Below are positions 1 to 64,000 of a stretch of DNA of 64,000 nucleotides, in pieces. Positions within the stretch are counted from its first letter, which is position 1; every line of letters starts with the position of its first letter. The position numbers were made by a program, and so were the translations under genes. A model generated the notes under the pieces. That model worked only from the letters and a program-made list of their open reading frames with translations, made no database searches and was not told the DNA's origin. The DNA comes from Escherichia coli (GTDB lineage Bacteria; Pseudomonadota; Gammaproteobacteria; Enterobacterales; Enterobacteriaceae): the NCBI RefSeq assembly GCF_003018235.1, contig NZ_CP027437.1; one strand, written 5' to 3'.

Positions 1-158
1 ATTTGTTCTACAATACCATATGACGCCCGATATTACGCCATACATAGAATATGACTACCTTGACCGTCAGGGTGTTTACAACGGCAGAGATAATTTATCG
101 GAAAACAGTTATCGCATTGGTGTGTCATTTAAACTGTAGTAGACAGGAGACAGTCACA

Positions 159-1265
159 ATGAATAAAACAATAACGGCGCTTGCTATCATAATGGCTTCA
201 TTTGCCGCAAACGCGTCTGTATTACCGGAAACTCCTGTGCCATTTAAAAGTGGTACCGGAGCAATTGATAACGACACTGTCTACATTGGTTTAGGTAGCG
301 CAGGTACAGCATGGTACAAGCTGGATACACAGGCCAAAGATAAAAAATGGACAGCGTTAGCTGCATTCCCTGGTGGGCCGAGAGATCAAGCAACCTCTGC
401 ATTTATTGATGGTAATCTGTATGTGTTTGGCGGCATTGGCAAAAACAGCGAGGGCTTGACTCAGGTATTTAATGACGTACACAAATACAACCCCAAAACC
501 AATAGCTGGGTTAAATTGATGTCGCACGCGCCGATGGGCATGGCGGGCCATGTGACTTTTGTACACAACGGCAAGGCTTATGTTACTGGCGGTGTTAACC
601 AGAATATCTTCAATGGCTATTTTGAAGATCTCAACGAGGCTGGAAAAGATTCAACCGCTATAGATAAAATCAACGCCCACTATTTTGACAAAAAAGCAGA
701 AGATTATTTCTTCAATAAGTTTCTGTTGTCTTTTGATCCCTCAACACAGCAATGGAGTTACGCTGGCGAATCTCCCTGGTACGGAACGGCTGGTGCGGCG
801 GTTGTGAATAAAGGTGATAAAACCTGGCTTATTAATGGCGAAGCCAAACCAGGATTGCGAACGGATGCCGTATTTGAACTTGATTTCACCGGTAATAATT
901 TAAAATGGAATAAGCTTGCTCCCGTCTCATCACCAGATGGCGTCGCTGGCGGTTTTGCAGGCATGAGCAATGACTCACTGATATTTGCCGGAGGGGCCGG
1001 ATTCAAAGGGTCACGGGAAAATTACCAAAACGGTAAGAACTATGCGCATGAAGGCCTGAAAAAATCATATAGCACTGATATTCATCTTTGGCATAACGGG
1101 AAATGGGATAAATCTGGTGAATTATCGCAAGGTCGGGCCTACGGAGTATCATTGCCCTGGAATAATAGTTTATTAATTATTGGCGGTGAAACTGCAGGCG
1201 GCAAAGCGGTGACGGATTCAGTTTTAATTTCTGTGAAGGATAATAAAGTCACAGTACAAAACTAA
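159..1265 (+). CDS. nanM: N-acetylneuraminate mutarotase NanM (YjhT), periplasmic Kelch-repeat protein
   Basis: 368-aa reading frame from ATG 159, with AGGAGA at 145-150. Signal peptide MNKTITALAIIMASFAANA. Full-length match by eye to E. coli NanM, and nanS follows as in the nanCMS operon. Confidence 0.93.
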   Translation: MNKTITALAIIMASFAANASVLPETPVPFKSGTGAIDNDTVYIGLGSAGTAWYKLDTQAKDKKWTALAAFPGGPRDQATSAFIDGNLYVFGGIGKNSEGLTQVFNDVHKYNPKTNSWVKLMSHAPMGMAGHVTFVHNGKAYVTGGVNQNIFNGYFEDLNEAGKDSTAIDKINAHYFDKKAEDYFFNKFLLSFDPSTQQWSYAGESPWYGTAGAAVVNKGDKTWLINGEAKPGLRTDAVFELDFTGNNLKWNKLAPVSSPDGVAGGFAGMSNDSLIFAGGAGFKGSRENYQNGKNYAHEGLKKSYSTDIHLWHNGKWDKSGELSQGRAYGVSLPWNNSLLIIGGETAGGKAVTDSVLISVKDNKVTVQN

Positions 1266-1329
1266 CGCTTCAGGGTCCCAGTAAAGGGGCCCTGCTATCA
1301 ATTTGTCATTTGTATTACGCGAAAATTAT

Positions 1330-2310
1330 ATGAACGCAATAATATCGCCCGATTATTACTATGTTCTTACCGTTGCTGGTCAGTCTAATGCCATGGCGTA
1401 TGGCGAAGGACTGCCATTACCGGACAGGGAAGATGCGCCTCATCCCAGAATTAAACAATTAGCGAGATTTGCGCATACGCATCCCGGAGGCCCGTCATGT
1501 CACTTTAACGACATTATTCCACTGACTCACTGCCCACACGATGTTCAGGATATGCAGGGTTATCACCATCCTCTGGCAACGAATCATCAAACACAGTACG
1601 GCACCGTTGGCCAGGCACTGCATATTGCACGGAAATTACTGCCCTTTATTCCTGATAACGCAGGGGTTCTCATCGTTCCGTGTTGCCGTGGCGGATCGGC
1701 TTTTACCGCGGGCAGCGAAGGGAAATATTCAGAACGGCACGGAGCCAGCCATGATGCTTGTCGTTGGGGAACGGATACTCCGCTATACCAGGATTTAGTC
1801 AGCAGAACGCGAGCCGCACTGGCAAAAAATCCGCAGAACAAATTCCTCGGCGTATGCTGGATGCAAGGCGAATTTGACTTAATGACCAGTGACTACGCGT
1901 CACACCCTCAACACTTTAATCATATGGTTGAAGCCTTTCGTAGGGAGCTAAAACAATACCATTCTCAGCTTAATAATATTACTGACGCACCGTGGTTTTG
2001 CGGCGATACCACCTGGTACTGGAAAGAAAATTTCCCTCATGCGTATGAAGCTATTTATGGCAATTATCAAAATAATGTTTTAGCCAATATTATTTTCGTC
2101 GACTTCCAGCAACAAGGTGCAAGAGGACTGACGAACGCGCCTGATGAAGATCCAGACGATTTAAGCACGGGATATTACGGTTCAGCGTACCGGTCACCGG
2201 AGAACTGGACGACGGCACTGCGAAGCAGTCATTTCAGCGCGGCAGCCCGTCGGGGGATTATTTCTGACAGGTTTGTAGAAGCAATTTTGCAGTTTTGGCG
2301 CGAAAGGTGA
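1330..2310 (+). CDS. nanS: 9-O-acetyl-N-acetylneuraminate esterase NanS (YjhS)
   Basis: 326 aa from ATG 1330 (MNAIISPDYYYVLTVAGQSNAMAYGEG...). SGNH-like GQSN motif. Position directly after nanM. Confidence 0.92.
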   Translation: MNAIISPDYYYVLTVAGQSNAMAYGEGLPLPDREDAPHPRIKQLARFAHTHPGGPSCHFNDIIPLTHCPHDVQDMQGYHHPLATNHQTQYGTVGQALHIARKLLPFIPDNAGVLIVPCCRGGSAFTAGSEGKYSERHGASHDACRWGTDTPLYQDLVSRTRAALAKNPQNKFLGVCWMQGEFDLMTSDYASHPQHFNHMVEAFRRELKQYHSQLNNITDAPWFCGDTTWYWKENFPHAYEAIYGNYQNNVLANIIFVDFQQQGARGLTNAPDEDPDDLSTGYYGSAYRSPENWTTALRSSHFSAAARRGIISDRFVEAILQFWRER

Positions 2311-2317
2311 GCGTTCA

Positions 2318-2518
2318 TTAATTTGATTTATTTGCATCCATTAGCGCTTTTAACTGCTCCGGCGTAAACGGTGGTTTGCGTCGGTGCAACATCGCATGGC
2401 AATTAGGGCACACAGGAAGCAAATCATTAACTGGATCCAGCTGGTAATCCTCTTTAATGGCTGAAAGCGGCACCAGGTGATGCACATTAAGCAATTTCAG
2501 AACCGCATGCTCATACAT
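2318..2518 (-). pseudogene. HNH endonuclease remnant (C-terminal HNH half only)
   Basis: 66-aa ORF with HHLVPLS...NDLLPVCPNCHAMLH, which is the second half of an HNH motif. The usual upstream Cys pair and N-terminal domain are absent and no ORF continues upstream. Its stop lies 7 nt from the nanS stop, in convergent orientation. Confidence 0.5.
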
Positions 2519-2655
2519 ATTTCCCCCTAAGTTTGCTCACTGCCTTTAATTTATGTCACAGGCAATGTAATTCACCTGAAGCTCATCTTGAATCTGTCCT
2601 TCTACTTAGTCATTACCCTACTGGCACAACCGACCTCAAGATGAGCTTCTTACTT

Positions 2656-3264
2656 TTAACGATGTATCAGAACAATCTTGCGCCGGGAGAATAGCGTTTC
2701 CGCAGACAGCTGGAATTTATATTCCGCGGCCTTCAGCTTTCGCGATTTAAGCATTTTCATCGTGATACCCCTTATTTTCCCTGACTCAACCTGTCTCTTG
2801 ATTTCGCCGGTGCTCAGCATGAGCTGCTTTTGCAAAATCGACAGCAGGCTGACCTGAAACGAACGGGAAATCCTGACGCTAACCTTGACCCATTTGCCGG
2901 GAGAAAGGCTGGCTAACCACTGCTCCTGAATGCGAAAATCAGGCCGACCCGATAGCTCTGCGTTGTTCCGCTTCAGCATCGCGATATCACAGGAAAAATG
3001 TTGAACCGTGGCTGCATCGTTGCTCATCAGCCGGTTATGAAGTTCGCGGTCAATTTTGCTGACGTGCAGGCGCGAAAATAGGGAGATATTCCAGGTGTAA
3101 TCACAGTGTGTGCATTTATAGATACTCCACACGTCCAGCACCTTCTTTTGCGAATTAATCCGAAATGCACCTGATGGCGTGAAGTCCCGTTTAATGTTGC
3201 ATGAAGGGCATCGCTTCGCAATGCGCTGATACCCCACGGGCGTGACGGTCCATGTAACTTTCAT
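2656..3264 (-). CDS. Zinc-ribbon protein, DUF1062-like (hypothetical)
   Basis: 202-aa ORF with CPSC...(31 aa)...CTHC near the N-terminus. The overall pattern resembles the DUF1062 family from memory. Not verified by search. Confidence 0.5.
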   Translation of the reverse strand: MKVTWTVTPVGYQRIAKRCPSCNIKRDFTPSGAFRINSQKKVLDVWSIYKCTHCDYTWNISLFSRLHVSKIDRELHNRLMSNDAATVQHFSCDIAMLKRNNAELSGRPDFRIQEQWLASLSPGKWVKVSVRISRSFQVSLLSILQKQLMLSTGEIKRQVESGKIRGITMKMLKSRKLKAAEYKFQLSAETLFSRRKIVLIHR

Positions 3265-3559
3265 AACCTACCTTTTTTAACCCATACAAAACCGGATCCG
3301 TACTGAACGGACCATGGATGTTTATGTATGAAAAATATTTAAGAGATATTTTTCAGAGGGTTAAAAAAAGATTTCCAACTATGCAATCCTGTCGGTGAGC
3401 AAAGAGATATAGCGAGACTATCAAAACGGCAATTATTGGGTATATGAGTTCAATCAATATTCATGATGGTTATGGCTTGTTCTATTGATCTGACACATTA
3501 AACACGGCGCATTAATTTTGTATGTTTTATGAACAACCCAACAACAAAAGGAGCGCGAT

Positions 3560-3811
3560 ATGACACAGCACGAACGGTTTTGTCAGGCCTGCGGAATGCC
3601 GATGTCCGCACCTGATGCGCAGGGGAGTAGCGATAAATACTGTGCATACTGCAGCGATAGCAACGGCAATCTTAAACCCTGGGAAGAGGCGGTATCAGGC
3701 TTGGCCAGCTTCCTTGATTCCTGGCAAAAAGTCGGTCCAGAAGAAGCACAGAAGCGTGCAAAACGTTATCTGACGGCAATGCCTGCCTGGGCTCATAAAG
3801 CGGACGAGTGA
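3560..3811 (+). CDS. Small zinc-ribbon domain protein (hypothetical)
   Basis: 83-aa ORF with AAGGAG at 3548-3553 upstream of the ATG. Motif CQACGMP...CAYCSD gives four Cys in a zinc-ribbon arrangement. Confidence 0.6.
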   Translation: MTQHERFCQACGMPMSAPDAQGSSDKYCAYCSDSNGNLKPWEEAVSGLASFLDSWQKVGPEEAQKRAKRYLTAMPAWAHKADE

Positions 3812-3875
3812 ATAACAAAGTCAGGGTGATTTAGGCAGTCTATCTTCACTCCGCTGATTCCATTAAGGAGAGCCG

Positions 3876-4267
3876 ATGTTTTCTCACATTATGCTTGGAA
3901 CCAACAACCTGCCACGCGCCATTGCATTCTACGATCCGTTGATGGATATGCTGGGGTATCCCCGCGGCGGCAGGAAGAGGAGATCGCATGGTGGGGCGTT
4001 TTCAACGGTAATAACACTACGGCACTGGGTATCAGTAGGCCATTTGATAAACAGGTTGCCACGACCCGAAATGGAGTGATGGTCGCCCTGATTGCGCGTT
4101 CTGCCGAACACATCCAGCAAGTTTCATGTGCTAGCTTTAAATCACGGTGGCACTGACGAGGGAGCACCTGGCCAGCGTCCGCATTACGGCGAAGGGTTCT
4201 ACAGCGCTTACGTCAGAGACACCGATGGCAACAAGCTGGCTTACGTTTATTACACCGCACAATCCTG
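3876..4267 (+). pseudogene. VOC/glyoxalase-family protein gene disrupted by two frameshifts
   Basis: Start MFSHIMLGTNNLPRAIAFYDPLMDMLGYP is in frame 1. The middle (EEIAWWGVFNGNNTTALGISRPFDKQVATTRNGVMVALIARSAEHIQQV) is in another frame. The end (HVLALNHGGTDEGAPGQRPHYGEGFYSAYVRDTDGNKLAYVYYTAQS*) is in a third frame. Shifts lie near 3960-3972 and near 4121 (extra T in caagttTcat). Confidence 0.8.
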
Positions 4268-4512
4268 AGAACGATAAAGCGGGGGCCTCAGCGCCCCCAC
4301 CTGAAACTAAACCGATCCCGCAGATGTCAATGAGCGTTGAACGAGTTGATAAATGCCGAGATGTCTGACTGTTTTTACGCCAGAACTCCATGGTGTGACA
4401 ACCATACACATACTCCCTTCTTGACACCTTTAAACCATTTAACCGCATGCCTCTGTCTGCCCTGCAGGGACGGCTGATGCCTGTGTGTTGTCTGGCGGTA
4501 AGGAACAATACT

Positions 4513-4674
4513 ATGTACGCAAAATCCTTTATCGCTCTCGACGGGAATGGTCGTCTGACCGGTGCCCGTACTGCGCAGACCGCCCCTTACGATCGTTATA
4601 CCTGCCACCTCTGCGGTAGCGTGCTGCAATACCATCCTGAATACATCACCGAACGCCCGTGCTTTGAACAGTAA
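4513..4674 (+). pseudogene. Short zinc-ribbon ORF, probably the N-terminal remnant of a longer gene
   Basis: 53 aa from ATG 4513 (AAGGA upstream). YTCHLCGSVLQYHPEY...CFEQ* looks like a CxxC...(H) N-terminal module. Downstream sequence is broken across frames. Confidence 0.3.
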
Positions 4675-5266
4675 CCAACACACTGACAGAGGGCGGCGAA
4701 AATGCTTTATGCAAATCTTGATGCAAAGGCAGCCAGACGAATTCGTAAGTTACGCTTTTACGTGGCAGATACTCAAAGCAGACTGGCATTGTAGCGACGA
4801 TTGCCACGGTGAACGCTATTGTATGGCATGTAGTACCTGAGACTTCAGCCGCCCAGTAGATATAGCATCATGAAAAAACTGAAATGCTTTCTTGCCAACA
4901 ACTCACTGAGCTAGTATGCCTCCACCGATGTAACAATTAGAGCAAGCGTCAAAGTGCGAAACTGCCCTCACGTAGCTGCAAGTTAACACCAGGAAATCCT
5001 GGTTCAAACACGACCAGCTCTATGTTAGCGGCAAGCAATCGTTGAACTAAACGCATATGCAGCCGGAGATGAAAGTTAGGAAAAAAGCAGAGGCTGATAA
5101 GAATTATGCACGTTGAGCTGGGATCGTAATACCCCACTTAAAATGTACAAGGGGAGTAGTCTAATGATGTTAAATACGAACCTTCAGTATTGTTCATTCA
5201 CCAATTTTCCCATATTCTCTCATCATTAATATTCTCTGCCGAATTTTATAGGGCTAACTCGCTGAA

Positions 5267-5473
5267 ATGAATGACAAAGCTTTAACCTTGAAAGATGTGG
5301 TGGCTTACTTAAAGTTGGCAGAAAAAACAGCGTATAGGTTGACTAGCGAAGGCAAATTGCCGGGATTTAAGGTTGAAGGCTCATGACGCTTCAAACGAGA
5401 GGATTTAGATATGTGGATTGAAGGTCAGAAGACTCAAAGCTACCCGAGTATCACAAAATCCAATCGTGGTTGA
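5267..5473 (+). pseudogene. Excisionase/MerR-type helix-turn-helix (HTH_17-like) gene with an in-frame TGA
   Basis: MNDKALTLKDVVAYLKLAEKTAYRLTSEGKLPGFKVEGS*RFKREDLDMWIEGQ.... The stop at 5384-5386 occupies the position of the conserved Trp (G-x-WRF motif), which fits a TGG->TGA change. Confidence 0.7.
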
Positions 5474-5666
5474 TCAAGTGGATAAACATGAAAAGTCGGT
5501 AGCCCTCAAAGGCCACTTGCCACATGCAGTGAAGCAAGCCGTTGTGCAAGCTCTACTGAAAGAAGGTGATATCGCCCGAACGTTGCTCAAGGATCCACAA
5601 GTTATGGCAAGTTATGTTGAGCTGATTTTCGACATGATGAAGCAGAATAAAAATATGAATATCTAA
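5418..5666 (+). CDS. Hypothetical 82-aa ORF (non-ATG start), overlapping the tail of the HTH pseudogene
   Basis: ORF track only. TTG start, no recognisable motif. Could be the frameshifted C-terminus of the upstream HTH gene. Confidence 0.2.
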   Translation: MKVRRLKATRVSQNPIVVDQVDKHEKSVALKGHLPHAVKQAVVQALLKEGDIARTLLKDPQVMASYVELIFDMMKQNKNMNI

Positions 5667-5708
5667 AAGATTTTGGGCTATCTATTACGTTTTAAAATGA
5701 GATAAATA

Positions 5709-8246
5709 ATGATAAATGACCATGAAGAACTAGAACTTGCTAAAGCTCAGGCAAAAGAAATATGGAAGATCCTTGATTATGTTCGAGGAGCATCACCTAT
5801 ATCTAATTATCGCTCATTAGCGTATTCAATCTTCTTCGTACGCTATCTTCAATCCAATACAGGTCAGCATTTTGAGGCAGAAAGGTTCGACTCTTTTAAT
5901 GTCATCGCCCAGTATTCCTACGATCTTGTAAACTATGCCGTTCAACTTGGATTGATTCATAGCGACGTATCTAAATTCTTAATTTATTATTTAGAAAACA
6001 CACTCCGTTCATTTGTCAATATTGATGAGTCTTTTGTTCGTTATGCAATTAGAGATGGTCTACTCAATAAAACCCCTGCAATAGCGTCGCTTTCTTTATC
6101 AGAACTGGATTTACTTTTTGCCGAGAATGAAGGTAAGTCAGGAGGTGAGTTTTATACCCCTAGAGACGTCAACTTATTGGTTAAAATATTAGGATTGAGT
6201 TATCAACCAAAGTCAATATGTGACCCATTTGCAGGTGCTGGAAACACAGCATTTCCTTTTGCCAATACTGGTATTGAAAAAGTTAGGATTGATACTCAAG
6301 AAATTAATAGAGATGCTTACTTTAAACTAGTAATAAGTAGAGTCATCAGGAAAATAGAAGGTCGAGACTATTTCGGCGATTCCCTATCACAACCATTATA
6401 TCAAGAAAATAAATATGATCTGATAGTTTCTTTCCCACCTTTTGGCATGAAAATTCCTAAAGCCACTCGAAATAATATTTACTATAAAACAAGTAATAAG
6501 TGGCTGGATATTACTGAAATCTTGCCAGAAAGTAGAAGTGATTGGTTTATAACATTATCAATGCTTCCAGCCCTTTCTGAGGGGGGTAAGATACTAGTAG
6601 GTATGTCACTTGGGGCTTTGACAAGAGCAGGCTCTGAGGCAAAGGTTCGTGAGTATTTAGTCTCTCGCGGAATTATCGAACAAGTAATTCTTTTACCTAA
6701 AAATATTTATTACTCTACGGCTATCTCAACTGTACTTCTTGTCCTCAACTCAGGAACAAGTAACATAAATAACAGAAGTATTAAATTTGTAGATGCTTCA
6801 CTGTTTTACGAGCCTGCCCGTGGTCGAAACACCCTCACAACAAAAAATATAAATGAGATCGTAGAGGCTTGTCATAAAGATGGCCGATTTAGTATTAGTT
6901 CATCTCATACCCAAATAGCAAACAGAGACTTTAATTTAGATCCGTCTCTTTATGTACGTAAAGATCTCAAAATCAGTGAGGTTTCTTTAAAAAATTTTAG
7001 AGGATACTCTGACTTTAAAGTTTCGATACATCCTTCTTTAAATGTATTGGTTGGTGAGAACGGCGTCGGGAAAACTTCGATATTAGAAGCATTAGCATGT
7101 GGCCTTGGTCCTTTCCTTACTGCTATGCCTGATGCTAAAGGAAAACTGATAAAAAAATCAGATATCCATATAAGTTCAAAAGGAATCGCAAATTATGCTC
7201 GAATATCGATTGAAACAACATCAAGTTTAAGTTGGGATCTTGTGGCAAAGGGGGTTGATGTTTCCGAGCCCCCTAAGATAGGAACATCAGCATTAACTAG
7301 CTACGCTACTCATCTTGTAGATAGTCAGTCTGAATATCCACTCATTGCTTATTATGGGACTAACCGTGCTCTTACTTCTACCAGTTCTAAAGTTGCAATA
7401 AATCCATTCGAGAAAGAAAATCGTGGGGAAGGTTATGACTTTGCTTTAGATGCTAAAGTTAACTACGGCATCTTAAAGAACTGGTTTTCAAAAATAGAGG
7501 TTGATGAGCTTCGAAAACGTGATGAACTAAAAGACCATAAATTCATTCATCCGGCTAAGAGACTTGTTTCAGAGGCTGTTTACCAGATTGTTGATCGAGC
7601 TACATGCTTGGAGTTCGACAAAAATAGTAACGATGTTATGGTTCATTGGAAAAATGAGCAGGGAGAGTGCGTAAAGCTTACATTGGAACAACTAAGTGAA
7701 GGGTATAGAAATATGGTATCCCTGACCATTGACCTAGTGAGGCGTGCTTATTTACTTAATCCTACCAAACCGAAACCGCTAACAGTTAATGGGATCGTTT
7801 TAATTGATGAAATTGAACTTCACTTGCACCCTAGATGGCAGCAAAAGATTTTAAATGATCTTACTAAGCTGTTTAAGAATATTCAGTTTATTGTCACGAC
7901 ACATAGTCCTCAAGTCTTAACAACAATCAAAGCCGATTGTATCCGTATTGTTTCCGTCAATGCTAACGAAGCAAAATTAGTGACAGGAACTACTACTTAC
8001 GGTTCTGAAAGCTCAAGAATGTTGGAAGATGTTTTAGGTGGTAACAATCGCGCCCAACATCTTGATATTGTTAAAAAACTAAACCGTTATACAGAGTTAG
8101 TAGAGGCCGACAAATGGGATACCGATGAGGCATTAGAACTCAAAAAAGAGTTATATAAATGGGGTGGTCAGACAGAAGACGAGCTTCAAAAATTAGAAAC
8201 TGATATTCGAATTCGCGAGTTCGAGCGTGGCAATGAAAAAGATTAA
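5709..8246 (+). CDS. Fusion protein: HsdM-like N6-adenine DNA methyltransferase domain + PtuA-type (AAA_15/21, ABC/OLD-like) ATPase
   Basis: 845 aa. The N-terminal ~415 aa carry an HsdM_N-like start (IWKILDYVRG...YRSLAYSIFFVRYL), GGEFYTPRDV (6141-6170), motif I DPFAGAGN (6222-6245), the motif IV position SFPPFG (6429-6446) and ILLPKNIYYSTAISTVLLVLN. The C-terminal ~425 aa carry LKNFRGY, Walker A GENGVGKT (7053-7076), LSEGYRNM, Walker B IVLIDEIELHLHP (7794-7832) and IVTTHSP. Confidence 0.8.
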   Translation: MINDHEELELAKAQAKEIWKILDYVRGASPISNYRSLAYSIFFVRYLQSNTGQHFEAERFDSFNVIAQYSYDLVNYAVQLGLIHSDVSKFLIYYLENTLRSFVNIDESFVRYAIRDGLLNKTPAIASLSLSELDLLFAENEGKSGGEFYTPRDVNLLVKILGLSYQPKSICDPFAGAGNTAFPFANTGIEKVRIDTQEINRDAYFKLVISRVIRKIEGRDYFGDSLSQPLYQENKYDLIVSFPPFGMKIPKATRNNIYYKTSNKWLDITEILPESRSDWFITLSMLPALSEGGKILVGMSLGALTRAGSEAKVREYLVSRGIIEQVILLPKNIYYSTAISTVLLVLNSGTSNINNRSIKFVDASLFYEPARGRNTLTTKNINEIVEACHKDGRFSISSSHTQIANRDFNLDPSLYVRKDLKISEVSLKNFRGYSDFKVSIHPSLNVLVGENGVGKTSILEALACGLGPFLTAMPDAKGKLIKKSDIHISSKGIANYARISIETTSSLSWDLVAKGVDVSEPPKIGTSALTSYATHLVDSQSEYPLIAYYGTNRALTSTSSKVAINPFEKENRGEGYDFALDAKVNYGILKNWFSKIEVDELRKRDELKDHKFIHPAKRLVSEAVYQIVDRATCLEFDKNSNDVMVHWKNEQGECVKLTLEQLSEGYRNMVSLTIDLVRRAYLLNPTKPKPLTVNGIVLIDEIELHLHPRWQQKILNDLTKLFKNIQFIVTTHSPQVLTTIKADCIRIVSVNANEAKLVTGTTTYGSESSRMLEDVLGGNNRAQHLDIVKKLNRYTELVEADKWDTDEALELKKELYKWGGQTEDELQKLETDIRIREFERGNEKD

Positions 8247-9021
8247 TAAGCTAGATGAGCCAAATCGGCTTGGTGTGTTCAAGGCTACTCATCCTAATGC
8301 TTTGTGGGAGAGGGATAAAAACTCAATTGAAGAGGCTTTCCGTTGTTGCATTGCCAGATATCAAGAAACTCTACAACAATTACGTACGGACCAAGGTAAT
8401 TTATGTGCATATTGTGAACAGGATTTAATGTCTGGAACTAATGGGGCATTAGATGACTGCCGTATTGAGCATTTTCATCCGAAATCTAAACGTGAACAGG
8501 GAGAACCTAATTGGGCTTTGGAATGGAGCAATTTGTTAGTTGTTTGCTGTGGCGGAAATCAAAGTAAAGTTGTTAATCCTGGGCAAAGATTTGATGCTGA
8601 TCCCAAAAATTACTCTTGCGATGTACCAAAGAGTGACAAAATTTTAGATACCATTATATTAAATCCACTTAATTTACCTGAATTAAATATCTGGAAGTTT
8701 CATCGTTCTTCGGGGCAAATTTCCGTAAATGAAGATTCCTGTTTAGAATTTGGTATAAGTGTTGAAATGGCACACCAAACAATTAAAGAATTGAATTTAA
8801 ATTCCCCTCGATTAATTAGATTTCGAAAGGCTATTCTAAATAATCTCAACATTTTAATAACAGAAAGGCTGAAGAAGGGACAAACGGTAGAGCAAGCTGT
8901 TAGATTTATTGCCATATCACTCTTTAGAAAAAATGGAGCAGGTGATTGGCCCTCTTTTTTTAGTGCAACACGATATTATTTAGGTCAGCAGGCTGAGCTT
9001 GTTTTAGCCCAACCTATTTAA
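8233..9021 (+). CDS. PtuB-type HNH nuclease (TIGR02646-like)
   Basis: 262 aa from ATG 8233 (GTG 8227 also possible). Overlaps the stop of the upstream gene by 14 nt. Motifs CAYCEQ (8404-), CRIEHFHPKS (8467- for EHFH), EWSNLLVVCCGG and SCDVPKSDK follow the CxxC...EHxxPK...NL..aC order typical of Septu and retron-Ec78 PtuB. Confidence 0.75.
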   Translation: MKKINKLDEPNRLGVFKATHPNALWERDKNSIEEAFRCCIARYQETLQQLRTDQGNLCAYCEQDLMSGTNGALDDCRIEHFHPKSKREQGEPNWALEWSNLLVVCCGGNQSKVVNPGQRFDADPKNYSCDVPKSDKILDTIILNPLNLPELNIWKFHRSSGQISVNEDSCLEFGISVEMAHQTIKELNLNSPRLIRFRKAILNNLNILITERLKKGQTVEQAVRFIAISLFRKNGAGDWPSFFSATRYYLGQQAELVLAQPI

Positions 9022-9040
9022 CATACTTTCAACTAGTTAG

Positions 9041-9063
9041 AGAGGCTGCTTTTGGCAGCCTCT
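9041..9063. terminator. Hairpin between convergent operons (putative bidirectional terminator)
   Basis: agaggctgc-ttttg-gcagcctct forms a 9-bp stem. It sits between the + strand stop at 9021 and the - strand stop at 9082. Confidence 0.55.
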
Positions 9064-9081
9064 TGCAGAGTGCAGAATCGA

Positions 9082-10515
9082 CTACAGGGGCGATGCTAGC
9101 TCAGAGAACCAAGCGTGAACTGATCTGTAAAATGTGCTGATTGACCAAAACTCACTGCATGCAGCAACTAACAGAATGACCACTAAGAGGATCACTACAG
9201 TAGAAGTCATTCTTTCCACACGGCAGTATGATCCCATCGCATCTTTTACAGGTTGTCTAGCCAGTTCCTGATAATCCAGCTCATCCAGAAATCCGTATAA
9301 TTTAGTTCTCCAGGTGGTTCTAACTCTTTCAAGTAATGAAATTGTTTGCCTATTAATATAGACAGACATTCCATAGGAAATAACTATATAAACCGCGATA
9401 GCACAAAAAACCAAAGCGTAAATATTTTGCAAACCAACTGATTTTACTGCATCCAGACTGTAGCGAATAACCAAGACACTAATTACAAGAGCCATATCTT
9501 TCCATAAGGAAGAGGACAAATCTCGGGATTGCTGAATGATCTTTTGTGTATCTTCAGCCAGCGTTTTCCGCAAATCACCCAAGGATTTCATAGTATCTTT
9601 ACCACCAGTCCTGATATGGGCCTTATACATTAACCGTGCAGACTCCAAAGCTGATGAGAGTCGAAGCATCACTCCCTCACAAAAGTTCAGGTCTGAAGGC
9701 CACTCTCTAGCCAGCTCGCTGGACAAAAACGTATGTTTCAGCTCAGTTTCATTCCCCTCTAGAAAAATCCACTTTGCCGCTTCCTGGATAATATCAAAAG
9801 CAGGTAACGCTGCCGTCTCATCGCCGAATGCTATTTTTCTGGGAGGCTTTCCCGCAAGCCCCACCATCATTTCGTCAGCAAAAAAAAGTTCATTTGCAAA
9901 ACATTTCAGCAACTCTCGGCATCCTAGCAATTTCCATATCTTGATTGCTTCATCAGTCTTCTCACTACAAGTTTCAAGTATCCAAGGGGCAATGGCATCT
10001 GGAGGAAGAAAAGTTGTTGAATAACATTTGATGATACTTTTTGTTACTGAAGGCTTAGTGATAGCTGTTGCATCACCAGCACTCACCGGCTGTATCTCCT
10101 TCCATGGATGCACATACCAACTTATTGTCTGAAAGCCTTCAGTAATAAACAGCCCATAAATATGTTTGTACCGACAGAGTTTGCTATCTTGAAGTAAAAA
10201 AGTGCGCCATCCTTCTAAGGTAAAAAGCCTCAGTATCCCCGGAATTTCATTATAAGTGATGGTAATGTAGTGCTTCTGCCCTGGGACCCCCTCTCTCGGA
10301 TGAATAACATCTCTGCTCTCATCGATAAAAACGATCTTGAGATCTTCCGCATGTACATCCACTATTTCTCCCCATAAATCAAGGGATTCACTATCCATTG
10401 TGGCGGAAATAAAAAGCTTATGGATAGACACCTGCTGGTCCTCTGTGATCACAAGGTCAGATAAATGTCGTGAGTGGCATATAGCCTTACCGATTTTTTC
10501 CAATATCGATATCAT
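9082..10515 (-). CDS. Hypothetical 477-aa protein with C-terminal transmembrane helices
   Basis: Long AT-rich ORF. The soluble N-terminal ~330 aa show no motif I recognise. The C-terminal ~140 aa hold hydrophobic segments MALVISVLVI, IYALVFCAIAVYIVISYGMSVYI and STVVILLVVILLVAACSEFW. The start ATG overlaps the upstream gene by 29 nt. Confidence 0.6.
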   Translation of the reverse strand: MISILEKIGKAICHSRHLSDLVITEDQQVSIHKLFISATMDSESLDLWGEIVDVHAEDLKIVFIDESRDVIHPREGVPGQKHYITITYNEIPGILRLFTLEGWRTFLLQDSKLCRYKHIYGLFITEGFQTISWYVHPWKEIQPVSAGDATAITKPSVTKSIIKCYSTTFLPPDAIAPWILETCSEKTDEAIKIWKLLGCRELLKCFANELFFADEMMVGLAGKPPRKIAFGDETAALPAFDIIQEAAKWIFLEGNETELKHTFLSSELAREWPSDLNFCEGVMLRLSSALESARLMYKAHIRTGGKDTMKSLGDLRKTLAEDTQKIIQQSRDLSSSLWKDMALVISVLVIRYSLDAVKSVGLQNIYALVFCAIAVYIVISYGMSVYINRQTISLLERVRTTWRTKLYGFLDELDYQELARQPVKDAMGSYCRVERMTSTVVILLVVILLVAACSEFWSISTFYRSVHAWFSELASPL

Positions 10516-11548
10516 CTGTTACCAATCCTGCAGTCACAATTACAATTCGTTTTCGCCCGTCTTCCATATTTTCTACTTCTGGTGCATTGTCTTCATCGTA
10601 GATAATGATTACATCTTCCAATGTTTCCAGTTTTCTCTTCCGGGGCTTCTGAATGTTATCGGGAATGATGCGGAAAGATTCACCTGAAATTCCTAAATCC
10701 TTTATTTTACGAAAAAAATACTTAACCAGAGGGTGTTCTTCCTCCAAAGGACCAAAAATCTGGGTCAACAATGGCAGTGCTTCATCAGTATTAAAATCCT
10801 GTTCGCCATGGCGTAAAGTTTCATAAATTTTGTTTACTCCGCTGCGCTTGATCTCTTCAGGTAGTAAGTTTCGATGCTTTTTATATACATCTTTTAATAC
10901 AGTAACTAGCTTATCGCTGAGCTGAGTTGGGTCATTGACGCGCTTAACCTGTAGAAATCGTTCAAAATAGACAGAGATGTTAGTACGTTTGCTGCGATCT
11001 CGTACGACAACTAATCCGCCCGGCAAATCTTCATTCAGCCGTACCAGTGCGATTTTCTGCATGGCTTCGGCTTTTTTAACGAAACTTTCGCGAAAGCGTT
11101 CGAGTTTAGGTACCTGAAACTCATCTCCTTCAACATCCAGCACATAACGGACTACATCTTCATTGTCATACTTAATCAACGCATACAGTTTCTCATCGTT
11201 GAGTGTATGAAGTTCAAAAAGGAAAAAAACGCCCATACTGGCATTCTTGGTATGGTGGTGAGACTGAAAATCGCTTGCCAATAAGGAGGATTGCTCAGTA
11301 AAGCAGCCGATATCGGTGTCTGCATGTTCCCTGATGATCCTCAGGATTCGCTCTGTATTTGACAACTCCTTAAAATGAAACATATTGCCACTAACTGCAG
11401 ATTTGATACGTTCCAGAAAGAAATCAACATGCTCCGGAGGGGAAATTTCGCTGAGTAAAACAGGGACTTCCAACTCACCGCCAACCACATGAAAAATCAT
11501 CCTTTTTATTGATAATGCATTGATTTCTTCATCCGTTAAAAAACTCAT
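10487..11548 (-). CDS. YejK/NA37-like nucleoid-associated-protein family member (hypothetical)
   Basis: 353 aa. Motif order resembles the NdpA/YejK family: IKRMIFHVVG near the N-terminus, MGVFFLFEL...KLYALIKYD, QKIALVRLNED and VVVRDRSKRTNISVYFERFLQV. Assigned by eye only. Confidence 0.5.
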   Translation of the reverse strand: MSFLTDEEINALSIKRMIFHVVGGELEVPVLLSEISPPEHVDFFLERIKSAVSGNMFHFKELSNTERILRIIREHADTDIGCFTEQSSLLASDFQSHHHTKNASMGVFFLFELHTLNDEKLYALIKYDNEDVVRYVLDVEGDEFQVPKLERFRESFVKKAEAMQKIALVRLNEDLPGGLVVVRDRSKRTNISVYFERFLQVKRVNDPTQLSDKLVTVLKDVYKKHRNLLPEEIKRSGVNKIYETLRHGEQDFNTDEALPLLTQIFGPLEEEHPLVKYFFRKIKDLGISGESFRIIPDNIQKPRKRKLETLEDVIIIYDEDNAPEVENMEDGRKRIVIVTAGLVTDDIDIGKNR

Positions 11549-11744
11549 TTTTATTTCTCAATATAGTGTTTATATTTACTACCGTGAGCCATCTTACCTA
11601 AGCGTAGAACGTGGCGGAAAACACGATAACATTATTGCATAGCTTACGGCGTAACTTATCCTCGCCCCAGACAGAATAAACGTCAAAATAAAATAATGAA
11701 AATATGATCGAGACAGCATTAGCTGCCCCGCTTTCTTAGACTTT

Positions 11745-12998
11745 TTACATTATTAGGGCAAAATCAAACGGACTCACCCCCTTCTCCCGATTCGCATCCA
11801 GATAATTTGCCCACCACTGCAGCATCAACCTACGCTCCCCAAGATGTTCCGCCTTATGGATGTATGCCGCCCGCACAGAGCTACGCTCCTGATGGCTCAT
11901 CTGCCGCTCCACTGCATTCCTCGACCACAATCCTGATTCAATAAGTGAACTACAGGCCATCGTCCTGAAACCATGCCCACAGACTTCCGTTTTGGTGTCA
12001 TAGCCCATAACTCGCAAAGCCTTGTTCACCGTATTCTCACTCATCGGCTTATGCGGATCGTGATCGCCCACAAAAATCAGCTCTCGATTTCCATTCATGC
12101 TTTTGATCTTTTCCAAAATAGCTAAGGCCTGCCGCGATAAGGGTACAAGATGGGGAGTTCGCATCTTCGAACCACGCTGAGAATGTTTAACACCGTCCAA
12201 CGGTTCACGCTCACCGGGGATCGTCCACATGGCCGTTTCAAAATCCACTTCTGACCAACGGGCAAAGCGCAGTTCGCTTGAACGGATGAAAACTAACAAA
12301 GTGAGTTCGACAGCCAGTCGAGTTAACGGCCTGCCGGAGTAATGATCAATGCGGTGAAGTAATTCAGGTATGCGGTTAAGCTCCAGAGCCGCACGATGCT
12401 GTCTTTTAGCAGTAGCAACCGCACCGGTAATCTCTTGCGCGGGGTTGTAGTCGATTAAGCCGCTCTGAACGGCAAAGCGCATAATCGCGGTAGTTCGCTG
12501 CTGTAAACGGGCGGCGACTTCAAGACGTCCGGATGACTCCACCGCTTTAATGGGTACAAGAAGATCCCGAGTCTTAAGCTCTGCAATGTTCCGCTTACCG
12601 ATAGCAGCAAAGAGATTATCTTCTAGGCTTTTCAATACACGAGCACTATGCGATGCAGACCACTTCTGATTACTGGCATGCCAGTCTCTGACGACCACTT
12701 CAAACGTTATCGCCTCTTGCTCCTGTTCTACCTTAACCGCTTTCTTGTTTTCACTGGGATCGACGCCGTTCGCTAAAAGCTTACGCGCTTCGTCTCGCCG
12801 CGATCGAGCATCAGCTAACGAAACTTCAGGATACTTCCCTAGCGCCAGCATCTTCTCTTTACCACCGAAACGATAACGAAGCCGCCAGTATTTGGAGCCG
12901 TTAGGGTGAACCAGCAAAACCATGCCTTCACCATCAGTAAGTTTATAGGCTTTTGCTTCAGGCTTTGCCGAACGAACCTTCACATCACTCAGAGCCAT
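11745..12998 (-). CDS. intB: P4-type tyrosine integrase (IntB-like)
   Basis: 417 aa from ATG 12998 (MALSDVKVRSAKPEAKAYKLTDGEGM...YWRLRYRFGGKEKMLALGKYP). C-terminal catalytic region contains HGFR...R...Y. Directly adjacent to leuX. Confidence 0.9.
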   Translation of the reverse strand: MALSDVKVRSAKPEAKAYKLTDGEGMVLLVHPNGSKYWRLRYRFGGKEKMLALGKYPEVSLADARSRRDEARKLLANGVDPSENKKAVKVEQEQEAITFEVVVRDWHASNQKWSASHSARVLKSLEDNLFAAIGKRNIAELKTRDLLVPIKAVESSGRLEVAARLQQRTTAIMRFAVQSGLIDYNPAQEITGAVATAKRQHRAALELNRIPELLHRIDHYSGRPLTRLAVELTLLVFIRSSELRFARWSEVDFETAMWTIPGEREPLDGVKHSQRGSKMRTPHLVPLSRQALAILEKIKSMNGNRELIFVGDHDPHKPMSENTVNKALRVMGYDTKTEVCGHGFRTMACSSLIESGLWSRNAVERQMSHQERSSVRAAYIHKAEHLGERRLMLQWWANYLDANREKGVSPFDFALIM

Positions 12999-13158
12999 GA
13001 TGAATATCCTTTCAAGGGTTCTGTGTGGGTACAAACATTATCGAACCGGGATATACCCGCAGTTGTACCCGCATCAGTAAGTTGATGTAGATTGAATCAG
13101 GTTGACTTAGGTTGAGTGAAAAAGCGAGGAAAGCCTTGCGGATACTGGATTTCAGGCA

Positions 13159-13183
13159 TAAAAAAAGACCTCAGTTGAGGTCT
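13159..13183 (-). terminator. leuX rho-independent terminator
   Basis: On the minus strand, agacctcaactgaggtct forms a hairpin followed by a T-run (the A-run at 13159-13166 on the plus strand). Confidence 0.7.
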
Positions 13184-13196
13184 ATTTACATACTTA

Positions 13197-13281
13197 TGGT
13201 GCCGAAGGCCGGACTCGAACCGGCACGTATTTCTACGGTTGATTTTGAATCAACTGCGTCTACCGATTTCGCCACTTCGGC
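13197..13281 (-). tRNA. leuX: tRNA-Leu(CAA)
   Basis: The reverse complement reads GCCGAAGTGGCGAAATCGGTAGACGCAGTTGATTCAAAATCAACCGTAGAAATACGTGCCGGTTCGAGTCCGGCCTTCGGCACCA. It has a CAA anticodon loop, a long variable arm and an encoded CCA. Confidence 0.97.
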
Positions 13282-13476
13282 ACTGAAGAGGTATGCGGAA
13301 AACGTTGTGGATTATACCTGTCGCACGCCACCATGCAAGCGCCAGCTTGCTCGCACCTCGCTAAGTGCTGAAATTTTCAGCATTGCATACAGTGATGTGT
13401 AACCTTTGTCACACTCCAGGCACCCCGCCCTGCCATGCTCTACACTTCCCAGACAACACCAGAGAAGGACCAAAAA

Positions 13477-14496
13477 ATGTCGATGATAAAAAGCTATGCT
13501 GCAAAAGAAGCGGGCGGCGAACTGGAAGTTTATGAGTACGATCCCGGTGAACTGAAGCCACAAGATGTTGAAGTGCAGGTGGATTACTGCGGGATCTGTC
13601 ATTCCGATCTGTCAATGATCGATAACGAATGGGGATTTTCACAATATCCACTGGTTGCCGGGCATGAGGTGATTGGTCGCGTAGTGGCGCTCGGGAGTGC
13701 CGCGCAGGATAAAGGTTTGCAGGTCGGTCAGCGTGTCGGGATTGGCTGGACGGCACGCAGCTGCGGGCATTGCGATGCCTGTATTAGCGGTAATCAGATC
13801 AACTGCGAGCAAGGTGCGGTGCCGACGATTATGAATCGCGGTGGCTTTGCCGAGAAGTTGCGTGCGGACTGGCAATGGGTGATTCCACTGCCAGAAAATA
13901 TCGACATTGAATCTGCCGGACCGCTGTTGTGCGGCGGTATCACGGTCTTTAAACCGCTGTTGATGCACCATATCACTGCCACCAGCCGCGTTGGGGTAAT
14001 TGGTATTGGCGGGCTGGGGCATATAGCTATAAAACTTCTGCACGCAATGGGATGCGAGGTGACAGCCTTTAGTTCTAATCCGGCGAAAGAGCAGGAAGTG
14101 CTGGCGATGGGTGCCGATAAAGTGGTGAATAGCCGCGATCCACAGGCACTGAAAGCACTGGCGGGGCAGTTTGATCTCATTATCAACACCGTCAACGTCA
14201 GCCTCGACTGGCAGCCTTATTTTGAGGCGCTGACGTATGGCGGTAATTTCCACACCGTCGGTGCGGTTCTCACGCCGTTGCCGGTTCCGGCCTTTACGCT
14301 GATTGCGGGCGATCGCAGTGTCTCTGGCTCTGCTACCGGCACGCCCTATGAGTTGCGTAAGCTGATGCGCTTTGCCGCCCGCAGCAAGGTTGCGCCGACC
14401 ACCGAACTGTTCCCGATGTCGAAAATTAACGACGCCATCCAGCATGTGCGCGACGGTAAGGCGTGTTACCGCGTGGTTCTGAAAGCCGACTTCTGA
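13477..14496 (+). CDS. ahr: NADPH-dependent aldehyde reductase Ahr (YjgB), Zn-dependent ADH family
   Basis: 339 aa from ATG 13477 ([24 protein letters not shown]...GICHSDL...GHEVIG). Confidence 0.95.
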
Positions 14497-14625
14497 TCCC
14501 TTTGCCGGGTGCCTGTCGCCCGGCGTTTAAATCTCTTTGGAAGGCGTCTCGCAATCTGCTGAATTTAGCGGTGAAGAGTGCGCAGCCGTTGCCTATACTC
14601 CAGGCAGGAAACTGGAGGATATCTC

Positions 14626-16128
14626 ATGAGCGAACCCCTGTTAATTGCCCGCACGTCGGACACAGAACTGTTTTTATTGCCGGGAATGGCGAATCGTCAC
14701 GGGCTGATTACTGGCGCAACGGGGACGGGTAAAACCGTTACGCTGCAAAAGCTGGCGGAGTCATTGTCGGAAATCGGTGTTCCGGTGTTTATGGCCGATG
14801 TGAAAGGTGATTTAACGGGAGTTGCGGAGGAAGGTACATCTTCGGAAAAACTGCTCGCAAGGCTTAAAAATATCGGCGTAAATGACTGGCAACCTCATGC
14901 TAATCCGGTGGTGGTGTGGGATATCTTTGGCGAGAAAGGCCACCCAGTGCGGGCGACGGTTTCGGATTTGGGGCCTCTGTTGCTGGCGCGACTGTTGAAT
15001 CTCAACGATGTGCAATCTGGCGTGCTGAATATTATCTTCCGCATTGCGGACGATCAGGGATTGTTGCTGCTCGACTTTAAAGATTTGCGGGCGATTACCC
15101 AGTACATCGGCGATAACGCCAAATCCTTCCAGAATCAGTACGGTAATATCAGTAGCGCATCGGTTGGTGCCATCCAGCGCGGGCTGTTATCGCTGGAACA
15201 GCAAGGCGCGGCGCACTTTTTTGGTGAGCCGATGCTGGATATCAAAGACTGGATGCGTACCGATGCCAACGGTAAAGGCGTTATCAATATCCTCAGCGCC
15301 GAGAAGCTTTATCAGATGCCGAAACTGTACGCCGCCAGCCTGCTGTGGATGCTTTCAGAGTTATATGAACAATTGCCTGAAGCGGGCGATCTGGAGAAAC
15401 CAAAACTGGTGTTTTTCTTCGACGAAGCACATCTGCTGTTTAACGATGCGCCACAGGTACTGCTGGATAAGATTGAGCAGGTGATAAGGCTTATTCGCTC
15501 AAAAGGCGTGGGCGTCTGGTTCGTTTCGCAAAACCCGTCAGATATTCCGGATAATGTGCTCGGACAGCTAGGTAATCGCGTTCAACACGCTTTGCGGGCT
15601 TTTACGCCCAAAGATCAGAAAGCAGTAAAAGCTGCGGCGCAAACCATGCGGGCCAATCCGGCGTTTGATACCGAAAAGGCAATCCAGGAACTGGGGATCG
15701 GCGAGGCGTTAATCTCGTTTCTCGATGCGAAAGGAAGCCCTTCAGTGGTGGAACGGGCGATGGTGATTGCCCCCTGTTCACGAATGGGGCCGGTGACGGA
15801 AGATGAGCGTAATGGCTTGATTAATCACTCCCCGGTGTATGGCAAGTACGAGGATGACGTGGACCGGGAATCCGCCTATGAGATGTTGCAAAAAGGCTTT
15901 CAGGCCAGTACCGAGCAGCAAAATAATCCTCCCGCGAAAGGGAAAGAGGTGGCGGTGGATGACGGTATTCTTGGTGGATTGAAGGATATTTTGTTTGGCA
16001 CTACCGGACCACGCGGCGGGAAGAAAGATGGTGTGGTGCAAACAATGGCGAAAAGCGCCGCCCGCCAGGTGACGAATCAGATTGTGCGTGGGATGTTGGG
16101 GAGTTTGCTGGGGGGGAGAAAAAGGTAA
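14626..16128 (+). CDS. yjgR: DUF853 P-loop NTPase YjgR
   Basis: 500 aa from ATG 14626. Walker A GATGTGKT. Synteny. Confidence 0.93.
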
Positions 16129-16148
16129 GTCAGGTGCGATTTGTCTTT

Positions 16149-16184
16149 GCCTGATGCGACGCTGGCGCGCTTTATCATGCCTAA
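16149..16184. repeat. REP element
   Basis: gcctgatgcgacgctggcgcgctttatcatgcctaa, an imperfect-palindrome REP consensus. Confidence 0.7.
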
Positions 16185-16252
16185 ACTACTGCAATATATT
16201 GAATTTTCATGATTTTTCAGGCATGAACGAAGCACACTTTGCTAACAATAAT

Positions 16253-16274
16253 AAAGGGAGCTTTCGCTCCCTTT
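16253..16274 (-). terminator. Hairpin downstream of lptG
   Basis: aaagggagc-tttc-gctcccttt, 9-bp stem flanked by A/T runs. Confidence 0.5.
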
Positions 16275-16288
16275 ATTCGTTCATCAGG

Positions 16289-17371
16289 TTACGATTTTCT
16301 CATTAACAGCCACAGGCTGATTAAGAAGAAGCTGGCGCTTGGCAACAGTGCGCCGATGATCGGCGGGATGCCATAAACCAACGTCAGCGGGCCGAAGATC
16401 TGGTCCAGTACGTAGAAGACAAAACCGAAGCTAATACCAGTGACCACACGCACGCCCATCGGTACGCTACGCAGTGGGCCAAAGATGAACGACAGCGCCA
16501 TCAGCATCATCACCGCCACGGATAGCGGCTGGAAGATTTTGCTCCACATGTTGAGCTGATAACGTCCGGCATCCTGACCGCTCGACTTCAGATACTTCAC
16601 ATAGTTGTGCAAACCGCTGATAGAGAGTGCATCCGGGTCCAGCGCCACCACGCCCAGTTTGTCTGGCGTGAGGTTGGTTTTCCAGGTGCCGCTCACCGTC
16701 TGCGAACCGGTGATCTGTTTCGGATTGGTCAAATCAGATTCATCAACCTGCGACAGACGCCAGACTTTATGTTCCGGGTCAAACTTCGCGGTAGCGGCAT
16801 AGCGTACGGATTGCAGACGACGATTCTCGTTAAAGGCATAAATACTGATGCCACCTAACTCTTCGTCACCTTTAACCCGCTCAATGTAGACGAAGTTGTT
16901 GCCATCTTTCGCCCATAAACCTTGCTGGGTAGAGAGCAACGAGCCGCCGTACATCGCCTGCGCACGGTAGTTACGCGCCATCTGCTCGCCCTGCGGCGCG
17001 ACCCATTCACCAATCGCCATCGTCAGCAAGACCAGCGGAATGGCGGTTTTCATCACCGACAGCGCAACCTGCATACGGGTAAAACCAGAAGCCTGCATCA
17101 CCACCAGTTCGCTGCGCTGCGCCAGCATCCCAAGACCAAGCAACGCCCCAAGCAGAGCCGCCATCGGGAAGAAGATTTGCACATCTTTCGGCACGCTCAG
17201 CAAGGTATACATTCCTGCGCCTAACGCGTCGTAACTCCCCTGCCCGGCTTTTTTCAGCTGATCGACAAATTTGATAATGCCCGACAGCGACACCAGCATG
17301 AACAGCGTCATCATGATGGTGGTGAAAATAGTTTTACCGATATAGCGGTCAAGTACGCCAAAAGGTTGCAT
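16289..17371 (-). CDS. lptG: LPS export ABC permease LptG
   Basis: 360 aa from the second Met (MQPFGVLDRYIGKTIF...). Confidence 0.96.
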   Translation of the reverse strand: MQPFGVLDRYIGKTIFTTIMMTLFMLVSLSGIIKFVDQLKKAGQGSYDALGAGMYTLLSVPKDVQIFFPMAALLGALLGLGMLAQRSELVVMQASGFTRMQVALSVMKTAIPLVLLTMAIGEWVAPQGEQMARNYRAQAMYGGSLLSTQQGLWAKDGNNFVYIERVKGDEELGGISIYAFNENRRLQSVRYAATAKFDPEHKVWRLSQVDESDLTNPKQITGSQTVSGTWKTNLTPDKLGVVALDPDALSISGLHNYVKYLKSSGQDAGRYQLNMWSKIFQPLSVAVMMLMALSFIFGPLRSVPMGVRVVTGISFGFVFYVLDQIFGPLTLVYGIPPIIGALLPSASFFLISLWLLMRKS

Positions 17372-18471
17372 CACACCGCTCCTTTACGCGAAAAACTGGC
17401 GCGCAGGCGGCGGACCGGCACGGTGTCCCAAAGGTTGAGAACAATCGCCAAAGCCAGATAAATCAGGTTAACGGTCCACATCCACAGCGTCGGGTCCAGC
17501 TTACCTTTACCACCGTTCGATTTCAGGGAGGTCTGGATCAGGAAGAAAAGTAGATACAGCAGCATGGCTGGCAGCATCGACAGTACGCGTCCCTGACGCG
17601 GGTTAACCACGCTCAGCGGTACGACCATAAGCGCCATCATAAACACGGTGAATACCAACGTGATACGCCAGTTCAGTTCTGCGCGGGCACGATCGGTGTC
17701 AGTGTTCCACAATGTGCGCATGTCCATCTGGTCGGTATCGTTCGGGTCGAGCGCCACCGCCTGGTGACCAATGATCGCCTGATAATCCTGGAAATCCGTA
17801 ATGCGGAAATCACGTAACAGTGCAGTGCCTTCGAAGCGCGTTCCCTGGTTGAGAGTGACGACCTGGGAGCCGTCGCGCAGCTGGGTTAAATGTCCGGAAT
17901 CGGCCACCACCACAGAAGGACGTGCATTACCTTTTGGTCGAATTTGCGCGAGGAACACATCTTTGAAATCGCTGCCGTCAACGCTTTCGATGAACAGCAC
18001 CGAGCTGCCATTAGTCGCTTGCTGGAATTGCCCTTGCGCCAGCGCCGCCATGCCAGGGTTCGCTTTCGCTTCTGCTAACACTTCATCCTGATGACGCGAT
18101 GACCACGGTCCCGCCCACATCACGTTAACCGCCGCGACGATTGCCGTGAATACCGCAAGGATCATTGCCGCTTTCACCAGAACCGCTTTGCTCAGGCCGC
18201 AGGCATGCATTACCGTAATTTCACTTTCGGTATACAGTTTGCCCAGCGTCATCAGCAGCCCGAGGAACAGGCTTAATGGCAGGATAAGCTGCGCCATTTC
18301 CGGCACGCCCAACCCGAGAAGGGAGAGCACCAGATTCGCCGGAATATCGCCGTCAACCGCTGCGCCGAGGATCCTCACTAACTTTTGACAGAAGAAGATC
18401 AAAAGCAAGATGAAGAGTATCGCCAGCTGGCTTTTGAGCGTCTCCCGCACCAGATATCTTATGATTATCAC
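17371..18471 (-). CDS. lptF: LPS export ABC permease LptF
   Basis: 366 aa (MIIIRYLVRETLKSQLAILF...). Its stop overlaps the lptG start. Confidence 0.96.
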   Translation of the reverse strand: MIIIRYLVRETLKSQLAILFILLLIFFCQKLVRILGAAVDGDIPANLVLSLLGLGVPEMAQLILPLSLFLGLLMTLGKLYTESEITVMHACGLSKAVLVKAAMILAVFTAIVAAVNVMWAGPWSSRHQDEVLAEAKANPGMAALAQGQFQQATNGSSVLFIESVDGSDFKDVFLAQIRPKGNARPSVVVADSGHLTQLRDGSQVVTLNQGTRFEGTALLRDFRITDFQDYQAIIGHQAVALDPNDTDQMDMRTLWNTDTDRARAELNWRITLVFTVFMMALMVVPLSVVNPRQGRVLSMLPAMLLYLLFFLIQTSLKSNGGKGKLDPTLWMWTVNLIYLALAIVLNLWDTVPVRRLRASFSRKGAV

Positions 18472-18734
18472 TTTAAATACGCCCGTAAAAACTCGTCTTT
18501 TGCAGGATTTTAGCTTGTTTCATGGCTTAAACGTCATTTATTCTCTTGAGTCGTCGAAATCGTCGCTAAGATAATTATACTCAACGGATTCACCTCTCAG
18601 ATTTTGTTCTGACGTGCCAATGCCGTAATAACGTTAAGATTAACACGAAGTCATCGCAACAGCGGACATGAGTTACGAAAGCTTGCAATTCTATCTGTAG
18701 CCACCGCCGTTGTCTTTAAGATTCAGGAGCGTAG

Positions 18735-20249
<1,515 letters not shown>

Positions 20250-20261
20250 GTTTGCGTTTTA

Positions 20262-20299
20262 CCCTCACCCTAACCCTCTCCCTAAGGGAGAGGGAACCG
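20262..20299. repeat. Intergenic GC-rich hairpin repeat (BoxC-like family), copy 1
   Basis: ccctcaccctaaccctctccctaagggagagggaaccg, with hairpin ccctctccc/gggagaggg. A near-identical copy lies at 45185-45223. Confidence 0.6.
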
Positions 20300-20382
20300 A
20301 TCGAGCGCAATAGAAATTCATTGCTCATCTTTCAGGGTGAGGAATGCAGCAATATTTAAATCCACCACAAGAAGCCCCATAT

Positions 20383-20826
20383 ATGAAAAACGCAACGTTC
20401 TACCTTCTGGACAATGACACCACCGTCGATGGCTTAAGCGCCGTTGAGCAGTTGGTGTGTGAAATTGCCGCAGAACGTTGGCGCAGCGGTAAGCGCGTAC
20501 TCATCGCCTGTGAAGATGAAAAGCAGGCTTACCGGCTGGATGAAGCCCTGTGGGCGCGTCCGGCAGAAAGCTTTGTTCCGCATAATTTAGCGGGAGAAGG
20601 ACCGCGCGGCGGTGCGCCGGTGGAGATCGCCTGGCCGCAAAAGCGCAGCAGCAGCCCGCGCGATATATTGATTAGTCTGCGAACAAGCTTTGCAGATTTT
20701 GCCACCGCTTTCACAGAAGTGGTAGACTTCGTTCCTTATGAAGATTCTCTGAAACAACTGGCGCGCGAACGCTATAAAGCCTACCGCGTGGCTGGTTTCA
20801 ACCTGAATACGGCAACCTGGAAATAA
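20383..20826 (+). CDS. holC: DNA polymerase III chi subunit
   Basis: 147 aa from ATG 20383 ([33 protein letters not shown]...). Confidence 0.96.
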
Positions 20827-23681
20827 TGGAAAAGACATATAACCCACAAGATATCGAACAGCCGCTTTACGAGCACTGGGAAAAGCAGGGCTACTTTAAG
20901 CCTAATGGCGATGAAAGCCAGGAAAGTTTCTGCATCATGATCCCGCCGCCGAACGTCACCGGCAGTTTGCATATGGGTCACGCCTTCCAGCAAACCATCA
21001 TGGATACCATGATCCGCTATCAGCGCATGCAGGGCAAAAACACCCTGTGGCAGGTCGGTACTGACCACGCCGGGATCGCTACCCAGATGGTCGTTGAGCG
21101 CAAGATTGCCGCAGAAGAAGGTAAAACCCGTCACGACTACGGCCGCGAAGCTTTCATCGACAAAATCTGGGAATGGAAAGCGGAATCCGGCGGCACCATT
21201 ACCCGTCAGATGCGTCGTCTCGGCAACTCCGTGGACTGGGAACGTGAACGCTTCACCATGGACGAAGGTCTGTCCAATGCGGTGAAAGAAGTTTTCGTTC
21301 GTCTGTATAAAGAAGACCTGATTTACCGTGGCAAGCGCCTGGTAAACTGGGACCCGAAACTGCGTACCGCTATCTCTGACCTGGAAGTGGAAAACCGCGA
21401 ATCGAAAGGTTCGATGTGGCACATCCGCTATCCGCTGGCTGACGGCGCGAAAACCGCAGATGGTAAAGATTATCTGGTGGTTGCGACTACCCGTCCGGAA
21501 ACCCTGCTGGGCGATACCGGCGTGGCCGTTAACCCGGAAGATCCACGTTACAAAGATCTGATTGGCAAATATGTCATTCTACCGCTGGTTAACCGTCGTA
21601 TTCCGATCGTTGGCGACGAACACGCCGACATGGAAAAAGGCACCGGCTGCGTGAAGATCACCCCGGCGCACGACTTTAACGACTATGAAGTCGGTAAACG
21701 TCACGCCCTGCCGATGATCAACATCCTTACCTTTGACGGCGATATCCGTGAAAGCGCCCAGGTGTTCGATACCAAAGGTAACGAATCTGACGTTTATTCC
21801 AGCGAGATCCCGGCAGAATTCCAGAAACTGGAGCGTTTTGCTGCACGTAAAGCGGTCGTTGCTGCGGTTGACGCACTCGGCCTGCTGGAAGAAATTAAAC
21901 CGCACGACCTGACCGTTCCTTACGGCGACCGTGGCGGCGTAGTTATCGAACCGATGCTGACCGACCAGTGGTACGTGCGTGCCGATGTCCTGGCGAAACC
22001 GGCGGTTGAAGCGGTTGAGAACGGCGACATTCAGTTCGTACCGAAGCAGTACGAAAACATGTACTTCTCCTGGATGCGCGATATTCAGGACTGGTGTATC
22101 TCACGTCAGCTGTGGTGGGGTCACCGTATCCCGGCATGGTATGACGAAGCGGGTAACGTTTATGTTGGCCGCAACGAAGACGAAGTGCGTAAAGAAAATA
22201 ACCTCGGTGCTGATGTTGTCCTGCGTCAGGACGAAGACGTTCTCGACACCTGGTTCTCTTCTGCGCTGTGGACCTTCTCTACCCTTGGCTGGCCGGAAAA
22301 TACCAACGCCCTGCGTCAGTTCCACCCAACCAGCGTGATGGTATCTGGTTTCGACATCATCTTCTTCTGGATTGCCCGCATGATCATGATGACCATGCAC
22401 TTCATCAAAGATGAAAATGGCAAACCGCAGGTGCCGTTCCACACTGTTTACATGACCGGTCTGATTCGTGACGACGAAGGCCAGAAGATGTCCAAATCCA
22501 AGGGTAACGTTATCGACCCGCTGGATATGGTTGACGGTATTTCGCTGCCAGAACTGCTGGAAAAACGTACCGGCAATATGATGCAGCCGCAGCTGGCGGA
22601 CAAAATCCGTAAGCGCACCGAGAAACAGTTCCCGAACGGCATTGAGCCGCACGGCACCGATGCCCTGCGCTTCACCCTGGCGGCGCTGGCTTCTACCGGT
22701 CGTGACATCAACTGGGATATGAAGCGTCTGGAAGGCTACCGTAACTTCTGTAACAAGCTGTGGAACGCCAGCCGCTTTGTGCTGATGAACACAGAAGGTC
22801 AGGATTGCGGCTTCAACGGCGGTGAAATGACGCTGTCGCTGGCGGACCGCTGGATTCTGGCGGAGTTCAACCAGACCATCAAAGCGTACCGCGAAGCGCT
22901 GGACAGCTTCCGCTTCGATATCGCTGCAGGCATTTTGTATGAGTTCACCTGGAACCAGTTCTGTGACTGGTATCTGGAGCTGACCAAGCCGGTAATGAAC
23001 GGTGGAACAGAAGCCGAACTGCGCGGTACTCGCCATACGCTGGTGACTGTACTGGAAGGTCTGCTGCGCCTCGCGCATCCGATCATTCCATTCATCACCG
23101 AAACCATCTGGCAGCGTGTGAAAGTACTTTGCGGTATCACTGCCGACACCATCATGCTGCAACCGTTCCCGCAGTACGATGCGTCTCAGGTGGATGAAGC
23201 CGCACTGGCCGACACCGAGTGGCTGAAACAGGCGATCGTTGCTGTACGTAACATCCGTGCAGAAATGAACATCGCGCCGGGCAAACCGCTGGAACTGCTG
23301 CTGCGTGGTTGCAGCGCGGATGCAGAACGTCGCGTAAATGAAAACCGTGGCTTCCTGCAAACCCTGGCGCGTCTGGAAAGCATCACCGTGCTGCCTGCCG
23401 ATGACAAAGGTCCGGTTTCCGTTACGAAGATCATCGACGGCGCAGAGCTGCTGATCCCGATGGCTGGCCTCATCAACAAAGAAGATGAGCTGGCGCGTCT
23501 GGCGAAAGAAGTGGCGAAGATCGAAGGCGAAATCAGCCGTATCGAGAACAAGCTGGCGAATGAAGGCTTTGTCGCCCGCGCACCGGAAGCGGTCATCGCG
23601 AAAGAGCGTGAGAAGCTGGAAGGCTATGCGGAAGCGAAAGCGAAGCTGATTGAACAGCAGGCTGTTATCGCCGCGCTGTAA
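20826..23681 (+). CDS. valS: Valyl-tRNA synthetase
   Basis: 951 aa. HIGH motif region [18 protein letters not shown] motif, C-terminal coiled coil. Confidence 0.98.
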
Positions 23682-23703
23682 TCAAAACACAGTGATGAAA
23701 ACG

Positions 23704-23731
23704 AAGGCCGGAGCATGCTCCGGCCTTTTTT
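23704..23731 (+). terminator. valS rho-independent terminator
   Basis: aaggccggagc-atg-ctccggcctt followed by tttttt. Confidence 0.8.
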
Positions 23732-23736
23732 ATCTC

Positions 23737-24933
23737 TTACAGAAATGGTAAAGAAGGCATAACTCCCCGAGAAATACCGGCTAAGAAGCCTTTATCTGGT
23801 TGTTCTTCTTTATTGATTAAAGGAAGGTCATCCAAATCGCCCAGCAAATACGTATTTTTTGCCTGCCAGTCAATCATCCATATTTTCAACAGTGGATAAG
23901 CCAGACCGCCCGTAATCCCGGATATCACCACCAACGCACACATGCGATAAAGCATACCGTGGTACGTTAAAGTTGAGCGAAAACGAATACGCCCATCATT
24001 CAGTGACAGGTTGCTCATAAAATGATTTCGCAACGACACCGTTAAATAACTGGTGCTAACAGCAATCCCAAAATAATAAATTAACTGCGCGATTATCATT
24101 TTACGTTGCATTTCCATAAATTGCTGTAAATTCTCAATATCATCATTTGCATACCCAGAACTATCATACTCATTTAATATTTGATCGAAGATAATATAAC
24201 CAGCAACAGCGAGAAAAGGTAATAAAGCTAAAAATGCGAGGATGGCATATTTTATACAATACGCAGTATCTAATTTCACCTTGAAACGATGTATACCGAA
24301 ACTGGTATTACTCCAGAGAAAACTCATTACCAGACTATATAAAGTACCATTAAAAATACCAATGGAAACAATACCAACTATTGCCATCAGAACCACAGAT
24401 ATAATAACACTACTTGAACTATTGGCATGTAGCATCTTTGTCGAGATAAAGAAAACAGTCCCCATCCCAATGGCCATTAAAATCGGCAAGAAAAAGGTTA
24501 CCCACCAGAACCCTTTCATAGAGCAATTAAAACTAAATCTTACGCCGTTGAGACTGGTCATCAAGGCCTGATGACGCAGTCCTTTTGCTGCCATAAATAT
24601 AAGCAAAACCAACAGTAACAAAGTCAAAACACAACCAACAAGCGGCATATCTGCTGACACTGTCATTAAGATTGCGAAATAGAAAAAAACAAAAATAAGA
24701 CAACTAACAAAAACATTCCCACCGGTTATTCCATAAGAAAATCGTTGTCCGTTAACTTCCATATTAGCATAAAGATAACGCTTACATTTCATTAATGCCC
24801 ATGGTAAATAGATACCTAGCGTTATAATCGTTAACAACACATTCACCACACAAATAAGAAAATATCTCTCACCTGTACCATGAAAAACAAAAGAATGGGA
24901 CGGAACATCCATTTCATTAATAACTTGAGCCAT
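23737..24933 (-). CDS. yjgN: DUF898 inner-membrane protein YjgN
   Basis: 398 aa from ATG 24933 (MAQVINEMDVPSHSFVFHGTGERYF...). Multiple TM segments. AT-rich. Confidence 0.9.
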   Translation of the reverse strand: MAQVINEMDVPSHSFVFHGTGERYFLICVVNVLLTIITLGIYLPWALMKCKRYLYANMEVNGQRFSYGITGGNVFVSCLIFVFFYFAILMTVSADMPLVGCVLTLLLLVLLIFMAAKGLRHQALMTSLNGVRFSFNCSMKGFWWVTFFLPILMAIGMGTVFFISTKMLHANSSSSVIISVVLMAIVGIVSIGIFNGTLYSLVMSFLWSNTSFGIHRFKVKLDTAYCIKYAILAFLALLPFLAVAGYIIFDQILNEYDSSGYANDDIENLQQFMEMQRKMIIAQLIYYFGIAVSTSYLTVSLRNHFMSNLSLNDGRIRFRSTLTYHGMLYRMCALVVISGITGGLAYPLLKIWMIDWQAKNTYLLGDLDDLPLINKEEQPDKGFLAGISRGVMPSLPFL

Positions 24934-25125
24934 AAAAATTCCCTGAATTAAAAAATCCATTGATATAATTTATAGATACAGACAGTAAAATGTTCTGCCA
25001 CGTTACAATACTCTTATCAGTAATAGGCTGGCAAAAACTTTATTGCTTTATAAGACGCTTGCGCACGTAAGAAGAGAGTGGTATTAAACAAATGTATAAT
25101 TACTTTATTTTTATTGGGTTAAACT

Positions 25126-25629
25126 ATGAATAACATTGCGCCGCAATCACCTGTAATGCGTCGCCTGACGCTGCAGGATAATCCTGCTATCGCCCGCGTC
25201 ATTCGTCAGGTATCCGCCGAATACGGTCTTACCGCTGATAAAGGCTACACCGTCGCCGATCCGAATCTTGACGAGCTGTATCAAGTGTATAGTCAGCCTG
25301 GCCATGCATATTGGGTGGTTGAGTACGAGGGTGAAGTGGTCGGCGGCGGTGGGATTGCGCCATTAACCGGGAGTGAGTCGGACATTTGCGAACTGCAAAA
25401 GATGTATTTTCTTCCGGCTATTCGCGGTAAAGGGCTAGCGAAAAAACTGGCCTTAATGGCGATGGAGCAGGCACGAGAGATGGGCTTCAAACGCTGCTAT
25501 CTGGAAACGACCGCTTTTTTAAAGGAAGCCATTGCGCTTTATGAGCATTTGGGCTTTGAGCATATCGACTATGCGCTTGGCTGCACGGGCCATGTTGATT
25601 GTGAAGTGCGGATGCTACGCGAACTCTAA
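25126..25629 (+). CDS. yjgM: GNAT-family acetyltransferase YjgM
   Basis: 167 aa. GNAT motif A region [18 protein letters not shown]. Confidence 0.92.
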
Positions 25630-25665
25630 AAAAATGCCCGCTAGTATGTGCTATCGGGCATTTTA
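25628..25665. terminator. Bidirectional hairpin between yjgM and rraB
   Basis: A-run, atgcccg...cgggcat stem, then T-run, located between convergent genes. Confidence 0.6.
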
Positions 25666-25674
25666 ATCAATTAA

Positions 25675-26091
25675 TTAGTGGCGAACCCCGTCATCGTCTT
25701 CATCGACAAAATCTTCATCGTCGCCATCTTCGCCGTTAGGATCTTCAAAGTAAGTGCCCCAACCGTCGTACTCAACGTCAAATTTCTCCGCCAGCGTCAT
25801 CAGTTGTTCAACCTGGGCATCGATCAGATCGGCATTCAACGCGCACTCGCTGAGGATGTCGCAGCAAATCACGATATCACCATCTTCAACTTCCAGCTCT
25901 TCTGGATCGGTCACTTCGTAACCGAGTTTAAACGCTTCAACTGCCGCTTTTTCCAGAGTTTCCAGATCGTCTGCGGAAAGATGGTGTTCGATGGTGTACA
26001 GCGCGTCCGGATCGCTGCCATCTTCCAGTAATTCTTCAATAATCAAACGTGTTTCTTCACGCTGTTCTTCCAGTTGTTCCGGGTTTGCCAT
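25675..26091 (-). CDS. rraB: RNase E regulator RraB (YjgD)
   Basis: 138 aa, highly acidic ([29 protein letters not shown]...). Confidence 0.95.
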
Positions 26092-26252
26092 GGCTCATTC
26101 CTCTTAATGTCCTGCCGATACTCTTATTGTCACACACCACTGACATTGCCTCCACCTTTGTGATAAAGATTTATGCTTTAGACTTGCAAATGAATAATCA
26201 TCCATATAAATTGAATTTTAATTCATTGAGGCGTTAGCCACAGGAGGGATCT

Positions 26253-27257
26253 ATGTCCGGGTTTTATCATAAGCATTTCCTGAAATTACTCGATTTCACG
26301 CCAGCTGAACTTAACAGCCTGCTGCAGTTAGCCGCGAAGCTGAAAGCCGATAAGAAAAGCGGTAAAGAAGAAGCCAAACTCACTGGTAAAAACATCGCGC
26401 TCATCTTCGAAAAAGACTCGACCCGTACCCGATGCTCTTTCGAAGTTGCCGCATATGACCAGGGTGCTCGCGTTACTTATCTCGGCCCAAGCGGCAGCCA
26501 AATTGGTCATAAAGAGTCGATTAAAGACACTGCCCGCGTGCTTGGTCGCATGTATGACGGTATTCAGTATCGCGGCTATGGTCAGGAGATTGTCGAAACA
26601 CTGGCGGAATACGCTGGCGTGCCGGTATGGAACGGCCTGACCAATGAGTTTCACCCAACGCAGCTGCTGGCGGATCTCCTCACCATGCAGGAGCATTTGC
26701 CCGGCAAAGCGTTCAACGAAATGACGCTGGTCTATGCAGGTGACGCACGTAACAACATGGGCAATTCGATGCTCGAAGCTGCAGCGCTTACCGGTCTGGA
26801 TTTGCGTCTGGTCGCGCCACAGGCGTGCTGGCCAGAAGCTGCGCTGGTTACGGAATGCCGCGCCCTGGCACAACAAAATGGCGGGAATATTACGCTGACG
26901 GAAGATATAGCTAAAGGAGTTGAAGGTGCTGACTTTATCTATACCGATGTATGGGTGTCGATGGGTGAAGCAAAAGAAAAATGGGCTGAACGCATTGCAT
27001 TGCTGCGTGATTATCAGGTGAACAGCAAGATGATGCAGTTGACTGGTAACCCTGAGGTCAAATTCCTCCACTGCCTGCCCGCGTTTCATGACGACCAAAC
27101 GACGCTTGGCAAGAAAATGGCGGAAGAGTTTGGCCTACATGGCGGAATGGAAGTGACTGATGAGGTCTTCGAATCTGCCGCCAGCATTGTATTTGATCAG
27201 GCGGAAAACCGCATGCATACCATCAAAGCGGTGATGGTCGCGACGCTCAGTAAATAA
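26253..27257 (+). CDS. argI: Ornithine carbamoyltransferase chain I
   Basis: 334 aa. STRTR and HCLP motifs. Confidence 0.97.
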
Positions 27258-27273
27258 TTGATATCGCTATAAA

Positions 27274-27306
27274 GATGCCGGGAAATACAAAAAATATCCC
27301 GGCATC
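27274..27306. terminator. Hairpin between argI and yjgL
   Basis: gatgccggga...tcccggcatc, 10-bp stem between convergent genes. Confidence 0.6.
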
Positions 27307-27314
27307 ATATTATT

Positions 27315-28982
27315 TTATGCAGTGTGAGTTCTATTCTTCCACCCCAATTTTTCTATTACTGTTCGTAAATCTTCCGGAGGATTTAATTTTTCTAACTGTT
27401 CTTTATTAATATATTCATATATATTTATTTTCCCATCCCGGAGGATTTTCATCATTCTTGTTCTAATTTTTAATTCATTCCCCATCTTTTCTTCAAAAAT
27501 CTTAACGACATAACCCGGTTGTTTTTTTACAATTTCATTTGTTTTTTCTTCATTACCATAAACATATCCTAACTCATTAAGATACAGCTGTTCGCCCTCA
27601 TACTTCTTAAGTAATTGATAGAAGTACCACTTCGCAAAATCAGGTTGCTTCATGAAAAAACCCTTCAAAAAAATATCATTTACTAAAATGCTGACAGGCA
27701 CTTCATTAAATAGCAACTTAACATCATCAAATAACCTTAGTATTAAGCGTGATTTTTCTTGATTGCTTAAGTTAAAATCATTGACATATGCAACCAACTT
27801 ATCCCAAATCAATTCATGTAATTCACAGCTATTTTTATAGGGTTCTTTATCGAGATTGAAAAATAAGGTCTCAGCTATTTTAATTTTAGATTGATCGCAG
27901 CTAAAATCTTTAGATTGATCGCGGCTAAAATCAATATAATTTATCACAGAGCATGCATGCTTTATCTTTGCTGAATCACCAATATATTGCATGCTTTTAT
28001 TAAAACACCAATCCAGTATTCTTACATCATTAATATATGGGGATTTTAAAAAAGTCTCCAGAATCGAAACAATGACCGGTGCAAGGTTAACTTTTGCATC
28101 ATCTAAGGAATCAATAAGAATATGAGACAGGTTAACTTTGATGTCATTAATTTCATTGTCAGTAGCCTTTTTATTATTAATAAGATAATTATTTAATACG
28201 TTAAGGTCATCTATTTCTTTCAGTATCCCTTTTTTACCCAGCAAGTATGAAATCGATTCATTACATACATAAGGCATTAATAGCAGATGTTCTTTCCTTA
28301 TTGCTAATAATGCATTATTCAATGATTTTTCTAATAAATCCGTAATCGTAGAATCAACTGAACCTTTACAACTCACCTGCGAGTTATTTAAGTCATGAGA
28401 ATTATTTAACTCCTGCGGAATATTTAATAGACGAGCTATTTCCTTGTTAGCTTCGCGTTGGTAACACGCCAGAATCTTGTTAGTAATCAGGTGTAATGAA
28501 CTCTCATCTTTTCTTTCAAAGGACTTCCCTTCATAACGATTAGTCGAACCATCAGATTGTTGAAATATAATAGCCGTATGTCCTTGACGAGTCCCCATAG
28601 TAGTGATAGTGGAAAGTGTAATTTCTATTTCCACCTTAGATAAATCTGCTCGTTCCCCTTCAGGATTATTCATAACAAACTTCATTATCTCACTGCCATC
28701 ATTATTTTTGATATAAGATGAGGACTCAATATGAGCCATCATATTTCTTCCCGCTTCATTGGAGCGTTTGCTAAAATCCACATAACCCAGGGTAAATATT
28801 TTTACCAAAAACTCCAAAAATGTCTTAGGATCAAGGATATTTCTTGTATTATCCTGCCCCTCGGCATTACGGGCAAAATTATTCATTCCAACACGCCAGG
28901 TATTTATAACTTCACTTTTTTGTTTAAAATTGTCGGCTGATGTAATGTGTTGAGAAAAATTCCAACCTGATATTTTGCTCAT
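27315..28982 (-). CDS. yjgL: Uncharacterised protein YjgL (by synteny), AT-rich
   Basis: 555-aa ORF in the yjgL position between argI and tabA. Very AT-rich. Contains a 2 x 24-nt tandem repeat at 27885-27932. I recall K-12 YjgL as longer (about 604 aa), so a length variant is possible. Confidence 0.65.
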   Translation of the reverse strand: MSKISGWNFSQHITSADNFKQKSEVINTWRVGMNNFARNAEGQDNTRNILDPKTFLEFLVKIFTLGYVDFSKRSNEAGRNMMAHIESSSYIKNNDGSEIMKFVMNNPEGERADLSKVEIEITLSTITTMGTRQGHTAIIFQQSDGSTNRYEGKSFERKDESSLHLITNKILACYQREANKEIARLLNIPQELNNSHDLNNSQVSCKGSVDSTITDLLEKSLNNALLAIRKEHLLLMPYVCNESISYLLGKKGILKEIDDLNVLNNYLINNKKATDNEINDIKVNLSHILIDSLDDAKVNLAPVIVSILETFLKSPYINDVRILDWCFNKSMQYIGDSAKIKHACSVINYIDFSRDQSKDFSCDQSKIKIAETLFFNLDKEPYKNSCELHELIWDKLVAYVNDFNLSNQEKSRLILRLFDDVKLLFNEVPVSILVNDIFLKGFFMKQPDFAKWYFYQLLKKYEGEQLYLNELGYVYGNEEKTNEIVKKQPGYVVKIFEEKMGNELKIRTRMMKILRDGKINIYEYINKEQLEKLNPPEDLRTVIEKLGWKNRTHTA

Positions 28983-29104
28983 GACGAACTCCTTAAGTTA
29001 ATAAGAACGTCTAAGCATTACAAATTTTACTCACAAAAAAATATCAAAAAACGCTCTTTTCACAAACTCGCCGTAAACCTGGAGTTATTTACGGCGAAAA
29101 GTCA

Positions 29105-29569
<465 letters not shown>

Positions 29570-29701
29570 TTAATTAAAACAATGTTTCATTTCTATCGTT
29601 ATACGAAAAGATGATCAATTCCGCTAGCCTTAACGCGTGAATTATTGTCTTATCACAACTTATCGGCAGGCGCGTTCCCGCCTTTCGGATCAAGGCCAGC
29701 A

Positions 29702-30295
29702 TCACTCCTTGATAAGAGTTTTTATCGCTTCCCCCGCCAGGGCAGCTGTTGCACAGAGTTGTTCGATGGAGTGCCCCTCCCGTGCCTTCGCAGAAAGCCC
29801 TGACATCACGGTACTCATAAAATCAGTCACACATTGTGCGCTTTGTGGATGCCGCCTGGCGATATAGTCATAAATGGTCGTTTCTGCGGCGTGATAATAT
29901 TGAACGGCAATATCACGCGCTTGTGGATCATGACTATGAATACCTTCAAGAACCATACAGCCAGCGCAGCCGCCGTTTTGGCTATATCTGCGCGCCGCTT
30001 CTTTTAATACCTCAACCAGGCACTCGCCTACCGGACGATCATCACGAAGAATATCGGCAAGCGGAATAGCTTCCGTACCGACATATTCATTGAGTACACG
30101 GCTAAATAACCCAGCCTTACTGCCAAAAGCCGCGTAGAGGCTCGGGGGGTTAATACCAAGATAATCAGTAACTTCAGCAACACTGACAGCATCGAAACCT
30201 TTTTGGTGAAAAAGCACTTTTGCCGCAGAGACTGCCTGCTCAGGAGCGAAACGTCTGGGACGACCTGGAACGCGAGATTGTTTTTTAGTGACCAT
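29702..30295 (-). CDS. bdcR: TetR-family repressor BdcR (YjgJ)
   Basis: 197 aa. N-terminal TetR HTH (GFDAVSVAEVTDYLGINPPSLYAAFGSK). Divergent from bdcA. Confidence 0.93.
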   Translation of the reverse strand: MVTKKQSRVPGRPRRFAPEQAVSAAKVLFHQKGFDAVSVAEVTDYLGINPPSLYAAFGSKAGLFSRVLNEYVGTEAIPLADILRDDRPVGECLVEVLKEAARRYSQNGGCAGCMVLEGIHSHDPQARDIAVQYYHAAETTIYDYIARRHPQSAQCVTDFMSTVMSGLSAKAREGHSIEQLCATAALAGEAIKTLIKE

Positions 30296-30365
30296 TACAA
30301 AACTTGTTGACAGAAAGTTAAAACAGTTTTGTAATGCATGTTACATAATAAATCAAGGAGTCCTT

Positions 30366-31079
30366 ATGGGCGCTTTTACCGGTAAGACAGTTCTCATCCT
30401 CGGTGGTAGCCGTGGAATCGGTGCCGCTATCGTACGTCGTTTCGTCACCGATGGAGCCAATGTACGATTCACCTATGCGGGGTCGAAAGATGCCGCTGAA
30501 CGCCTGGCACATGAGACTGGAGCGACAGCAGTATTCACAGATAGTGCTGACAGAGACGCTGTTATTGATGTCGTTCGTAAGAGCGGCGCATTGGATATCC
30601 TGGTGGTAAATGCAGGTATTGGCGTCTTTGGCGATGCCCTGGAATTAAATGCCGACGATATTGATCGCCTTTTCAAAATCAATATTCATGCTCCTTATCA
30701 TGCCTCTGTTGAAGCCGCCCGGCAGATGCCCGAAGGCGGGCGTATCTTAATCATCGGCTCCGTGAATGGCGATCGTATGCCTGTTGCAGGCATGGCTGCT
30801 TATGCCGCCAGTAAATCTGCCCTGCAAGGCATGGCACGCGGGCTGGCCCGTGATTTTGGACCGCGTGGGATAACCATCAACGTCGTCCAGCCAGGGCCAA
30901 TAGATACCGACGCTAATCCCGCCAACGGGCCAATGCGCGATATGTTGCATGGTTTTATGGCCATCAAAAGACATGGGCAACCGGAAGAGGTCGCTGGTAT
31001 GGTCGCATGGTTAGCAGGGCCAGAAGCCAGTTTTGTTACCGGCGCGATGCATACCATTGATGGCGCGTTTGGCGCATAA
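30366..31079 (+). CDS. bdcA: c-di-GMP-binding SDR-family protein BdcA (YjgI)
   Basis: 237 aa from ATG 30366. SDR motifs GGSRGIG and YAASK. Confidence 0.94.
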   Translation: MGAFTGKTVLILGGSRGIGAAIVRRFVTDGANVRFTYAGSKDAAERLAHETGATAVFTDSADRDAVIDVVRKSGALDILVVNAGIGVFGDALELNADDIDRLFKINIHAPYHASVEAARQMPEGGRILIIGSVNGDRMPVAGMAAYAASKSALQGMARGLARDFGPRGITINVVQPGPIDTDANPANGPMRDMLHGFMAIKRHGQPEEVAGMVAWLAGPEASFVTGAMHTIDGAFGA

Positions 31080-31209
31080 CCGACTACGCTCAATTAAGCC
31101 CAGCCATTATCCATGATGTCTGGGCTTTGTTTACTTACGTCGTCCGCTAAAAGCGGCTCCCGGTAAATATAAATCTTCTGTTCATGTCGTAAATCTTGAG
31201 GATAACCAA

Positions 31210-31605
31210 ATGGTAGAAAGAACCGCTGTTTTCCCTGCTGGCCGACATTCACTGTATGCTGAGCATCGTTATTCTGCGGCTATTCGTTCCGGCGATTTGC
31301 TGTTTGTTTCCGGGCAAGTAGGAAGTCGAGAGGACGGAACACCAGAACCCGATTTTCAGCAACAAGTCAGACTGGCCTTTGATAATTTGCATGCGACCCT
31401 GGCTGCTGCGGGATGCACTTTTGACGATATCATTGATGTTACGAGCTTTCATACCGATCCAGAAAAACAATTTGAAGACATCATGACGGTCAAAAATGAA
31501 ATATTTAGCGCCCCACCTTATCCAAACTGGACGGCGGTGGGTGTTACCTGGCTGGCAGGCTTTGATTTTGAAATTAAAGTGATAGCGCGCATCCCTGCGC
31601 AGTAA
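31210..31605 (+). CDS. yjgH: RidA/YjgF-family protein YjgH
   Basis: 131 aa. Synteny and family pattern. Confidence 0.9.
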   Translation: MVERTAVFPAGRHSLYAEHRYSAAIRSGDLLFVSGQVGSREDGTPEPDFQQQVRLAFDNLHATLAAAGCTFDDIIDVTSFHTDPEKQFEDIMTVKNEIFSAPPYPNWTAVGVTWLAGFDFEIKVIARIPAQ

Positions 31606-31885
31606 GCAATAGTGTTAGCCGTTCGTTTTCACACTCCGCCCTATAAGTCGGATGAATGGAATAAAATGCATATCTGATTGCGTGAAAGTGAAAAAGAAAA
31701 AAGCAGGAAATGTCTGCAATTATTGATACCGAACGACAGTTCTCCCCCAGAATCATATCAAATAAAAATGCATGTATTTTGACTTTTAATTCAAATAAAC
31801 CGTTTGCGCTGACAAAATATTGCATCAAATGCTTGCACCGCTTCTGACGATGAGTATAATGCCGGACAATTTGCCGGGAGGATGT

Positions 31886-32020
31886 ATGGTTCAGTGTGTT
31901 CGACATTTTGTCTTACCGCGTCTGAAAAAAGACGCTGGCCTGCCGTTTTTCTTCCCGTTGATCACCCATTCCCAGCCCCTCAATCGAGGGGCTTTTTTTT
32001 GCCCAGGCGTCAGGAGATAA
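31886..32020 (+). CDS. pyrL: pyrBI operon leader peptide
   Basis: 44 aa, MVQCVRHFVLPRLKKDAGLPFFFPLITHSQPLNRGAFFCPGVRR. Ends 3 nt before the pyrB ATG region. Confidence 0.92.
   Translation: MVQCVRHFVLPRLKKDAGLPFFFPLITHSQPLNRGAFFCPGVRR
31974..32000 (+). terminator. pyrBI attenuator (UTP-sensitive intrinsic terminator)
   Basis: agcccctc-aat-cgaggggct hairpin followed by T8, located inside pyrL. Confidence 0.9.
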
Positions 32021-32023
32021 AAG

Positions 32024-32959
32024 ATGGCTAATCCGCTATATCAGAAACATATCATTTCCATAAACGACCTTAGTCGCGATGACCTTAATCTGGTGCTGGC
32101 GACAGCGGCGAAACTGAAAGCAAACCCGCAACCAGAGCTGTTGAAGCACAAAGTCATTGCCAGCTGTTTCTTCGAAGCTTCTACCCGTACCCGCCTCTCT
32201 TTCGAAACTTCCATGCACCGCCTGGGTGCCAGCGTGGTGGGCTTCTCCGACAGCGCCAATACATCACTGGGTAAAAAGGGCGAAACGCTGGCCGATACCA
32301 TTTCGGTTATCAGCACTTACGTCGATGCGATAGTGATGCGTCATCCGCAGGAAGGTGCGGCGCGCCTGGCCACCGAATTTTCCGGCAATGTACCGGTACT
32401 GAATGCCGGTGATGGCTCCAACCAACATCCGACGCAAACCTTGCTGGACTTATTCACCATTCAGGAAACCCAGGGGCGTCTGGACAATCTCCACGTCGCA
32501 ATGGTTGGTGACCTGAAATATGGCCGCACCGTTCACTCCCTGACTCAGGCGTTAGCGAAGTTCGACGGCAACCGTTTTTACTTCATCGCGCCGGACGCGT
32601 TGGCAATGCCGCAATACATCCTTGATATGCTCGATGAAAAAGGGATCGCCTGGAGTCTGCACAGCTCTATTGAAGAAGTGATGGCGGAAGTAGACATCCT
32701 GTACATGACTCGCGTGCAAAAAGAGCGTCTGGACCCGTCCGAGTACGCCAACGTGAAAGCGCAGTTTGTTCTTCGCGCCAGCGATCTCCACAACGCCAAA
32801 GCCAATATGAAAGTGCTGCATCCGCTGCCGCGTGTTGATGAGATTGCCACCGATGTTGATAAAACGCCGCACGCCTGGTACTTCCAGCAGGCAGGCAACG
32901 GGATTTTCGCTCGCCAGGCGTTACTGGCACTGGTTCTGAATCGCGATCTGGTACTGTAA
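32024..32959 (+). CDS. pyrB: Aspartate carbamoyltransferase catalytic chain
   Basis: 311 aa ([36 protein letters not shown]...STRTR...HPLP). Confidence 0.98.
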
Positions 32960-32971
32960 GGGGAAATAGAG

Positions 32972-33433
32972 ATGACACACGATAATAAATTGCAGGTTGA
33001 AGCTATTAAACGCGGCACGGTAATTGACCATATCCCCGCCCAGATCGGTTTTAAGCTGTTGAGTTTGTTCAAGCTGACCGAAACGGATCAGCGCATCACC
33101 ATTGGTCTGAACCTGCCTTCTGGCGAGATGGGCCGCAAAGATCTGATCAAAATCGAAAATACCTTTTTGAGTGAAGATCAAGTAGACCAACTGGCATTGT
33201 ATGCACCGCAAGCCACGGTTAACCGTATCGACAACTATGAAGTGGTGGGTAAATCGCGCCCAAGTCTGCCGGAGCGCATCGACAATGTGCTGGTCTGCCC
33301 GAACAGCAACTGTATCAGCCATGCCGAACCGGTTTCATCCAGCTTTGCCGTGCGAAAACGCGCCAATGACATCGCGCTCAAATGCAAATACTGTGAAAAA
33401 GAGTTTTCTCATAATGTGGTGCTGGCCAATTAA
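32972..33433 (+). CDS. pyrI: Aspartate carbamoyltransferase regulatory chain
   Basis: 153 aa. C-terminal zinc domain CPNSNCISH...CKYCEK. Confidence 0.98.
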
Positions 33434-33505
33434 TTGCGGTTGGTAATAAAAGTCTGGCTCCCTATAATGAGCCAGACTTTTTACCGCTGTAATAAAGGAG
33501 AAATC

Positions 33506-33892
33506 ATGAGCAAAACTATCGCGACGGAAAATGCACCGGCAGCTATCGGTCCTTACGTACAGGGCGTTGATCTGGGCAATATGATCATCACCTCCGGTCA
33601 GATCCCGGTAAATCCGAAAACGGGCGAAGTACCGGCAGACGTCGCTGCACAGGCACGTCAGTCGCTGGATAACGTAAAAGCGATCGTCGAAGCCGCAGGC
33701 CTGAAAGTGGGCGACATCGTTAAAACCACCGTGTTTGTGAAAGATCTGAACGACTTCGCAACCGTTAATGCTACCTACGAAGCCTTCTTCACCGAACACA
33801 ATGCCACCTTCCCGGCACGTTCTTGCGTTGAAGTTGCCCGTCTGCCGAAAGACGTGAAGATTGAGATCGAAGCGATCGCTGTTCGTCGCTAA
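33506..33892 (+). CDS. ridA: Enamine/imine deaminase RidA (YjgF)
   Basis: 128 aa from ATG 33506 (MSKTIATENAPAAIGPYVQGVDLGNMIITSGQIP...). Confidence 0.96.
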   Translation: MSKTIATENAPAAIGPYVQGVDLGNMIITSGQIPVNPKTGEVPADVAAQARQSLDNVKAIVEAAGLKVGDIVKTTVFVKDLNDFATVNATYEAFFTEHNATFPARSCVEVARLPKDVKIEIEAIAVRR

Positions 33893-33950
33893 TCTTGACG
33901 GAAATCCGGGCTATCATGCCCGGATTAAGTCTGATGACAAAAGCAAAATC

Positions 33951-35259
<1,309 letters not shown>

Positions 35260-35284
35260 GTGATTCCTGCAATTTATTGAATTT

Positions 35285-35320
35285 GTAGGCCGGATTGGGC
35301 GTTTACGCCGCATCCGGCAT
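35285..35320. repeat. REP element
   Basis: gtaggccggattgggcgtttacgccgcatccggcat. Confidence 0.7.
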
Positions 35321-35377
35321 GAACAAAGCTCACTTTGTCTGCAATCTGAATCCGGGCCACCATGCCCAGTTTATTCT

Positions 35378-38074
35378 TTACTGCCAGCCGTAACGACGGC
35401 TATAGAACCCTTTCACCAACTGGGTTAACGTCATATACCCTGCCAGAATCGCAACCAGCCACGGGAAATAGCTTAACGGCAGCGCCTGCAGCTGCAGATA
35501 ACTGGCCAGCGGTGAAAACGGCAATGCGATCCCGACAATCATCACGATCACGGTCATGATCATTAACGGCCACGATGCACAGCTCTGAATAAACGGTACA
35601 CGACGGGTGCGGATCATATGCACAATCAGCGTTTGCGACAGTAAGCCCACCACAAACCAGCCCGACTGGAACAGCGTTTGCGTTTCCGGCGTGTTGGCAT
35701 GGAATACCCACCACATCAGGCAAAACGTCAGAATATCGAAGATCGAGCTGATCGGTCCGAAGAAGATCATAAAGCGCCCCAGATCCGCCGGATTCCAACG
35801 CTGCGGCTTTTGAATTTGCTCATCGTCGACGTTATCAAACGGGATCGCCACCTGTGACACATCGTACAGCAGGTTCTGAATAAGCAAGTGTAACGGCAAC
35901 ATCGGCAGGAAGGGCAAGAAAGCACTCGCCACCAGCACGCTGAACACATTACCGAAGTTAGAGCTCGCCGTCATTTTGATGTATTTCAGCATGTTGGCGA
36001 AAGTGCGACGTCCCTCAATAACCCCCTCTTCCAGCACCATCAGGCTTTTTTCCAGCAGGATGATATCAGCCGCTTCACGGGCAATATCTACCGCGCCGTC
36101 CACAGAAATGCCGATATCCGCAGCACGTAAGGCGGGCGCATCATTTATACCATCGCCCATAAAGCCAACCACATGCCCTTCGCGCTTCAGTAAGGTCACA
36201 ATGCGTTCTTTATGCATCGGCGTCAGGCGAGCAAACAGCGTGGTGCGCTGTGCGAGATTTGCCAGTTCATCGTCAGATAGCGTTTCAATATCACTACCAA
36301 TGACCACCTCTCCCGCGTCCAGCCCCACTTCATGGCACACTTTCGCTGCAACTAACTCACTGTCGCCAGTAAGGATTTTTACGGTAATGCCACTCGCTTT
36401 TAATGCCTTCAGTGCCGGAGCAGTTGTCTCTTTTGGCGGATCAAGGAAAGCAATATATCCTTCGAGGATCAGGTCGGATTCATCCGCTCGCTGGTAATCG
36501 CCTTCACGCGCTGGCAGGTATTTCGTCGCCACCGCAACCACGCGCAGCCCCTGACGATTCAGCGTATCGGTAACCCGCTTAATCTTACGCAGCATGATGT
36601 CATCGAGTGGTACAATCTCGCCATTGTGACGCACCTGCGAACACACATTGAGGATTTCCTGCAATGCACCTTTGCAAACCAGCTGATGGTGCTCGGTATT
36701 TTCTGCCACTACCACCGACATCCGGCGACGCTCGAAATCAAACGGAATCTCATCAATTTTTTGCCAACGGCTGGCCAGCGAGCGCGCTGACTCTTCATCC
36801 GTACGTTCGAGCACCGCGGTATCAAGCAGGTTTTTAAGTCCGGTCTGGTAATGACTGTTCAACCACGCGCTATGCAGCACGCGTTCGCTGGTTTTACCGG
36901 AGATATCGGTATGATTCTCCAGCACAATTTTGTCCTGCGTCAGGGTGCCGGTTTTATCAGTGCACAGAATATCCATTGCGCCAAAGTTCTGAATGGCATC
37001 CAGATGCTTGACGATCACTTTCTGTTTCGACAGCTTTACTGCGCCGCGCGCCAGCGTCGAGGTAACAATCATCGGCAACATTTCTGGCGTTAAGCCTACC
37101 GCGACCGAAAGCGCAAACAGTGCCGCTTCCCACCAGTCACCTTTGGTGTAACCGTTGATAAGCAACACCACCGGAGCCATCACCAGCATAAAGCGAATCA
37201 GCAGCATACTGACGCGGCTGATCCCTTGCTGAAAGGCATTCGGCTCGCTTTCCTGCTCACTAACACGCCCCGCCAGTTGACCAAACCAAGTGTTGGCTCC
37301 TGTAGCAATCACCATTGCTTGTGCCGTGCCGCTCACCACGGTGGTGCCCATAAAACACAGGGTGTCGCACTCCAGCGGATTGCTGTGCTCCGGCTGGCGA
37401 GTGGTTGCAGCTTTTTCTACGGGCAGAGACTCGCCGGTTAACGACGCCTGAGCGACGAACAGATCCCGCGCCTGCAAGATACGTAAATCTGCCGGGATCA
37501 TATCTCCCGCCGCCAGTTTTATAATATCGCCGGGCACCAGCTGGTCGATCGGGATCTCCAGCCAGCCATTTTCGCCTTTGTCGTTAATTACGCGCAGCAC
37601 CGTCGCGGTATTGCTGACCATCGCTTTCAGGGCATCTGCCGCTTTAGTGGAACGTGCTTCCTGAATAAAGTTCAGCAACGTAGAAATAGCGACCATTAGC
37701 GCGATAACACCCGCGGCAAATAAATCTTCCGTGGCGTAAGAAATAGCGCCGAGAATGGTGAGTAAAATATTAAAGGGGTTGCGATAGCAGACCCATAAAT
37801 GAACCCACCACGGCGACGGTTGTTGTGCGGGTAATTTATTTTCACCATGTTGTTCGCGGGCAGATTCCACTTCCGCCTGATTTAATCCTTCCGGATGGGT
37901 GTCGAACGTTTTCCACAATTCTTCTTCGGGCATCACCGCCATTTTCAGGCAATGCGCACTTAAGGACGGCGGGACCGCCGTATTCACTGTCTGCTGCGCG
38001 CCAGGCAATGGATCGCGATGAACCAGACGGGAAGGTAAATGGCGAATGAACCGGGTAAAAATTTCTTTAAACAT
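35378..38074 (-). CDS. mgtA: Mg2+-importing P-type ATPase MgtA
   Basis: 898 aa. DKTGTLT phosphorylation motif, TGD, GDGINDAPAL. Confidence 0.98.
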   Translation of the reverse strand: MFKEIFTRFIRHLPSRLVHRDPLPGAQQTVNTAVPPSLSAHCLKMAVMPEEELWKTFDTHPEGLNQAEVESAREQHGENKLPAQQPSPWWVHLWVCYRNPFNILLTILGAISYATEDLFAAGVIALMVAISTLLNFIQEARSTKAADALKAMVSNTATVLRVINDKGENGWLEIPIDQLVPGDIIKLAAGDMIPADLRILQARDLFVAQASLTGESLPVEKAATTRQPEHSNPLECDTLCFMGTTVVSGTAQAMVIATGANTWFGQLAGRVSEQESEPNAFQQGISRVSMLLIRFMLVMAPVVLLINGYTKGDWWEAALFALSVAVGLTPEMLPMIVTSTLARGAVKLSKQKVIVKHLDAIQNFGAMDILCTDKTGTLTQDKIVLENHTDISGKTSERVLHSAWLNSHYQTGLKNLLDTAVLERTDEESARSLASRWQKIDEIPFDFERRRMSVVVAENTEHHQLVCKGALQEILNVCSQVRHNGEIVPLDDIMLRKIKRVTDTLNRQGLRVVAVATKYLPAREGDYQRADESDLILEGYIAFLDPPKETTAPALKALKASGITVKILTGDSELVAAKVCHEVGLDAGEVVIGSDIETLSDDELANLAQRTTLFARLTPMHKERIVTLLKREGHVVGFMGDGINDAPALRAADIGISVDGAVDIAREAADIILLEKSLMVLEEGVIEGRRTFANMLKYIKMTASSNFGNVFSVLVASAFLPFLPMLPLHLLIQNLLYDVSQVAIPFDNVDDEQIQKPQRWNPADLGRFMIFFGPISSIFDILTFCLMWWVFHANTPETQTLFQSGWFVVGLLSQTLIVHMIRTRRVPFIQSCASWPLMIMTVIVMIVGIALPFSPLASYLQLQALPLSYFPWLVAILAGYMTLTQLVKGFYSRRYGWQ

Positions 38075-38340
38075 AAGGAGTCCCTCCGCACTGTCTGAAA
38101 CAGTACAGAAATGTCTTCAGGCGTGGCGAAGCCTTACCTGAAGGTAATAAAGCTGAGCAGGGACGTTAAAACGTCACGGCCTTACGCATCCGGTAACGCC
38201 GTGAAAAGACGGGCTTACCGGAAAAGTTTTAATCTCCGTCGAGGGAGAGGCGTGGGATCAGGTTCCATATAACCTCCGGTAAGTGAAAAAAGCGCCGCAA
38301 ATAATAAGGAGAATCCAATAATATTCGTAGCATCTATGGC
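38075..38340 (-). promoter_or_regulatory. mgtA 5' leader (Mg2+/proline-responsive attenuation region); upstream limit approximate
   Basis: Long untranslated leader between the promoter region and the mgtA ATG. Contains mgtL. Confidence 0.7.
38215..38268 (-). CDS. mgtL: mgtA leader peptide MgtL
   Basis: 17 aa, [17 protein letters not shown], read codon by codon on the minus strand. Pro-rich, as expected. Confidence 0.9.
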
Positions 38341-38452
38341 GATATAATACCTGCTGGCAACTAAACCAACGATAAACCAGACTTTACCCATTGCTGAATG
38401 CACGGGTAAAGTTAGGCTCAAATAATTAAACAACACGTTACGGGACAACAGG

Positions 38453-39400
38453 ATGCAAAATCGGCTGACCATCAAAGACATCGCGCGCTTAAGCGGCGTG
38501 GGGAAATCTACGGTTTCCCGGGTGCTGAATAACGAAAGCGGCGTGAGCCAGCGCACGCGCGAGCGTGTTGAAGCAGTGATGAATCAGCATGGATTTTCCC
38601 CTTCCCGCTCTGCGCGCGCTATGCGTGGGCAAAGCGATAAAGTGGTCGCCATCATTGTTACCCGTCTGGATTCGTTGTCAGAAAATCTCGCCGTTCAAAC
38701 CATGCTGCCAGCGTTCTATGAACAAGGTTACGATCCAATCATGATGGAAAGTCAGTTTTCCCCGCAATTAGTTGCCGAACATTTGGGGGTGCTGAAACGG
38801 CGTAATATCGACGGCGTAGTGCTGTTCGGTTTTACCGGCATAACAGAAGAAATGTTAGCCCACTGGCAGTCATCGCTGGTTCTGCTGGCGCGTGACGCAA
38901 AAGGCTTTGCTTCGGTCTGTTATGACGACGAAGGGGCAATCAAGATCCTGATGCAACGGCTGTATGACCAGGGACATCGTAATATCAGTTATCTCGGCGT
39001 GCCGCACAGTGACGTGACGACCGGTAAGCGACGTCACGAAGCCTACCTGGCGTTCTGCAAAGCGCATAAACTGCATCCCGTTGCCGCCCTGCCAGGCCTT
39101 GCTATGAAGCAAGGCTATGAGAACGTAGCAAAAGTGATTACGCCTGAAACTACCGCCTTACTGTGCGCAACCGACACGCTGGCACTTGGTGCAAGTAAAT
39201 ACCTGCAAGAGCAACGCATCGACACCTTGCAACTGGCGAGCGTCGGTAATACGCCGTTAATGAAATTCCTCCATCCGGAGATCGTCACCGTAGATCCTGG
39301 TTACGCCGAAGCTGGACGCCAGGCGGCCTGCCAGTTGATCGCGCAGGTAACCGGGCGCAGCGAACCGCAACAAATCATCATCCCCGCCACCCTGTCCTGA
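38453..39400 (+). CDS. treR: Trehalose operon repressor TreR (LacI family)
   Basis: 315 aa. N-terminal HTH LTIKDIARLSGVGKSTVSRVLN. Confidence 0.97.
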   Translation: MQNRLTIKDIARLSGVGKSTVSRVLNNESGVSQRTRERVEAVMNQHGFSPSRSARAMRGQSDKVVAIIVTRLDSLSENLAVQTMLPAFYEQGYDPIMMESQFSPQLVAEHLGVLKRRNIDGVVLFGFTGITEEMLAHWQSSLVLLARDAKGFASVCYDDEGAIKILMQRLYDQGHRNISYLGVPHSDVTTGKRRHEAYLAFCKAHKLHPVAALPGLAMKQGYENVAKVITPETTALLCATDTLALGASKYLQEQRIDTLQLASVGNTPLMKFLHPEIVTVDPGYAEAGRQAACQLIAQVTGRSEPQQIIIPATLS

Positions 39401-39439
39401 TCGTTTCCTGAACGATAAATTGTGATCTTCGCTGCGTTT

Positions 39440-39453
39440 CGGGAACGTTCCCG
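39440..39453. promoter_or_regulatory. Putative TreR operator (perfect 14-bp palindrome) in the treB promoter
   Basis: cgggaacgttcccg is its own reverse complement with a central CG, as in LacI-family operators. It lies about 65 nt upstream of the treB ATG. A TGTGA half-site at 39421-39425 may belong to a CRP site. Confidence 0.6.
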
Positions 39454-39518
39454 TTTTTAAATTTTTCCGCGCAATATATTCTGCAGCCAACCAAAAATGT
39501 CATCTGCCATGGGGCTTT

Positions 39519-40940
39519 ATGATGAGCAAAATAAACCAAACGGATATCGATCGGTTGATTGAACTGGTCGGCGGGCGCGGCAATATTGCGACGGTGAGCC
39601 ACTGTATTACTCGCCTGCGCTTTGTCCTCAACCAACCGGCCAATGCCAGACCGAAAGAAATTGAGCAACTCCCCATGGTGAAAGGCTGTTTCACCAATGC
39701 CGGGCAATTTCAGGTGGTGATTGGCACCAACGTGGGTGATTACTATCAAGCACTGATTGCGTCAACCGGACAGGCGCAGGTTGATAAAGAGCAGGTAAAA
39801 AAAGCCGCACGGCAGAATATGAAATGGCATGAGCAGTTGATCTCTCATTTCGCGGAGATCTTCTTCCCGTTGCTGCCCGCGCTGATTAGCGGCGGTTTGA
39901 TCCTCGGGTTTCGCAATGTGATCGGCGATTTGCCCATGAGCAACGGTCAAACGCTGGCGCAAATGTACCCTTCCCTGCAAACGATCTACGATTTTCTGTG
40001 GTTGATCGGTGAAGCGATCTTCTTCTACCTGCCGGTCGGGATTTGCTGGTCAGCGGTGAAAAAAATGGGCGGCACGCCGATCCTTGGTATCGTGCTTGGC
40101 GTAACGCTGGTTTCTCCACAGCTGATGAACGCTTATCTGCTCGGGCAGCAGCTGCCAGAAGTGTGGGACTTTGGCATGTTCAGCATCGCCAAAGTGGGCT
40201 ATCAGGCGCAGGTGATCCCGGCACTGTTAGCCGGGCTGGCGCTGGGCGTTATTGAAACTCGCCTTAAACGCATCGTGCCGGATTACCTCTATCTGGTGGT
40301 GGTGCCCGTCTGTTCGCTGATCCTCGCGGTGTTCCTCGCCCATGCGCTGATTGGTCCGTTTGGTCGCATGATTGGCGATGGCGTTGCCTTTGCGGTACGT
40401 CACCTGATGACCGGCAGCTTTGCTCCGATTGGCGCGGCATTGTTTGGCTTCCTGTACGCCCCACTGGTGATCACCGGCGTACACCAGACCACGCTTGCTA
40501 TTGATTTGCAGATGATTCAAAGCATGGGTGGCACGCCAGTGTGGCCGCTGATTGCACTGTCGAATATCGCTCAGGGCTCCGCCGTGATAGGTATTATCAT
40601 TTCCAGCCGCAAGCACAATGAACGCGAGATCTCCGTGCCTGCCGCTATCTCCGCCTGGCTTGGAGTCACTGAGCCTGCTATGTACGGCATCAACCTGAAA
40701 TATCGCTTCCCGATGCTGTGCGCGATGATTGGTTCTGGTCTGGCAGGATTGCTATGCGGCCTGAACGGCGTTATGGCGAATGGCATCGGCGTAGGCGGCC
40801 TGCCGGGAATTCTCTCGATTCAACCGAGCTACTGGCAGGTGTTTGCGCTGGCAATGGCTATCGCCATCATCATCCCGATTGTACTCACCTCGTTTATCTA
40901 TCAGCGGAAATACCGCCTGGGCACGCTGGACATTGTTTAA
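39519..40940 (+). CDS. treB: PTS trehalose-specific EIIBC
   Basis: 473 aa (MMSKINQTDIDRLIELVGGRGNIATVSHCITRLRF...). Confidence 0.97.
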   Translation: MMSKINQTDIDRLIELVGGRGNIATVSHCITRLRFVLNQPANARPKEIEQLPMVKGCFTNAGQFQVVIGTNVGDYYQALIASTGQAQVDKEQVKKAARQNMKWHEQLISHFAEIFFPLLPALISGGLILGFRNVIGDLPMSNGQTLAQMYPSLQTIYDFLWLIGEAIFFYLPVGICWSAVKKMGGTPILGIVLGVTLVSPQLMNAYLLGQQLPEVWDFGMFSIAKVGYQAQVIPALLAGLALGVIETRLKRIVPDYLYLVVVPVCSLILAVFLAHALIGPFGRMIGDGVAFAVRHLMTGSFAPIGAALFGFLYAPLVITGVHQTTLAIDLQMIQSMGGTPVWPLIALSNIAQGSAVIGIIISSRKHNEREISVPAAISAWLGVTEPAMYGINLKYRFPMLCAMIGSGLAGLLCGLNGVMANGIGVGGLPGILSIQPSYWQVFALAMAIAIIIPIVLTSFIYQRKYRLGTLDIV

Positions 40941-40989
40941 TTTTCTTCGGGGCGCAATTGCGCCCCCTCGCATTTGCAGGAATAACGTA

Positions 40990-42645
40990 ATGACTCATCT
41001 TCCCCACTGGTGGCAAAACGGCGTTATCTACCAGATTTATCCAAAAAGTTTTCAGGACACCACGGGTAGCGGCACCGGCGATTTACGTGGCGTTATCCAA
41101 CGCCTGGATTATCTGCATAAACTGGGCGTTGATGCCATCTGGCTAACCCCCTTTTATGTCTCTCCCCAGGTCGATAACGGTTACGACGTAGCGAATTATA
41201 CGGCGATTGATCCCACCTATGGCACGCTGGACGATTTTGACGAACTGGTGACACAGGCAAAATCGCGCGGGATTCGTATCATTCTCGATATGGTGTTTAA
41301 CCATACCTCTACCCAACATGCCTGGTTTCGCGAGGCGCTGAACAAAGCAAGCCCTTACCGCCAGTTTTATATCTGGCGCGATGGAGAACCAGAAACACCA
41401 CCGAACAACTGGCGTTCAAAATTTGGCGGTAGTGCGTGGCGCTGGCATGCGGAAAGCGAACAGTACTATTTGCATCTCTTTGCACCAGAACAGGCGGATC
41501 TCAACTGGGAGAATCCAGCGGTACGCGCAGAGCTGAAAAAAGTCTGTGAGTTCTGGGCCGATCGTGGGGTCGACGGGTTGCGCCTGGATGTGGTGAATCT
41601 GATCTCCAAAGATCCGCGTTACCCTGAAGACCAGGATGGCGACGGGCGTCGCTTCTACACCGACGGGCCACGAGCACACGAGTTTTTGCACGAGATGAAC
41701 CGCGATGTGTTTACGCCACGCGGGTTAATGACCGTAGGTGAAATGTCCTCCACCAGCCTTGAGCATTGCCAGCGATACGCGGCTCTGACAGGCAGTGAAT
41801 TGTCGATGACCTTTAATTTTCATCACCTGAAGGTCGATTATCCCGGTGGTGAGAAATGGACGCTGGCTAAACCTGACTTTGTGGCGTTGAAAACATTGTT
41901 CCGCCACTGGCAACAAGGAATGCACAACGTGGCATGGAATGCCTTGTTCTGGTGTAACCACGATCAGCCGCGCATTGTTTCTCGCTTTGGTGATGAAGGT
42001 GAATACCGCGTGCCTGCGGCAAAAATGCTGGCGATGGTGCTGCATGGCATGCAGGGAACGCCGTATATCTACCAGGGCGAAGAGATTGGCATGACCAACC
42101 CGCATTTCACGCGCATTACTGACTATCGCGACGTGGAGAGCCTCAATATGTTTGCCGAGCTGCGCAACGATGGGCGTGATGCCGACGAGTTATTGGCAAT
42201 CCTCGCCAGTAAATCCCGTGACAACAGTCGCACACCCATGCAATGGAGCAACGACGATAATGCCGGGTTTACGGCTGGCGAACCGTGGATTGGCCTGGGC
42301 GATAACTATCAACAAATCAACGTAGAAGCCGCGCTGGCCGATGAGTCCTCGGTGTTTTACACCTACCAAAAGTTAATCGCACTGCGTAAGCAAGAAGCCG
42401 TTCTGACATGGGGCGATTACCAGGATCTGCTGCCAAACAGCCCTGTATTGTGGTGCTATCGCCGTGAATGGAAGGGGCAAACCTTACTGGTCATTGCCAA
42501 CCTTAGCCGTGAGACCCAACCCTGGCAGCCAGGGAAAATGCTCGGCAACTGGCAGCTTGTGATGCATAACTACGAAGAAGCCTCACCACAACCCTGTGCC
42601 ATGACTTTACGGCCTTTTGAGGCTGTCTGGTGGTTACAGAAGTAA
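40990..42645 (+). CDS. treC: Trehalose-6-phosphate hydrolase
   Basis: 551 aa from ATG 40990 (MTHLPHWWQNGVIYQIYPKSFQD...), GH13 family. The longer ORF-track extension overlaps treB and is spurious. Confidence 0.97.
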   Translation: MTHLPHWWQNGVIYQIYPKSFQDTTGSGTGDLRGVIQRLDYLHKLGVDAIWLTPFYVSPQVDNGYDVANYTAIDPTYGTLDDFDELVTQAKSRGIRIILDMVFNHTSTQHAWFREALNKASPYRQFYIWRDGEPETPPNNWRSKFGGSAWRWHAESEQYYLHLFAPEQADLNWENPAVRAELKKVCEFWADRGVDGLRLDVVNLISKDPRYPEDQDGDGRRFYTDGPRAHEFLHEMNRDVFTPRGLMTVGEMSSTSLEHCQRYAALTGSELSMTFNFHHLKVDYPGGEKWTLAKPDFVALKTLFRHWQQGMHNVAWNALFWCNHDQPRIVSRFGDEGEYRVPAAKMLAMVLHGMQGTPYIYQGEEIGMTNPHFTRITDYRDVESLNMFAELRNDGRDADELLAILASKSRDNSRTPMQWSNDDNAGFTAGEPWIGLGDNYQQINVEAALADESSVFYTYQKLIALRKQEAVLTWGDYQDLLPNSPVLWCYRREWKGQTLLVIANLSRETQPWQPGKMLGNWQLVMHNYEEASPQPCAMTLRPFEAVWWLQK

Positions 42646-42657
42646 ATCTTCGCTAAG

Positions 42658-42687
42658 CCCCGGTAATGCCTGTCATTCCGGGGTTTT
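42658..42687 (+). terminator. treBC terminator
   Basis: ccccgg...ccgggg hairpin followed by tttt. Confidence 0.7.
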
Positions 42688-42789
42688 GCCTGTCAGTATG
42701 TTGTTTTTGTTGATTTTATAATCAAAAAATTCATTAAAAAATTTACATATCGCTGTAGCGCCCGTCATCCGTACGCTCTGCTTTTTACT

Positions 42790-42834
42790 TTGAGCTACAT
42801 CAAAAAAAGTTCAAACATCCTTGATGCAAAGCAC
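42790..42834 (+). promoter_or_regulatory. Two FNR-type boxes of the nrdDG promoter
   Basis: TTGAGctacATCAA (42790-42803) and TTGATgcaaAGCAC (42821-42834). Centres are 31 bp apart, which matches my recollection of published FNR sites at about -64.5 and -33.5. Confidence 0.5.
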
Positions 42835-42878
42835 TATATATAGACTTTAAAATGCGTCCCAACCCAATATGTTGTATT
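42831..42878 (+). promoter_or_regulatory. Two NrdR-box-like sequences
   Basis: gcactatatatagact (42831-42846) and cccaatatgttgtatt (42863-42878). Centre-to-centre spacing is 32 bp, as expected for paired NrdR boxes. Confidence 0.5.
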
Positions 42879-43038
42879 AATCGACTATAATTGCTACTAC
42901 AGCTCCCCACGAAAAAGGTGCGGCGTTGTGGATAAGCGGATGGCGATTGCGGAAAGCACCGGAAAACGAAACAAAAAAACCGGAAAACGTCTTTCCCAAT
43001 TTCTGTGGATAACCTGTTCTTAAAAATATGGAGCGATC

Positions 43039-45177
43039 ATGACACCGCATGTGATGAAACGAGACGGCTGCAAAGTGCCGTTTAAATCAGAGCGCATCAA
43101 AGAAGCGATTCTGCGTGCAGCTAAAGCAGCGGAAGTCGATGATGCCGATTATTGCGCCACTGTTGCTGCGGTTGTCAGCGAGCAGATGCAGGGCCGCAAC
43201 CAGGTGGATATCAATGAGATCCAGACCGCAGTTGAAAACCAGCTGATGTCGGGTCCATACAAACAACTGGCTCGTGCTTACATCGAGTACCGTCACGATC
43301 GCGACATTGAACGTGAAAAACGCGGTCGCCTGAACCAGGAGATCCGTGGTCTGGTCGAGCAGACCAACTCCTCGTTACTCAACGAAAACGCCAACAAAGA
43401 CAGCAAGGTGATTCCAACCCAGCGCGACCTGCTGGCCGGGATCGTGGCTAAACACTATGCACGCCAGCACCTGCTGCCGCGTGACGTGGTGCAGGCACAT
43501 GAACGTGGTGATATTCACTATCACGATCTCGATTACTCACCGTTCTTCCCGATGTTCAACTGCATGTTGATCGACCTGAAAGGCATGCTGACCCAGGGCT
43601 TTAAAATGGGGAACGCCGAGATTGAACCGCCGAAGTCGATCTCTACGGCAACCGCGGTAACTGCGCAGATTATTGCCCAGGTCGCCAGCCATATTTATGG
43701 CGGCACCACCATTAACCGTATCGATGAAGTGCTGGCACCGTTTGTCACCGCCAGCTACAACAAACATCGCAAGACCGCAGAAGAGTGGAACATCCCGGAC
43801 GCCGAAGGCTACGCTAACTCTCGTACCATCAAAGAGTGCTACGATGCCTTCCAGTCGCTGGAGTACGAAGTAAACACCCTGCATACCGCCAACGGTCAAA
43901 CGCCGTTTGTAACCTTTGGTTTTGGTCTGGGCACCAGCTGGGAGTCGCGCCTGATTCAGGAATCGATCCTGCGTAACCGTATCGCCGGCCTCGGTAAAAA
44001 CCGTAAAACGGCGGTGTTCCCGAAACTGGTGTTTGCGATTCGCGATGGCCTGAACCATAAAAAAGGCGATCCGAACTACGACATCAAACAGCTGGCGCTG
44101 GAGTGCGCAAGCAAGCGCATGTATCCGGATATCCTGAACTACGATCAGGTAGTGAAAGTCACCGGTTCGTTTAAAACCCCGATGGGCTGCCGCAGCTTCC
44201 TCGGCGTGTGGGAAAATGAAAACGGCGAGCAGATCCACGATGGTCGTAACAACCTCGGCGTGATCAGCCTGAACCTGCCGCGTATTGCGCTGGAAGCAAA
44301 AGGCGATGAAGCCACCTTCTGGAAGCTGCTGGATGAACGTCTGGTGCTGGCACGTAAGGCGCTGATGACCCGTATCGCCCGTCTGGAAGGCGTGAAGGCA
44401 CGCGTAGCTCCTATCCTCTATATGGAAGGTGCTTGTGGCGTGCGTCTGAATGCTGACGATGATGTTTCTGAAATCTTCAAAAACGGTCGTGCATCTATTT
44501 CGCTGGGTTACATCGGCATCCACGAAACCATTAACGCGCTGTTCGGCGGCGAGCATGTTTATGACAACGAGCAGCTTCGCGCGAAAGGTATCGCGATTGT
44601 TGAACGTCTGCGTCAGGCAGTGGATCAGTGGAAAGAAGAAACGGGTTATGGTTTCAGTCTCTACAGCACGCCGAGTGAAAACCTGTGCGACCGCTTCTGC
44701 CGTCTCGATACCGCTGAGTTTGGCGTGGTGCCGGGCGTGACCGATAAAGGTTACTACACCAACAGTTTCCACCTTGATGTGGAGAAAAAGGTGAACCCGT
44801 ATGACAAGATCGACTTTGAAGCGCCTTACCCGCCGCTGGCGAACGGTGGTTTCATTTGCTACGGCGAGTATCCAAACATTCAGCACAACCTGAAGGCGCT
44901 GGAAGATGTCTGGGATTACAGCTATCAGCATGTACCGTATTACGGCACCAATACGCCGATCGATGAGTGCTACGAGTGTGGCTTTACTGGCGAGTTCGAG
45001 TGCACCAGCAAAGGCTTCACTTGCCCGAAATGTGGTAACCATGACGCCTCCCGTGTGTCGGTAACTCGCCGCGTGTGCGGATATTTAGGTAGCCCGGATG
45101 CACGTCCATTTAACGCCGGTAAGCAGGAAGAAGTTAAGCGCCGCGTTAAACATTTGGGGAATGGGCAGATAGGTTAA
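43039..45177 (+). CDS. nrdD: Anaerobic ribonucleoside-triphosphate reductase
   Basis: 712 aa. N-terminal ATP-cone, C-terminal Zn site CYECGF...CPKCG, and glycyl-radical motif RVCGYLG. Confidence 0.98.
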   Translation: MTPHVMKRDGCKVPFKSERIKEAILRAAKAAEVDDADYCATVAAVVSEQMQGRNQVDINEIQTAVENQLMSGPYKQLARAYIEYRHDRDIEREKRGRLNQEIRGLVEQTNSSLLNENANKDSKVIPTQRDLLAGIVAKHYARQHLLPRDVVQAHERGDIHYHDLDYSPFFPMFNCMLIDLKGMLTQGFKMGNAEIEPPKSISTATAVTAQIIAQVASHIYGGTTINRIDEVLAPFVTASYNKHRKTAEEWNIPDAEGYANSRTIKECYDAFQSLEYEVNTLHTANGQTPFVTFGFGLGTSWESRLIQESILRNRIAGLGKNRKTAVFPKLVFAIRDGLNHKKGDPNYDIKQLALECASKRMYPDILNYDQVVKVTGSFKTPMGCRSFLGVWENENGEQIHDGRNNLGVISLNLPRIALEAKGDEATFWKLLDERLVLARKALMTRIARLEGVKARVAPILYMEGACGVRLNADDDVSEIFKNGRASISLGYIGIHETINALFGGEHVYDNEQLRAKGIAIVERLRQAVDQWKEETGYGFSLYSTPSENLCDRFCRLDTAEFGVVPGVTDKGYYTNSFHLDVEKKVNPYDKIDFEAPYPPLANGGFICYGEYPNIQHNLKALEDVWDYSYQHVPYYGTNTPIDECYECGFTGEFECTSKGFTCPKCGNHDASRVSVTRRVCGYLGSPDARPFNAGKQEEVKRRVKHLGNGQIG

Positions 45178-45184
45178 TCCTTCC

Positions 45185-45223
45185 CCCTCACCCTAACCCT
45201 CTCCCTCAAGGGAGAGGGTACCG
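45185..45223. repeat. Intergenic GC-rich hairpin repeat (BoxC-like family), copy 2
   Basis: ccctcaccctaaccctctccctcaagggagagggtaccg, near-identical to 20262-20299. Confidence 0.6.
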
Positions 45224-45361
45224 TTCCGTGCCCCTTCCTGATTCCCGACATAATGAATTGCCTCTGGCCAGTTGGTGTCGTCGCAAGGTGGCAAATGCGT
45301 AGCATCGGGGGACTTCGCCCGTACGCACCAGAGCAGTCATGGCGTCAATTGAGAATCGAAA

Positions 45362-45826
45362 ATGAACTTTCATCAGTACTATCCTGTCGACATCGTCAAC
45401 GGCCCCGGCACTCGCTGCACCCTGTTTGTCTCCGGGTGTGTTCATGAATGCCCCGGTTGCTATAACAAAAGCACCTGGCGGGTAAATTCCGGTCAGCCAT
45501 TTACCAAAGCAATGGAAGACCAGATCATTAACGATCTAAATGACACTCGCATCAAACGCCAGGGGATTTCCCTCTCCGGCGGCGATCCGCTGCATCCGCA
45601 AAACGTGCCGGATATTCTGAAACTGGTACAACGAATCCGCGCCGAATGTCCGGGTAAAGACATTTGGGTGTGGACAGGCTATAAACTCGACGAACTCAAC
45701 GCTGCGCAAATGCAGGTTGTTGATTTGATTAACGTACTGGTCGACGGCAAATTTGTGCAGGATTTAAAAGACCCTTCCCTGATCTGGCGCGGCAGCAGCA
45801 ATCAGGTGGTGCATCATTTGCGTTAG
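45362..45826 (+). CDS. nrdG: Anaerobic RNR activating enzyme (radical SAM)
   Basis: 154 aa. CxxxCxxC-type cluster motif CVHECPGCYN. Confidence 0.97.
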   Translation: MNFHQYYPVDIVNGPGTRCTLFVSGCVHECPGCYNKSTWRVNSGQPFTKAMEDQIINDLNDTRIKRQGISLSGGDPLHPQNVPDILKLVQRIRAECPGKDIWVWTGYKLDELNAAQMQVVDLINVLVDGKFVQDLKDPSLIWRGSSNQVVHHLR

Positions 45827-46117
45827 TCACTCATCCAGCCGTTTAGTCGCGTCTTCATAAACGGCTGAGTTCTCTCTCTTACCAATAGCTATCACCAACA
45901 CGAGCAACTCTTTATCGTTAACCTGATAAACCAGGCGATATCCCTGTGTGCGCAGCTTAATTTTGTAGCAGTCCGGTAAATCCCGCAGTTTAGCCGATGG
46001 ATTGCGCGGCCTTTTCAGCACATCCTCAAGCTTTTTTTTAAATTGTTCCCGGACTGTCACGCCCAGTTTTTGCCACTCTTTCAGCGCCCGCGGATCAAAC
46101 GCCAGCTCATAGTTCAT
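45827..46117 (-). CDS. RelE/ParE-superfamily type II toxin
   Basis: 96 aa from ATG 46117 (MNYELAFDPRALKEWQKL...YRLVYQVNDKELLVLVIAIGKRENSAVY). The start overlaps the antitoxin stop by 11 nt. Confidence 0.8.
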   Translation of the reverse strand: MNYELAFDPRALKEWQKLGVTVREQFKKKLEDVLKRPRNPSAKLRDLPDCYKIKLRTQGYRLVYQVNDKELLVLVIAIGKRENSAVYEDATKRLDE

Positions 46118-46349
46118 CCAGTCGGACCTTAATGGCCTCTTGTGGGTTGGCCAGTCGTTCCCTGACAGTGCGTAACAAGGCTTCTTCACTATCACTGACA
46201 GTGAGCGTTTTTACCGGCATTCGTCCATTTTCCGCAACGTACTGAAACAGCAGTCGCACTGCTTCAGTAGGCGTGATATTTAATTTTTCCAGCACCGCAT
46301 AAGCCTCATTTTTCAGTTTGTCATCCAGGCGGACGTTAAGTGTGGCCAT
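46107..46349 (-). CDS. RelB/DinJ-family antitoxin
   Basis: 80 aa, MATLNVRLDDKLKNEAYAVLEKLNITPTEAVRLLFQYV, an RHH-type N-terminus. GGAGG lies 5 nt upstream of the ATG. Confidence 0.8.
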   Translation of the reverse strand: MATLNVRLDDKLKNEAYAVLEKLNITPTEAVRLLFQYVAENGRMPVKTLTVSDSEEALLRTVRERLANPQEAIKVRLDEL

Positions 46350-46373
46350 TATGCCTCCGGTAATTATGAAAAG

Positions 46374-46409
46374 TGTAATGCATTATAGCATTACATATGC
46401 ATTACATTC
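46374..46409. promoter_or_regulatory. Putative autoregulatory operator/promoter of the RelBE-like operon
   Basis: GTAATGC (46375-46381) is inverted relative to GCATTAC at 46388-46394 and 46399-46405. Includes the perfect palindrome taatgcatta. Lies immediately upstream of the antitoxin gene. Confidence 0.5.
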
Positions 46410-46507
46410 ATTTCTGGAAAACGCCTCGCAAAAATGAGGACGACACGCAGGAATATGCCGTGGTGAAGATAGATATTGCGGTGATTTTACGAAGGGAGAA
46501 GAAAGCG

Positions 46508-46533
46508 TTGGGCGGTAACGTTTCACCGCCCAA
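46508..46533 (-). terminator. Hairpin downstream of cybC
   Basis: ttgggcgg...ccgcccaa, 8-bp stem just 3' of the cybC stop on the minus strand. Confidence 0.5.
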
Positions 46534-46540
46534 TAAGGAA

Positions 46541-46930
<390 letters not shown>

Positions 46931-46982
46931 TCACTTCCTTTTTTATTATGAAGATTTGGCGCGGCAGGTCGCGCCAGTTTTT

Positions 46983-48335
46983 TTACTGCCCGGCGATTTT
47001 CATCTCCGGCAACAGCACAGAACCACACTGTATATTACTGCGTGTTTCAATATCGTTACCGACGGTGACAATATTGCGCCACATATCTTTCAAATTACCT
47101 GCGATGGTGATTTCACTAACAGGATACTGAATTTCGCCATTCTCTACCCAGAAGCCCGCTGCACCACGGGAATAATCACCGGTAATGGCACTCACGCCCT
47201 GGCCCATCAGCTCCGTCACCACCAGCCCGGTGCCCATCTCTTTAAGCATTTGTTCGAAGCTTAGCCCTTGTCCGGCAATCCGCCAGTTGTGAATACCGCC
47301 CGCATGTCCGGTGCTTTTCAGCCCCAGTTTCCGCGCCGAGTAGCTGGTCAGCAGCCACTGAGTCAGGATGCCATCTTTGACGATATCGCGGCGCTCGGTG
47401 CGCACACCTTCGCTGTCGAATGGCGTCGACGCCAGCCCTTTCAGCAGATGCGGATGCTCTTCAATGGTCAGCCAGTCCGGCAGAATTTGTTTACCCAGCG
47501 AATCCAGCAGGAAGGTAGATTTACGGTAAACCGATCCACCCGCTATCGCCCCCACCAGATGGCCAAAAAGCCCGGTTGCCACTTCATTGGCAAAAATGAC
47601 CGGCGCTTTCATGGTGGAGAGTTTACGCGGTGACAGGCGCGATAAAGTACGGCGAGCACAGTCGGCCCCAACCCACTCTGGCGTTTGCAGATCGCTCATC
47701 GCACGACCAATGGTGTAGGCGTAATCACGCTCCATATCGCCATTTTCTTCAGCAATTACACAGCTGGAGAGCGAATGACGCGTAGAGCAGTAACCCTGCA
47801 ACATGCCGTGGCTGTTGCCAAAAACTTTGACACCGTAGTGGCTGTTAAAGCTGCCACCTTCGGTATTGGTGATGCGTTTGTCCGCCTGCAATGCTGCCTG
47901 TTCTGCGCGGGCCGCCAGTTCAATGGCTTCATCCGGGGAAACTTCCGCAGGGTGGAACAAGTCGAGATCCGGTGCGTCAAAGGCCAGCAGCTCTTTGTCT
48001 GCCACGCCGGCACAGGGATCTGGCGAGGTATAACGGGCAATATCCAGCGCCGCCTGTACGGTGCGGGCAATGGCCTGCGGGCTTAAATCGGTAGACGATG
48101 CGCTACCTTTACGGTTCTGGTGATAAACGGTGATCCCCAGCGCGCCATCGCTATTGAATTCAACATTCTCCACTTCACCATAACGCGTGCTTACGCTAAT
48201 GCCGGTGGTCTTGCTGACGGCAACTTCTGCACCGTCCGATTTGACTGAGGCCAACTCCAGCGCAGTGGAAACTGCTTCTTCCAGAATCTTGCGCTGCGCT
48301 TCAACTTGAGAGATTACTTTCATTGCAAGTGCCAT
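46983..48335 (-). CDS. pmbA: Metalloprotease PmbA (TldE)
   Basis: 450 aa ([30 protein letters not shown]...). Confidence 0.97.
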
Positions 48336-48428
48336 AATGTAGAGAGTTTCTCTGAAGTCTAACAGAGAACCGTTTTTCAGTGCGCATCTTAACTGGTAAC
48401 ATTAGCCTCTTTTTTTAAGGAGCCTGAG

Positions 48429-48980
48429 ATGACTAAGCAGCCCGAAGACTGGCTCGACGACGTTCCCGGTGATGACATCGAAGACGAAGACGATGAAATT
48501 ATCTGGGTCAGTAAAAGTGAAATTAAACGTGATGCCGAGGAGCTAAAACGCCTTGGCGCGGAAATTGTTGATCTGGGGAAAAACGCGCTGGATAAGATCC
48601 CGTTAGATGCGGATCTGCGCGCGGCTATTGAGCTCGCCCAGCGTATTAAGATGGAAGGTCGCCGCCGCCAGTTGCAGCTCATCGGTAAGATGCTGCGCCA
48701 GCGCGACGTAGAGCCTATTCGTCAGGCGCTGGATAAGCTGAAAAACCGTCACAACCAGCAGGTGGTGCTGTTCCATAAACTGGAAAACCTGCGCGATCGT
48801 CTGATCGACCAGGGTGATGACGCCATCGCTGAAGTATTGAATCTGTGGCCCGATGCCGATCGTCAGCAACTGCGTACTCTGATCCGTAACGCGAAGAAAG
48901 AGAAAGAAGGGAATAAGCCGCCGAAATCCGCACGCCAGATTTTCCAGTATCTGCGCGAGTTAGCGGAGAATGAAGGGTAA
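48429..48980 (+). CDS. yjgA: Ribosome-associated protein YjgA (DarP)
   Basis: 183 aa ([43 protein letters not shown]...). Confidence 0.95.
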
Positions 48981-49006
48981 TTTTCGTTGTTGATGTGAGT
49001 ATGGTT

Positions 49007-49038
49007 TGCCGGATGCGGCGTAAACGCCTTATCCGGCA
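49007..49038. repeat. REP element
   Basis: tgccggatgcggcgtaaacgccttatccggca. Confidence 0.7.
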
Positions 49039-49062
49039 ATGCTATATCATGCTGAAGCCGAA

Positions 49063-50436
49063 TTACTGCGCAGCTTCCGCCTTCTTCGCCAGTCCATCCA
49101 GCAGTTTCTGATGGATCCCACCAAAACCGCCGTTGCTCATCACCAGAATATGGTCGCCAGGCTGAGCGGTTTTCACCACCATATCTGCCAGCGTATCCAC
49201 ATCGCCACTCCAGTGTGCAGGCTGAACGCAGGCTTCTGCCACTTCTGCCACCTGCCATGGAATATGCGCCGGTTGCAGCAGGAAGACTTCATCGGCACGA
49301 CCTAATGAAGGTGCCAGATCGTCTTTGCAGATCCCCATTTTCATGGTATTCGAGCGCGGTTCCAGCACAGCAATAATGCGCGCCGTACCACCAACTTTGC
49401 CACGCAGCGCCGCCAGCGTTGCCAGAATCGCCGTCGGGTGATGGGCAAAATCGTCATATACCGTGACGCCATTCGCTTCACCACGCAACTCCAGACGGCG
49501 ACGAGCATTAATAAACGAACCCAGCGCGTTAGCGGCATCTGCCGGCGCTACACCAACATGGCGAGCCGCCGCAATCGCCATCAGGCCATTGTGCATATTA
49601 TGTTCGCCTACCAGCGACCATTTCACTTCGCCCACTTTTTCGCCATCCAGCAAGACTTCCCATTCGGAAGCATCGGTGGTCAGCTTTTTCGCCTGCCAGT
49701 GACCCTGCTCGCCCACCAGCTCCTGCTCGCTCCAGCAGCCCATCGCCATGGTCTGTTTCAGGTTGATGTCGTTTTCCGGCCAGATAATACGGCCCTGCCC
49801 CGGAACGATACGCACCAGATGGTGGAACTGTTTCTGGATCGCTTTCAGGTCGTCAAAGATATCGGCGTGATCGAACTCAAGGTTGTTGAGGATCAGCGTA
49901 CGCGGGCAGTAATGGACAAATTTAGAGCGTTTGTCGAAGAAGGCGCAGTCATACTCATCCGCTTCGATAACAAAGAAGTCGCTTTCGCCCAGACGCGCCG
50001 AGACCTCAAAGTTCCCCGGCACACCGCCGATCACAAATCCGGGTTTGTAACCGCACTGTTCCAGAATCCAGGTCGCCATTCCCGCTGTAGTCGTTTTACC
50101 GTGTGTACCGGCGACGGCCAGCACCCAACGGTCACGCAGTACAAAATCGTGCAGCCACTGCGGACCTGACATATAAGGGATGTTTTTTTCCAGTACCGCT
50201 TCCACACACGGATTTCCACGGGTCATGGCGTTGCCAATAATCACCAGATCCGGCTGCGGGTCGAGCTGGCTGGCATCGTAACCCTGAATCAGTTCAATGC
50301 CTTGCTTCTCAAGTAAGGTGCTCATCGGCGGATACACATTGGCGTCCGAACCCGTTACTTCATGGCCTAACTGGCGCGCCAGCATCGCCAGACCGCCCAT
50401 AAACGTGCCACAAATTCCTAAAATATGAATGCGCAT
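49063..50436 (-). CDS. mpl: UDP-N-acetylmuramate:L-alanyl-gamma-D-glutamyl-meso-DAP ligase
   Basis: 457 aa (MRIHILGICGTFMGGLAMLARQLGHEVTGSD...). Confidence 0.97.
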   Translation of the reverse strand: MRIHILGICGTFMGGLAMLARQLGHEVTGSDANVYPPMSTLLEKQGIELIQGYDASQLDPQPDLVIIGNAMTRGNPCVEAVLEKNIPYMSGPQWLHDFVLRDRWVLAVAGTHGKTTTAGMATWILEQCGYKPGFVIGGVPGNFEVSARLGESDFFVIEADEYDCAFFDKRSKFVHYCPRTLILNNLEFDHADIFDDLKAIQKQFHHLVRIVPGQGRIIWPENDINLKQTMAMGCWSEQELVGEQGHWQAKKLTTDASEWEVLLDGEKVGEVKWSLVGEHNMHNGLMAIAAARHVGVAPADAANALGSFINARRRLELRGEANGVTVYDDFAHHPTAILATLAALRGKVGGTARIIAVLEPRSNTMKMGICKDDLAPSLGRADEVFLLQPAHIPWQVAEVAEACVQPAHWSGDVDTLADMVVKTAQPGDHILVMSNGGFGGIHQKLLDGLAKKAEAAQ

Positions 50437-50611
50437 ACGTCACTATCCTTTTTTAATCTGCCGCTCATTTTACGCATATGTCGGGCAAGTGAGAAACGCA
50501 TTTCAGGATAATCCTTAATTTGCTGGCGCGATTCACCTGAGCGCAACATTGAGATTATTTGTTAAGATTGTTGCGGTCGCTTTACTCCATAAACATTGCA
50601 GGGAAAGTTTT

Positions 50612-51610
50612 ATGAAAACGTTAGGTGAATTTATTGTCGAAAAGCAGCACGAGTTTTCTCATGCTACCGGTGAGCTCACTGCTTTGCTGTCGGCAATAAA
50701 ACTGGGCGCCAAGATTATCCATCGCGATATCAACAAAGCAGGACTGGTTGATATCCTGGGTGCCAGCGGTGCTGAGAACGTGCAGGGCGAGGTTCAGCAG
50801 AAACTCGACTTGTTCGCTAATGAAAAACTGAAAGCCGCACTGAAAGCACGCGATATCGTTGCGGGCATTGCCTCTGAAGAAGAAGATGAGATTGTCGTCT
50901 TTGAAGGCTGTGAACACGCAAAATACGTGGTGCTGATGGACCCCCTGGATGGCTCGTCCAACATCGATGTTAACGTCTCTGTCGGTACCATTTTCTCCAT
51001 CTACCGCCGCGTTACGCCTGTCGGCACGCCGGTAACGGAAGAAGATTTCCTCCAGCCTGGTAACAAACAGGTTGCGGCAGGTTACGTGGTATACGGCTCC
51101 TCTACCATGCTGGTTTACACCACCGGATGCGGTGTTCACGCCTTTACTTACGATCCTTCGCTCGGCGTTTTCTGCCTGTGCCAGGAACGGATGCGCTTCC
51201 CGGAGAAAGGCAAAACCTACTCCATCAACGAAGGAAACTACATTAAGTTTCCGAACGGGGTGAAGAAGTACATTAAATTCTGCCAGGAAGAAGATAAGTC
51301 CACCAACCGCCCTTATACCTCACGTTATATCGGTTCACTGGTCGCGGATTTCCACCGTAACCTGCTGAAAGGCGGTATTTATCTCTACCCAAGCACCGCC
51401 AGCCACCCGGACGGTAAACTGCGTTTACTGTATGAGTGCAACCCGATGGCATTCCTGGCGGAACAAGCGGGCGGTAAAGCGAGCGATGGCAAAGAGCGTA
51501 TTCTGGATATCATCCCGGAAACCCTGCACCAGCGCCGTTCGTTCTTTGTCGGCAACGACCATATGGTTGAAGATGTCGAACGCTTTATCCGTGAGTTCCC
51601 GGACGCGTAA
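50612..51610 (+). CDS. fbp: Fructose-1,6-bisphosphatase class 1
   Basis: 332 aa from ATG 50612 ([32 protein letters not shown]...). Confidence 0.97.
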
Positions 51611-51618
51611 TCTCCTGC

Positions 51619-51645
51619 GCCTCTCCACACGGAGAGGCGTTTTTA
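51619..51645 (+). terminator. fbp terminator
   Basis: gcctctcc-acac-ggagaggc followed by gttttt. Confidence 0.75.
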
Positions 51646-52638
51646 TCGCTGCGCAATATTGACTCTTGTCACTGGCGAACTCTGGCGATTCTCCCACAGC
51701 ACCGTTAATCCACGCTGTAATGCTATAAAAATAAACAACAAAATACCGATGGCGATTTTCGTCCACCATGAGCTCAGCGTGCCATCAAAGTTTATGTAAG
51801 TCTGAATCAGTCCCTGAATCGCCACGCCAAAAAGCGTTCCCAGCACCGTTCCTACCCCACCACTTAACAACGTACCACCAATCACCACCGACGCGATGGC
51901 GTCCAGTTCCACACCTACGCCCGCCAGCGCATATCCTGCCTGGGTATAAATCGAGAAGACAATTCCTGCCAGTGTCGCCAGTCCGGTAGAGAGCATATAA
52001 ATGCGAATTGTAGTGCTGCGAGTGGAAATCCCCATCAGGTTTGCCGACGTCGCGTTGCCGCCAATGGCGTATACCTGATTACCAAAACGGGTACGATGCG
52101 CGAGGAAAATGCCGATAACCACCACCGCCAGCATCAGCAGTCCCATCGCACTTAAGCGACCGCCGCCAGGGATTTTCCATGCAAGGCTTGAGAGCGTGTC
52201 ATAAACAGGATGATTTATCGGGATCGACTCTTCCGAAACGAGATAGCTGACGCCACGCAAAAAGAACATTCCCGCCAGAGTAATAATAAACGCCGGGATC
52301 TTCAGGGCGTCGATCAAAAGCCCCATAAATGCGCCGAAGGCACAGCCCATCACCAGCACTAGCGGAAACGCCAGCAACGGCGAGAGGCCGAAATCGCCAA
52401 TCACTTTTGCCAGAAACACGCCGGTAAAGGCGATCACCGAACCGACGGAGAGATCGATCCCACCGGAGAGGATCACAAAGGTCATGCCAACAGCGATGAT
52501 CCCAAGGAAAGCATTATCGGTCAGGATATTGCAGATCACTCTTGTAGAAGCGAAACCGGGAAACTGCGTCAGGCAGTAGAGATAGCCCAGCACAAAGACG
52601 CCGATGGTGATCATAAGCGGTAGGTTACGTTTTATCAC
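51643..52638 (-). CDS. yjfF: Galactofuranose ABC transporter permease YjfF
   Basis: 331 aa, multi-TM. Synteny with ytfQRT. Confidence 0.95.
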   Translation of the reverse strand: MIKRNLPLMITIGVFVLGYLYCLTQFPGFASTRVICNILTDNAFLGIIAVGMTFVILSGGIDLSVGSVIAFTGVFLAKVIGDFGLSPLLAFPLVLVMGCAFGAFMGLLIDALKIPAFIITLAGMFFLRGVSYLVSEESIPINHPVYDTLSSLAWKIPGGGRLSAMGLLMLAVVVIGIFLAHRTRFGNQVYAIGGNATSANLMGISTRSTTIRIYMLSTGLATLAGIVFSIYTQAGYALAGVGVELDAIASVVIGGTLLSGGVGTVLGTLFGVAIQGLIQTYINFDGTLSSWWTKIAIGILLFIFIALQRGLTVLWENRQSSPVTRVNIAQR

Positions 52639-53650
52639 GGCTACGCACTCCTTTAATCAGACTGATAAAGCGTTGCGACTGAACAATCAGCACGCAAAGC
52701 ACCACTACCGCTTTCACCACCTGGTTCATCTCTGGCGGAAAGCCCGAAAGCAAAATTCCGGTGTTCATTCCCTGAATAATCAGCGCCCCTACCACTGAGA
52801 GCAGCAGGTTAAAACGCCCGCCCATCAGCGATCCGCCGCCAATCACCACCGCAAGAATGGCGTCCAGCTCCAGCCATAATCCGGCGTTGTTGGCATCGGC
52901 ACCGCGAATATCCGCCGCCACGATAATGCCCGCAATCGCCGCACACAGCCCGCTCAACACGTAGGTGAGCATGACGATGATTCGCGTGTTGACTCCGGCA
53001 TTTTTTGCCGCCCGAATGTTGATACCAACGGCTTCGATAAACATCCCCAGCGCCGTTTTGCGGGTCAACAGCCAGAACAGGAGAAGCGTCAGCACCGCGA
53101 TAATGACCGGCGTTGGCAGGAACAATAGCGATCCGCTGCCAAACCATGAGAGATCCGGCGAGTTAAACGTGACGATCTGTCCGGAGGTGATCAGTTGCGC
53201 CACGCCGCGCCCGGCGACCATCAGGATCAGGGTGGCAACAAACGGCTGAATTTTGAGGATCGCTACCAGTATGCCGTTCCACAATCCCGCCAGGATGCCA
53301 GTGCCCAGGGCGCTTAACAAAACAATCGGCAGGCTGAATCCCGCGACCGTCATCGCAGCCGTTGTGGCTCCGGCGATAGCCATCACCGCCCCTACGGAGA
53401 GATCGATACCACCAGTGGCGATCACCAGCGTCATGCCAATCGCCAGTAACGCAACGGGAGCTGCACGGTTAAGGATGTCGATAGGGCTACCGAACAAACG
53501 CCCATCCTGAAGCACAACCTGCCAGAAATGCGGGGCCACCAGACTGTCGACCAGCAGCACCAGCAATAGCGCTACCAGTTGCGGCATTCCTGTTGGCCAG
53601 CGAAAGCGCCTTTTCGGCGGCGTAGTGTCCGGGAGAGATTGAGGCATCAC
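52625..53650 (-). CDS. ytfT: Galactofuranose ABC transporter permease YtfT
   Basis: 341 aa if started at GTG 53650 (then MPQSLPDTTPPKRRF...). GGAGA lies 6-10 nt upstream. Confidence 0.93.
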   Translation of the reverse strand: MMPQSLPDTTPPKRRFRWPTGMPQLVALLLVLLVDSLVAPHFWQVVLQDGRLFGSPIDILNRAAPVALLAIGMTLVIATGGIDLSVGAVMAIAGATTAAMTVAGFSLPIVLLSALGTGILAGLWNGILVAILKIQPFVATLILMVAGRGVAQLITSGQIVTFNSPDLSWFGSGSLLFLPTPVIIAVLTLLLFWLLTRKTALGMFIEAVGINIRAAKNAGVNTRIIVMLTYVLSGLCAAIAGIIVAADIRGADANNAGLWLELDAILAVVIGGGSLMGGRFNLLLSVVGALIIQGMNTGILLSGFPPEMNQVVKAVVVLCVLIVQSQRFISLIKGVRSRDKT

Positions 53651-53660
53651 ACTGTTCTCC

Positions 53661-55163
53661 TTACGCCGCAATGGCGTTCATGATCGCCGGAACGGAAAGC
53701 TCTGCCAGCGGGATCTCCGCCACCTGTTTGCGATCGCGCATGATAATCACCCGGTCGGCATAGCCCACCAGCTCTTCCAGTTCAGAGGAGATCACCAGCA
53801 GCGCCAGACCATCAGCGCACAGCGTTTCAATCAGGCGGATGATCTCGGCATGCGCACCAACGTCAATGCCGCGCGTTGGCTCATCGAGGATCAGAAATTG
53901 CGGTCGGGTCAGTAGCCAACGTGAAAGCAACACTTTTTGCTGATTGCCGCCGGAGAGAAATTCAATCGGTTGTTCAGTTGAAGGTGTGCGAATGCCAAGC
54001 TGGCGGATAAAGCGTTGGGCAATCTCTTGCTGTTCTTTGCGGGAAATCGGTCGTAGCCAGCCGCGCTGGGCCTGGAGAGCGAGGATGATATTTTCCCGCA
54101 CCGAGGCGGCGGCGATAATGCCATCGGTTTTCCTGTCTTCCGGGCAGAAGCCAATGCCAAGAACCGAAGCCTGATGTGGCGAGCGTAGCGTTTGCGCTTT
54201 GCCTTTTATCAACGCCGTGCCGCTATCAGCAGGTTTGATACCGAAGATCACTTCGGCGGTTTCGGTACGTCCTGATCCCAGCAAGCCTGCCAGACCGACG
54301 ATCTCGCCGGGGCGTACTTCGAGATCAAACGGTGCGATCGTTCCTTTTTTGCCGTAATTTTTGAACGCGGCAACGGGTTTGTCGCTCAGCAATGTTCGTC
54401 CGGCACGCTGTAGCGCGTGGGTGTCCAGCTCGCGCCCCAGCATCATTTTTACCAGTTCGATCTGCGGTAGCTCGCGGGTTTCCCGACAGCCTACGAAACT
54501 GCCGTTGCGTAAGACGGTGATCCGATCGCTGACCTGATAGACCTGATCGAGAAAGTGAGTGACAAAGATCAGGCTGACGCCGCGATCGCGCAACTGACGC
54601 ATCAGGCCAAACAGTAACTCTACTTCCTGAGTGTCGAGGCTGGCGGTGGGTTCATCGAGGATCAGCACTTTGGCAGAGAGATCGATAGCCCGGCAAATGG
54701 CGACGATTTGCTGCATCGCGACTGAAAAGCGGTTGAGCGGTTCCCGCACGTCGAGAGAGAAACCGTAAGATGCCATCAGTTCGGTGGCGCGCTTTTCCAT
54801 CTCTTTACGGCGTAGAAGGCCGAAACGTTTGGGTTCGCGACCTATGAATAGATTATCAGCGACCGACATATTGGGTAGCAGGTTGACTTCCTGATAGACG
54901 GTGCCGATGCCGAGTTGTTGTGCGTGGGCGGTATTTTTCGGTGAGATAGTCTGGCCTTCCAGCCAGATGGTGCCACGATCGGCGTGGTAGACACCGGTTA
55001 ATGCTTTGATTAGCGTTGATTTTCCCGCCCCGTTTTCACCGAGCAGCGCCATAATTTCGCCACAGCGCAGGCTGAAATCAACGTTGTCTAACGCTTTGAC
55101 GCCGGGGAAAAATTTACTTAATCCTTCGGTGCGGAGGATTTCCTGGTGTTGGTTAGTATTCAT
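53661..55163 (-). CDS. ytfR: Galactofuranose ABC transporter ATP-binding protein YtfR
   Basis: 500 aa from ATG 55163. Two ABC cassettes (GENGAGKST; LSGGNQQK). Confidence 0.95.
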   Translation of the reverse strand: MNTNQHQEILRTEGLSKFFPGVKALDNVDFSLRCGEIMALLGENGAGKSTLIKALTGVYHADRGTIWLEGQTISPKNTAHAQQLGIGTVYQEVNLLPNMSVADNLFIGREPKRFGLLRRKEMEKRATELMASYGFSLDVREPLNRFSVAMQQIVAICRAIDLSAKVLILDEPTASLDTQEVELLFGLMRQLRDRGVSLIFVTHFLDQVYQVSDRITVLRNGSFVGCRETRELPQIELVKMMLGRELDTHALQRAGRTLLSDKPVAAFKNYGKKGTIAPFDLEVRPGEIVGLAGLLGSGRTETAEVIFGIKPADSGTALIKGKAQTLRSPHQASVLGIGFCPEDRKTDGIIAAASVRENIILALQAQRGWLRPISRKEQQEIAQRFIRQLGIRTPSTEQPIEFLSGGNQQKVLLSRWLLTRPQFLILDEPTRGIDVGAHAEIIRLIETLCADGLALLVISSELEELVGYADRVIIMRDRKQVAEIPLAELSVPAIMNAIAA

Positions 55164-55187
55164 AGTTTCCCCCGTTGTAAAGCGTGC

Positions 55188-55290
55188 GCCAGATAAGACA
55201 CAACTGCGTCGCATCAGGCATCTCGCACAACCGCCGGATGCGGCGTGAATGCCTTATCCGGCGGCCCACAAGTCGGCATCAGGCATTGAT
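55188..55290. repeat. REP/BIME cluster
   Basis: gccagataagacacaactgcgtcgcatcaggca and gccggatgcggcgtgaatgccttatccggc, followed by a ggcatcaggcattgatgcc hairpin. Confidence 0.7.
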
Positions 55291-55295
55291 GCCCC

Positions 55296-56252
55296 TCAAT
55301 ACCCCATGTTTTTCTTCTTCTCTAACTCTTCTTTTGCGGTATCAGGCAGGTAAAGGGTGGACTTGGTCAGCGTCAGCTTTTCAGGCATGGTGCCGTCTTT
55401 TTTGTATTTCTCCAGCGCGTCGAAAGCAGGACCTGCCATGTTCGGCGTCAGTTCAACACTGGCGTTCGCTTCGCCATCAATCATCGCTTTGTAGATATCC
55501 GGTACGCCATCAATGGAACCCGTGAGGATATCTTTACCCGGCTTCAGGCCCGCTTCTTTAATTGCCTGAATTGCGCCAATCACCATGTCATCGTTATGGG
55601 CGTAAACCATGCAGATGTTTTTGCCGTTGTTTTCTGCTTTGATAAAGCTCTCCATGACTTCTTTGCCTTTACTGCGGGTGAAGTCACCTGACTGCGAGCG
55701 GATAATTTTGATGTTTGGCGCATTCTTAATGGCTTCGGCAAAGCCTTTCTTACGGTCAATGGCGACGCTGGCCCCAACAGTGCCCTGCAACTCCACCACG
55801 TTGCATGGTTTGCCATTCACTTCTTTTACCAGCCAGTCACCAATCAACTTGCCTTCGAGGATGTTGTCGGCGGTGACAGTGGTCATATAGAGAGATTTGT
55901 CTTTCACATCGATGGAACGGTCAAGCAAGAAGACCGGGATTTCGGCATCTTTCGCCTCTTTTAATACCGGCTCCCAACCCGTCGCTACCACCGGAGCGAT
56001 AAAGATCGCATCCACCCCTTGCGCGACGAAGGAACGTACCGCTTTAATCTGGTTTTCCTGCTTTTGCTGACCATCGGCAATTTTCAACGTAATTCCGCGC
56101 TTTTCGGCTTCACTTTTCGCCACATTGGTTTCTGCGGCGCGCCAGCCGGATTCCGATCCGACCTGCGAAAATCCAACGGTTAATGGAGCGGCCAACGCCA
56201 TAGACGACATGGCTGCCGAGACTGCAGAGACTACAAGTAAGCGTTTCCACAT
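55296..56252 (-). CDS. ytfQ: Galactofuranose-binding periplasmic protein YtfQ
   Basis: 318 aa with signal peptide MWKRLLVVSAVSAAMSSMALA. Confidence 0.96.
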   Translation of the reverse strand: MWKRLLVVSAVSAAMSSMALAAPLTVGFSQVGSESGWRAAETNVAKSEAEKRGITLKIADGQQKQENQIKAVRSFVAQGVDAIFIAPVVATGWEPVLKEAKDAEIPVFLLDRSIDVKDKSLYMTTVTADNILEGKLIGDWLVKEVNGKPCNVVELQGTVGASVAIDRKKGFAEAIKNAPNIKIIRSQSGDFTRSKGKEVMESFIKAENNGKNICMVYAHNDDMVIGAIQAIKEAGLKPGKDILTGSIDGVPDIYKAMIDGEANASVELTPNMAGPAFDALEKYKKDGTMPEKLTLTKSTLYLPDTAKEELEKKKNMGY

Positions 56253-56561
56253 AGGGTTGTCCTCGTCGGGGTAATTATTATTGGTGAAAAGATGTTCGCG
56301 AAAAAACTATAGACAATTCGTTATGTAACGGATTGCGTTACATCACACTTCAAAAAAGTAAATAAAACGTTAATCACAAGTTTGTAATCGCTTTCATCTC
56401 ACTATGAAAAATGCGGCTACGGTTATGGATTTTCCTGCTCTTTAAACCATCTTAAAACTGGCTAAAAAGGAAAATGAAGAAGAAAACAAGCGAAGACATT
56501 CGGCGCGAGTTGGCTATAATACTCGGCACTTGTTTGCCACATATTTTTAAAGGAAACAGAC

Positions 56562-57092
56562 ATGAGCTTACTCAACGTCCCTGCGGGTAAAGATCTGCCG
56601 GAAGACATCTACGTTGTTATTGAGATCCCGGCTAACGCAGATCCGATCAAATACGAAATCGACAAAGAGAGCGGCGCACTGTTCGTTGACCGCTTCATGT
56701 CCACCGCGATGTTCTATCCGTGCAACTACGGTTACATCAACCACACCCTGTCTCTGGACGGTGACCCGGTTGACGTACTGGTCCCGACTCCGTACCCGCT
56801 GCAGCCGGGTTCTGTGATCCGTTGCCGTCCGGTTGGCGTTCTGAAAATGACCGACGAAGCCGGTGAAGATGCGAAACTGGTTGCGGTTCCGCACAGCAAG
56901 CTGAGCAAAGAATACGATCACATTAAAGACGTTAACGATCTGCCTGAACTGCTGAAAGCACAGATCGCTCACTTCTTCGAGCACTACAAAGACCTCGAAA
57001 AAGGCAAGTGGGTGAAAGTTGAAGGCTGGGAAAACGCAGAAGCCGCTAAAGCTGAAATCGTTGCCTCCTTCGAGCGCGCAAAGAATAAATAA
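56562..57092 (+). CDS. ppa: Inorganic pyrophosphatase
   Basis: 176 aa ([35 protein letters not shown]...). Confidence 0.98.
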
Positions 57093-57170
57093 GTTCTTCT
57101 AGCGTAATAACCCTGAACGCCGGGCTTCGGTTAGTAGGGGTTTTTTATGCCCGCGATAAATAAACACACC

Positions 57171-57521
57171 TTATTCCACCACCGCCTGCAAACGTAATAA
57201 CGCCTCTTCCACCACCTCACCCGCAGCCAGACCAATACGCTTTGCCAGCCGGGCGCGTAGATCCATCATCCGCACCTGATTCACCAGCACCACGCCGTGC
57301 ACATCGCCTTCTTCGCAATGTAAAGGAACGCTAAATCCGGCATAACGGGCAAAATTTCCGCCCTGCGTAATGGGGGCCACCAGCGTCATTCCCAGTTGAT
57401 TAAAGGCTTGAACGGAGAGCACAAGCGCAGGTCGACCAGCACCTTGCTGTTCATGGCCGCTTGCTGGATCAAAGCCAACCAGCACAATGTCTCCCCGTTC
57501 AAATTCACTTTTCTTTACCAT
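57171..57521 (-). CDS. chpB: ChpB (ChpBK) MazF-family endoribonuclease toxin
   Basis: 116 aa (MVKKSEFERGDIVLVGFDPASGHEQQGAGRPALVLS...). Confidence 0.96.
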   Translation of the reverse strand: MVKKSEFERGDIVLVGFDPASGHEQQGAGRPALVLSVQAFNQLGMTLVAPITQGGNFARYAGFSVPLHCEEGDVHGVVLVNQVRMMDLRARLAKRIGLAAGEVVEEALLRLQAVVE

Positions 57522-57766
57522 ATTTCGTCACCCGCAGGGGTGGATTTACCCCAGACATCCTGCTCGCTAAGTTCCGTGGCGTTCATGTCACACTGTGCCA
57601 GCAGTTCATCAAGCGAGTAGCGCCTGGAGATGGGTGTCAGAATCAGTTGATTGTTGCTCACTTGCGCCTCCACGCTCTGCCCCGGCCGTAAGTTAAGTTC
57701 TTTCATCACAACATTAGGAATGACCATACCTGAACTATTCCCCCATCTTTTTATGGTAATACGCAT
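57515..57766 (-). CDS. chpS: ChpS antitoxin (AbrB/MazE fold)
   Basis: 83 aa from ATG 57766 (MRITIKRWGNSSGMVIPN...). AAGGAGG upstream. Overlaps the chpB start. Confidence 0.95.
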   Translation of the reverse strand: MRITIKRWGNSSGMVIPNVVMKELNLRPGQSVEAQVSNNQLILTPISRRYSLDELLAQCDMNATELSEQDVWGKSTPAGDEIW

Positions 57767-57938
57767 CTGCACCTCCTTAAGTTATACAAAGTATAACTCA
57801 CGGTGCTACAGGAAACGTTTTACCCCTGCGCATTTGTGAACGCCAGCAGAGTTTTTTATGCGTTAACAGATATGGAAAGCGGCTCGGAGAGAAAAGCAAA
57901 AGGTGAGGGAATTACAAAACAGAATGCGAGTCGTCTCG

Positions 57939-57967
57939 CAAAAAACAACGCCACCCGAAGGTGGCGT
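57939..57967 (-). terminator. Rho-independent terminator after ytfP
   Basis: On the minus strand, acgccaccttcgggtggcgt forms a hairpin followed by tgtttttt. Confidence 0.75.
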
Positions 57968-57977
57968 ATGCATATGG

Positions 57978-58319
57978 TTACTTATCCCTGTCTAACCAGT
58001 CGCCGCTTTCAATTAGCTTTAATCCATCGACGGGTCGTTGATAAACGTACATCCATGCACTCCCGTACGGCGTCTGAATCAACTGGCGCGCGTATTCACC
58101 GCCCCTGGTGCGCAAGGCATCAAGTTCGGCCAGCGTGGCGTTGTCAATACGATAAACTTCACCGTGTACTGTTCCGTTCCCCGGAACTGCGCCTGGATAG
58201 TGGCCCAGGCTATACAACTGGTAGTTATCGATACTGAAATCGCCCAGTAACTGGGCATTGGTCATCCAGTGACTGTTGCCTTGTTTGTGGCGTAAACTGC
58301 CGTAGACAAATATTCGCAT
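57978..58319 (-). CDS. ytfP: Gamma-glutamylcyclotransferase-family protein YtfP
   Basis: 113 aa (MRIFVYGSLRHKQGNSHWMTNAQLLG...). Confidence 0.94.
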   Translation of the reverse strand: MRIFVYGSLRHKQGNSHWMTNAQLLGDFSIDNYQLYSLGHYPGAVPGNGTVHGEVYRIDNATLAELDALRTRGGEYARQLIQTPYGSAWMYVYQRPVDGLKLIESGDWLDRDK

Positions 58320-58321
58320 TG

Positions 58322-63873
<5,552 letters not shown>

Positions 63874-64000
63874 TTAAACGGCTTAACAAAAATCCAGTAA
63901 TATGGATTAAAAAGCAGACTAAACCCCAAATATTTCTTATGTTTTACTTTAGACCTATTCACAGCGGTTATTGTGTGCAAATACGCCTCTTGTTACAACC

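Follow-up and report, generated by a model that had tools for sequence, protein, structure and literature searches.

What occupies the leuX site in the Escherichia coli genome NZ_CP027437.1, how is the occupant put together, and what might its genes do? The window analysed is one stretch of 64,000 nucleotides, in which positions 2311-13281 make up a small version of the variable leuX tRNA-side island of E. coli. leuX and an integrase stand at one end and the conserved nan-side flank at the other, with variable defence cargo between them; the flanks of the island are ahr and yjgR on one side and nanS/nanM on the other. Two features form the right end.

11745-13034, minus strand: P4-type tyrosine integrase, full length (Pfam Arm-DNA-bind_3, Phage_int_M and Phage_integrase)
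13197-13281, minus strand: tRNA-Leu(CAA), leuX, the island anchor (ARAGORN; Rfam tRNA, 59 bits)

The leuX 3' end at 13197 faces the integrase, as a first-pass annotation of this DNA had described. Translation of the integrase frame places the likely ATG start at 12998, giving 11745-12998 and 417 aa. Alignment with other E. coli, which the annotation had proposed, placed both junctions. Other E. coli match 1-2487, carry other cargo, and align again from 11758-11761 onward (blastn), which makes the integrase the conserved right-hand anchor. The strain-specific segment is 2488-11744, roughly 9.3 kb. Nucleotide comparison with loci L004 and L002 puts the left breakpoint at about 2484-2487, inside a widespread HNH gene, and sharp cassette junctions, resolved to the base, lie at about 2485, 5441, 9087 and 11744. 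The two AT-rich operons described earlier were confirmed, one on the plus strand (5709-8246 and 8227-9021) and one on the minus strand (10487-11548 and 9082-10515). Their GC contents are 0.374 and 0.414; the window as a whole has 0.497 and ahr-yjgR 0.535.

The part distal to leuX, 2318-5473, had been read as an island segment in which most reading frames are broken. It contains the following.

2318-2518, minus strand: chimeric ORF, of which 2318 to about 2487 is an HNH C-terminal remnant and 2488-2518 a YbaK-like 5' end
2656-3264, minus strand: DUF1062 gene, intact, 202 aa (PF06353 1-131/135, E 4e-40)
3560-3811, plus strand: Zn_ribbon_2 gene, apparently intact (PF12674 1-80/81)
3876-4268, plus strand: VOC/glyoxalase-family pseudogene with two frameshifts (three-frame reading)
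4513-4840, plus strand: DUF7828 zinc-ribbon pseudogene (PF25165, model positions 1-51/87 only)
5267-5473, plus strand: HTH_17 (AlpA/excisionase-type) pseudogene with an in-frame TGA at 5384-5386

The HNH remnant, VOC, DUF7828 and HTH_17 frames are indeed broken, but the DUF1062 and Zn_ribbon_2 genes are intact. The HNH remnant is a partial PF01844 match, the C-terminal part of a nanS-proximal 216-aa gene that is intact in L004 and L005. After repair, the VOC translation matches PF00903 over 3-120/121. The DUF7828 frame carries a frameshift or premature stop at 4672-4674, and PGAP labels it 'frameshifted' in PapM-32-1. In the HTH_17 gene the TGA occupies a conserved Trp position; the score is 58 bits when repaired versus 32 bits as it stands, and the annotations of CFSAN018748 and PapM-32-1 each show no more than a stub of 39 aa.

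Not all of this zone belongs to the island. Positions 2311-2487 are not strain-specific: of 5426 complete E. coli genomes, 2480 (about 46%) share them. This observation would fit ordinary conserved E. coli backbone extending over 2311-5473, as would the relatives of the Zn-ribbon/VOC pair and of DUF7828, short stretches that are 79-84% identical in many genomes. Such a backbone is barely credible, however, since at least 80% of 2311-5708 is covered in only 2 of the 5426 genomes, and the widespread Zn-ribbon/VOC relatives sit in KpLE2, the leuX element of K-12 itself, between yjhP and sgcX, where the corresponding pseudogenes are 83% identical. For 2488-5440, genome coverage and the blastn junctions refute it. 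The distal 3 kb (2488-5440) is instead probably what is left, in a state of decay, of an island that was older or larger.

The cargo at 5441-11744 was found in 2 of the 5426 complete genomes, and no plasmid record contains it. This pattern is far from chance, because positions 16-64 kb of the window are covered to at least 80% in 4769-5299 of the same genomes. Different parts of the island have different relatives: 5441-9087 matches a leuX island of Klebsiella at 95.5% identity, and 9260-13120 a tRNA-Phe island of Citrobacter at 65-73%. Together with the KpLE2 match, these support the mosaic proposed at first. The KpLE2 element of K-12 is roughly 40 kb, and the view of the present island as a different and much smaller one holds. 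A length of about 11 kb is not unusual, since other E. coli have occupants of 4-8 kb at the same site.

Comparison with two other carriers bears on how the island was assembled. Relative to CFSAN018748, decay zone and cargo alike are 99.4-100% identical and the integrase 99.9%, while the flanks are 96.1-97.7% identical. Decay zone and cargo therefore travelled together recently, as they are equally near-identical to a genome whose flanks differ by 2-4%. The suggestion of an older degraded segment next to a younger cargo is plausible, yet the two do not differ in this identity. In PapM-32-1 the cargo is 99.6-99.8% identical but the integrase allele 91.2%, the change occurring precisely at the stop codon of the integrase. 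That one cargo adjoins integrase alleles of only 91% identity suggests that cargo is swapped by recombination at fixed junctions and not by integrase and att.

An active integrative element (a P4-like satellite, an IME or similar) that moves as a unit via the leuX integrase would explain the intact P4-type integrase directly beside the tRNA 3' end. It would also fit the near-identity of the whole island, integrase included, to CFSAN018748 between less similar flanks, as expected from recent transfer of a unit. We nevertheless consider it quite improbable. A search for a partial copy of the leuX 3' end, suggested by the first-pass annotation, found none: its 23-mer has no second copy at up to 3 mismatches anywhere in 1-11745, the best local alignment of its 45-mer scores 8.5-9, below the shuffled-sequence mean of 9.1, and no distal att repeat (attR, in which the 3' end of the tRNA recurs in direct orientation) was found at the far boundary. 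The left end falls within the HNH gene, and none of the island ORFs was recognised as a gene for replication, packaging or transfer. The only excisionase-like gene, HTH_17, bears the stop codon, so no functional directionality factor is seen. These points, with the integrase break in PapM-32-1, contradict the earlier picture of an island delimited as a unit by integrase and att. The missing second leuX 3' end and the stop in HTH_17 indicate that the element has most likely lost the ability to excise, although the integrase itself looks intact and a cryptic or very short att is conceivable.

The region is an occupant of E. coli leuX defence hotspot #37. Our preferred reading, which we hold with some confidence, is that this occupant consists of non-excisable cassettes recombined between anchors: a Septu variant, a PANGU-like pair and a distal remnant. 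The P4-type integrase and the tRNA would form a fixed right anchor and the nanS-proximal HNH remnant a left anchor, with 2488-11744 a patchwork of cassettes between them. Cargo would be exchanged by recombination between the conserved anchors and not by integrase-att excision.

The first cassette of the cargo contains a Septu pair.

5441-5708, plus strand: conserved leader of the Septu cassette (blastn to the Klebsiella locus L013 from 5441)
5709-8246, plus strand: HsdM-like::PtuA fusion, 845 aa (Pfam N6_Mtase 137-418 and AAA_15/AAA_21; PADLOC PtuA)
8227-9021, plus strand: PtuB, HNH nuclease (PADLOC PDLC00349, E 1.9e-100, full length; NCBIfam TIGR02646 above cutoff)

The left edge of this cassette, 5441, is the same in Pectobacterium. 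A small ORF in the leader (5478-5666) has a frame that is not conserved in other genera and is broken in Pectobacterium. The likely start of ptuB is 8233, and ptuB overlaps the ptuA stop by 14-20 nt, forming one operon. In the fusion protein, residues 1-419 are an almost complete HsdM-like domain (PDB match EcoR124II HsdM, 7bst), and a complete ABC-type ATPase of the PtuA family occupies residues 420-843 (PADLOC E 4.7e-106; PDB 8ee4, E 3.9e-39). Motif analysis found the PtuA Walker A, Walker B, signature and H-loop residues invariant across the family (G449-T456, D700/E701). By homology, the PtuA ATPase and PtuB nuclease should form an ATP-controlled nuclease complex as in canonical Septu.

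The HsdM-like::PtuA family is rare, and its methylase domain is altered in one place. The SAM-binding motifs X, I, II and III are kept (FYTP, DPFAGAG, TQE and GDSL) and are invariant or nearly so, motif I being written DPFAGxG across the family; the domain can probably still bind S-adenosylmethionine. At catalytic motif IV the sequence is SFPPFG (residues 241-246), with FPPF in place of NPPF. As the catalytic Asn is replaced by Phe, the domain probably no longer methylates, a judgement from one motif that leaves an unusual active site conceivable. The motif reads S-[F/L/C]-PP-[F/I/M] in 62 of the 63 full-length family members. The one member with NPPF (P0160), the full conservation of the SAM-binding motifs and the PGAP name of the 845-aa protein, 'N-6 DNA methylase', are what an R-M-like system would predict, one in which the N-terminal domain methylates host DNA and shields it from the PtuB HNH nuclease. 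Such a system is unlikely, because the Asn is Phe, Leu or Cys in all the other full-length members and, in the Undibacterium clade, the aromatic residue of the motif is gone as well. Moreover, a target-recognition subunit is lacking, since tblastn with HsdS and HsdR queries found no homologue of either in the 64 kb. To our knowledge, canonical Septu needs no modification enzyme.

The fusion pair adjoins type I R-M genes in three lineages. In Klebsiella and Undibacterium it lies directly downstream of hsdM-hsdS-hsdR in the same orientation; the Shewanella pair comes after hsdR and a ygjP-like gene. Photobacterium has an HsdS::PtuA fusion embedded within the hsd operon, and this parallel fusion hints that PtuA and the type I methylase core have been connected more than once. 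The tie to type I R-M is optional, because the pair stands alone in 4 of the 7 sampled contexts (this window, Aeromonas, Pectobacterium and one metagenomic contig). As a sensor or adaptor, the HsdM-like domain might link PtuAB with DNA, with the SAM pool or with the state of type I R-M; it would then not be a self-marking enzyme. That the pair is an undescribed Septu subtype, in which a catalytically dead, SAM-binding type I methyltransferase module is the infection sensor, is a possibility that we put forward tentatively.

The second cassette lies next to the integrase.

9082-10515, minus strand: Pag2B-like partner protein, 477 aa, its gene overlapping the NA37 gene by 29 nt
10487-11548, minus strand: YejK/NdpA-like nucleoid-associated protein (NA37), 353 aa (PF04245, E 1.3e-12, model 3-317/325)

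The NA37 protein scores 48 bits against PF04245 (cutoff 24.6). Hydropathy and charge analysis divided the partner into two parts: a mildly acidic alpha/beta domain (net -9, pI 5.6) that takes up about 300 aa at the N-terminus, and a C-terminus of long helices that include two or more hydrophobic membrane segments. Its AF2 model has a pLDDT of 84 with a confident soluble N-domain. The partner had no match in Pfam, PADLOC or NCBIfam and no PDB fold match at E<=0.001, and its 93 homologues are all labelled 'hypothetical'. In Bosea, Citrobacter and Dickeya the NA37 gene is always directly upstream of the partner gene with an overlap of 29-38 nt, and this two-gene overlapping unit is conserved from Alpha- to Gammaproteobacteria. 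Type II PANGU, a nucleoid-associated protein (NAP) with a transmembrane effector, protects E. coli from T4, and both genes are needed (bioRxiv 10.64898/2026.04.06.716658). The pair at 9082-11548 matches this system in architecture, and its NA37 protein is a candidate sensor comparable to Pag2A. If the mechanism of that preprint applied here, degradation of the chromosome by phage would release the YejK-like protein, which would bind the soluble N-domain of the membrane-anchored partner, and the infection would be aborted.

The pair could also serve the island itself, with a xenogeneic nucleoid protein regulating or stabilising it, as NdpA-type proteins do on ICEs. The pair directly adjoins the integrase in this island, as it does in the tRNA-Phe island of Citrobacter, and PMC6606824 discusses NdpA-like proteins on mobile elements as regulators. 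We regard this role as rather unlikely, since the pair also occurs without a nearby integrase: in Bosea its neighbours are CBASS and AbiJ, and in Dickeya it is flanked by toxin-antitoxin pairs. A relative was also located in a lambdoid prophage, adjacent to the gene for the Q antiterminator. The strict coupling with a membrane protein likewise agrees with type II PANGU. Judged from their sequences, both this and the Septu pair are candidate anti-phage systems. The description of the two operons as defence-like is supported by the PADLOC and NCBIfam matches and by the PANGU preprint.

KpLE2, the cryptic element of K-12, shares with this island the leuX insertion site and a Zn-ribbon gene with a VOC pseudogene. 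Its fec, sgc, yjh and topAI genes are all absent here, whereas K-12 lacks the defence cargo described here. leuX has been described before as a defence hotspot, #37, at which 97% of isolates carry defence genes (PMC12707154). As in that hotspot (Hochhauser et al. 2023, PMC10121019; PMC12707154), the anchor is leuX with an arm-type integrase, the flanks are the same, and defence gene clusters replace one another between anchors. The usual occupants, type I R-M, BREX, DISARM, Dnd and Dpd, are absent from this island, which is short, has no detectable att repeat and carries a cargo combination seen in only 2 of the 5426 complete genomes. Type II PANGU (Pag2A/Pag2B; 10.64898/2026.04.06.716658) has the same combination of a YejK/NA37 protein and a partner with a soluble N-domain and C-terminal membrane part. 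It is bicistronic with genes less than 40 bp apart, which the 29-nt overlap fits, and is likewise a tight unit in defence islands and prophages. Its partner has an N-terminal NAP-binding domain (DMK, a DNA mimic). The soluble N-domain here is only mildly acidic, a weak sign of DNA mimicry, and PANGU-Ecu was compared by description only.

Within this island, the fused Septu deserves the most attention. As in Septu (PtuA/PtuB; Doron 2018; 8ee4), there is a complete ABC-type ATPase with an overlapping PtuB HNH gene, both with full-length PADLOC matches, but PtuA here has an N-terminal HsdM-like domain of 419 residues with a degenerate catalytic motif. Type I-A retrons (Ec78/Ec83) use PtuAB as effectors; here the ORF list and Pfam gave no reverse transcriptase-like ORF in 2311-13281, there is no msr/msd, Rfam finding only the tRNA, and the retron-Ec78 NCBIfam equivalog cutoffs are not reached by PtuA (329 vs 500) or PtuB (127 vs 150). 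In PrrC/EcoprrI, PARIS and Hma-embedded Septu (bioRxiv 10.1101/2024.01.29.577857), an ABC-ATPase effector is likewise genetically tied to type I R-M. The partner in PrrC/EcoprrI-type systems is a separate protein, whereas here an HsdM-like (or, in Photobacterium, HsdS) module is covalently fused; their R-M partner is absent from this window, and no Stp- or Ocr-like trigger is known for the fusion. If the proposed subtype is real, its sensor might respond when SAM is lost (phage SAM lyases) or when anti-restriction DNA mimics bind, or it might read the state of a type I R-M complex. The fusion would then be a PrrC-like back-up of restriction, yet one able to act detached from an R-M locus, as at this leuX site.

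The sole tRNA of the window, called by both ARAGORN and Rfam, is a tRNA-Leu(CAA), and its 3' end points toward a P4-type integrase. The genes ahr and yjgR lie on the far side of the tRNA, and nanM and nanS lie at the left end. The locus is leuX, and no other defence hotspot of E. coli is as heavily occupied. The tRNA, the integrase and the two gene pairs found between it and nanS are:

13197-13281, minus strand: leuX, tRNA-Leu(CAA) (ARAGORN, Rfam)
11745-13034, likely start 12998: full-length P4-type integrase (Arm-DNA-bind_3, Phage_int_M, Phage_integrase)
5709-9021, plus strand: first gene pair, GC 0.374
9082-11548, minus strand: second gene pair, GC 0.414

The GC content of both pairs is below that of the window, 0.497. 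ARAGORN, Pfam and GC content therefore confirm the first-pass annotation, which had described a compact leuX island with an integrase facing the tRNA and two AT-rich operons. An Rfam scan of 1-16000 matched the tRNA and no further RNA family, and a promoter and terminator scan of 4800-13300 found no excess of promoter-like sites (15, compared with 19.3 in shuffled sequence). From 16 to 64 kb the window is core chromosome (valS, pepA, yjgN, mgtA to treC, nrdD, ytfR, tamAB), found in 4769-5299 of 5426 complete E. coli genomes. The island as such is ordinary; it is a rare new occupant of a well-known type of locus.

In other E. coli, similarity to the window extends from base 1 to 2423 or 2487 and resumes at 11758-11761, and the cargo between these points differs. 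Base-level comparison showed that the window tracks an intact HNH gene to about 2484-2487 and then equals the 5' end of a YbaK-like gene of PapM-32-1, an E. coli strain with the same cargo. Bases 2311-2487 are present in 2480 of the 5426 genomes, and bases 2488-5708 are covered in only two. The proposed search of the window for a partial leuX 3'-end copy was negative: the terminal 23-mer has no second copy at up to 3 mismatches, and local alignment of the terminal 45-mer scored no better than in shuffled sequence. Such a copy was also absent from the 45-kb leuX island of PapM-32-1 and from L004, an E. coli comparison locus with an intact HNH gene. Because of the switch within the HNH gene, the rarity of the sequence beyond it and the lack of a leuX 3'-end copy, we place the strain-specific segment at 2488-11744 and regard its left end as a breakpoint, not an att site. 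In L004, the 5' end of the integrase gene, the intergenic region and the first 12 nt of the tRNA are present a second time, at 4048-4245 with 77.6% identity, probably as a relic of tandem integration in the past; the window has no such relic.

The cargo at 5441-11744 occurs in only two complete E. coli genomes, those of CFSAN018748 and PapM-32-1, and has no plasmid match in PLSDB. Compared with CFSAN018748, the entire island including the integrase is 99.4-100% identical and the flanks 96.1-97.7%. In the comparison with PapM-32-1, identity is 99.6-99.8% across the cargo and drops to 91.2% in the integrase, with the changeover at the integrase stop codon. The two halves of the cargo also have different relatives. 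Bases 5441-9087 align at 95.5% identity with a segment of a Klebsiella pneumoniae island, likewise at leuX; the alignment stops precisely where the convergent gene for a 477-aa protein has its 3' end. Bases 9260-13120, with the integrase and the second pair, are 65-73% like a tRNA-Phe island of Citrobacter and Enterobacter. An element still moving by means of its integrase and att sites does not fit these data, whereas cassette exchange by recombination between conserved anchors fits both the junctions and the identities. The leuX hotspot (#37) has been described as exchanging cassettes in this way (PMC10121019, PMC12707154). The earlier interpretation was largely right as to the mosaic and the defence content, but not as to delimitation by integrase and att; its age order, an older degraded segment beside younger cargo, is at most plausible. 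With identical cargo adjoining divergent integrase alleles, the island is a clean, base-resolved case of att-free cassette swapping at a tRNA hotspot.

The flank with ahr and yjgR (13301-16000) is only about 96% identical to both island-sharing strains, compared with 99.4-100% for the island (2311-13300), so the host backbones differ despite a near-identical island. The PapM-32-1 island that shares the cargo is about 45 kb long (L106 1-49501, L002). BREX-1, a PLD protein, AbiE, CbtA/YeeU and a pair of a reverse transcriptase and a PRTase-like protein lie between its HNH remnant and the segment common to both, and the island additionally has an antirestriction gene. The window island is not a simple deletion derivative of it, as the PapM-32-1 HNH remnant is the shorter one (105 nt as annotated, compared with 177 nt). 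In the Klebsiella pneumoniae leuX island (L013, 10705-12037, minus strand), two genes (124-153 aa and 298 aa) with no Pfam domain on record fill the integrase-proximal slot, held in the window by the second pair, and are a candidate defence pair.

Left of the two gene pairs lies a stretch of about 3 kb of mostly broken genes:

2318-2518: HNH ORF, reduced to the C-terminal portion of a 216-aa gene
2656-3264: DUF1062 gene, intact
3560-3811: Zn_ribbon_2 gene, intact
3876-4268: VOC gene, three successive reading frames needed
4513-4840: DUF7828 zinc-ribbon gene, shortened
5267-5473: HTH_17 gene, with TGA at the Trp position of the family

The four damaged genes had all been recognized from the sequence, and each was borne out. 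The HNH gene is intact in other strains, the joined frames of the twice-frameshifted VOC gene cover the glyoxalase model end to end, the DUF7828 ORF is truncated, and repair of the in-frame stop lifts the Pfam score of the HTH gene from 32 to 58 bits. The 66-aa ORF at 2318-2518 is chimeric, with about 11 first codons from the start of the YbaK-like gene and the remainder from the HNH endonuclease C-terminus. Two pseudogenes between yjhP and sgcX in the leuX element of K-12 share 83% identity with the Zn-ribbon/VOC pair, which makes this stretch an old component that recurs in leuX islands. In CFSAN018748, ISEc31 replaces 3958-4630.

The first pair encodes an 845-aa fusion protein followed by PtuB (PADLOC E 1.9e-100). 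Residues 420-843 of the fusion form a complete PtuA (PADLOC E 4.7e-106; PDB match to PtuA 8ee4, aligned 2-460) with invariant Walker A, Walker B, signature and H-loop residues. Neither a reverse transcriptase among the ORFs nor an ncRNA in the Rfam scan of 1-16000 was found beside PtuA-PtuB, so the pair is a Septu system and not a retron. The matches to N6_Mtase and EcoR124II HsdM cover residues 137-418 of the fusion. In an Undibacterium fusion (P0158), the alignment to the adjacent HsdM spans residues 11-424, N-terminal region included; at only 23% identity, the fused domain is not a recent copy of that hsdM. The SAM-binding motifs FYTP, DPFAGxG, TQE and GDSL are kept across 63 full-length members, but only one of these members retains the catalytic Asn of the NPPF motif; the others have Phe, Leu or Cys at that position. 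Amino-methyltransferases require a (D/N/S)PP(Y/F/W) motif. The HsdM-like domain, judged by these motifs, is therefore most likely a pseudo-enzyme that still binds SAM, and our best reading is that it would serve as a sensor or adaptor for PtuAB.

The fusion family is small, with four 50%-identity clusters among the 1.84 billion representative proteins of the library, beyond which scores fall to the generic HsdM level. A related-locus search with the fusion alignment returned almost only unfused PtuA genes, because the search patterns derived from the ATPase part, and L020 was the sole useful locus. In Klebsiella and Undibacterium the fusion pair lies directly downstream of hsdM-hsdS-hsdR, and in Shewanella hsdR and a ygjP-like gene precede it; it stands alone in Aeromonas, Pectobacterium, one metagenomic contig and the window. 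Photobacterium carnosum (L105, 8001-11293) has HsdS (Methylase_S) fused to PtuA, then PtuB, between hsdM and hsdR of a type I restriction-modification operon, which is a second, independent wiring of Septu to a type I methylase core. ABC-ATPase defences embedded in or guarding restriction-modification systems are a known theme (bioRxiv 10.1101/2024.01.29.577857), and no description of HsdM::PtuA or HsdS::PtuA fusions was found in the literature searched. The fused Septu variant, which is rare, is the part of the island that merits experiments. Its pseudo-methyltransferase domain gives direct access to two questions, by what means Septu detects infection and in what way ABC-ATPase defences are connected with type I restriction.

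The roughly 265 nt preceding the fusion gene (5441-5708) are conserved as DNA, at 93.7% in Klebsiella and at 75.8% with the same left edge in Pectobacterium, and a 56-nt core (about 5596-5651) is conserved in Aeromonas. A small ORF at 5478-5666 was considered as a third protein component and rejected, as its frame is broken in Pectobacterium and most of the ORF is missing in Aeromonas. Because the DNA is conserved and the frame is not, the segment may be a cassette leader or promoter element.

The second pair consists of two overlapping genes:

10487-11548, minus strand: YejK/NdpA-family nucleoid protein (NAP), 353 aa (PF04245)
9082-10515, minus strand: partner protein, 477 aa

The partner had no match in Pfam, PADLOC or NCBIfam; its 93 homologues come from Entero-, Alpha- and Betaproteobacteria. 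The genes overlap by 29-38 nt in each lineage examined, and their neighbours vary (an integrase in Citrobacter, CBASS and AbiJ in Bosea, toxin-antitoxin pairs in Dickeya). An AF2 model of the partner (pLDDT 84) predicts an alpha/beta domain of about 300 residues, then long helices with hydrophobic membrane segments; a fold search with this model against the PDB gave nothing at E≤0.001. At tRNA-Phe genes of Citrobacter and Enterobacter (L007 and L009, 5237-9485), the pair occurs with an integrase and an SrfB cluster, and the presence of this island in two different chromosomal neighbourhoods suggests that it is or was mobile. A 40%-identical relative of the partner lies at the end of an E. coli contig (L107, 1-1892), in a lambdoid prophage beside the Q antiterminator gene, which is a typical moron position. 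PANGU systems are defined in a preprint of April 2026 (bioRxiv 10.64898/2026.04.06.716658). In type II, a NAP (Pag2A) that departs the nucleoid upon infection is combined with Pag2B, which binds the NAP through its N-terminal domain and ends in a TM domain, and both genes are reported to be required for abortive defence against T4. By predicted architecture, the NAP and its putative membrane partner fit type II PANGU, and the pair is a divergent candidate member of these newly proposed NAP-based systems that is carried naturally by E. coli and could be studied in its native host.

Follow-up and report, generated by a model that had tools for sequence, protein, structure and literature searches.

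A Septu-type PtuA/PtuB locus with an HsdM-derived N-terminal module, a possible guard of type I restriction

Septu type I, which consists of PtuA and PtuB, was reportedly described by Doron in 2018, and has structures 8EE4 and 8EEA. Canonical PtuA is a protein of ~450-550 aa and has no HsdM-derived domain. The same PtuA/PtuB effector is found in the type I-A retrons (Ec78/Eco7 and Ec83), which constitute Septu type II. In retron-Eco7, PtuAB is a latent toxin that is freed on loss of its bound inhibitor (PMC12640716). Several other systems act as guards of type I restriction-modification (R-M). Ronin is set off by anti-restriction proteins, and its activity is independent of HsdM catalysis (bioRxiv 10.1101/2023.04.06.535777). 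PrrC is also triggered by anti-restriction proteins (bioRxiv 10.1101/2023.04.06.535777; bioRxiv 10.1101/2024.01.29.577857), and PARIS belongs to the same type of guard with the same kind of trigger (bioRxiv 10.1101/2024.01.29.577857).

The locus analyzed here lies in a 64,000-nucleotide stretch of Escherichia coli DNA, referred to below as the window. It consists of a fusion gene at 5709..8246 (+), which starts with ATG and encodes 845 aa, and ptuB at 8233..9021 (+), which encodes a 262-aa HNH nuclease of the TIGR02646 family from ATG 8233 within an open frame of 8227..9021 (+). The two genes overlap by 14 nt, with the fusion stop codon at 8244-8246. In all of these points the ORF listing agrees with a previous sequence-only reading of this DNA, which had reported the 845-aa frame, ATG 8233, the 14-nt overlap, and the 262-aa partner. 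The fusion protein contains a short helical N-domain (aa 1-136; 5709..6116, +; HsdM alignment and AF2 model), an HsdM-like Rossmann methyltransferase fold (aa 137-418; 6117..6962, +; Pfam N6_Mtase), and a full-length PtuA ABC ATPase (aa 420-845; 6966..8246 including the stop codon, +; PADLOC PtuA). The locus is therefore a Septu-type effector, in which a PtuA ABC ATPase with an HsdM-derived N-terminal module is paired with a PtuB HNH nuclease.

With Septu type I the locus shares a full-length PtuA, a TIGR02646 HNH PtuB, an overlapping two-gene operon, and the lack of a reverse transcriptase, but it differs by the 419-aa HsdM-derived module at the N-terminus of PtuA and by its linkage to type I R-M. 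The PADLOC models would label it plain Septu. With the type I-A retrons it has in common both the effector and the concept of a Septu effector held latent by a sensor or antitoxin module, and the best PDB sequence matches of the pair are Ec83/Ec78 PtuA and Ec83 PtuB. However, that module is separate in the retrons, whereas the proposed sensor of the locus is a covalently fused protein domain. The locus is not itself a type I-A retron, as no reverse transcriptase ORF is present in the island, an Rfam scan of positions 1-14000 gave only tRNA-Leu and no msr/msd RNA, and the NCBIfam equivalog scores are below their cutoffs (NF041760 PtuA, 329 bits against 500; NF041761 PtuB, 127 against 150). An HsdM-PtuA fusion was not found under any system or subtype name in our literature search, which also yielded no published description of one.

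Profile searches bore out the assignment of the two effector proteins made in the sequence-only reading. Within the fusion protein, Pfam places AAA_15, AAA_21, AAA_23, and SMC_N at aa 421-750, and the PADLOC PtuA profile is matched over positions 1-435 of 436 at aa 420-843 (4.7e-106). PtuA 8ee4 is matched by sequence in the PDB (3.9e-39), and Foldseek comparisons with PtuA structures gave TM values of 0.74-0.78. The Walker A motif GENGVGKT (K455, codon 7071-7073), the signature LSEGYRNM, the Walker B motif IVLIDEIE, and the H-loop TTHSP are all in place; K455, D700, E701, and H732 are invariant among 23 sequences, and the dN/dS of this part is 0.06-0.08. The second ORF matches PADLOC PtuB (1.9e-100), scores 83.6 bits against NCBIfam TIGR02646 (cutoff 52.15), and matches the HNH protein of retron Ec83 (9e8z_E, 2.5e-23), the catalytic His residues of the two being aligned, and its CxYCE, EH(F/Y)xPK, and NL motifs are invariant in 19 PtuBs. 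Every fusion locus examined has a ptuB gene next downstream. The types of PtuA C-terminal tail co-vary with PtuB subtypes, as expected if this domain binds PtuB, and the tail is a predicted PtuB-binding tail. The motifs quoted earlier were all recovered in the translations, namely GGEFYTPRDV, DPFAGAGN, SFPPFG, ILLPKNIYYSTAIS, LKNFRGY, GENGVGKT, LSEGYRNM, IVLIDEIELHLHP, and TTHSP in the fusion protein, and CAYCE, RIEHFHPKS, EWSNLLVVCCGG, and SCDVPKSDK in its partner.

The HsdM-like nature of the N-terminal module was likewise upheld by Pfam (N6_Mtase, aa 137-418, 4e-42), and Foldseek matched the module to HsdM 3lkd_A (TM 0.64). The SAM-binding motifs X, I, II, and III (GEFYTP, DPFAGxG, TQE, and GDS) are conserved in a tally over 78 sequences. 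However, the earlier description of the methylase as 'complete-looking' did not hold. Motif IV of the window fusion reads S-F242-P-P-F (F242 codon, 6432-6434) and not N-P-P-F/Y, and in the alignment with the solved EcoR124 HsdM (7bst_D, 3.8e-30) the Asn of its NPPY is paired with F242. In the motif tally, 77 of the 78 family members lack the Asn/Asp and carry F, L, I, or C instead, NPPF being kept by one divergent member, P0067; NPPF/Y is present in ~80% of the 143 nearest HsdM relatives. The Asn has also disappeared from an independent HsdM-like::AAA_21 fusion. The fused module does keep the PP of motif IV and the aromatic residue after it, with I or M at the aromatic position in Undibacterium. 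No Pfam match to HsdM_N (PF12161) was obtained in the fusion, and this domain is present in the HsdMs of adjoining type I systems; aa 1-136, all-helical in the AF2 model, correspond, in the alignment with canonical HsdMs, to a shortened N-terminal domain in which W19, R26, and G27 are conserved. The EcoR124 HsdM alignment stops at its residue 475 of 520, and because PtuA begins at aa 420, immediately past the methyltransferase core, the HsdS-binding C-terminal region is absent. The NCBIfam hsdM (TIGR00497) score of 122 bits is under the cutoff of 242.75. The module is thus probably not an active type I HsdM, as motif IV (N/D)PP(Y/F), HsdM_N, and the C-terminal region are all missing, although the SAM-binding fold is present. 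The window also lacks the hsdS/hsdR partners, which 14 of 24 homologous loci do have.

Since Phe has taken the place of the catalytic Asn and both a specificity domain and the HsdS-binding tail are lacking, the fused module is probably no longer able to methylate DNA; it probably still binds SAM. The one member with NPPF makes residual or ancestral catalysis possible. The module as a whole is under purifying selection (dN/dS ~0.14, solo-copy comparisons included), with values of 0.18-0.30 for the N-domain and 0.09-0.18 for the methyltransferase fold.

In 14 of 24 distinct loci, hsdR is immediately followed by fusion and ptuB in the same orientation, compared with 3 of 79 plain PtuA loci (Fisher p=1.4e-8), so that 58% of the fusion loci and 4% of the plain PtuA loci are linked to type I R-M. 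The hsdR-linked loci come from Klebsiella, Shewanella, Pseudoalteromonas, Vibrio, Undibacterium, and metagenomes. In three lineages, the stop codon of hsdR and the start codon of the fusion share nucleotides (TGATG), and an hsdR 3' relic is kept in 7-8 of the 10 unlinked fusion loci. The nearest unfused PtuA (locus L004) has an identical hsdMSR-ptuA-ptuB synteny, and in a sister family (HsdS::PtuA) PtuA is fused to the sole HsdS inside type I operons. The pair therefore appears to have evolved at the 3' end of type I R-M operons, where it mostly still forms the final two cistrons, often with translational coupling to hsdR. The sequence-only reading missed this operon context of the relatives. 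The position at operon ends could reflect only co-transfer and co-regulation ('embedding') without functional coupling. Ten of the 24 loci, the window included, have no adjoining type I system, and therefore the pair needs no neighboring R-M system. Upstream of fusions that share 91-96% identity lie type I systems that share only ~40%, R-M cassettes have been exchanged in front of a constant module of hsdR tail, fusion, and ptuB, and the HsdMs encoded beside fusion genes show no close relationship to the fused module. Intact pairs are found in several independent solo lineages, solo loci include those of the window, Yersinia, and Aeromonas, and solo copies are under purifying selection. This autonomy favors a generic trigger.

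The window copy is a deletion derivative, an orphan of a former type I operon in which both ORFs are intact. In blastn comparisons, window 5179-5442 corresponds to 3046-3309 of the related island L098 and window 5441-13241 to 9730-17533, which places the deletion junction at ~5441/5442; ~6.4 kb containing hsdM, hsdS, and most of hsdR is gone relative to this 93%-identical island. The last 74 codons of hsdR survive in an 82-aa ORF at 5418..5666 (+), 91% identical over 74 aa to the C-terminus of L098 HsdR (blastp, 3e-48), and matching relics occur upstream of the fusion in L002, L087, L100, L101, L105, and L108. Apart from this relic, the 64-kb window contains no HsdS or HsdR matches. The earlier statement that neither protein is encoded in the island is thus correct for intact genes but not for the relic directly upstream, which shows that the absence results from deletion and is not a design feature. 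Further upstream, an excisionase/AlpA-type HTH_17 gene at 5267..5386 (+; Pfam, 1.7e-07) is truncated by a TGG-to-TGA change at 5384-5386. RefSeq annotates this remnant as a 39-aa 'helix-turn-helix transcriptional regulator', and L098 has an intact 58-aa HTH gene upstream of hsdM. As the upstream operon and the HTH gene have been lost, expression of the window copy is not assured. A DNA alignment of nine loci revealed a conserved element at 5600..5640 (+), whose -35-like box reads TCGACA in the window (5629-5634) and TTGACA in most relatives. It sits within the hsdR 3' end, is conserved even in Aeromonas, which has no hsdR relic ORF, and may act as promoter or operator for the pair; a generic promoter scan did not flag it and found no strong promoter. 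The AT-rich tRNA island noted previously is also evident, with a GC content of 0.36-0.39 against 0.50-0.55 in the flanks and a P4-type integrase (11745-13034, -) at tRNA-Leu(CAA) (13197-13281). Only 2 of 5426 complete E. coli genomes carry the locus; its fusion and PtuB proteins are full length, 96% and 95% identical to Klebsiella proteins, and have a dN/dS of 0.08-0.3.

Because most relatives form the final genes of type I restriction operons, the locus may act as a back-up alarm for restriction and not as a methylase. We tentatively favor, with slightly less than even confidence, a Septu effector whose non-catalytic HsdM-derived sensor makes it a PrrC/Ronin/PARIS-like guard of type I restriction, a model that rests on gene context and analogy and whose trigger we infer. 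HsdM is a SAM-binding protein and the usual target of phage anti-restriction proteins. The dead HsdM module would be an integrated decoy or sensor that signals attacks on type I restriction, either by being bound by HsdM-directed anti-restriction proteins (Ocr/ArdA-type DNA mimics) or through the loss of SAM to a phage SAM lyase. The signal would pass from the module to the PtuA oligomer, which would release or activate the PtuB nuclease, and degradation of nucleic acid by PtuB would abort the infection. That the dead HsdM copy senses such mimics or SAM destruction directly and switches on PtuB, as a bacterial 'integrated decoy' receptor, is possible but somewhat doubtful. The site at which Ocr and ArdA bind is the DNA groove of the M2S1 complex (HsdS and two HsdM), and an isolated HsdM-like domain without HsdS may fail to bind them. 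The strong conservation of the SAM-binding motifs is more than a pure protein decoy would require. The earlier suggestion of a methylase-derived sensor domain fits these data.

Like PrrC and RloC, which are anticodon nucleases encoded within type I R-M loci, the fusion family has an ABC-ATPase-regulated nuclease, tied genetically to a type I R-M operon in relatives of the window locus and presumed to be a back-up when restriction is blocked, and the sister HsdS::PtuA-ptuB module takes the place of prrC between hsdS and hsdR. However, PrrC has its nuclease fused to the ATPase, lacks an HsdM-like domain, and associates non-covalently with the R-M enzyme, whereas the nuclease of the locus is a separate HNH protein and not the PrrC ACNase domain. 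At most, the locus would work like these R-M-embedded guards; it is not a member of them. Ronin, an HsdM-HsdS-RonA decoy (Silas et al. 2023 preprint), shares the concept of an R-M-derived module as a sensor in which HsdM catalysis is dispensable and, like the locus, is located in E. coli integrase islands, often without hsdR. It keeps a separate complete HsdM and HsdS and a 61-aa membrane toxin, whereas the locus has a truncated HsdM-like domain without HsdS on a Septu ATPase with an HNH partner; the pair has neither an HsdS nor a small TM toxin gene beside it and is therefore not Ronin. In PARIS (AriA/AriB), an ABC ATPase oligomer keeps hold of a nuclease and is set off by the anti-restriction protein Ocr, the same logic as that proposed here, but the effector is a TOPRIM/DUF4435 protein and not HNH, and there is no methylase-derived domain. 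Identity with PARIS was rejected (AriA, ~27 bits over 49 residues; no DUF4435 partner), as was identity with MADS (MAD3 model, 40 bits, under the 420 cutoff).

HsdM by itself is a poor DNA binder in type I enzymes. This fact, together with the lack of a target-recognition domain and of an HsdS partner in solo loci, speaks against the module being a DNA or modification reader that flips a base into the FPPF pocket and reads m6A or unmodified adenine, or that just tethers PtuA, so that Septu is recruited to phage DNA without any anti-restriction protein. Such a reader would work in the solo loci and would be in line with the retained motif IV PP, the next aromatic residue, and the SAM-pocket motifs; the Asn-to-Phe change would give a more hydrophobic pocket, and PtuAB is described as a DNA-cleaving complex (PMC11555353; bioRxiv 10.1101/2024.10.26.620412). 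It leaves unexplained, however, both the specific hsdR attachment and the sister HsdS::PtuA fusion, and we regard it as unlikely. The position after hsdR, with translational coupling, would also suit an obligate accessory subunit whose module docks into HsdM2-HsdS(-HsdR), replacing HsdM or binding HsdR, with PtuAB latent like PrrC in EcoprrI, its precedent, or serving as an HsdS-directed second nuclease arm at unmodified sites. HsdS::PtuA is its operon's only specificity subunit, and PtuA is therefore physically part of the methylase core there; in addition, a resident type I system of the EcoAI family, 55 kb away in a near-identical E. coli host, could act in trans. This role is nevertheless quite unlikely, given the missing HsdS-binding region, the presence of ~40%-identical systems in front of near-identical fusions, the swapping of R-M cassettes, a fused module no nearer to the adjacent HsdM than to unrelated HsdMs, and the persistence of solo copies under purifying selection.

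The R-M-like Septu proposed in the sequence-only reading, in which an active fused methylase labels self DNA and PtuA/PtuB attacks DNA without the label, can draw on the N6_Mtase fold, the intact SAM-binding motifs, and the NPPF of P0067. It is highly improbable in view of F242 in the window, the loss of Asn/Asp in all but one of the family members, the lack of a target-recognition domain or HsdS, and an hsdM score of half the family cutoff; moreover, the I or M that Undibacterium has in place of the aromatic residue would be incompatible with an essential self-marking function. Whatever the family does elsewhere, the window pair could be an inert relic, unexpressed and functionless in present E. 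coli after the hsdMSR deletion and the HTH inactivation. The 6.4-kb deletion, the TGG-to-TGA change, the rarity of the locus, and the generic scan without a strong promoter would be in line with such a fate, but the full-length ORFs with their high identity to Klebsiella proteins and low dN/dS, the retained upstream element with its -35-like box, and the intact pairs in several independent solo lineages make it improbable.

If the integrated-decoy reading of the guard model is true, Septu would gain a defined trigger, and the fusion would be a covalent, single-polypeptide counterpart of Ronin and PrrC, analogous to the integrated decoys of plant NLRs. The HsdS::PtuA family would then represent a second, independent solution.

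By gene content, the two-gene pair in the window is a Septu system. The sequence-only reading had described a reading frame that joins an HsdM-like methylase to a PtuA-type ATPase, overlapped by a gene for a PtuB-type HNH nuclease, and the ORF listing and translations bear out both frames, their overlap and every motif quoted from them. The fusion gene occupies 5709-8246 on the plus strand (845 aa), and ptuB, also on the plus strand, begins at an ATG at 8233, 14 nt inside the fusion gene, and ends at 9021 (262 aa). Pfam gives the expected N6_Mtase match at aa 137-418 (4e-42) and ABC/SMC-type models at aa 421-750, while the PADLOC PtuA profiles cover aa 420-843 end to end (4.7e-106). The PtuA half also matches solved PtuA chains, namely 8ee4 (3.9e-39) and the PtuA proteins of retrons Ec83 and Ec78. 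The ptuB product matches the PADLOC PtuB profiles (1.9e-100), TIGR02646 (83.6 bits, above the 52.15 cutoff) and the Ec83 HNH protein, with the catalytic His aligned. An AlphaFold2 model of the fusion (pLDDT 81.5, pTM 0.77) superposes on PtuA structures with TM 0.74-0.78 and on the HsdM structure 3lkd with TM 0.64. PtuA and PtuB features were thus both found, and the PADLOC models would label the pair Septu type I. A retron was considered and dropped: no reverse transcriptase was found among the ORFs of the island and no retron RNA in an Rfam scan, and the equivalog scores fall below cutoff, so that the pair is not a member of the retron I-A systems.

The methylase module had been described as complete-looking, but it is not a bona fide HsdM. 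For this analysis, 23 family members were aligned with canonical HsdMs, 78 fusion sequences were tallied, and the window protein was compared with the solved EcoR124 HsdM. Motif IV of the window protein reads S-F242-P-P-F, and the catalytic Asn of NPPF/Y is gone. Across the 78 sequences this position is mostly F, in a few cases L, I or C, and Asn only once; of the 143 closest HsdM relatives in a library of 1.8 billion proteins, about 80% have NPPF/Y. Among these nearest relatives is P0125, a 772-aa protein with HsdM_N, N6_Mtase, motif IV S-V-P-P-F and a C-terminal Schlafen AlbA_2 domain. HsdM_N has no Pfam match in the fusion, although the same domain is detected in neighbouring genuine HsdMs. 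PtuA starts directly after the methyltransferase core, and therefore the HsdS-binding C-terminal region of HsdM is missing. On the NCBIfam hsdM model the fusion reaches 122 bits, half of the 242.75-bit cutoff.

The SAM-binding motifs, however, are kept across the family: X (GEFYTP), I (DPFAGxG), II (TQE) and III (GDS). In amino-methyltransferases, the (D/N/S)PP(Y/F/W) residue contacts the target amino group. On the basis of this role, the replacement of Asn by F242 and the kept SAM motifs, we infer that the module binds SAM without catalysing methyl transfer. It is not decaying. Comparisons among close relatives, including pairs of copies without a neighbouring R-M system, put dN/dS at 0.18-0.30 in aa 1-136, at 0.09-0.18 in aa 137-418 and at 0.06-0.08 in PtuA; pairs with the homologous locus L082 were left out of these comparisons, as the equal-length sequences carry internal indels and are misaligned.

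The fusion family comprises 68 clusters at 90% identity, with proteins of 841-852 aa that are 42-100% identical. At 50% identity it falls into four clusters, followed by a sharp score gap, from 529 to 196 bits, to ordinary HsdMs. Its hosts are Enterobacterales, Vibrionaceae, Shewanella, Pseudoalteromonas, Aeromonas and the betaproteobacterium Undibacterium. It is common in Klebsiella pneumoniae and rare in E. coli (2 of 5426 complete genomes), and the full-length protein has no match in plasmid and phage collections. A PtuB gene follows the fusion in every locus examined. The C-terminal tail of PtuA occurs in two forms, 'WGGQTE..LETDIRIREFE' and 'LTDGTEPML..ADLAIKRVNW' (alignment A1, columns 960-1020), which pair with two PtuB subtypes, a long one with an 'EAFRCC..RYQETQQQLR' insert and a short one. 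This co-variation is consistent with an interface between the PtuA C-terminal domain and PtuB.

In 14 of 24 distinct loci the pair lies directly 3' of hsdR in a complete hsdM-hsdS-hsdR operon on the same strand, and three lineages show a TGATG in which the stop of hsdR overlaps the start of the fusion gene. The same annotation procedure placed type I genes within 8 kb of only 3 of 79 unfused PtuA loci (Fisher p = 1.4e-8), a comparison in which the HsdM/S/R queries were proteobacterial, so that linkage in distant phyla may be under-counted. The two sets were collected differently: the controls came from a contig scan with a full-length alignment whose patterns were PtuA peptides, which returned one fusion locus, and the fusion loci came from an N-terminal-only alignment in metagenomes and from exact-protein look-ups. 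One of the three linked controls, L004 from Oceanospirillum, is the closest unfused relative (37% identity). Because its order, hsdM-hsdS-hsdR-ptuA-ptuB, is that of the fusion operons, the linkage to type I operons probably predates the fusion. Type IV restriction genes are also frequent in fusion-bearing type I operons, giving composite type I/IV islands (L082 586-2349; L084 205-2391; L091 4274-7995); GmrSD lies between two hsdM genes in the Shewanella and Undibacterium operons, and DpnI_C-McrB and McrC lie between hsdR and the fusion in V. parahaemolyticus.

A sister family attaches PtuA to another type I subunit. P0069 and four further clusters from Photobacterium, Vibrio and Pseudoalteromonas (42-61% identity) consist of a complete two-TRD HsdS fused to a complete PtuA, in proteins of 849-878 aa (five clusters in all; for example, L092 8001-10550 in Photobacterium carnosum and L122 8001-10559 in Pseudoalteromonas sp. 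S1609). In two divergent genomes the operon order is hsdM, HsdS::PtuA, ptuB, (KAP NTPase), hsdR. The fusion thus appears to be the operon's own specificity subunit, with Septu built into the type I enzyme; prrC holds the same operon position in the prr locus. An independent fusion, P0090 (774 aa; L116 752-3639 and L117 913-3800, metagenome contigs), joins an HsdM-like module to an AAA_21 ABC ATPase, and has motif IV S-I-P-P-F without the Asn, with a DUF4276 gene after it. These short contigs show no R-M genes. Judged from its sequence, P0090 is probably a second dead HsdM on an ABC-ATPase two-gene system. The coupling of an ABC-ATPase effector to a type I subunit, with catalysis dispensable, therefore arose more than once.

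The window copy stands without a type I operon, and comparison with the metagenomic island L098 accounts for this. L098 is 93% identical to window 5441-13241, with an integrase 95% identical, and has the order HTH gene, hsdM, hsdS, hsdR, fusion, ptuB. Homology to a Klebsiella island (95.5%) likewise begins at 5441, and window 5179-5442 matches the DNA just upstream of the L098 hsdM. The junction ...AAAGCTA|CCCGAG... joins this DNA to an hsdR 3' end like that of L098, and its structure indicates that about 6.4 kb, carrying hsdM, hsdS and most of hsdR, was deleted from the window island. It had been noted that the methylase has neither HsdS nor HsdR in the island; this holds, because both were once present and were then lost. 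What is left is an 82-aa ORF at 5418-5666, the last 74 codons of an L098-type hsdR (91% identity, 3e-48), and an excisionase-type HTH_17 gene at 5267-5386, cut short by TGG->TGA at 5384-5386. The intact 58-aa counterpart lies just upstream of hsdM in L098, with an HTH_3/31 gene at the equivalent place in L122, and may control the type I operon. An EcoAI-family type I system is still resident, 55 kb away, in a near-identical E. coli host.

Such hsdR 3' relics precede the fusion in seven to eight of the 10 unlinked loci. Klebsiella has them too, with a different type I system swapped into the upstream position. The Klebsiella 'orf146' (L094 7518-7958; see also L112 5386-5598), 146 aa between hsdR and the fusion, is a chimera, with the tail of another, older hsdR as its C-terminal 80 aa, so that type I cassettes have been swapped upstream of a constant module of hsdR tail, fusion and ptuB. 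A weak PADLOC PDC-S15 match had raised orf146 and the 82-aa ORF as a possible third component; this was rejected, as no family match was found and the conserved part is the hsdR 3' end. At window 5600-5640, inside the hsdR tail, lies a conserved element, about 45 nt long and with a TTGACA-like box, that persists even in Aeromonas. It is plausibly the pair's own promoter, which would account for its retention in every copy. A generic promoter/terminator scan was uninformative (11 sites versus 11.4 expected).

The pair is part of a P4-integrase island at leuX, the E. coli tRNA-Leu(CAA) site adjoining nanM/nanS, and the segment that carries it has a low GC content (0.36-0.39). A search for an att direct repeat of the tRNA 3' end, which would mark the left boundary, found none. 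Window 3300-5100 (GC about 0.5, only short ORFs) suggests decayed island DNA; at 3958-4630 it holds about 670 bp of other sequence where E. coli CFSAN018748 has an IS3-family ISEc31 (L001 7275-8531). Between ptuB and the integrase are two overlapping minus-strand genes, the 'other candidate defence operon' of the sequence-only reading: one for a 477-aa protein (9082-10515) with no Pfam, NCBIfam or PADLOC match, and one for a 353-aa NA37/NdpA-like nucleoid-associated protein (10487-11548, 1.3e-12). The L097 and L098 islands carry the same cargo.

Several precedents bear on function. In Septu, PtuA assembles into an oligomer that holds PtuB and controls the PtuB nuclease (Li et al. 2024, as summarised in a citing paper; bioRxiv 10.1101/2024.10.26.620412). 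The PtuAB toxin of retron-Eco7 is neutralised by bound RT-msDNA and released once a phage nuclease cuts the msDNA (PMC12640716), and it depletes tRNA-Tyr (PMC11555353). A type I enzyme keeps PrrC latent until T4 Stp blocks the enzyme, whereupon PrrC fires (bioRxiv 10.1101/2023.04.06.535777; 10.1101/2024.01.29.577857), PARIS fires on Ocr (bioRxiv 10.1101/2024.01.29.577857), and Ronin is an HsdM-HsdS decoy for Ocr/ArdA that acts independently of HsdM catalysis (bioRxiv 10.1101/2023.04.06.535777).

It is very probable that the pair is a Septu whose N-terminal module derives from HsdM, is non-catalytic and had its origin on type I operons. The dead yet conserved module on PtuA, the link to type I operons and the existence of the HsdS::PtuA sister family lead us to favour tentatively, at somewhat below an even chance, a guard or decoy role. 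The covalently attached HsdM-derived domain would be the sensor of a Septu effector guarding type I restriction, and could be triggered by HsdM-directed anti-restriction proteins or by SAM depletion; the latter would explain why the SAM pocket is so strictly conserved. Fusions 91-96% identical sit behind type I systems that share only about 40% identity, and the neighbouring HsdM is no closer a relative of the fused domain than unrelated HsdMs are. A recent duplication of the adjacent hsdM was rejected, since adjacent HsdMs score 58-133 bits against the module's profile, below about 140 unrelated HsdMs. These diverse neighbours, the exchanged cassettes and the missing kinship argue for a generic sensor rather than docking to one partner.

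Other readings are less probable. The module could read DNA or its modification, which we consider unlikely. The TGATG overlaps and the HsdS::PtuA operons would suit an obligate accessory subunit of the type I enzyme, a somewhat more doubtful proposal in view of the unlinked loci and the variety of type I partners. The deletion in the window island could have left this copy an unexpressed relic; the candidate promoter survives there, and we give this a slimmer chance still. An active, self-marking methylase, the first of the two options of the sequence-only reading, would agree with the SAM motifs and the single Asn-bearing sequence, but with F242 in place of Asn it is highly improbable.

The pair is not categorically new, and its interest lies in the guard or decoy reading, as a concrete, testable Septu trigger and a fused-decoy design. 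It differs by composition from PrrC, Ronin, PARIS and MADS, although it may work like the first three. The PADLOC paper recognizes Septu type I and a retron-linked type II, and the nesting of Septu within Hma and of defence genes within type I R-M are known themes (among others, bioRxiv 10.1101/2024.01.29.577857). Our full-text literature searches turned up no account of an HsdM- or HsdS-fused PtuA; an earlier mention is possible, including in DefenseFinder/PADLOC updates after 2023. Public annotation of the fusion reads only 'N-6 DNA methylase'.

Some 70 protein clusters, common in Klebsiella pneumoniae, are annotated 'N-6 DNA methylase' or 'site-specific DNA-methyltransferase' and almost certainly do not methylate, and methylome or REBASE-style inferences drawn from such annotations would be wrong. 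To our knowledge, infection sensing by stand-alone Septu is still poorly defined. The dead-HsdM::PtuA and HsdS::PtuA fusions point to a testable trigger, namely interference with type I restriction. If this is true, a covalently integrated decoy joins the few restriction-guarding systems, PrrC, PARIS and Ronin, and a guard role would explain the place of these genes at the end of type I operons.

Follow-up and report, generated by a model that had tools for sequence, protein, structure and literature searches.

Septu is among the commonest defence systems, and the way in which standalone PtuAB senses infection is poorly understood. The known Septu assembly comprises six PtuA and two PtuB subunits, and its nuclease is inhibited by ATP binding; standalone PtuAB acts on DNA. 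The same PtuAB effector is used by the retrons of type I-A (Septu type II; Ec78/Eco7 and Ec83/Eco4), in which the added module is RT-msDNA. PrrC of EcoprrI, and RloC, are abortive-infection effectors of the ABC-ATPase type encoded inside a type I hsd operon; PrrC is latent in the restriction-modification (R-M) complex and is released by a phage anti-restriction peptide. In PARIS, a hexamer of the ABC ATPase AriA holds the Toprim nuclease AriB, and the trigger is the anti-restriction protein Ocr. Ronin uses type I R-M parts (HsdS and an HsdM decoy) as bait for anti-restriction proteins, with RonA as the toxin; it often occurs in genomes lacking hsdR and needs no HsdM catalysis, the F287G mutation in NPPF being without effect (bioRxiv 10.1101/2023.04.06.535777).

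The locus described here lies in a 64-kb stretch of Escherichia coli DNA (the window). Its central gene joins an HsdM-like domain to a PtuA ATPase and is followed by ptuB:

5709..8246, + strand: linker-less fusion gene of 845 aa, HsdM-like domain and PtuA ABC ATPase (ORF and translation)
5709..6965, + strand: HsdM-like domain, aa 1–419, probably non-catalytic (AF2 match to 3lkd, PacII and EcoR124I HsdM)
6966..8246, + strand: PtuA ABC-ATPase domain, aa 420–845 (PADLOC PtuA, 5e-106 over aa 420–843)
7053–7076, + strand: Walker A of PtuA, GENGVGKT, invariant in the family
7797–7829, + strand: Walker B of PtuA with D-loop, VLIDEIELHLH, invariant in the family
8233..9021, + strand: ptuB, HNH nuclease partner of 262 aa, ATG at 8233 (PADLOC PtuB, 2e-100; PGAP start)

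The locus is a Septu-type PtuA–PtuB system. PtuA of Septu (PDB 8ee4/8eea) aligned end to end with the C-terminal 426 aa of the fusion (8ee4, 2.7e-40 over aa 2–420), and a TIGR02646 HNH gene adjoins it in both cases. Here that gene, ptuB, overlaps the stop of the fusion by 14 nt, and its product scored 83.6 against TIGR02646, above the cut-off of 52.15. A reading made from the sequence alone (hereafter the sequence-only reading) had treated the gene as a methylase without a specificity or restriction partner, leaving out that the HNH nuclease PtuB is encoded next to it. However, canonical PtuA lacks the N-terminal domain of approximately 420 aa, where the fusion carries a degenerate HsdM. The family also differs from Septu in its surroundings, in that, of 13 contexts examined, 7 showed a type I R-M operon closed at its 3' end by the fusion and ptuB.

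The effector also resembles that of the retrons. The nearest solved structure to PtuB was the HNH protein of retron Ec83 (2.5e-23), the PtuA proteins of Ec83 and Ec78 also matched, and Ec83 PtuA scored level with 8ee4. Nevertheless, where retrons I-A add RT-msDNA, this locus has a fused protein domain. Assignment to retron I-A was rejected: neither annotation nor the Pfam scan revealed a reverse transcriptase (RVT) in the flanking genes (an HTH_17 pseudogene, a small ORF remnant, an NA37-like gene, a hypothetical gene and an integrase), and the retron-type NCBIfam equivalogs remained below their cut-offs (329 against 500 for PtuA of Ec78 and 127 against 150 for PtuB). PARIS can be likened to PtuAB in its ATPase hexamer holding a nuclease; however, AriB is a Toprim (DUF4435) nuclease, PARIS has no methylase-like domain, and the similarity of the fusion to AriA was weak and local (approximately 50 residues, E ~1e-6). 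Membership in PARIS was rejected because the partner is HNH and not Toprim, and MADS (the methylation-associated defence system) was rejected because its MAD3 ATPase equivalog NF047739 reached 40 bits, far short of its cut-off of 420. PrrC consists of one polypeptide that itself carries an anticodon-nuclease domain and contains neither an HsdM nor an HsdS domain, whereas the proteins considered here combine an apparently dead HsdM (or a fused HsdS) with a separate HNH protein. Ronin, to which the fusion can also be likened, has a sequence-intact HsdM, an HsdS and a 61-aa membrane toxin, while the fusion has a naturally degenerate HsdM, no HsdS and a covalently bound PtuA.

Architecture of the fusion protein

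The methylase region of the fusion is a genuine N6_Mtase/HsdM homologue and no chance motif. In the Pfam search, N6_Mtase (PF02384) matched aa 137–418 with E=4e-42, and AAA_15/AAA_21 matches were also obtained. The hsdM model TIGR00497 matched with E=2e-35, although below its cut-off. The PF02384 score of the fusion family was approximately 145 bits, as against 277–369 bits for six ordinary N6_Mtase proteins in the same scan, so that real HsdMs score about twice as high. With the HsdMs of type I R-M (EcoR124I, PacII M1/M2 and EcoKI), the fusion shares a two-domain fold, here a helical N-terminal subdomain (approximately aa 1–135) followed by a gamma-class Rossmann MTase fold (approximately aa 136–418), as well as the same AdoMet motifs. 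The AlphaFold model of the domain (pLDDT 86) superposed on HsdM structures with a TM of ~0.73. In the full-length AF2 model (pLDDT 82, pTM 0.77), the junction between the HsdM-like domain and PtuA (aa 410–430) had a pLDDT of 90–94 and is ordered.

The two differ in motif IV, where type I HsdMs have an Asn that the fusion lacks, and in the C-terminal HsdS-contact region, which is absent from the fusion and in whose place PtuA begins at aa 420. The family profile aligned to residues 179–475 of EcoR124I HsdM and ended short of residue 520; in EcoKI HsdM, the contacts with HsdS lie within aa 470–529 (PMC2647291). Since this tail is missing, canonical docking on HsdS is unlikely. Fusion genes are at present annotated as “N-6 DNA methylase” or “type I restriction enzyme M protein,” labels that will mislead methylome studies and R-M inventories.

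Motif IV, the AdoMet pocket and selection

In N6-adenine and N4-cytosine DNA methyltransferases, motif IV has the form (N/D/S)-P-P-(Y/F/W), and its first residue hydrogen-bonds the target amino group. In the MTase fold, the ribose of AdoMet is bound by the acidic residue of motif II, located where beta2 ends. The corresponding elements of the fusion are as follows:

6141..6161, + strand: motif X, GGEFYTP, aa 145–151, AdoMet pocket; within one of the two blocks of strongest conservation in the domain (entropy 0.84 bits)
6222..6245, + strand: motif I, DPFAGAGN, aa 172–179, AdoMet-binding loop, near-invariant in the family
6294..6302, + strand: motif II, T196-Q197-E198, invariant in the family
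6432..6443, + strand: degenerate motif IV, F242-P-P-F245 where (N/D/S)PP(Y/F/W) is expected, from family frequencies and the NPPF/NPPY of neighbouring HsdMs

Thus, the Rossmann MTase fold retains AdoMet motifs X, I and II and lacks the canonical catalytic motif IV. The sequence-only reading had reported FPPF at nt 6432–6443 together with an intact motif I (DPFAGAGN) and GEFYTP box, and the sequence does read in this way, with K-Y-D-L-I-V-S241-F242-P243-P244-F245-G246 around motif IV. In the profile alignment, the family consensus yDLvvsfPPfglk stood opposite FDAIVSNPPYSVK of EcoR124I HsdM, with F242 at the position of the catalytic Asn and S241 at that of the Ser just before it.

The same reading had proposed an alignment of homologues. 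Among approximately 63 full-length homologues (42–100% identity), FPPF was not uniform: Asn was replaced by F, L, I or C in 62 of 63, and a single member had NPPF. The weighted frequencies at position 1 were 78% for F, 10% for L and 4% each for I, N and C; P243 and P244 were invariant, and position 4 was F in 87% and otherwise I, L or M, some clades having FPPI, FPPM or IPPL. The NPPF member branched near the base of a rough tree, obtained by neighbour-joining without support values. The authentic HsdMs within the relatives' own hsd operons retained NPPF or NPPY. The alternative that Ser241 substitutes for Asn after a register shift was disfavoured, and Ser241 was rejected as a stand-in catalytic residue: Ser or Ala precedes Asn in canonical HsdMs (IVSNPPY). 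Because this Ser stands directly before Asn in active-type enzymes, Ser241 belongs to strand beta4 and is no spare catalytic residue.

These data bear on whether the domain could still methylate DNA despite its odd motif IV and would mark host DNA for PtuB to spare, as a compact R-M-like system. In favour of this, the protein keeps the fold, the AdoMet motifs and the invariant Pro-Pro, one family member retains NPPF, and the sequence by itself would allow some residual activity of motif IV mutants. Nevertheless, we consider this reading highly improbable. The residue that should bond the amino group is hydrophobic and variable, the stacking aromatic is lost in the FPPI, FPPM and IPPL clades, and Ser241 accompanies Asn where the enzyme is of the active type. 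There is neither a TRD nor HsdS nor an HsdS-binding tail, while the canonical HsdMs of the same operons keep their motif. Motif IV mutants of type I methyltransferases are inactive: the change of NPPF to APPA kills methylation (PMC5100572), and F287G in the NPPF of a type I HsdM abolishes it (bioRxiv 10.1101/2023.04.06.535777).

The replacement of Asn by Phe gives an aromatic, hydrophobic pocket, and the base-flipping fold is retained. The domain might therefore read DNA without catalysis, with adenine or N6-methyladenine flipped into a pocket of F242 and F245, so that PtuAB would recognise phage DNA independently of anti-restriction proteins. The action of standalone PtuAB on DNA would be in keeping with this, and two domains per PtuA dimer could make an HsdM-like clamp, as HsdM's N-terminal domains bridge DNA (PMC2647291). 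However, the protein has no sequence-recognition module and the pocket residues differ between clades, which makes such a reader distinctly unlikely.

In contrast to the catalytic residues, the SAM-binding motifs X, I and II were the most conserved blocks of the domain. In motif X, P151 was invariant and G145, F148 and T150 were conserved in at least 90% of sequences. D172, P173, F174, A175 and G176 of motif I were invariant in both alignments (A2 and A4), and G178 was invariant in A2 and conserved in at least 90% of the 26 sequences of A4. The dN/dS values of the HsdM-like domain were 0.11–0.19, and all comparable pairs, orphan loci included, lay well below 1, which indicates purifying selection and a functional domain. 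The variable Asn position and the degenerate position 4, taken together with the kept AdoMet motifs and this selection, indicate a domain that is functional and very probably lacks methylation catalysis. The proposal that it binds AdoMet and is catalytically impaired, as a sensor or scaffold, is supported as far as sequence allows; the loss of catalysis is the part that we infer.

The degenerate catalytic motif, together with evolution of the domain at 2–4 times the rate of PtuA, could also be taken as a sign of an inert remnant or a simple scaffold for oligomerisation, left by a fusion accident beside hsdR. Against this reading, which we regard as very unlikely, dN/dS was far below 1 at the orphan loci too, the AdoMet motifs were invariant, reading frames were intact, and protein length was steady at 839–852 aa across two proteobacterial classes. 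Fusions of type I components to ATPases, moreover, recur independently.

Coupling to type I restriction and the possible role of the domain

The relatives of the fusion were linked to type I restriction. In all seven relatives of at most 62% identity with enough context (Moritella, Marinomonas, Shewanella, two Undibacterium species, Vibrio crassostreae and Pseudoalteromonas), the fusion and ptuB stood directly behind hsdM-hsdS-hsdR, the fusion lying immediately 3' of hsdR. The stop of hsdR and the start of the fusion overlapped or abutted in L008 and L010–L012. Two type I families were represented, one PacII-like with the order M1(NPPF)-GmrSD-M2(NPPY)-S-R and one with an HsdR of the EcoR124_C type. 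An intact HTH_17 gene stood at the head of four of these operons (L009, L010, L089 and L090).

Two further arrangements were observed. HsdS-PtuA fusions serve as the S subunit of hsdM-[hsdS::ptuA]-ptuB-hsdR operons in Photobacterium, Vibrio harveyi and Pseudoalteromonas, and a separate N6_Mtase(IPPF)-AAA_21 fusion is paired with DUF4276. Fusions between type I components and ATPases thus arise repeatedly and independently. The HsdS-PtuA operons and those of the order hsdR-fusion-ptuB are placed like PrrC. Taken together, the three forms of coupling between PtuAB-type modules and type I systems suggest that R-M guards are a broader class than PrrC, PARIS and Ronin. No prior description of HsdM-PtuA or HsdS-PtuA fusions was found in the literature, although the ABC-ATPase survey of Krishnan et al. 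(2020) may mention them.

The reading that we favour, at about an even chance, is that the system is a Septu variant guarding type I restriction, with the dead HsdM domain as sensor or bait and not as an enzyme. The PtuA ATPase would have gained an HsdM subunit as a rigid N-terminal module, and this HsdM would have turned into a pseudo-enzyme and the sensor of the system, tying PtuAB to type I restriction as guard or bait. Since PtuA forms ABC dimers within the hexamer, pairs of HsdM-like domains would be presented, as HsdS presents them in M2S1. A phage counter-measure against type I R-M would alter the state of the domain, the candidate triggers being an HsdM-binding or DNA-mimic anti-restriction protein or the removal of AdoMet. 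The PtuA ATPase may receive this change across the linker-less junction and would then free or activate the PtuB HNH nuclease and bring about abortive infection.

By analogy, PrrC, PARIS and Ronin offer precedents for guards of type I R-M, and PtuAB is a modular effector that takes other sensor or antitoxin modules, such as the RT-msDNA of retrons. A functional link is favoured by the tight overlap of stop and start and by the recurrence of the arrangement with two type I families. On the other hand, adjacency in defence islands can stem from co-transfer and not from function. In addition, Ocr-like DNA mimics are gripped by HsdS and HsdM together (PMC2647291), yet no HsdS is fused here. Selection on the domain in six orphan contexts without adjacent hsd genes shows that its role cannot strictly depend on a type I system encoded in cis. 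If the guard reading is correct, the fusion family may serve as a natural experiment in which the Septu sensor is a recognisable domain with a kept cofactor pocket and putatively lost catalysis, and a small set of point mutants, together with established phage factors (Ocr, ArdA and SAM lyase), could be used to probe its input.

A narrower version of the guard model was considered separately, as the trigger that it predicts is a different one. It holds that the domain senses the level of AdoMet, whose depletion by a SAM lyase or a MetK inhibitor would leave an apo form that switches PtuAB on, with no contact with R-M needed. The conservation of the cofactor contacts alongside catalytic residues that are free to vary, and the maintenance of the system under selection at orphan loci, fit this proposal, and phages are known to deplete AdoMet as a way of countering type I R-M and BREX. 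However, pseudo-enzymes that use a cofactor only structurally also retain its binding motifs, and the fast evolution of the N-terminal helical subdomain and of two loops fits an arms race between proteins better. We consider AdoMet sensing unlikely; the full scheme, in which the AdoMet-bound dead HsdM keeps PtuAB off until the pocket is emptied by a SAM lyase or a MetK inhibitor of phage origin, upon which the HNH nuclease is fired, seems to us slightly less likely still. According to a review, experiments have yet to reveal any sensing of cofactor degradation (PMC12707154). If the scheme is true, the system would be the first in defence for which the detection of cofactor depletion as a signature of anti-restriction is shown, and the domain would exemplify an enzyme naturally converted into a receptor for a metabolite within an ABC-ATPase immune complex.

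The orphan island in Escherichia coli

In the E. coli window, the fusion is not attached to a type I hsd operon, in contrast to the seven relatives, and lies on a mobile island with the following features:

4806..13216, no strand: mobile island at tRNA-Leu(CAA) carrying the system, 97% identical in Klebsiella sp. and Pseudescherichia
5267..5431, + strand: HTH_17-type small regulator, pseudogenised by an in-frame stop at codon 40 (tblastn, 78% identity to the operon-head HTH of Shewanella)
11745–13034, − strand: P4-type integrase
13197–13281: tRNA-Leu(CAA)

The GC content of the island was 36–39%, as against approximately 50–55% in the flanks. Besides the system and the integrase, its cargo comprised the NA37-like gene and a 477-aa gene; Pectobacterium shared only positions 5449–9038. 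No other HsdM-, HsdS- or HsdR-like ORF was found in the 64-kb window with phmmer seeds, a search of limited sensitivity as HsdS is variable. The earlier statement that the methylase has no specificity or restriction partner is therefore correct for the locus and, by phmmer, for the window, and fails for the relatives, which are coupled to complete type I R-M operons. Promoter and terminator scans around the locus gave results no better than shuffled controls.

The HTH_17 gene of the operon head persists directly upstream of the fusion, as the pseudogene in E. coli and intact at the same spot in Klebsiella and Pseudescherichia (L005 and L006). From this trace, the E. coli copy can be understood as an orphaned version of the hsd-linked system. 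RptR, which is known to regulate type I islands, was rejected as an identity for the upstream gene, as it is an all-helical protein of 79 aa from a different family, compared with 55 aa for HTH_17. An ORF just upstream of the fusion (5418/5478–5666, 62–82 aa) was frameshifted in Pectobacterium, and 14 residues of it were left in Aeromonas. It was rejected as a third component or a 3' remnant of hsdR owing to this decay in relatives and to a lack of similarity to the HsdR C-terminus, and it was treated as a decaying remnant. Its only match was a weak one to the C-terminus of PADLOC PDC-S15.

The orphan copy on the tRNA-Leu island may work with a type I system elsewhere in the genome or independently of one. 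The fusion system was present in 2 of 5426 complete E. coli genomes, and in E. coli CFSAN018748, a 99.9%-identical locus lies approximately 55 kb from an hsdRMS of the EcoAI family.

The fusion protein and its motif IV

The sequence-only reading had claimed a non-canonical catalytic motif IV (FPPF) in a methylase domain, and all of the residues that it quoted were found in an 845-aa ORF followed by ptuB:

5709–8246, + strand: fusion ORF, 845 aa (ORF call and translation)
6141–6161, + strand: motif X, GGEFYTP, aa 145–151 (read from the translation)
6222–6245, + strand: motif I, DPFAGAGN, aa 172–179 (read from the translation)
6432–6443, + strand: motif IV, FPPF within DLIVS241-F242-P-P-F245-G (read from the translation)
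8233–9021, + strand: ptuB, TIGR02646 HNH nuclease (PADLOC PtuB, 2e-100), with a 14-nt overlap with the fusion stop

Residues 1–419 of the fusion belonged to the N6_Mtase/HsdM superfamily (Pfam PF02384, E=4e-42). The alignment of the family profile with EcoR124I HsdM covered HsdM residues 179–475, and in it the profile segment “yDLvvsfPPfglk” was matched with “FDAIVSNPPYSVK”, so that F242 stands opposite the catalytic Asn and S241 opposite the preceding Ser. The AlphaFold model (pLDDT 86) matched crystal and cryo-EM HsdM structures (3lkd, PacII M1/M2, and EcoR124I HsdM) with a TM of ~0.73. Thus, the presence of the residues, the PF02384 match, the profile alignment, and the HsdM-like predicted fold together confirmed the observation. 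The accompanying suggestion of a register shift that would make Ser241 the catalytic residue is unlikely, since an equivalent Ser or Ala precedes the Asn in canonical enzymes too.

Residues 420–845 constituted a PtuA ABC ATPase (PADLOC PtuA, 5e-106) with intact Walker A (GENGVGKT) and Walker B (VLIDEIELHLH) motifs, and the alignment with the PtuA of PDB 8ee4 covered aa 2–420. No reverse transcriptase was found among the genes flanking the fusion and ptuB. Because the C-terminal half is PtuA, the next gene encodes PtuB, and no reverse transcriptase lies nearby, the locus is a Septu-type system whose ATPase bears an HsdM-like N-terminal domain. The full-length model (pTM 0.77) gave the junction between the two parts a pLDDT of 90–94, so that the junction was ordered, which argues that no flexible linker separates them. 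PADLOC-type tools would name the system Septu, and NCBI names it a methylase: in the two of 5426 complete E. coli genomes that carry the system, the fusion is annotated as “N-6 DNA methylase.” A full-text literature search, outside of which one relevant survey lay, returned no description of HsdM-PtuA or HsdS-PtuA architectures or of their operon coupling to hsdR.

A word-index search with the whole protein yielded ~63 full-length fusions (839–852 aa, 42–100% identity) from hosts including Klebsiella, Yersinia, Providencia, Pectobacterium, Serratia, Pantoea, Aeromonas, Vibrio, Photobacterium, Shewanella, Pseudoalteromonas, Plesiomonas, and Undibacterium. When 1.8 billion representatives were scanned exhaustively with HMMER, four full-length clusters (50% identity) exceeded 260 bits, and below them the scores fell to ~128 bits, the level of ordinary HsdM; the scan shows that this family of HsdM-like domains is small and sharply bounded. 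The alignment of homologues answered whether the FPPF is conserved: the weighted composition at the Asn position was 78% F, 10% L, and 4% each of I, C, and N, with NPPF kept in a single full-length fusion, P0092. Both prolines were invariant. The fourth, base-stacking position was mostly F; the exceptions, with I, M, or L (variants FPPI, FPPM, and IPPL), were the Undibacterium clade and the homologue P0064. A rough HsdM-rooted neighbour-joining tree, computed without support values, placed P0092 and a CPPF member at the base, a topology that would be compatible with the fusion having arisen first and the Asn having been lost later.

Motif X (G-[EQ]-F-[YF]-T-P), motif I (DPFAGxG), and motif II (TQE) were invariant or nearly so and formed the most conserved blocks of the domain (mean entropy 0.84 bits, vs 1.9–2.6 bits in the variable segments aa 46–135, 256–270, and 346–360). 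Pairwise dN/dS values, which included pairs among loci without neighbouring hsd genes, were 0.11–0.19 for the HsdM-like domain and 0.04–0.09 for the PtuA part. The family scored ~145 bits against PF02384, compared with 277–369 bits for six ordinary N6_Mtase proteins in the same scan. In type I enzymes, changing NPPF to APPA or its F to G abolished methylation, while subunit assembly was still possible (PMC5100572; Ronin preprint). Taken together, the decay of motif IV, the conserved AdoMet motifs, the dN/dS values, the PF02384 scores, and the published mutants indicate that selection maintains the domain, which most probably retains AdoMet binding and has most probably lost methylation.

Linkage to type I restriction operons

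When one genome from each of 185,579 species was scanned with the domain alignment, eight family loci were detected, and five further contexts came from exact-protein look-ups, giving a linkage census of 13 contexts. In all seven relatives at ≤62% identity with enough flank, the fusion and ptuB lay directly behind a complete type I operon. These homologous loci were as follows:

L008 (Moritella), L010 (Shewanella), L011 and L012 (Undibacterium), and L089 (Vibrio crassostreae), positions ~700–10000 each: seven-gene block hsdM1(NPPF)-GmrSD-like-hsdM2(NPPY)-hsdS-hsdR-[HsdM-like::PtuA]-PtuB
L009 (Marinomonas) and L090 (Pseudoalteromonas): another type I family, with HsdM of ~870 aa; the L090 HsdR carries EcoR124_C

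In L008, L010, L011, and L012, the hsdR stop overlapped or abutted the fusion start. The M1-GmrSD-M2-S-R order matches the published layout of PacII-like m6A/m4C M1M2S systems (PMC5100572), and the seven-gene block combines a PacII-like M1M2S type I system, a type IV enzyme encoded between the two M genes, and Septu at the 3' side. The genuine HsdMs of the linked operons all carried NPPF or NPPY, which provided an internal control for the degenerate motif of the fusion.

No hsd gene was found within 9–10 kb of the fusion in the orphan clade at ≥75% identity (E. coli, Klebsiella, Pseudescherichia, Pectobacterium, and Aeromonas), or on the short contig of P0092, the NPPF member. A search with few seeds found no HsdS in the 64-kb window. 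In E. coli CFSAN018748, whose locus is nearly identical, an EcoAI-family hsdRMS lies ~55 kb away and might act as a partner in trans. The hsd-fusion operons of Shewanella, V. crassostreae, Marinomonas, and Pseudoalteromonas have a 55-aa HTH_17 gene at their head; Klebsiella and Pseudescherichia have an intact, 84% identical homologue of this gene ~280 bp upstream of the fusion, and the window retains a pseudogene:

5267–5431, + strand: HTH_17 pseudogene, 78% identical to the operon-head HTH, with an in-frame stop at codon 40

Since a homologue of the operon-head gene persists upstream of orphan fusions, the arrangement is consistent with the orphan cassette having arisen when an hsd block was lost, although the reverse order is also conceivable.

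Comparable architectures were found outside the family:

L002 8001–10550, L097 8001–10637, and L098 8001–10559: HsdS-PtuA fusions, 849–878 aa
L093 752–3639: unrelated N6_Mtase(IPPF)-AAA_21 fusion, then a DUF4276 protein
L095 1320–3285: stand-alone 455-aa HsdM-like protein with FPPFGMR, adjoining a half-HsdS (single TRD)

The first of these is a second small family (Photobacterium carnosum, Vibrio harveyi, V. lentus, and Pseudoalteromonas) in which a complete HsdS with two TRDs is fused to a PtuA-like ATPase; in the three loci examined, the fusion was always the sole full-length S subunit of an hsdM-[hsdS::ptuA]-ptuB-hsdR operon. Two of the three had an upstream gene of 208–230 aa with a weak Methylase_S match. 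A YgjP/WLM-like metallopeptidase gene lay 3' of hsdR in all of them, followed by an HNH gene in L002 and L097. In addition, ~40 of the 143 nearest non-family HsdM-like cluster representatives had no NPP[FYW] match, most having either a residue other than Asn at the first motif position or a fourth residue that is not aromatic, and the rest being without a match or fragments. Given these representatives, the HsdS-PtuA and N6_Mtase-AAA_21 fusions, and the stand-alone FPPF protein, both the joining of type I parts to ABC-ATPase effectors and the decay of the HsdM catalytic motif are recurrent.

Possible role of the HsdM-like domain

PtuAB is a modular nuclease effector that is held inactive by ATP or by an added antitoxin or sensor, such as a retron RT-msDNA. 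Guards that fire upon an attack on type I restriction are also known: PrrC, whose gene lies within EcoprrI; PARIS, which responds to Ocr; and Ronin, which uses HsdMS as bait, with no need for HsdM catalysis. In M.EcoKI, HsdM's N-terminal domains bridge over DNA or Ocr (PMC2647291). Judging from sequence comparisons, the HsdM-like part is very likely a functional, non-catalytic regulatory domain of a Septu system.

The probably inactive domain may serve as the input module of a Septu variant and link the system to type I restriction. Since PtuA forms ABC dimers, the HsdM-like domains would be displayed two per dimer, much as HsdS displays HsdM in M2S1. This module might be altered by an HsdM-binding or DNA-mimicking phage factor or by the removal of AdoMet, and the altered state could be relayed across the rigid junction to the ATPase and from there to PtuB. 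Two points count against simple docking of the domain on the host enzyme: the fusion lacks the C-terminal part of HsdM that makes contact with HsdS, and the orphan loci are still under selection. We regard the guarding of type I restriction as an evenly balanced possibility, and any single trigger as improbable. The data also allow the HsdM-like domain to be an AdoMet sensor; according to a recent review, a system that senses cofactor degradation is yet to be demonstrated (PMC12707154).

The island carrying the system

The system lies on a low-GC island, of which copies in Klebsiella sp. and Pseudescherichia had 97% identity to that in the window:

roughly 4806–13216: island, ~8.4 kb, at tRNA-Leu(CAA) (comparison with relatives)
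5418–5666, + strand: small ORF, 62–82 aa, between the HTH_17 pseudogene and the fusion (ORF comparison)
9082–10515, − strand: 477-aa protein with a hydrophobic C-terminal region, no Pfam or PADLOC match
10487–11548, − strand: NA37 (NdpA-like) nucleoid-associated homologue (PF04245, 1.3e-12)
11745–13034, − strand: integrase of the island (annotation)
13197–13281: tRNA-Leu(CAA), integration site (tRNA position)

Klebsiella conserved the small ORF, Pectobacterium had a frameshift in it, and in Aeromonas 14 residues of it were left; it matched the C-terminus of PADLOC PDC-S15 weakly (E=2e-4) and resembles a decaying 3' remnant of a gene that has been lost. Between ptuB and the integrase, two overlapping genes occupy 9082–11548 on the − strand. 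This NA37-like/477-aa pair accompanies the Septu cassette in Klebsiella and Pseudescherichia and could be another defence or island-maintenance module.

Outside the island, the window differed from the CFSAN018748 locus (L001) at 3957–4631: in place of an intact IS3-family ISEc31 (L001 3874–5132), it has a shorter, unlike sequence of ~670 bp whose ORFs are all short and overlapping. The nanM gene was intact in the window and frameshifted in CFSAN018748. The far edge of the nanS-island variable region was marked by the following gene:

2656–3264, − strand: DUF1062 protein (PF06353, 4e-40)

Follow-up and report, generated by a model that had tools for sequence, protein, structure and literature searches.

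In the window, by which we mean the whole 64,000-nucleotide stretch of Escherichia coli DNA that was analysed, two AT-rich genes lie head to tail on the minus strand and form an operon. The upstream, pagA-like gene (gene 1; 10487..11548) is a 353-aa ORF that starts at an ATG and encodes a nucleoid-associated protein (NAP) of the YejK/NA37 family, the presumed sensor; the downstream, pagB-like gene (gene 2; 9082..10515) is a 477-aa ORF, also from an ATG, whose product, the presumed effector, combines a soluble N-terminal domain, a helical stalk and C-terminal membrane helices. By their ORF coordinates the two genes overlap out of frame by 29 nt (10487..10515, minus strand), an arrangement indicative of translational coupling: the TAA stop of gene 1 (10489-10487) lies 29 nt within gene 2, whose ATG occupies 10515-10513. 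Both ORFs are exactly as the first-pass annotation had described them, and its remark on their AT-richness holds as well, with a GC content of 0.40-0.43 here versus 0.50-0.56 in the flanking core genes.

The start of gene 2 deserves comment, as the RefSeq/PGAP model has the protein begin at a GTG at 10431, which yields 449 aa and no overlap. The 477-aa start is preferable, because the N-terminus that it restores (MxSILxKIxxAIxxSR...E25) is conserved in a 40-sequence alignment and because PGAP's own call in the prophage variant is the overlapping 477-aa form. RefSeq names the gene 1 product "nucleoid-associated protein" and the gene 2 product, with its truncated start, "hypothetical protein". 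Homologues fall into 115 clusters for the former and 93 for the latter, and both are thus real genes and not chance ORFs.

The operon is flanked by two hairpins. On its downstream side, a perfect hairpin at 9041..9063 (9-bp stem AGAGGCTGC / GCAGCCTCT, 5-nt loop) stands between the stop codons of two convergent operons and separates them, as had been noted; it is possibly a bidirectional terminator that lacks a T-tract, and it is missing from the terminator scan because it has no T-run. On the upstream side, an intergenic region of 196 nt (11549..11744, minus strand) contains a terminator-like hairpin directly past the integrase stop (11730-11709; 9 pairs followed by a T-rich tail in the terminator scan). 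Presumably the operon's own promoter also lies within 11549..11744; a consensus scan returned no minus-strand sigma-70 match upstream of gene 1.

The YejK-like protein and its membrane partner

Gene 1 encodes a bona fide NA37/YejK-family protein. The motif order on which this assignment was originally based (IKRMIFHVVG, MGVFFLFEL..KLYALIKYD, QKIALVR and VVVRDRSKR..SVYFERFLQV) is present in full in the translation, and the homology is borne out by profile search as well as by fold. The Pfam family PF04245 matches with an E-value of 1.3e-12 and 48.3 bits (cut-off 24.6) over residues 20-337, which correspond to positions 3-317 of the 325-position profile, and nearly all of the 115 homologue clusters carry a precomputed PF04245 annotation. 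The AF2 model (pLDDT 85.4) has a single significant match in the PDB, E. coli YejK (NdpA; 9BE2), with an E-value of 8.7e-9, a probability of 1.00 and 349 aligned columns; sequence and profile searches of the PDB returned no relative. The two proteins share the Pfam family and the overall full-length fold, but when structurally aligned they are only 14% identical, and the TM-score of 0.38-0.40 suggests that their domains are arranged differently. They also differ in genetic setting: YejK is encoded by a core gene that stands alone, and the gene 1 NAP is always operonic with a transmembrane (TM) partner and resides on mobile elements. Among the PHROGs, gene 1 matches phrog_1974, a family of unknown function (E 1.2e-4). 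Its overall pI of 5.5 is uninformative on the predicted, sequence-nonspecific binding to chromosomal DNA or association with the nucleoid.

The 477-aa partner had been described as a protein without any recognizable motif, and so it appears in every collection that we searched. It matches no Pfam family at E <= 1, SLATT models and RelA/SpoT-like domains included; it has no match in NCBIfam, no PADLOC model and no relative in sequence and profile searches of the PDB, and Foldseek with its AF2 model (pLDDT 83.6) returned nothing from the PDB at E <= 1e-3. Fold-search matches of the model were not accepted as homology, an integrase fragment that surfaced in the PDB sequence searches (E 0.014) was discarded as chance level, and the partner's match at E 0.16 in the PADLOC, NCBIfam and PHROGs scans is meaningless.

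Its architecture can nonetheless be traced from the N-terminus to the last membrane segment, all on the minus strand. Residues 1-270 (9706..10515) form one or more mildly acidic alpha/beta domains according to the AF2 secondary structure. The region ahead of the membrane, residues 1-335, has a net charge of -9 and a pI of 5.6 (family medians -8 and 5.33); residues 41-80 (net -8) and 241-280 (net -6) stand out as acidic patches. Residues 257-341 (9493..9747) are the most conserved stretch of the alignment, with a mean majority-residue frequency of 0.72-0.73 versus 0.43-0.51 in the N-terminal domain; they comprise the motif HTFLSxELAREW and the long pre-membrane helix ALESARLLYKAHLRSGSKDTLKAL.DLRKTLADDVQK..QQSRDLSS..WKD. 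In the AF2 model, helices span residues 257-269, 278-304 and 306-356 and, after a break at 357-362, residues 363-406.

The stalk leads into a membrane hairpin (residues 342-385; 9361..9490), in which a weaker, amphipathic segment (342-360; Kyte-Doolittle 19-residue maximum 1.55) is followed by a turn at about 357-362 and a strongly hydrophobic segment (367-385; 2.22). A charged loop (residues 388-435; 9211..9354) follows, with the invariant or near-invariant columns W402 R403.K405 L406 Y407 ..L410 D411 ..D414 Y415 ..L418 A419 ..P422 and a median of 8 K+R per 50 residues across the family; by the topology that we infer, this loop is probably cytoplasmic. The last and strongest transmembrane segment (residues 436-454; 9154..9210; 2.64) contains no charged residue and leaves a tail of only about 23-32 aa. 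Both strong maxima recur in 40/40 family members. The two or three strongly hydrophobic C-terminal helices that had been read from the sequence are thereby recovered as Kyte-Doolittle maxima and as long AF2 helices, and by hydropathy the partner is membrane-anchored through two to three C-terminal TM helices.

Conservation of the pair and its genomic settings

The two genes form a real and widely conserved two-gene module, and their pairing is obligate. In 18/18 examined loci, which represent 12 distinct contexts and range over Enterobacteria, alpha- and beta-proteobacteria, plasmids, lambdoid prophages and a Mu-like phage, an NA37 gene lies directly upstream of the partner gene and overlaps it by 11-38 nt, an arrangement that E. 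coli shares with Bosea, Pseudomonas and a Rhodobacteraceae phage. For 25 NAP clusters, the longest contig is the same as that of a partner cluster, and a search of genome contigs with a single protein located 3 close loci. The pairwise identities of NAP and partner correlate with r = 0.84 (0/2000 Mantel permutations as high), a co-divergence that is to be read as co-inheritance and not as proof of physical binding. Co-conservation across genomes, which the first-pass annotation had proposed as a check on its reading, is therefore established by both the arrangement and the co-divergence. The partner family itself is large: a profile search gathered 644 clusters at 50% identity, reaching across Pseudomonadota, plasmids and temperate phages.

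The settings of these loci are mobile and often, though not uniformly, defensive. In the window, the operon adjoins a P4-type integrase at tRNA-Leu, on a leuX-integrated island, and a Septu-like system (MTase-PtuA plus PtuB), which bears out the earlier description of a defence-type island beside an integrase; a search for the island's att repeat found no copy of the leuX 3′ end within the window. Elsewhere, the pair neighbours a different Septu and a type I REase in Dryocola, and a CBASS cyclase and a patatin in Bosea. In lambdoid prophages of Yersinia and of 30/5426 E. coli genomes, it occupies the slot beside the Q antiterminator gene; it also adjoins the CI/Cro repressor gene in the Mu-like phage vB_ThpS-P1 and is found on 10 plasmids; one homologous locus adjoins a HipA-type module. 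About half of the sampled contexts have no known defence gene nearby.

Relation to known systems and rival explanations

Lambda RexA/RexB and other two-gene abortive infection (Abi) systems that are encoded on prophages or islands follow a comparable plan: DNA states brought about by infection are sensed in the cytoplasm, and the sensor activates a membrane protein that depolarises the cell. The present pair differs from them in that the sensor is a nucleoid-associated protein, and no homology was seen, as neither protein has a PADLOC match. More generally, scans of both proteins against PADLOC (PADLOC-DB v2) found no model at E <= 1, and those against NCBIfam and PHROGs found no match to a defence model.

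The closest counterpart is PANGU type II, an E. coli operon of a YejK-like protein, Pag2A, and a TM protein, Pag2B, which was described in April 2026 (bioRxiv 10.64898/2026.04.06.716658). It lowers T4 plaquing by 3-4 logs, requires both genes, neither of which is toxic alone, and displays Abi kinetics with growth arrest at high MOI; Pag2A-GFP departs from the nucleoid upon T4 infection, and the Pag2B N-domain binds Pag2A with a KD of 19 nM (bioRxiv 10.64898/2026.04.06.716658). In the general PANGU scheme, the NAP detaches from the degraded nucleoid to engage the effector, and so acts as an activator and not as an inhibitor, a mechanism that was worked out for type I by cryo-EM, ChIP-seq, EMSA and T4 EndoII escape mutants (bioRxiv 10.64898/2026.04.06.716658). 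PANGU operons were delineated by a YejK-like NAP with a minimum length of 300 aa and by gaps of less than 40 bp between neighbouring genes; here, the NAP has 353 aa and shares 29 nt with its partner gene. As in type II, the NAP gene comes first and the partner second, the latter with a soluble domain at its N-terminus and TM segments at its C-terminus (residues 342-360, 367-385 and 436-454 by hydropathy). In type II the soluble domain is an acidic, DNA-mimicking (DMK) one that binds the NAP; its counterpart here is only mildly acidic (net -9 over 335 residues), which counts against the match. Occurrence in E. coli, a wide distribution and linkage to restriction-modification (RM) and other defence genes are likewise common to both, the linkage being to the Septu-like system here and to Septu plus type I RM and to CBASS in two other contexts. 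The likeness to Pag2A/Pag2B that we draw on is one of gene order and architecture. PANGU type I, which couples Pag1A to the GRel toxSAS Pag1B, has the YejK-like sensor family and the release-from-nucleoid logic in common with what we propose, but Pag1B is a soluble alarmone synthetase, whereas the partner here is membrane-anchored and has no RelA/SpoT-like domain.

A second NAP-TM pair with validated anti-phage activity in E. coli is DefensePredictor DS-1 (D390; WP_000355468.1 + WP_000150292.1; Science 2026, PMC13092281). It too is a two-gene unit with the YejK-domain protein first, followed by a protein of ~400 aa whose soluble N-domain is mildly acidic (net -9) and whose C-terminus holds hydrophobic helices. 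We considered and dropped membership in DS-1, since four tests detected no homology between the partner and DS-1B (WP_000150292.1): BLASTP (E > 4), profile against sequence (probability 0.07%), a 207-sequence HMM (-0.1 bits) and hhalign of the two family profiles (probability 0.56%). The sensors diverge as well; DS-1A has 391 aa and an N-terminal zinc ribbon ahead of NA37, whereas gene 1 has no ribbon, its NA37 match beginning at residue 20, and BLASTP detected no similarity between the two. Given PANGU type II and DS-1, which both have the NAP-plus-TM make-up, the initial remark that no defence system of this composition was known by name is out of date.

What, then, does the pair do? The reading that we prefer, with a probability of roughly 60%, is that it is a PANGU-type-II-like Abi module on a leuX-integrated island, by analogy with the systems above. 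The first-pass annotation had already proposed this logic of a nucleoid sensor and a membrane effector in abortive infection, and PANGU type II demonstrates it by experiment for operons of the NAP-plus-TM kind. We consider it unlikely that the pair is primarily a toxin-antitoxin-like addiction module, in which the 477-aa protein would be a membrane toxin restrained by the NAP and serve mainly to stabilise its island, prophage or plasmid. Residence on exactly such elements, the tight coupling of the two genes and the one locus beside a HipA-type module would all suit such a role; the upstream gene, however, encodes no small antitoxin but a larger, more conserved and non-labile-looking NAP of 353 aa, and in PANGU the single-gene constructs are non-toxic and the NAP activates. 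A toxin-antitoxin role would not preclude one in Abi.

An accessory function apart from Abi is in our judgement improbable, be it a DNA-membrane tether of the nucleoid or the element, or superinfection exclusion or a block to DNA entry without cell killing. It would account for a DNA-binding protein paired with an inner-membrane protein and for the slots beside the prophage Q antiterminator gene and the Mu-like repressor gene, where exclusion genes such as sieB also occur, but the closest studied analogue exhibits high-MOI growth arrest and a NAP that comes off the DNA instead of tethering it, and the partner, with its short tail after the last TM segment, has no sizeable periplasmic domain with which to meet an injection apparatus. 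One could also take the pair for neighbours without a functional link, a NAP of the xenogeneic-silencer type on an island that happens to lie beside an unrelated membrane protein, since standalone YejK-like NAPs are common (about half of 1.6 million; bioRxiv 10.64898/2026.04.06.716658). This notion is effectively refuted by the conservation data, namely the overlap kept in 18/18 loci, with E. coli, Bosea, Pseudomonas and the Rhodobacteraceae phage among them, and the co-divergence of the two proteins (r = 0.84), and we regard it as very improbable.

A candidate mechanism and its implications

On the PANGU-type-II-like reading, the YejK-like protein would be sequestered on chromosomal DNA in the uninfected cell and released when a phage degrades the host chromosome. 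Once free, it would bind the partner's N-terminal domain in the cytoplasm, and the signal would run via the highly conserved helical stalk to the two or three membrane helices. These may then oligomerise or form a pore and thereby impair the inner membrane, with loss of the membrane potential, so that the infected cell would halt ahead of phage progeny production. Release-from-nucleoid sensing, NAP-effector binding and the Abi phenotype are taken here from the literature on analogous systems; that this family would behave in the same way, and that its effector would act via membrane disruption, we infer from that analogy.

Because it matches the kind of system that PANGU type II represents, the locus is probably a defence system but not a new concept; the idea of a NAP as a genome-integrity sentinel that triggers Abi by way of a TM partner has been published before, and the added value of the present pair is to that extent incremental. 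If functional, it would be a defence system absent from current catalogues, as reflected in the lack of a PADLOC v2 model. YejK-like sensors in Enterobacteria pair with at least two sequence-unrelated TM partners, which bears on the modularity of such immunity.

More tentatively, and at somewhat less than even odds, the 477-aa protein may be the founder of a separate membrane-effector family, homologous to neither Pag2B nor DS-1B and independently recruited by YejK-like sensors. Should this be the case, at least three unrelated TM effectors would have converged on one nucleoid-integrity sensor, and temperate phages would carry the module for lysogen protection. The signature of the family would be the hyper-conserved cytoplasmic three-helix stalk, HTFLSxELAREW ... 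YKAHLRSGSKDTLKAL.DLRK ... WR.KLY.FLD..DY, coupling NAP binding to a 3-TM bundle. An alignment-backed family of 644 clusters can serve the least understood step of NAP-based immunity, that is, how a released YejK-like sensor switches on its membrane effector, and the sharply conserved motifs of the stalk and the loop provide concrete targets for mutagenesis.

Gene model and products of the operon

The gene for the nucleoid-associated protein (NAP; 353 aa, 10487..11548, minus strand) and that for its putative membrane partner (477 aa, 9082..10515, minus strand) are both called as ORFs from ATG, at exactly the positions and lengths proposed in the first-pass annotation, and the stop codon of the former lies 29 nt within the latter. 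The region has a GC content of 0.40–0.43, against at least 0.50 in the flanking core genes. The hairpin previously noticed at 9041-9063, where this operon and the convergent one meet, indeed has a perfect 9-bp stem and a 5-nt loop; it carries no T-tract and is absent from the terminator scan output. RefSeq gives the partner as a 449-aa protein (WP_158709056.1) that starts from GTG at 10431 without overlap, a choice that removes 28 N-terminal residues (10432-10515, minus strand) and masks the gene overlap. Because residues 1–28 are conserved in a 40-sequence alignment, with E25 invariant, and because PGAP itself assigns an overlapping 477-aa form to a related prophage variant, the longer model, as originally called, is correct rather than the 449-aa one; other gene callers likewise return 477 aa.

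All of the motifs first quoted for the 353-aa protein recur in its translation, and its suspected NA37 homology holds. It matches Pfam NA37 (PF04245) over nearly the whole profile (E 1.3e-12; 48.3 bits, where the gathering score is 24.6), and its AF2 model, built on 37 homologues (pLDDT 85.4), finds a single significant PDB match, E. coli YejK (9BE2; E 8.7e-9, 349 columns, 14% identity). By these two lines of evidence, the protein is a divergent yet genuine member of the YejK family.

The partner, in which no motif had been recognized, has no match in Pfam, NCBIfam or PADLOC and no sequence relatives in the PDB. Of the two or three hydrophobic C-terminal helices initially described, hydropathy analysis recovers two strong TM-like segments (367–385 and 436–454), present in 40/40 aligned partners, and a weaker amphipathic one at 342–360. 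The AF2 model (pLDDT 83.6) places one or more alpha/beta N-terminal domains up to about residue 270, followed by long helices at 278–304, 306–356, 363–406, 412–456 and 459–474; fold searches with it return generic helical bundles only, and the N-domain is without a significant match. Taking together the predicted helix breaks, the hydropathy and a 50-residue loop rich in K/R (median 8 K+R), the most economical reading of the topology would be an N-domain and a three-helix stalk, both cytoplasmic, followed by three membrane-embedded segments. Conservation peaks in the pre-membrane stalk (257–341), above both the N-domain and the TM helices, with majority-residue frequencies of 0.72–0.73 versus 0.43–0.51 in the N-domain. 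The family is large, comprising 644 clusters at 50% identity in a profile search (372 with E <= 1e-30), and its clear conserved motifs bear on the unsolved step of effector activation. Among the members of the 90%-identity cluster that one partner fragment (P0047) represents are 352-aa "nucleoid-associated protein" sequences, which looks like a clustering artefact, and its "386 members" should therefore not be taken as partner copies alone.

Pairing and genomic settings

The two genes form a true pair, as their co-conservation attests. In each of the 18 loci (12 different genomic contexts) where the sequence extends upstream of a partner homologue, the gene directly before it is an NA37 gene, with an overlap of 11–38 nt. 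The hosts span Klebsiella, Dryocola, Pseudescherichia, Citrobacter/Enterobacteriaceae, Yersinia, Pantoea, Bosea, Methylocaldum, Pseudomonas mandelii, two metagenomic lineages, an E. coli prophage and a Rhodobacteraceae phage. For 25 NAP clusters, the longest contig is also that of a partner cluster, and over 26 matched pairs the pairwise identities of NAP and partner are correlated (r = 0.84, a value reached by 0/2000 permutations), the NAP always being the more conserved. Two copies are interrupted, either by decay or by assembly errors: the NAP gene of a Methylocaldum-type contig (L013, 6982-8035) is split into ORFs of 177 and 193 aa, and the partner gene of a Pseudescherichia MAG (L004, 8001-9432) is also split.

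The proposed defence-type surroundings hold for this locus, where the pair neighbors a Septu-like system; it is adjoined by a different Septu and a type I restriction enzyme in Dryocola, by a CBASS cyclase–patatin pair and an AbiJ-like gene in Bosea, and by a HipA module in Pseudomonas. Several contexts hold no known defence gene nearby. Ten plasmids carry the pair. In lambdoid prophages of Yersinia and of 30/5426 complete E. coli genomes, it occupies a slot beside the gene for antiterminator Q. This Rac-like/lambdoid variant, about 40% identical and on the opposite strand, is found in E. coli 13E0767 (L018, 3880-6343), in Yersinia enterocolitica, where it sits between Q and a holin gene (L015, 6971-9500), and in a further locus (L005); 815 contigs of the protein collection encode its NAP. 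The pair is also borne by an isolated temperate Mu-like phage, Thiobacimonas phage vB_ThpS-P1 (KT381864.1; L019, 545-3011), next to a CI/Cro repressor gene. The NAP gene of this phage is under-annotated (281 aa versus a 350-aa ORF), and its product falls below Pfam NA37 detection yet aligns to the NAP subfamily profile with an hhalign probability of 99.8% (E 2e-29).

Relation to known systems and proposed function

PANGU operons, described in an April 2026 preprint, employ a YejK-like NAP as infection sensor (bioRxiv 10.64898/2026.04.06.716658). In type I, whose mechanism has been established, the NAP is freed by chromosome degradation and goes on to bind and activate the effector, and a DNA-binding-dead NAP renders the system toxic. 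In type II, the NAP is Pag2A and its partner a TM protein, Pag2B, whose acidic N-terminal "DNA-mimicking" domain precedes a C-terminal TM domain. One E. coli type II operon lowers T4 plaquing by 3–4 logs with abortive-infection kinetics, both genes being required and single genes non-toxic; on infection Pag2A-GFP departs the nucleoid, and the N-domain of Pag2B has an affinity of 19 nM for Pag2A (bioRxiv 10.64898/2026.04.06.716658). On the architecture described for type II, our pair shares with it the NAP family and length, the operon structure, the C-terminal TM partner and the defence linkage. Set against the acidic domain of Pag2B, partner residues 1–335 are mildly acidic by total charge (net −9, pI 5.6; family medians −8 and 5.33).

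A second, independently validated E. coli system, DS-1, joins a YejK-domain protein (DS-1A) to a 404-aa TM protein, DS-1B (DefensePredictor, Science 2026, PMC13092281). Both partner families have a soluble N-domain of ~275–335 aa with a net charge near −9, followed by TM, a loop of ~50–70 residues and TM; DS-1A has a zinc ribbon, which the NAP here lacks. Neither BLASTP nor HMM nor profile–profile comparison relates our partner to DS-1B, and Enterobacteria thus carry, at the sequence level, at least two unrelated NAP+TM pairings, which points to multiple independent TM partners of YejK-like NAPs.

The best explanation of the pair, to which we give a probability of roughly 60%, is an abortive-infection system resembling PANGU type II. 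Its anatomy, pairing and context are observed here, and the sensing logic comes from the published systems. By this analogy, the NAP would be held on the nucleoid until genome degradation by a phage frees it to bind the cytoplasmic N-domain of the partner; the conserved stalk may then relay the signal to the TM bundle, which, we infer, would damage the membrane. A TA-like addiction module is an unlikely alternative reading of the same two genes, and a non-lethal role in exclusion or tethering is slightly more doubtful still, while the idea that NAP and partner are unrelated neighbors is effectively refuted by the conservation data. The abortive-infection reading upholds the sensor-plus-effector proposal of the first-pass annotation but not its novelty: the NAP-sensor concept is already published (PANGU) and will therefore not surprise a specialist. 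The locus is probably a functional, unannotated defence locus.

The island in E. coli

Of 5426 complete E. coli genomes, only 2 carry the identical 2.75 kb. The integrase reported beside the pair is of P4 type (11745..13034) and abuts tRNA-Leu(CAA) (13197-13281). No further match to the tRNA-Leu 3′ end turned up in 1-13400 with a 25-nt probe allowing <=3 mismatches; the distal att site of the island is therefore missing, degenerate or beyond the stretch analyzed. Left of ~5000, the gene spacing is unlike that of strain CFSAN018748, which has an IS3 element there.

The convergent Septu-like neighbor (5709-9021, plus strand; PADLOC) encodes an 845-aa protein in which an N6 DNA methyltransferase domain (PF02384, residues 137–418) is fused N-terminally to a PtuA-type ATPase (residues 420–843, PADLOC E 5e-106), an unusual fusion, followed by a 264-aa PtuB HNH protein (PADLOC E 2e-100). 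Their RefSeq names are "N-6 DNA methylase" and "retron system putative HNH endonuclease"; the annotation shows no reverse transcriptase near these genes. The pair has the same Septu-like module for a neighbor in Klebsiella sp. MISC125 (L002) and the Pseudescherichia MAG (L004). Just upstream of the fusion gene, in an area to which RefSeq assigns small HTH and hypothetical genes, an 82-aa ORF (5418-5666, plus strand) weakly matches the last 70 residues of the PADLOC candidate PDC-S15 (E 4e-6).
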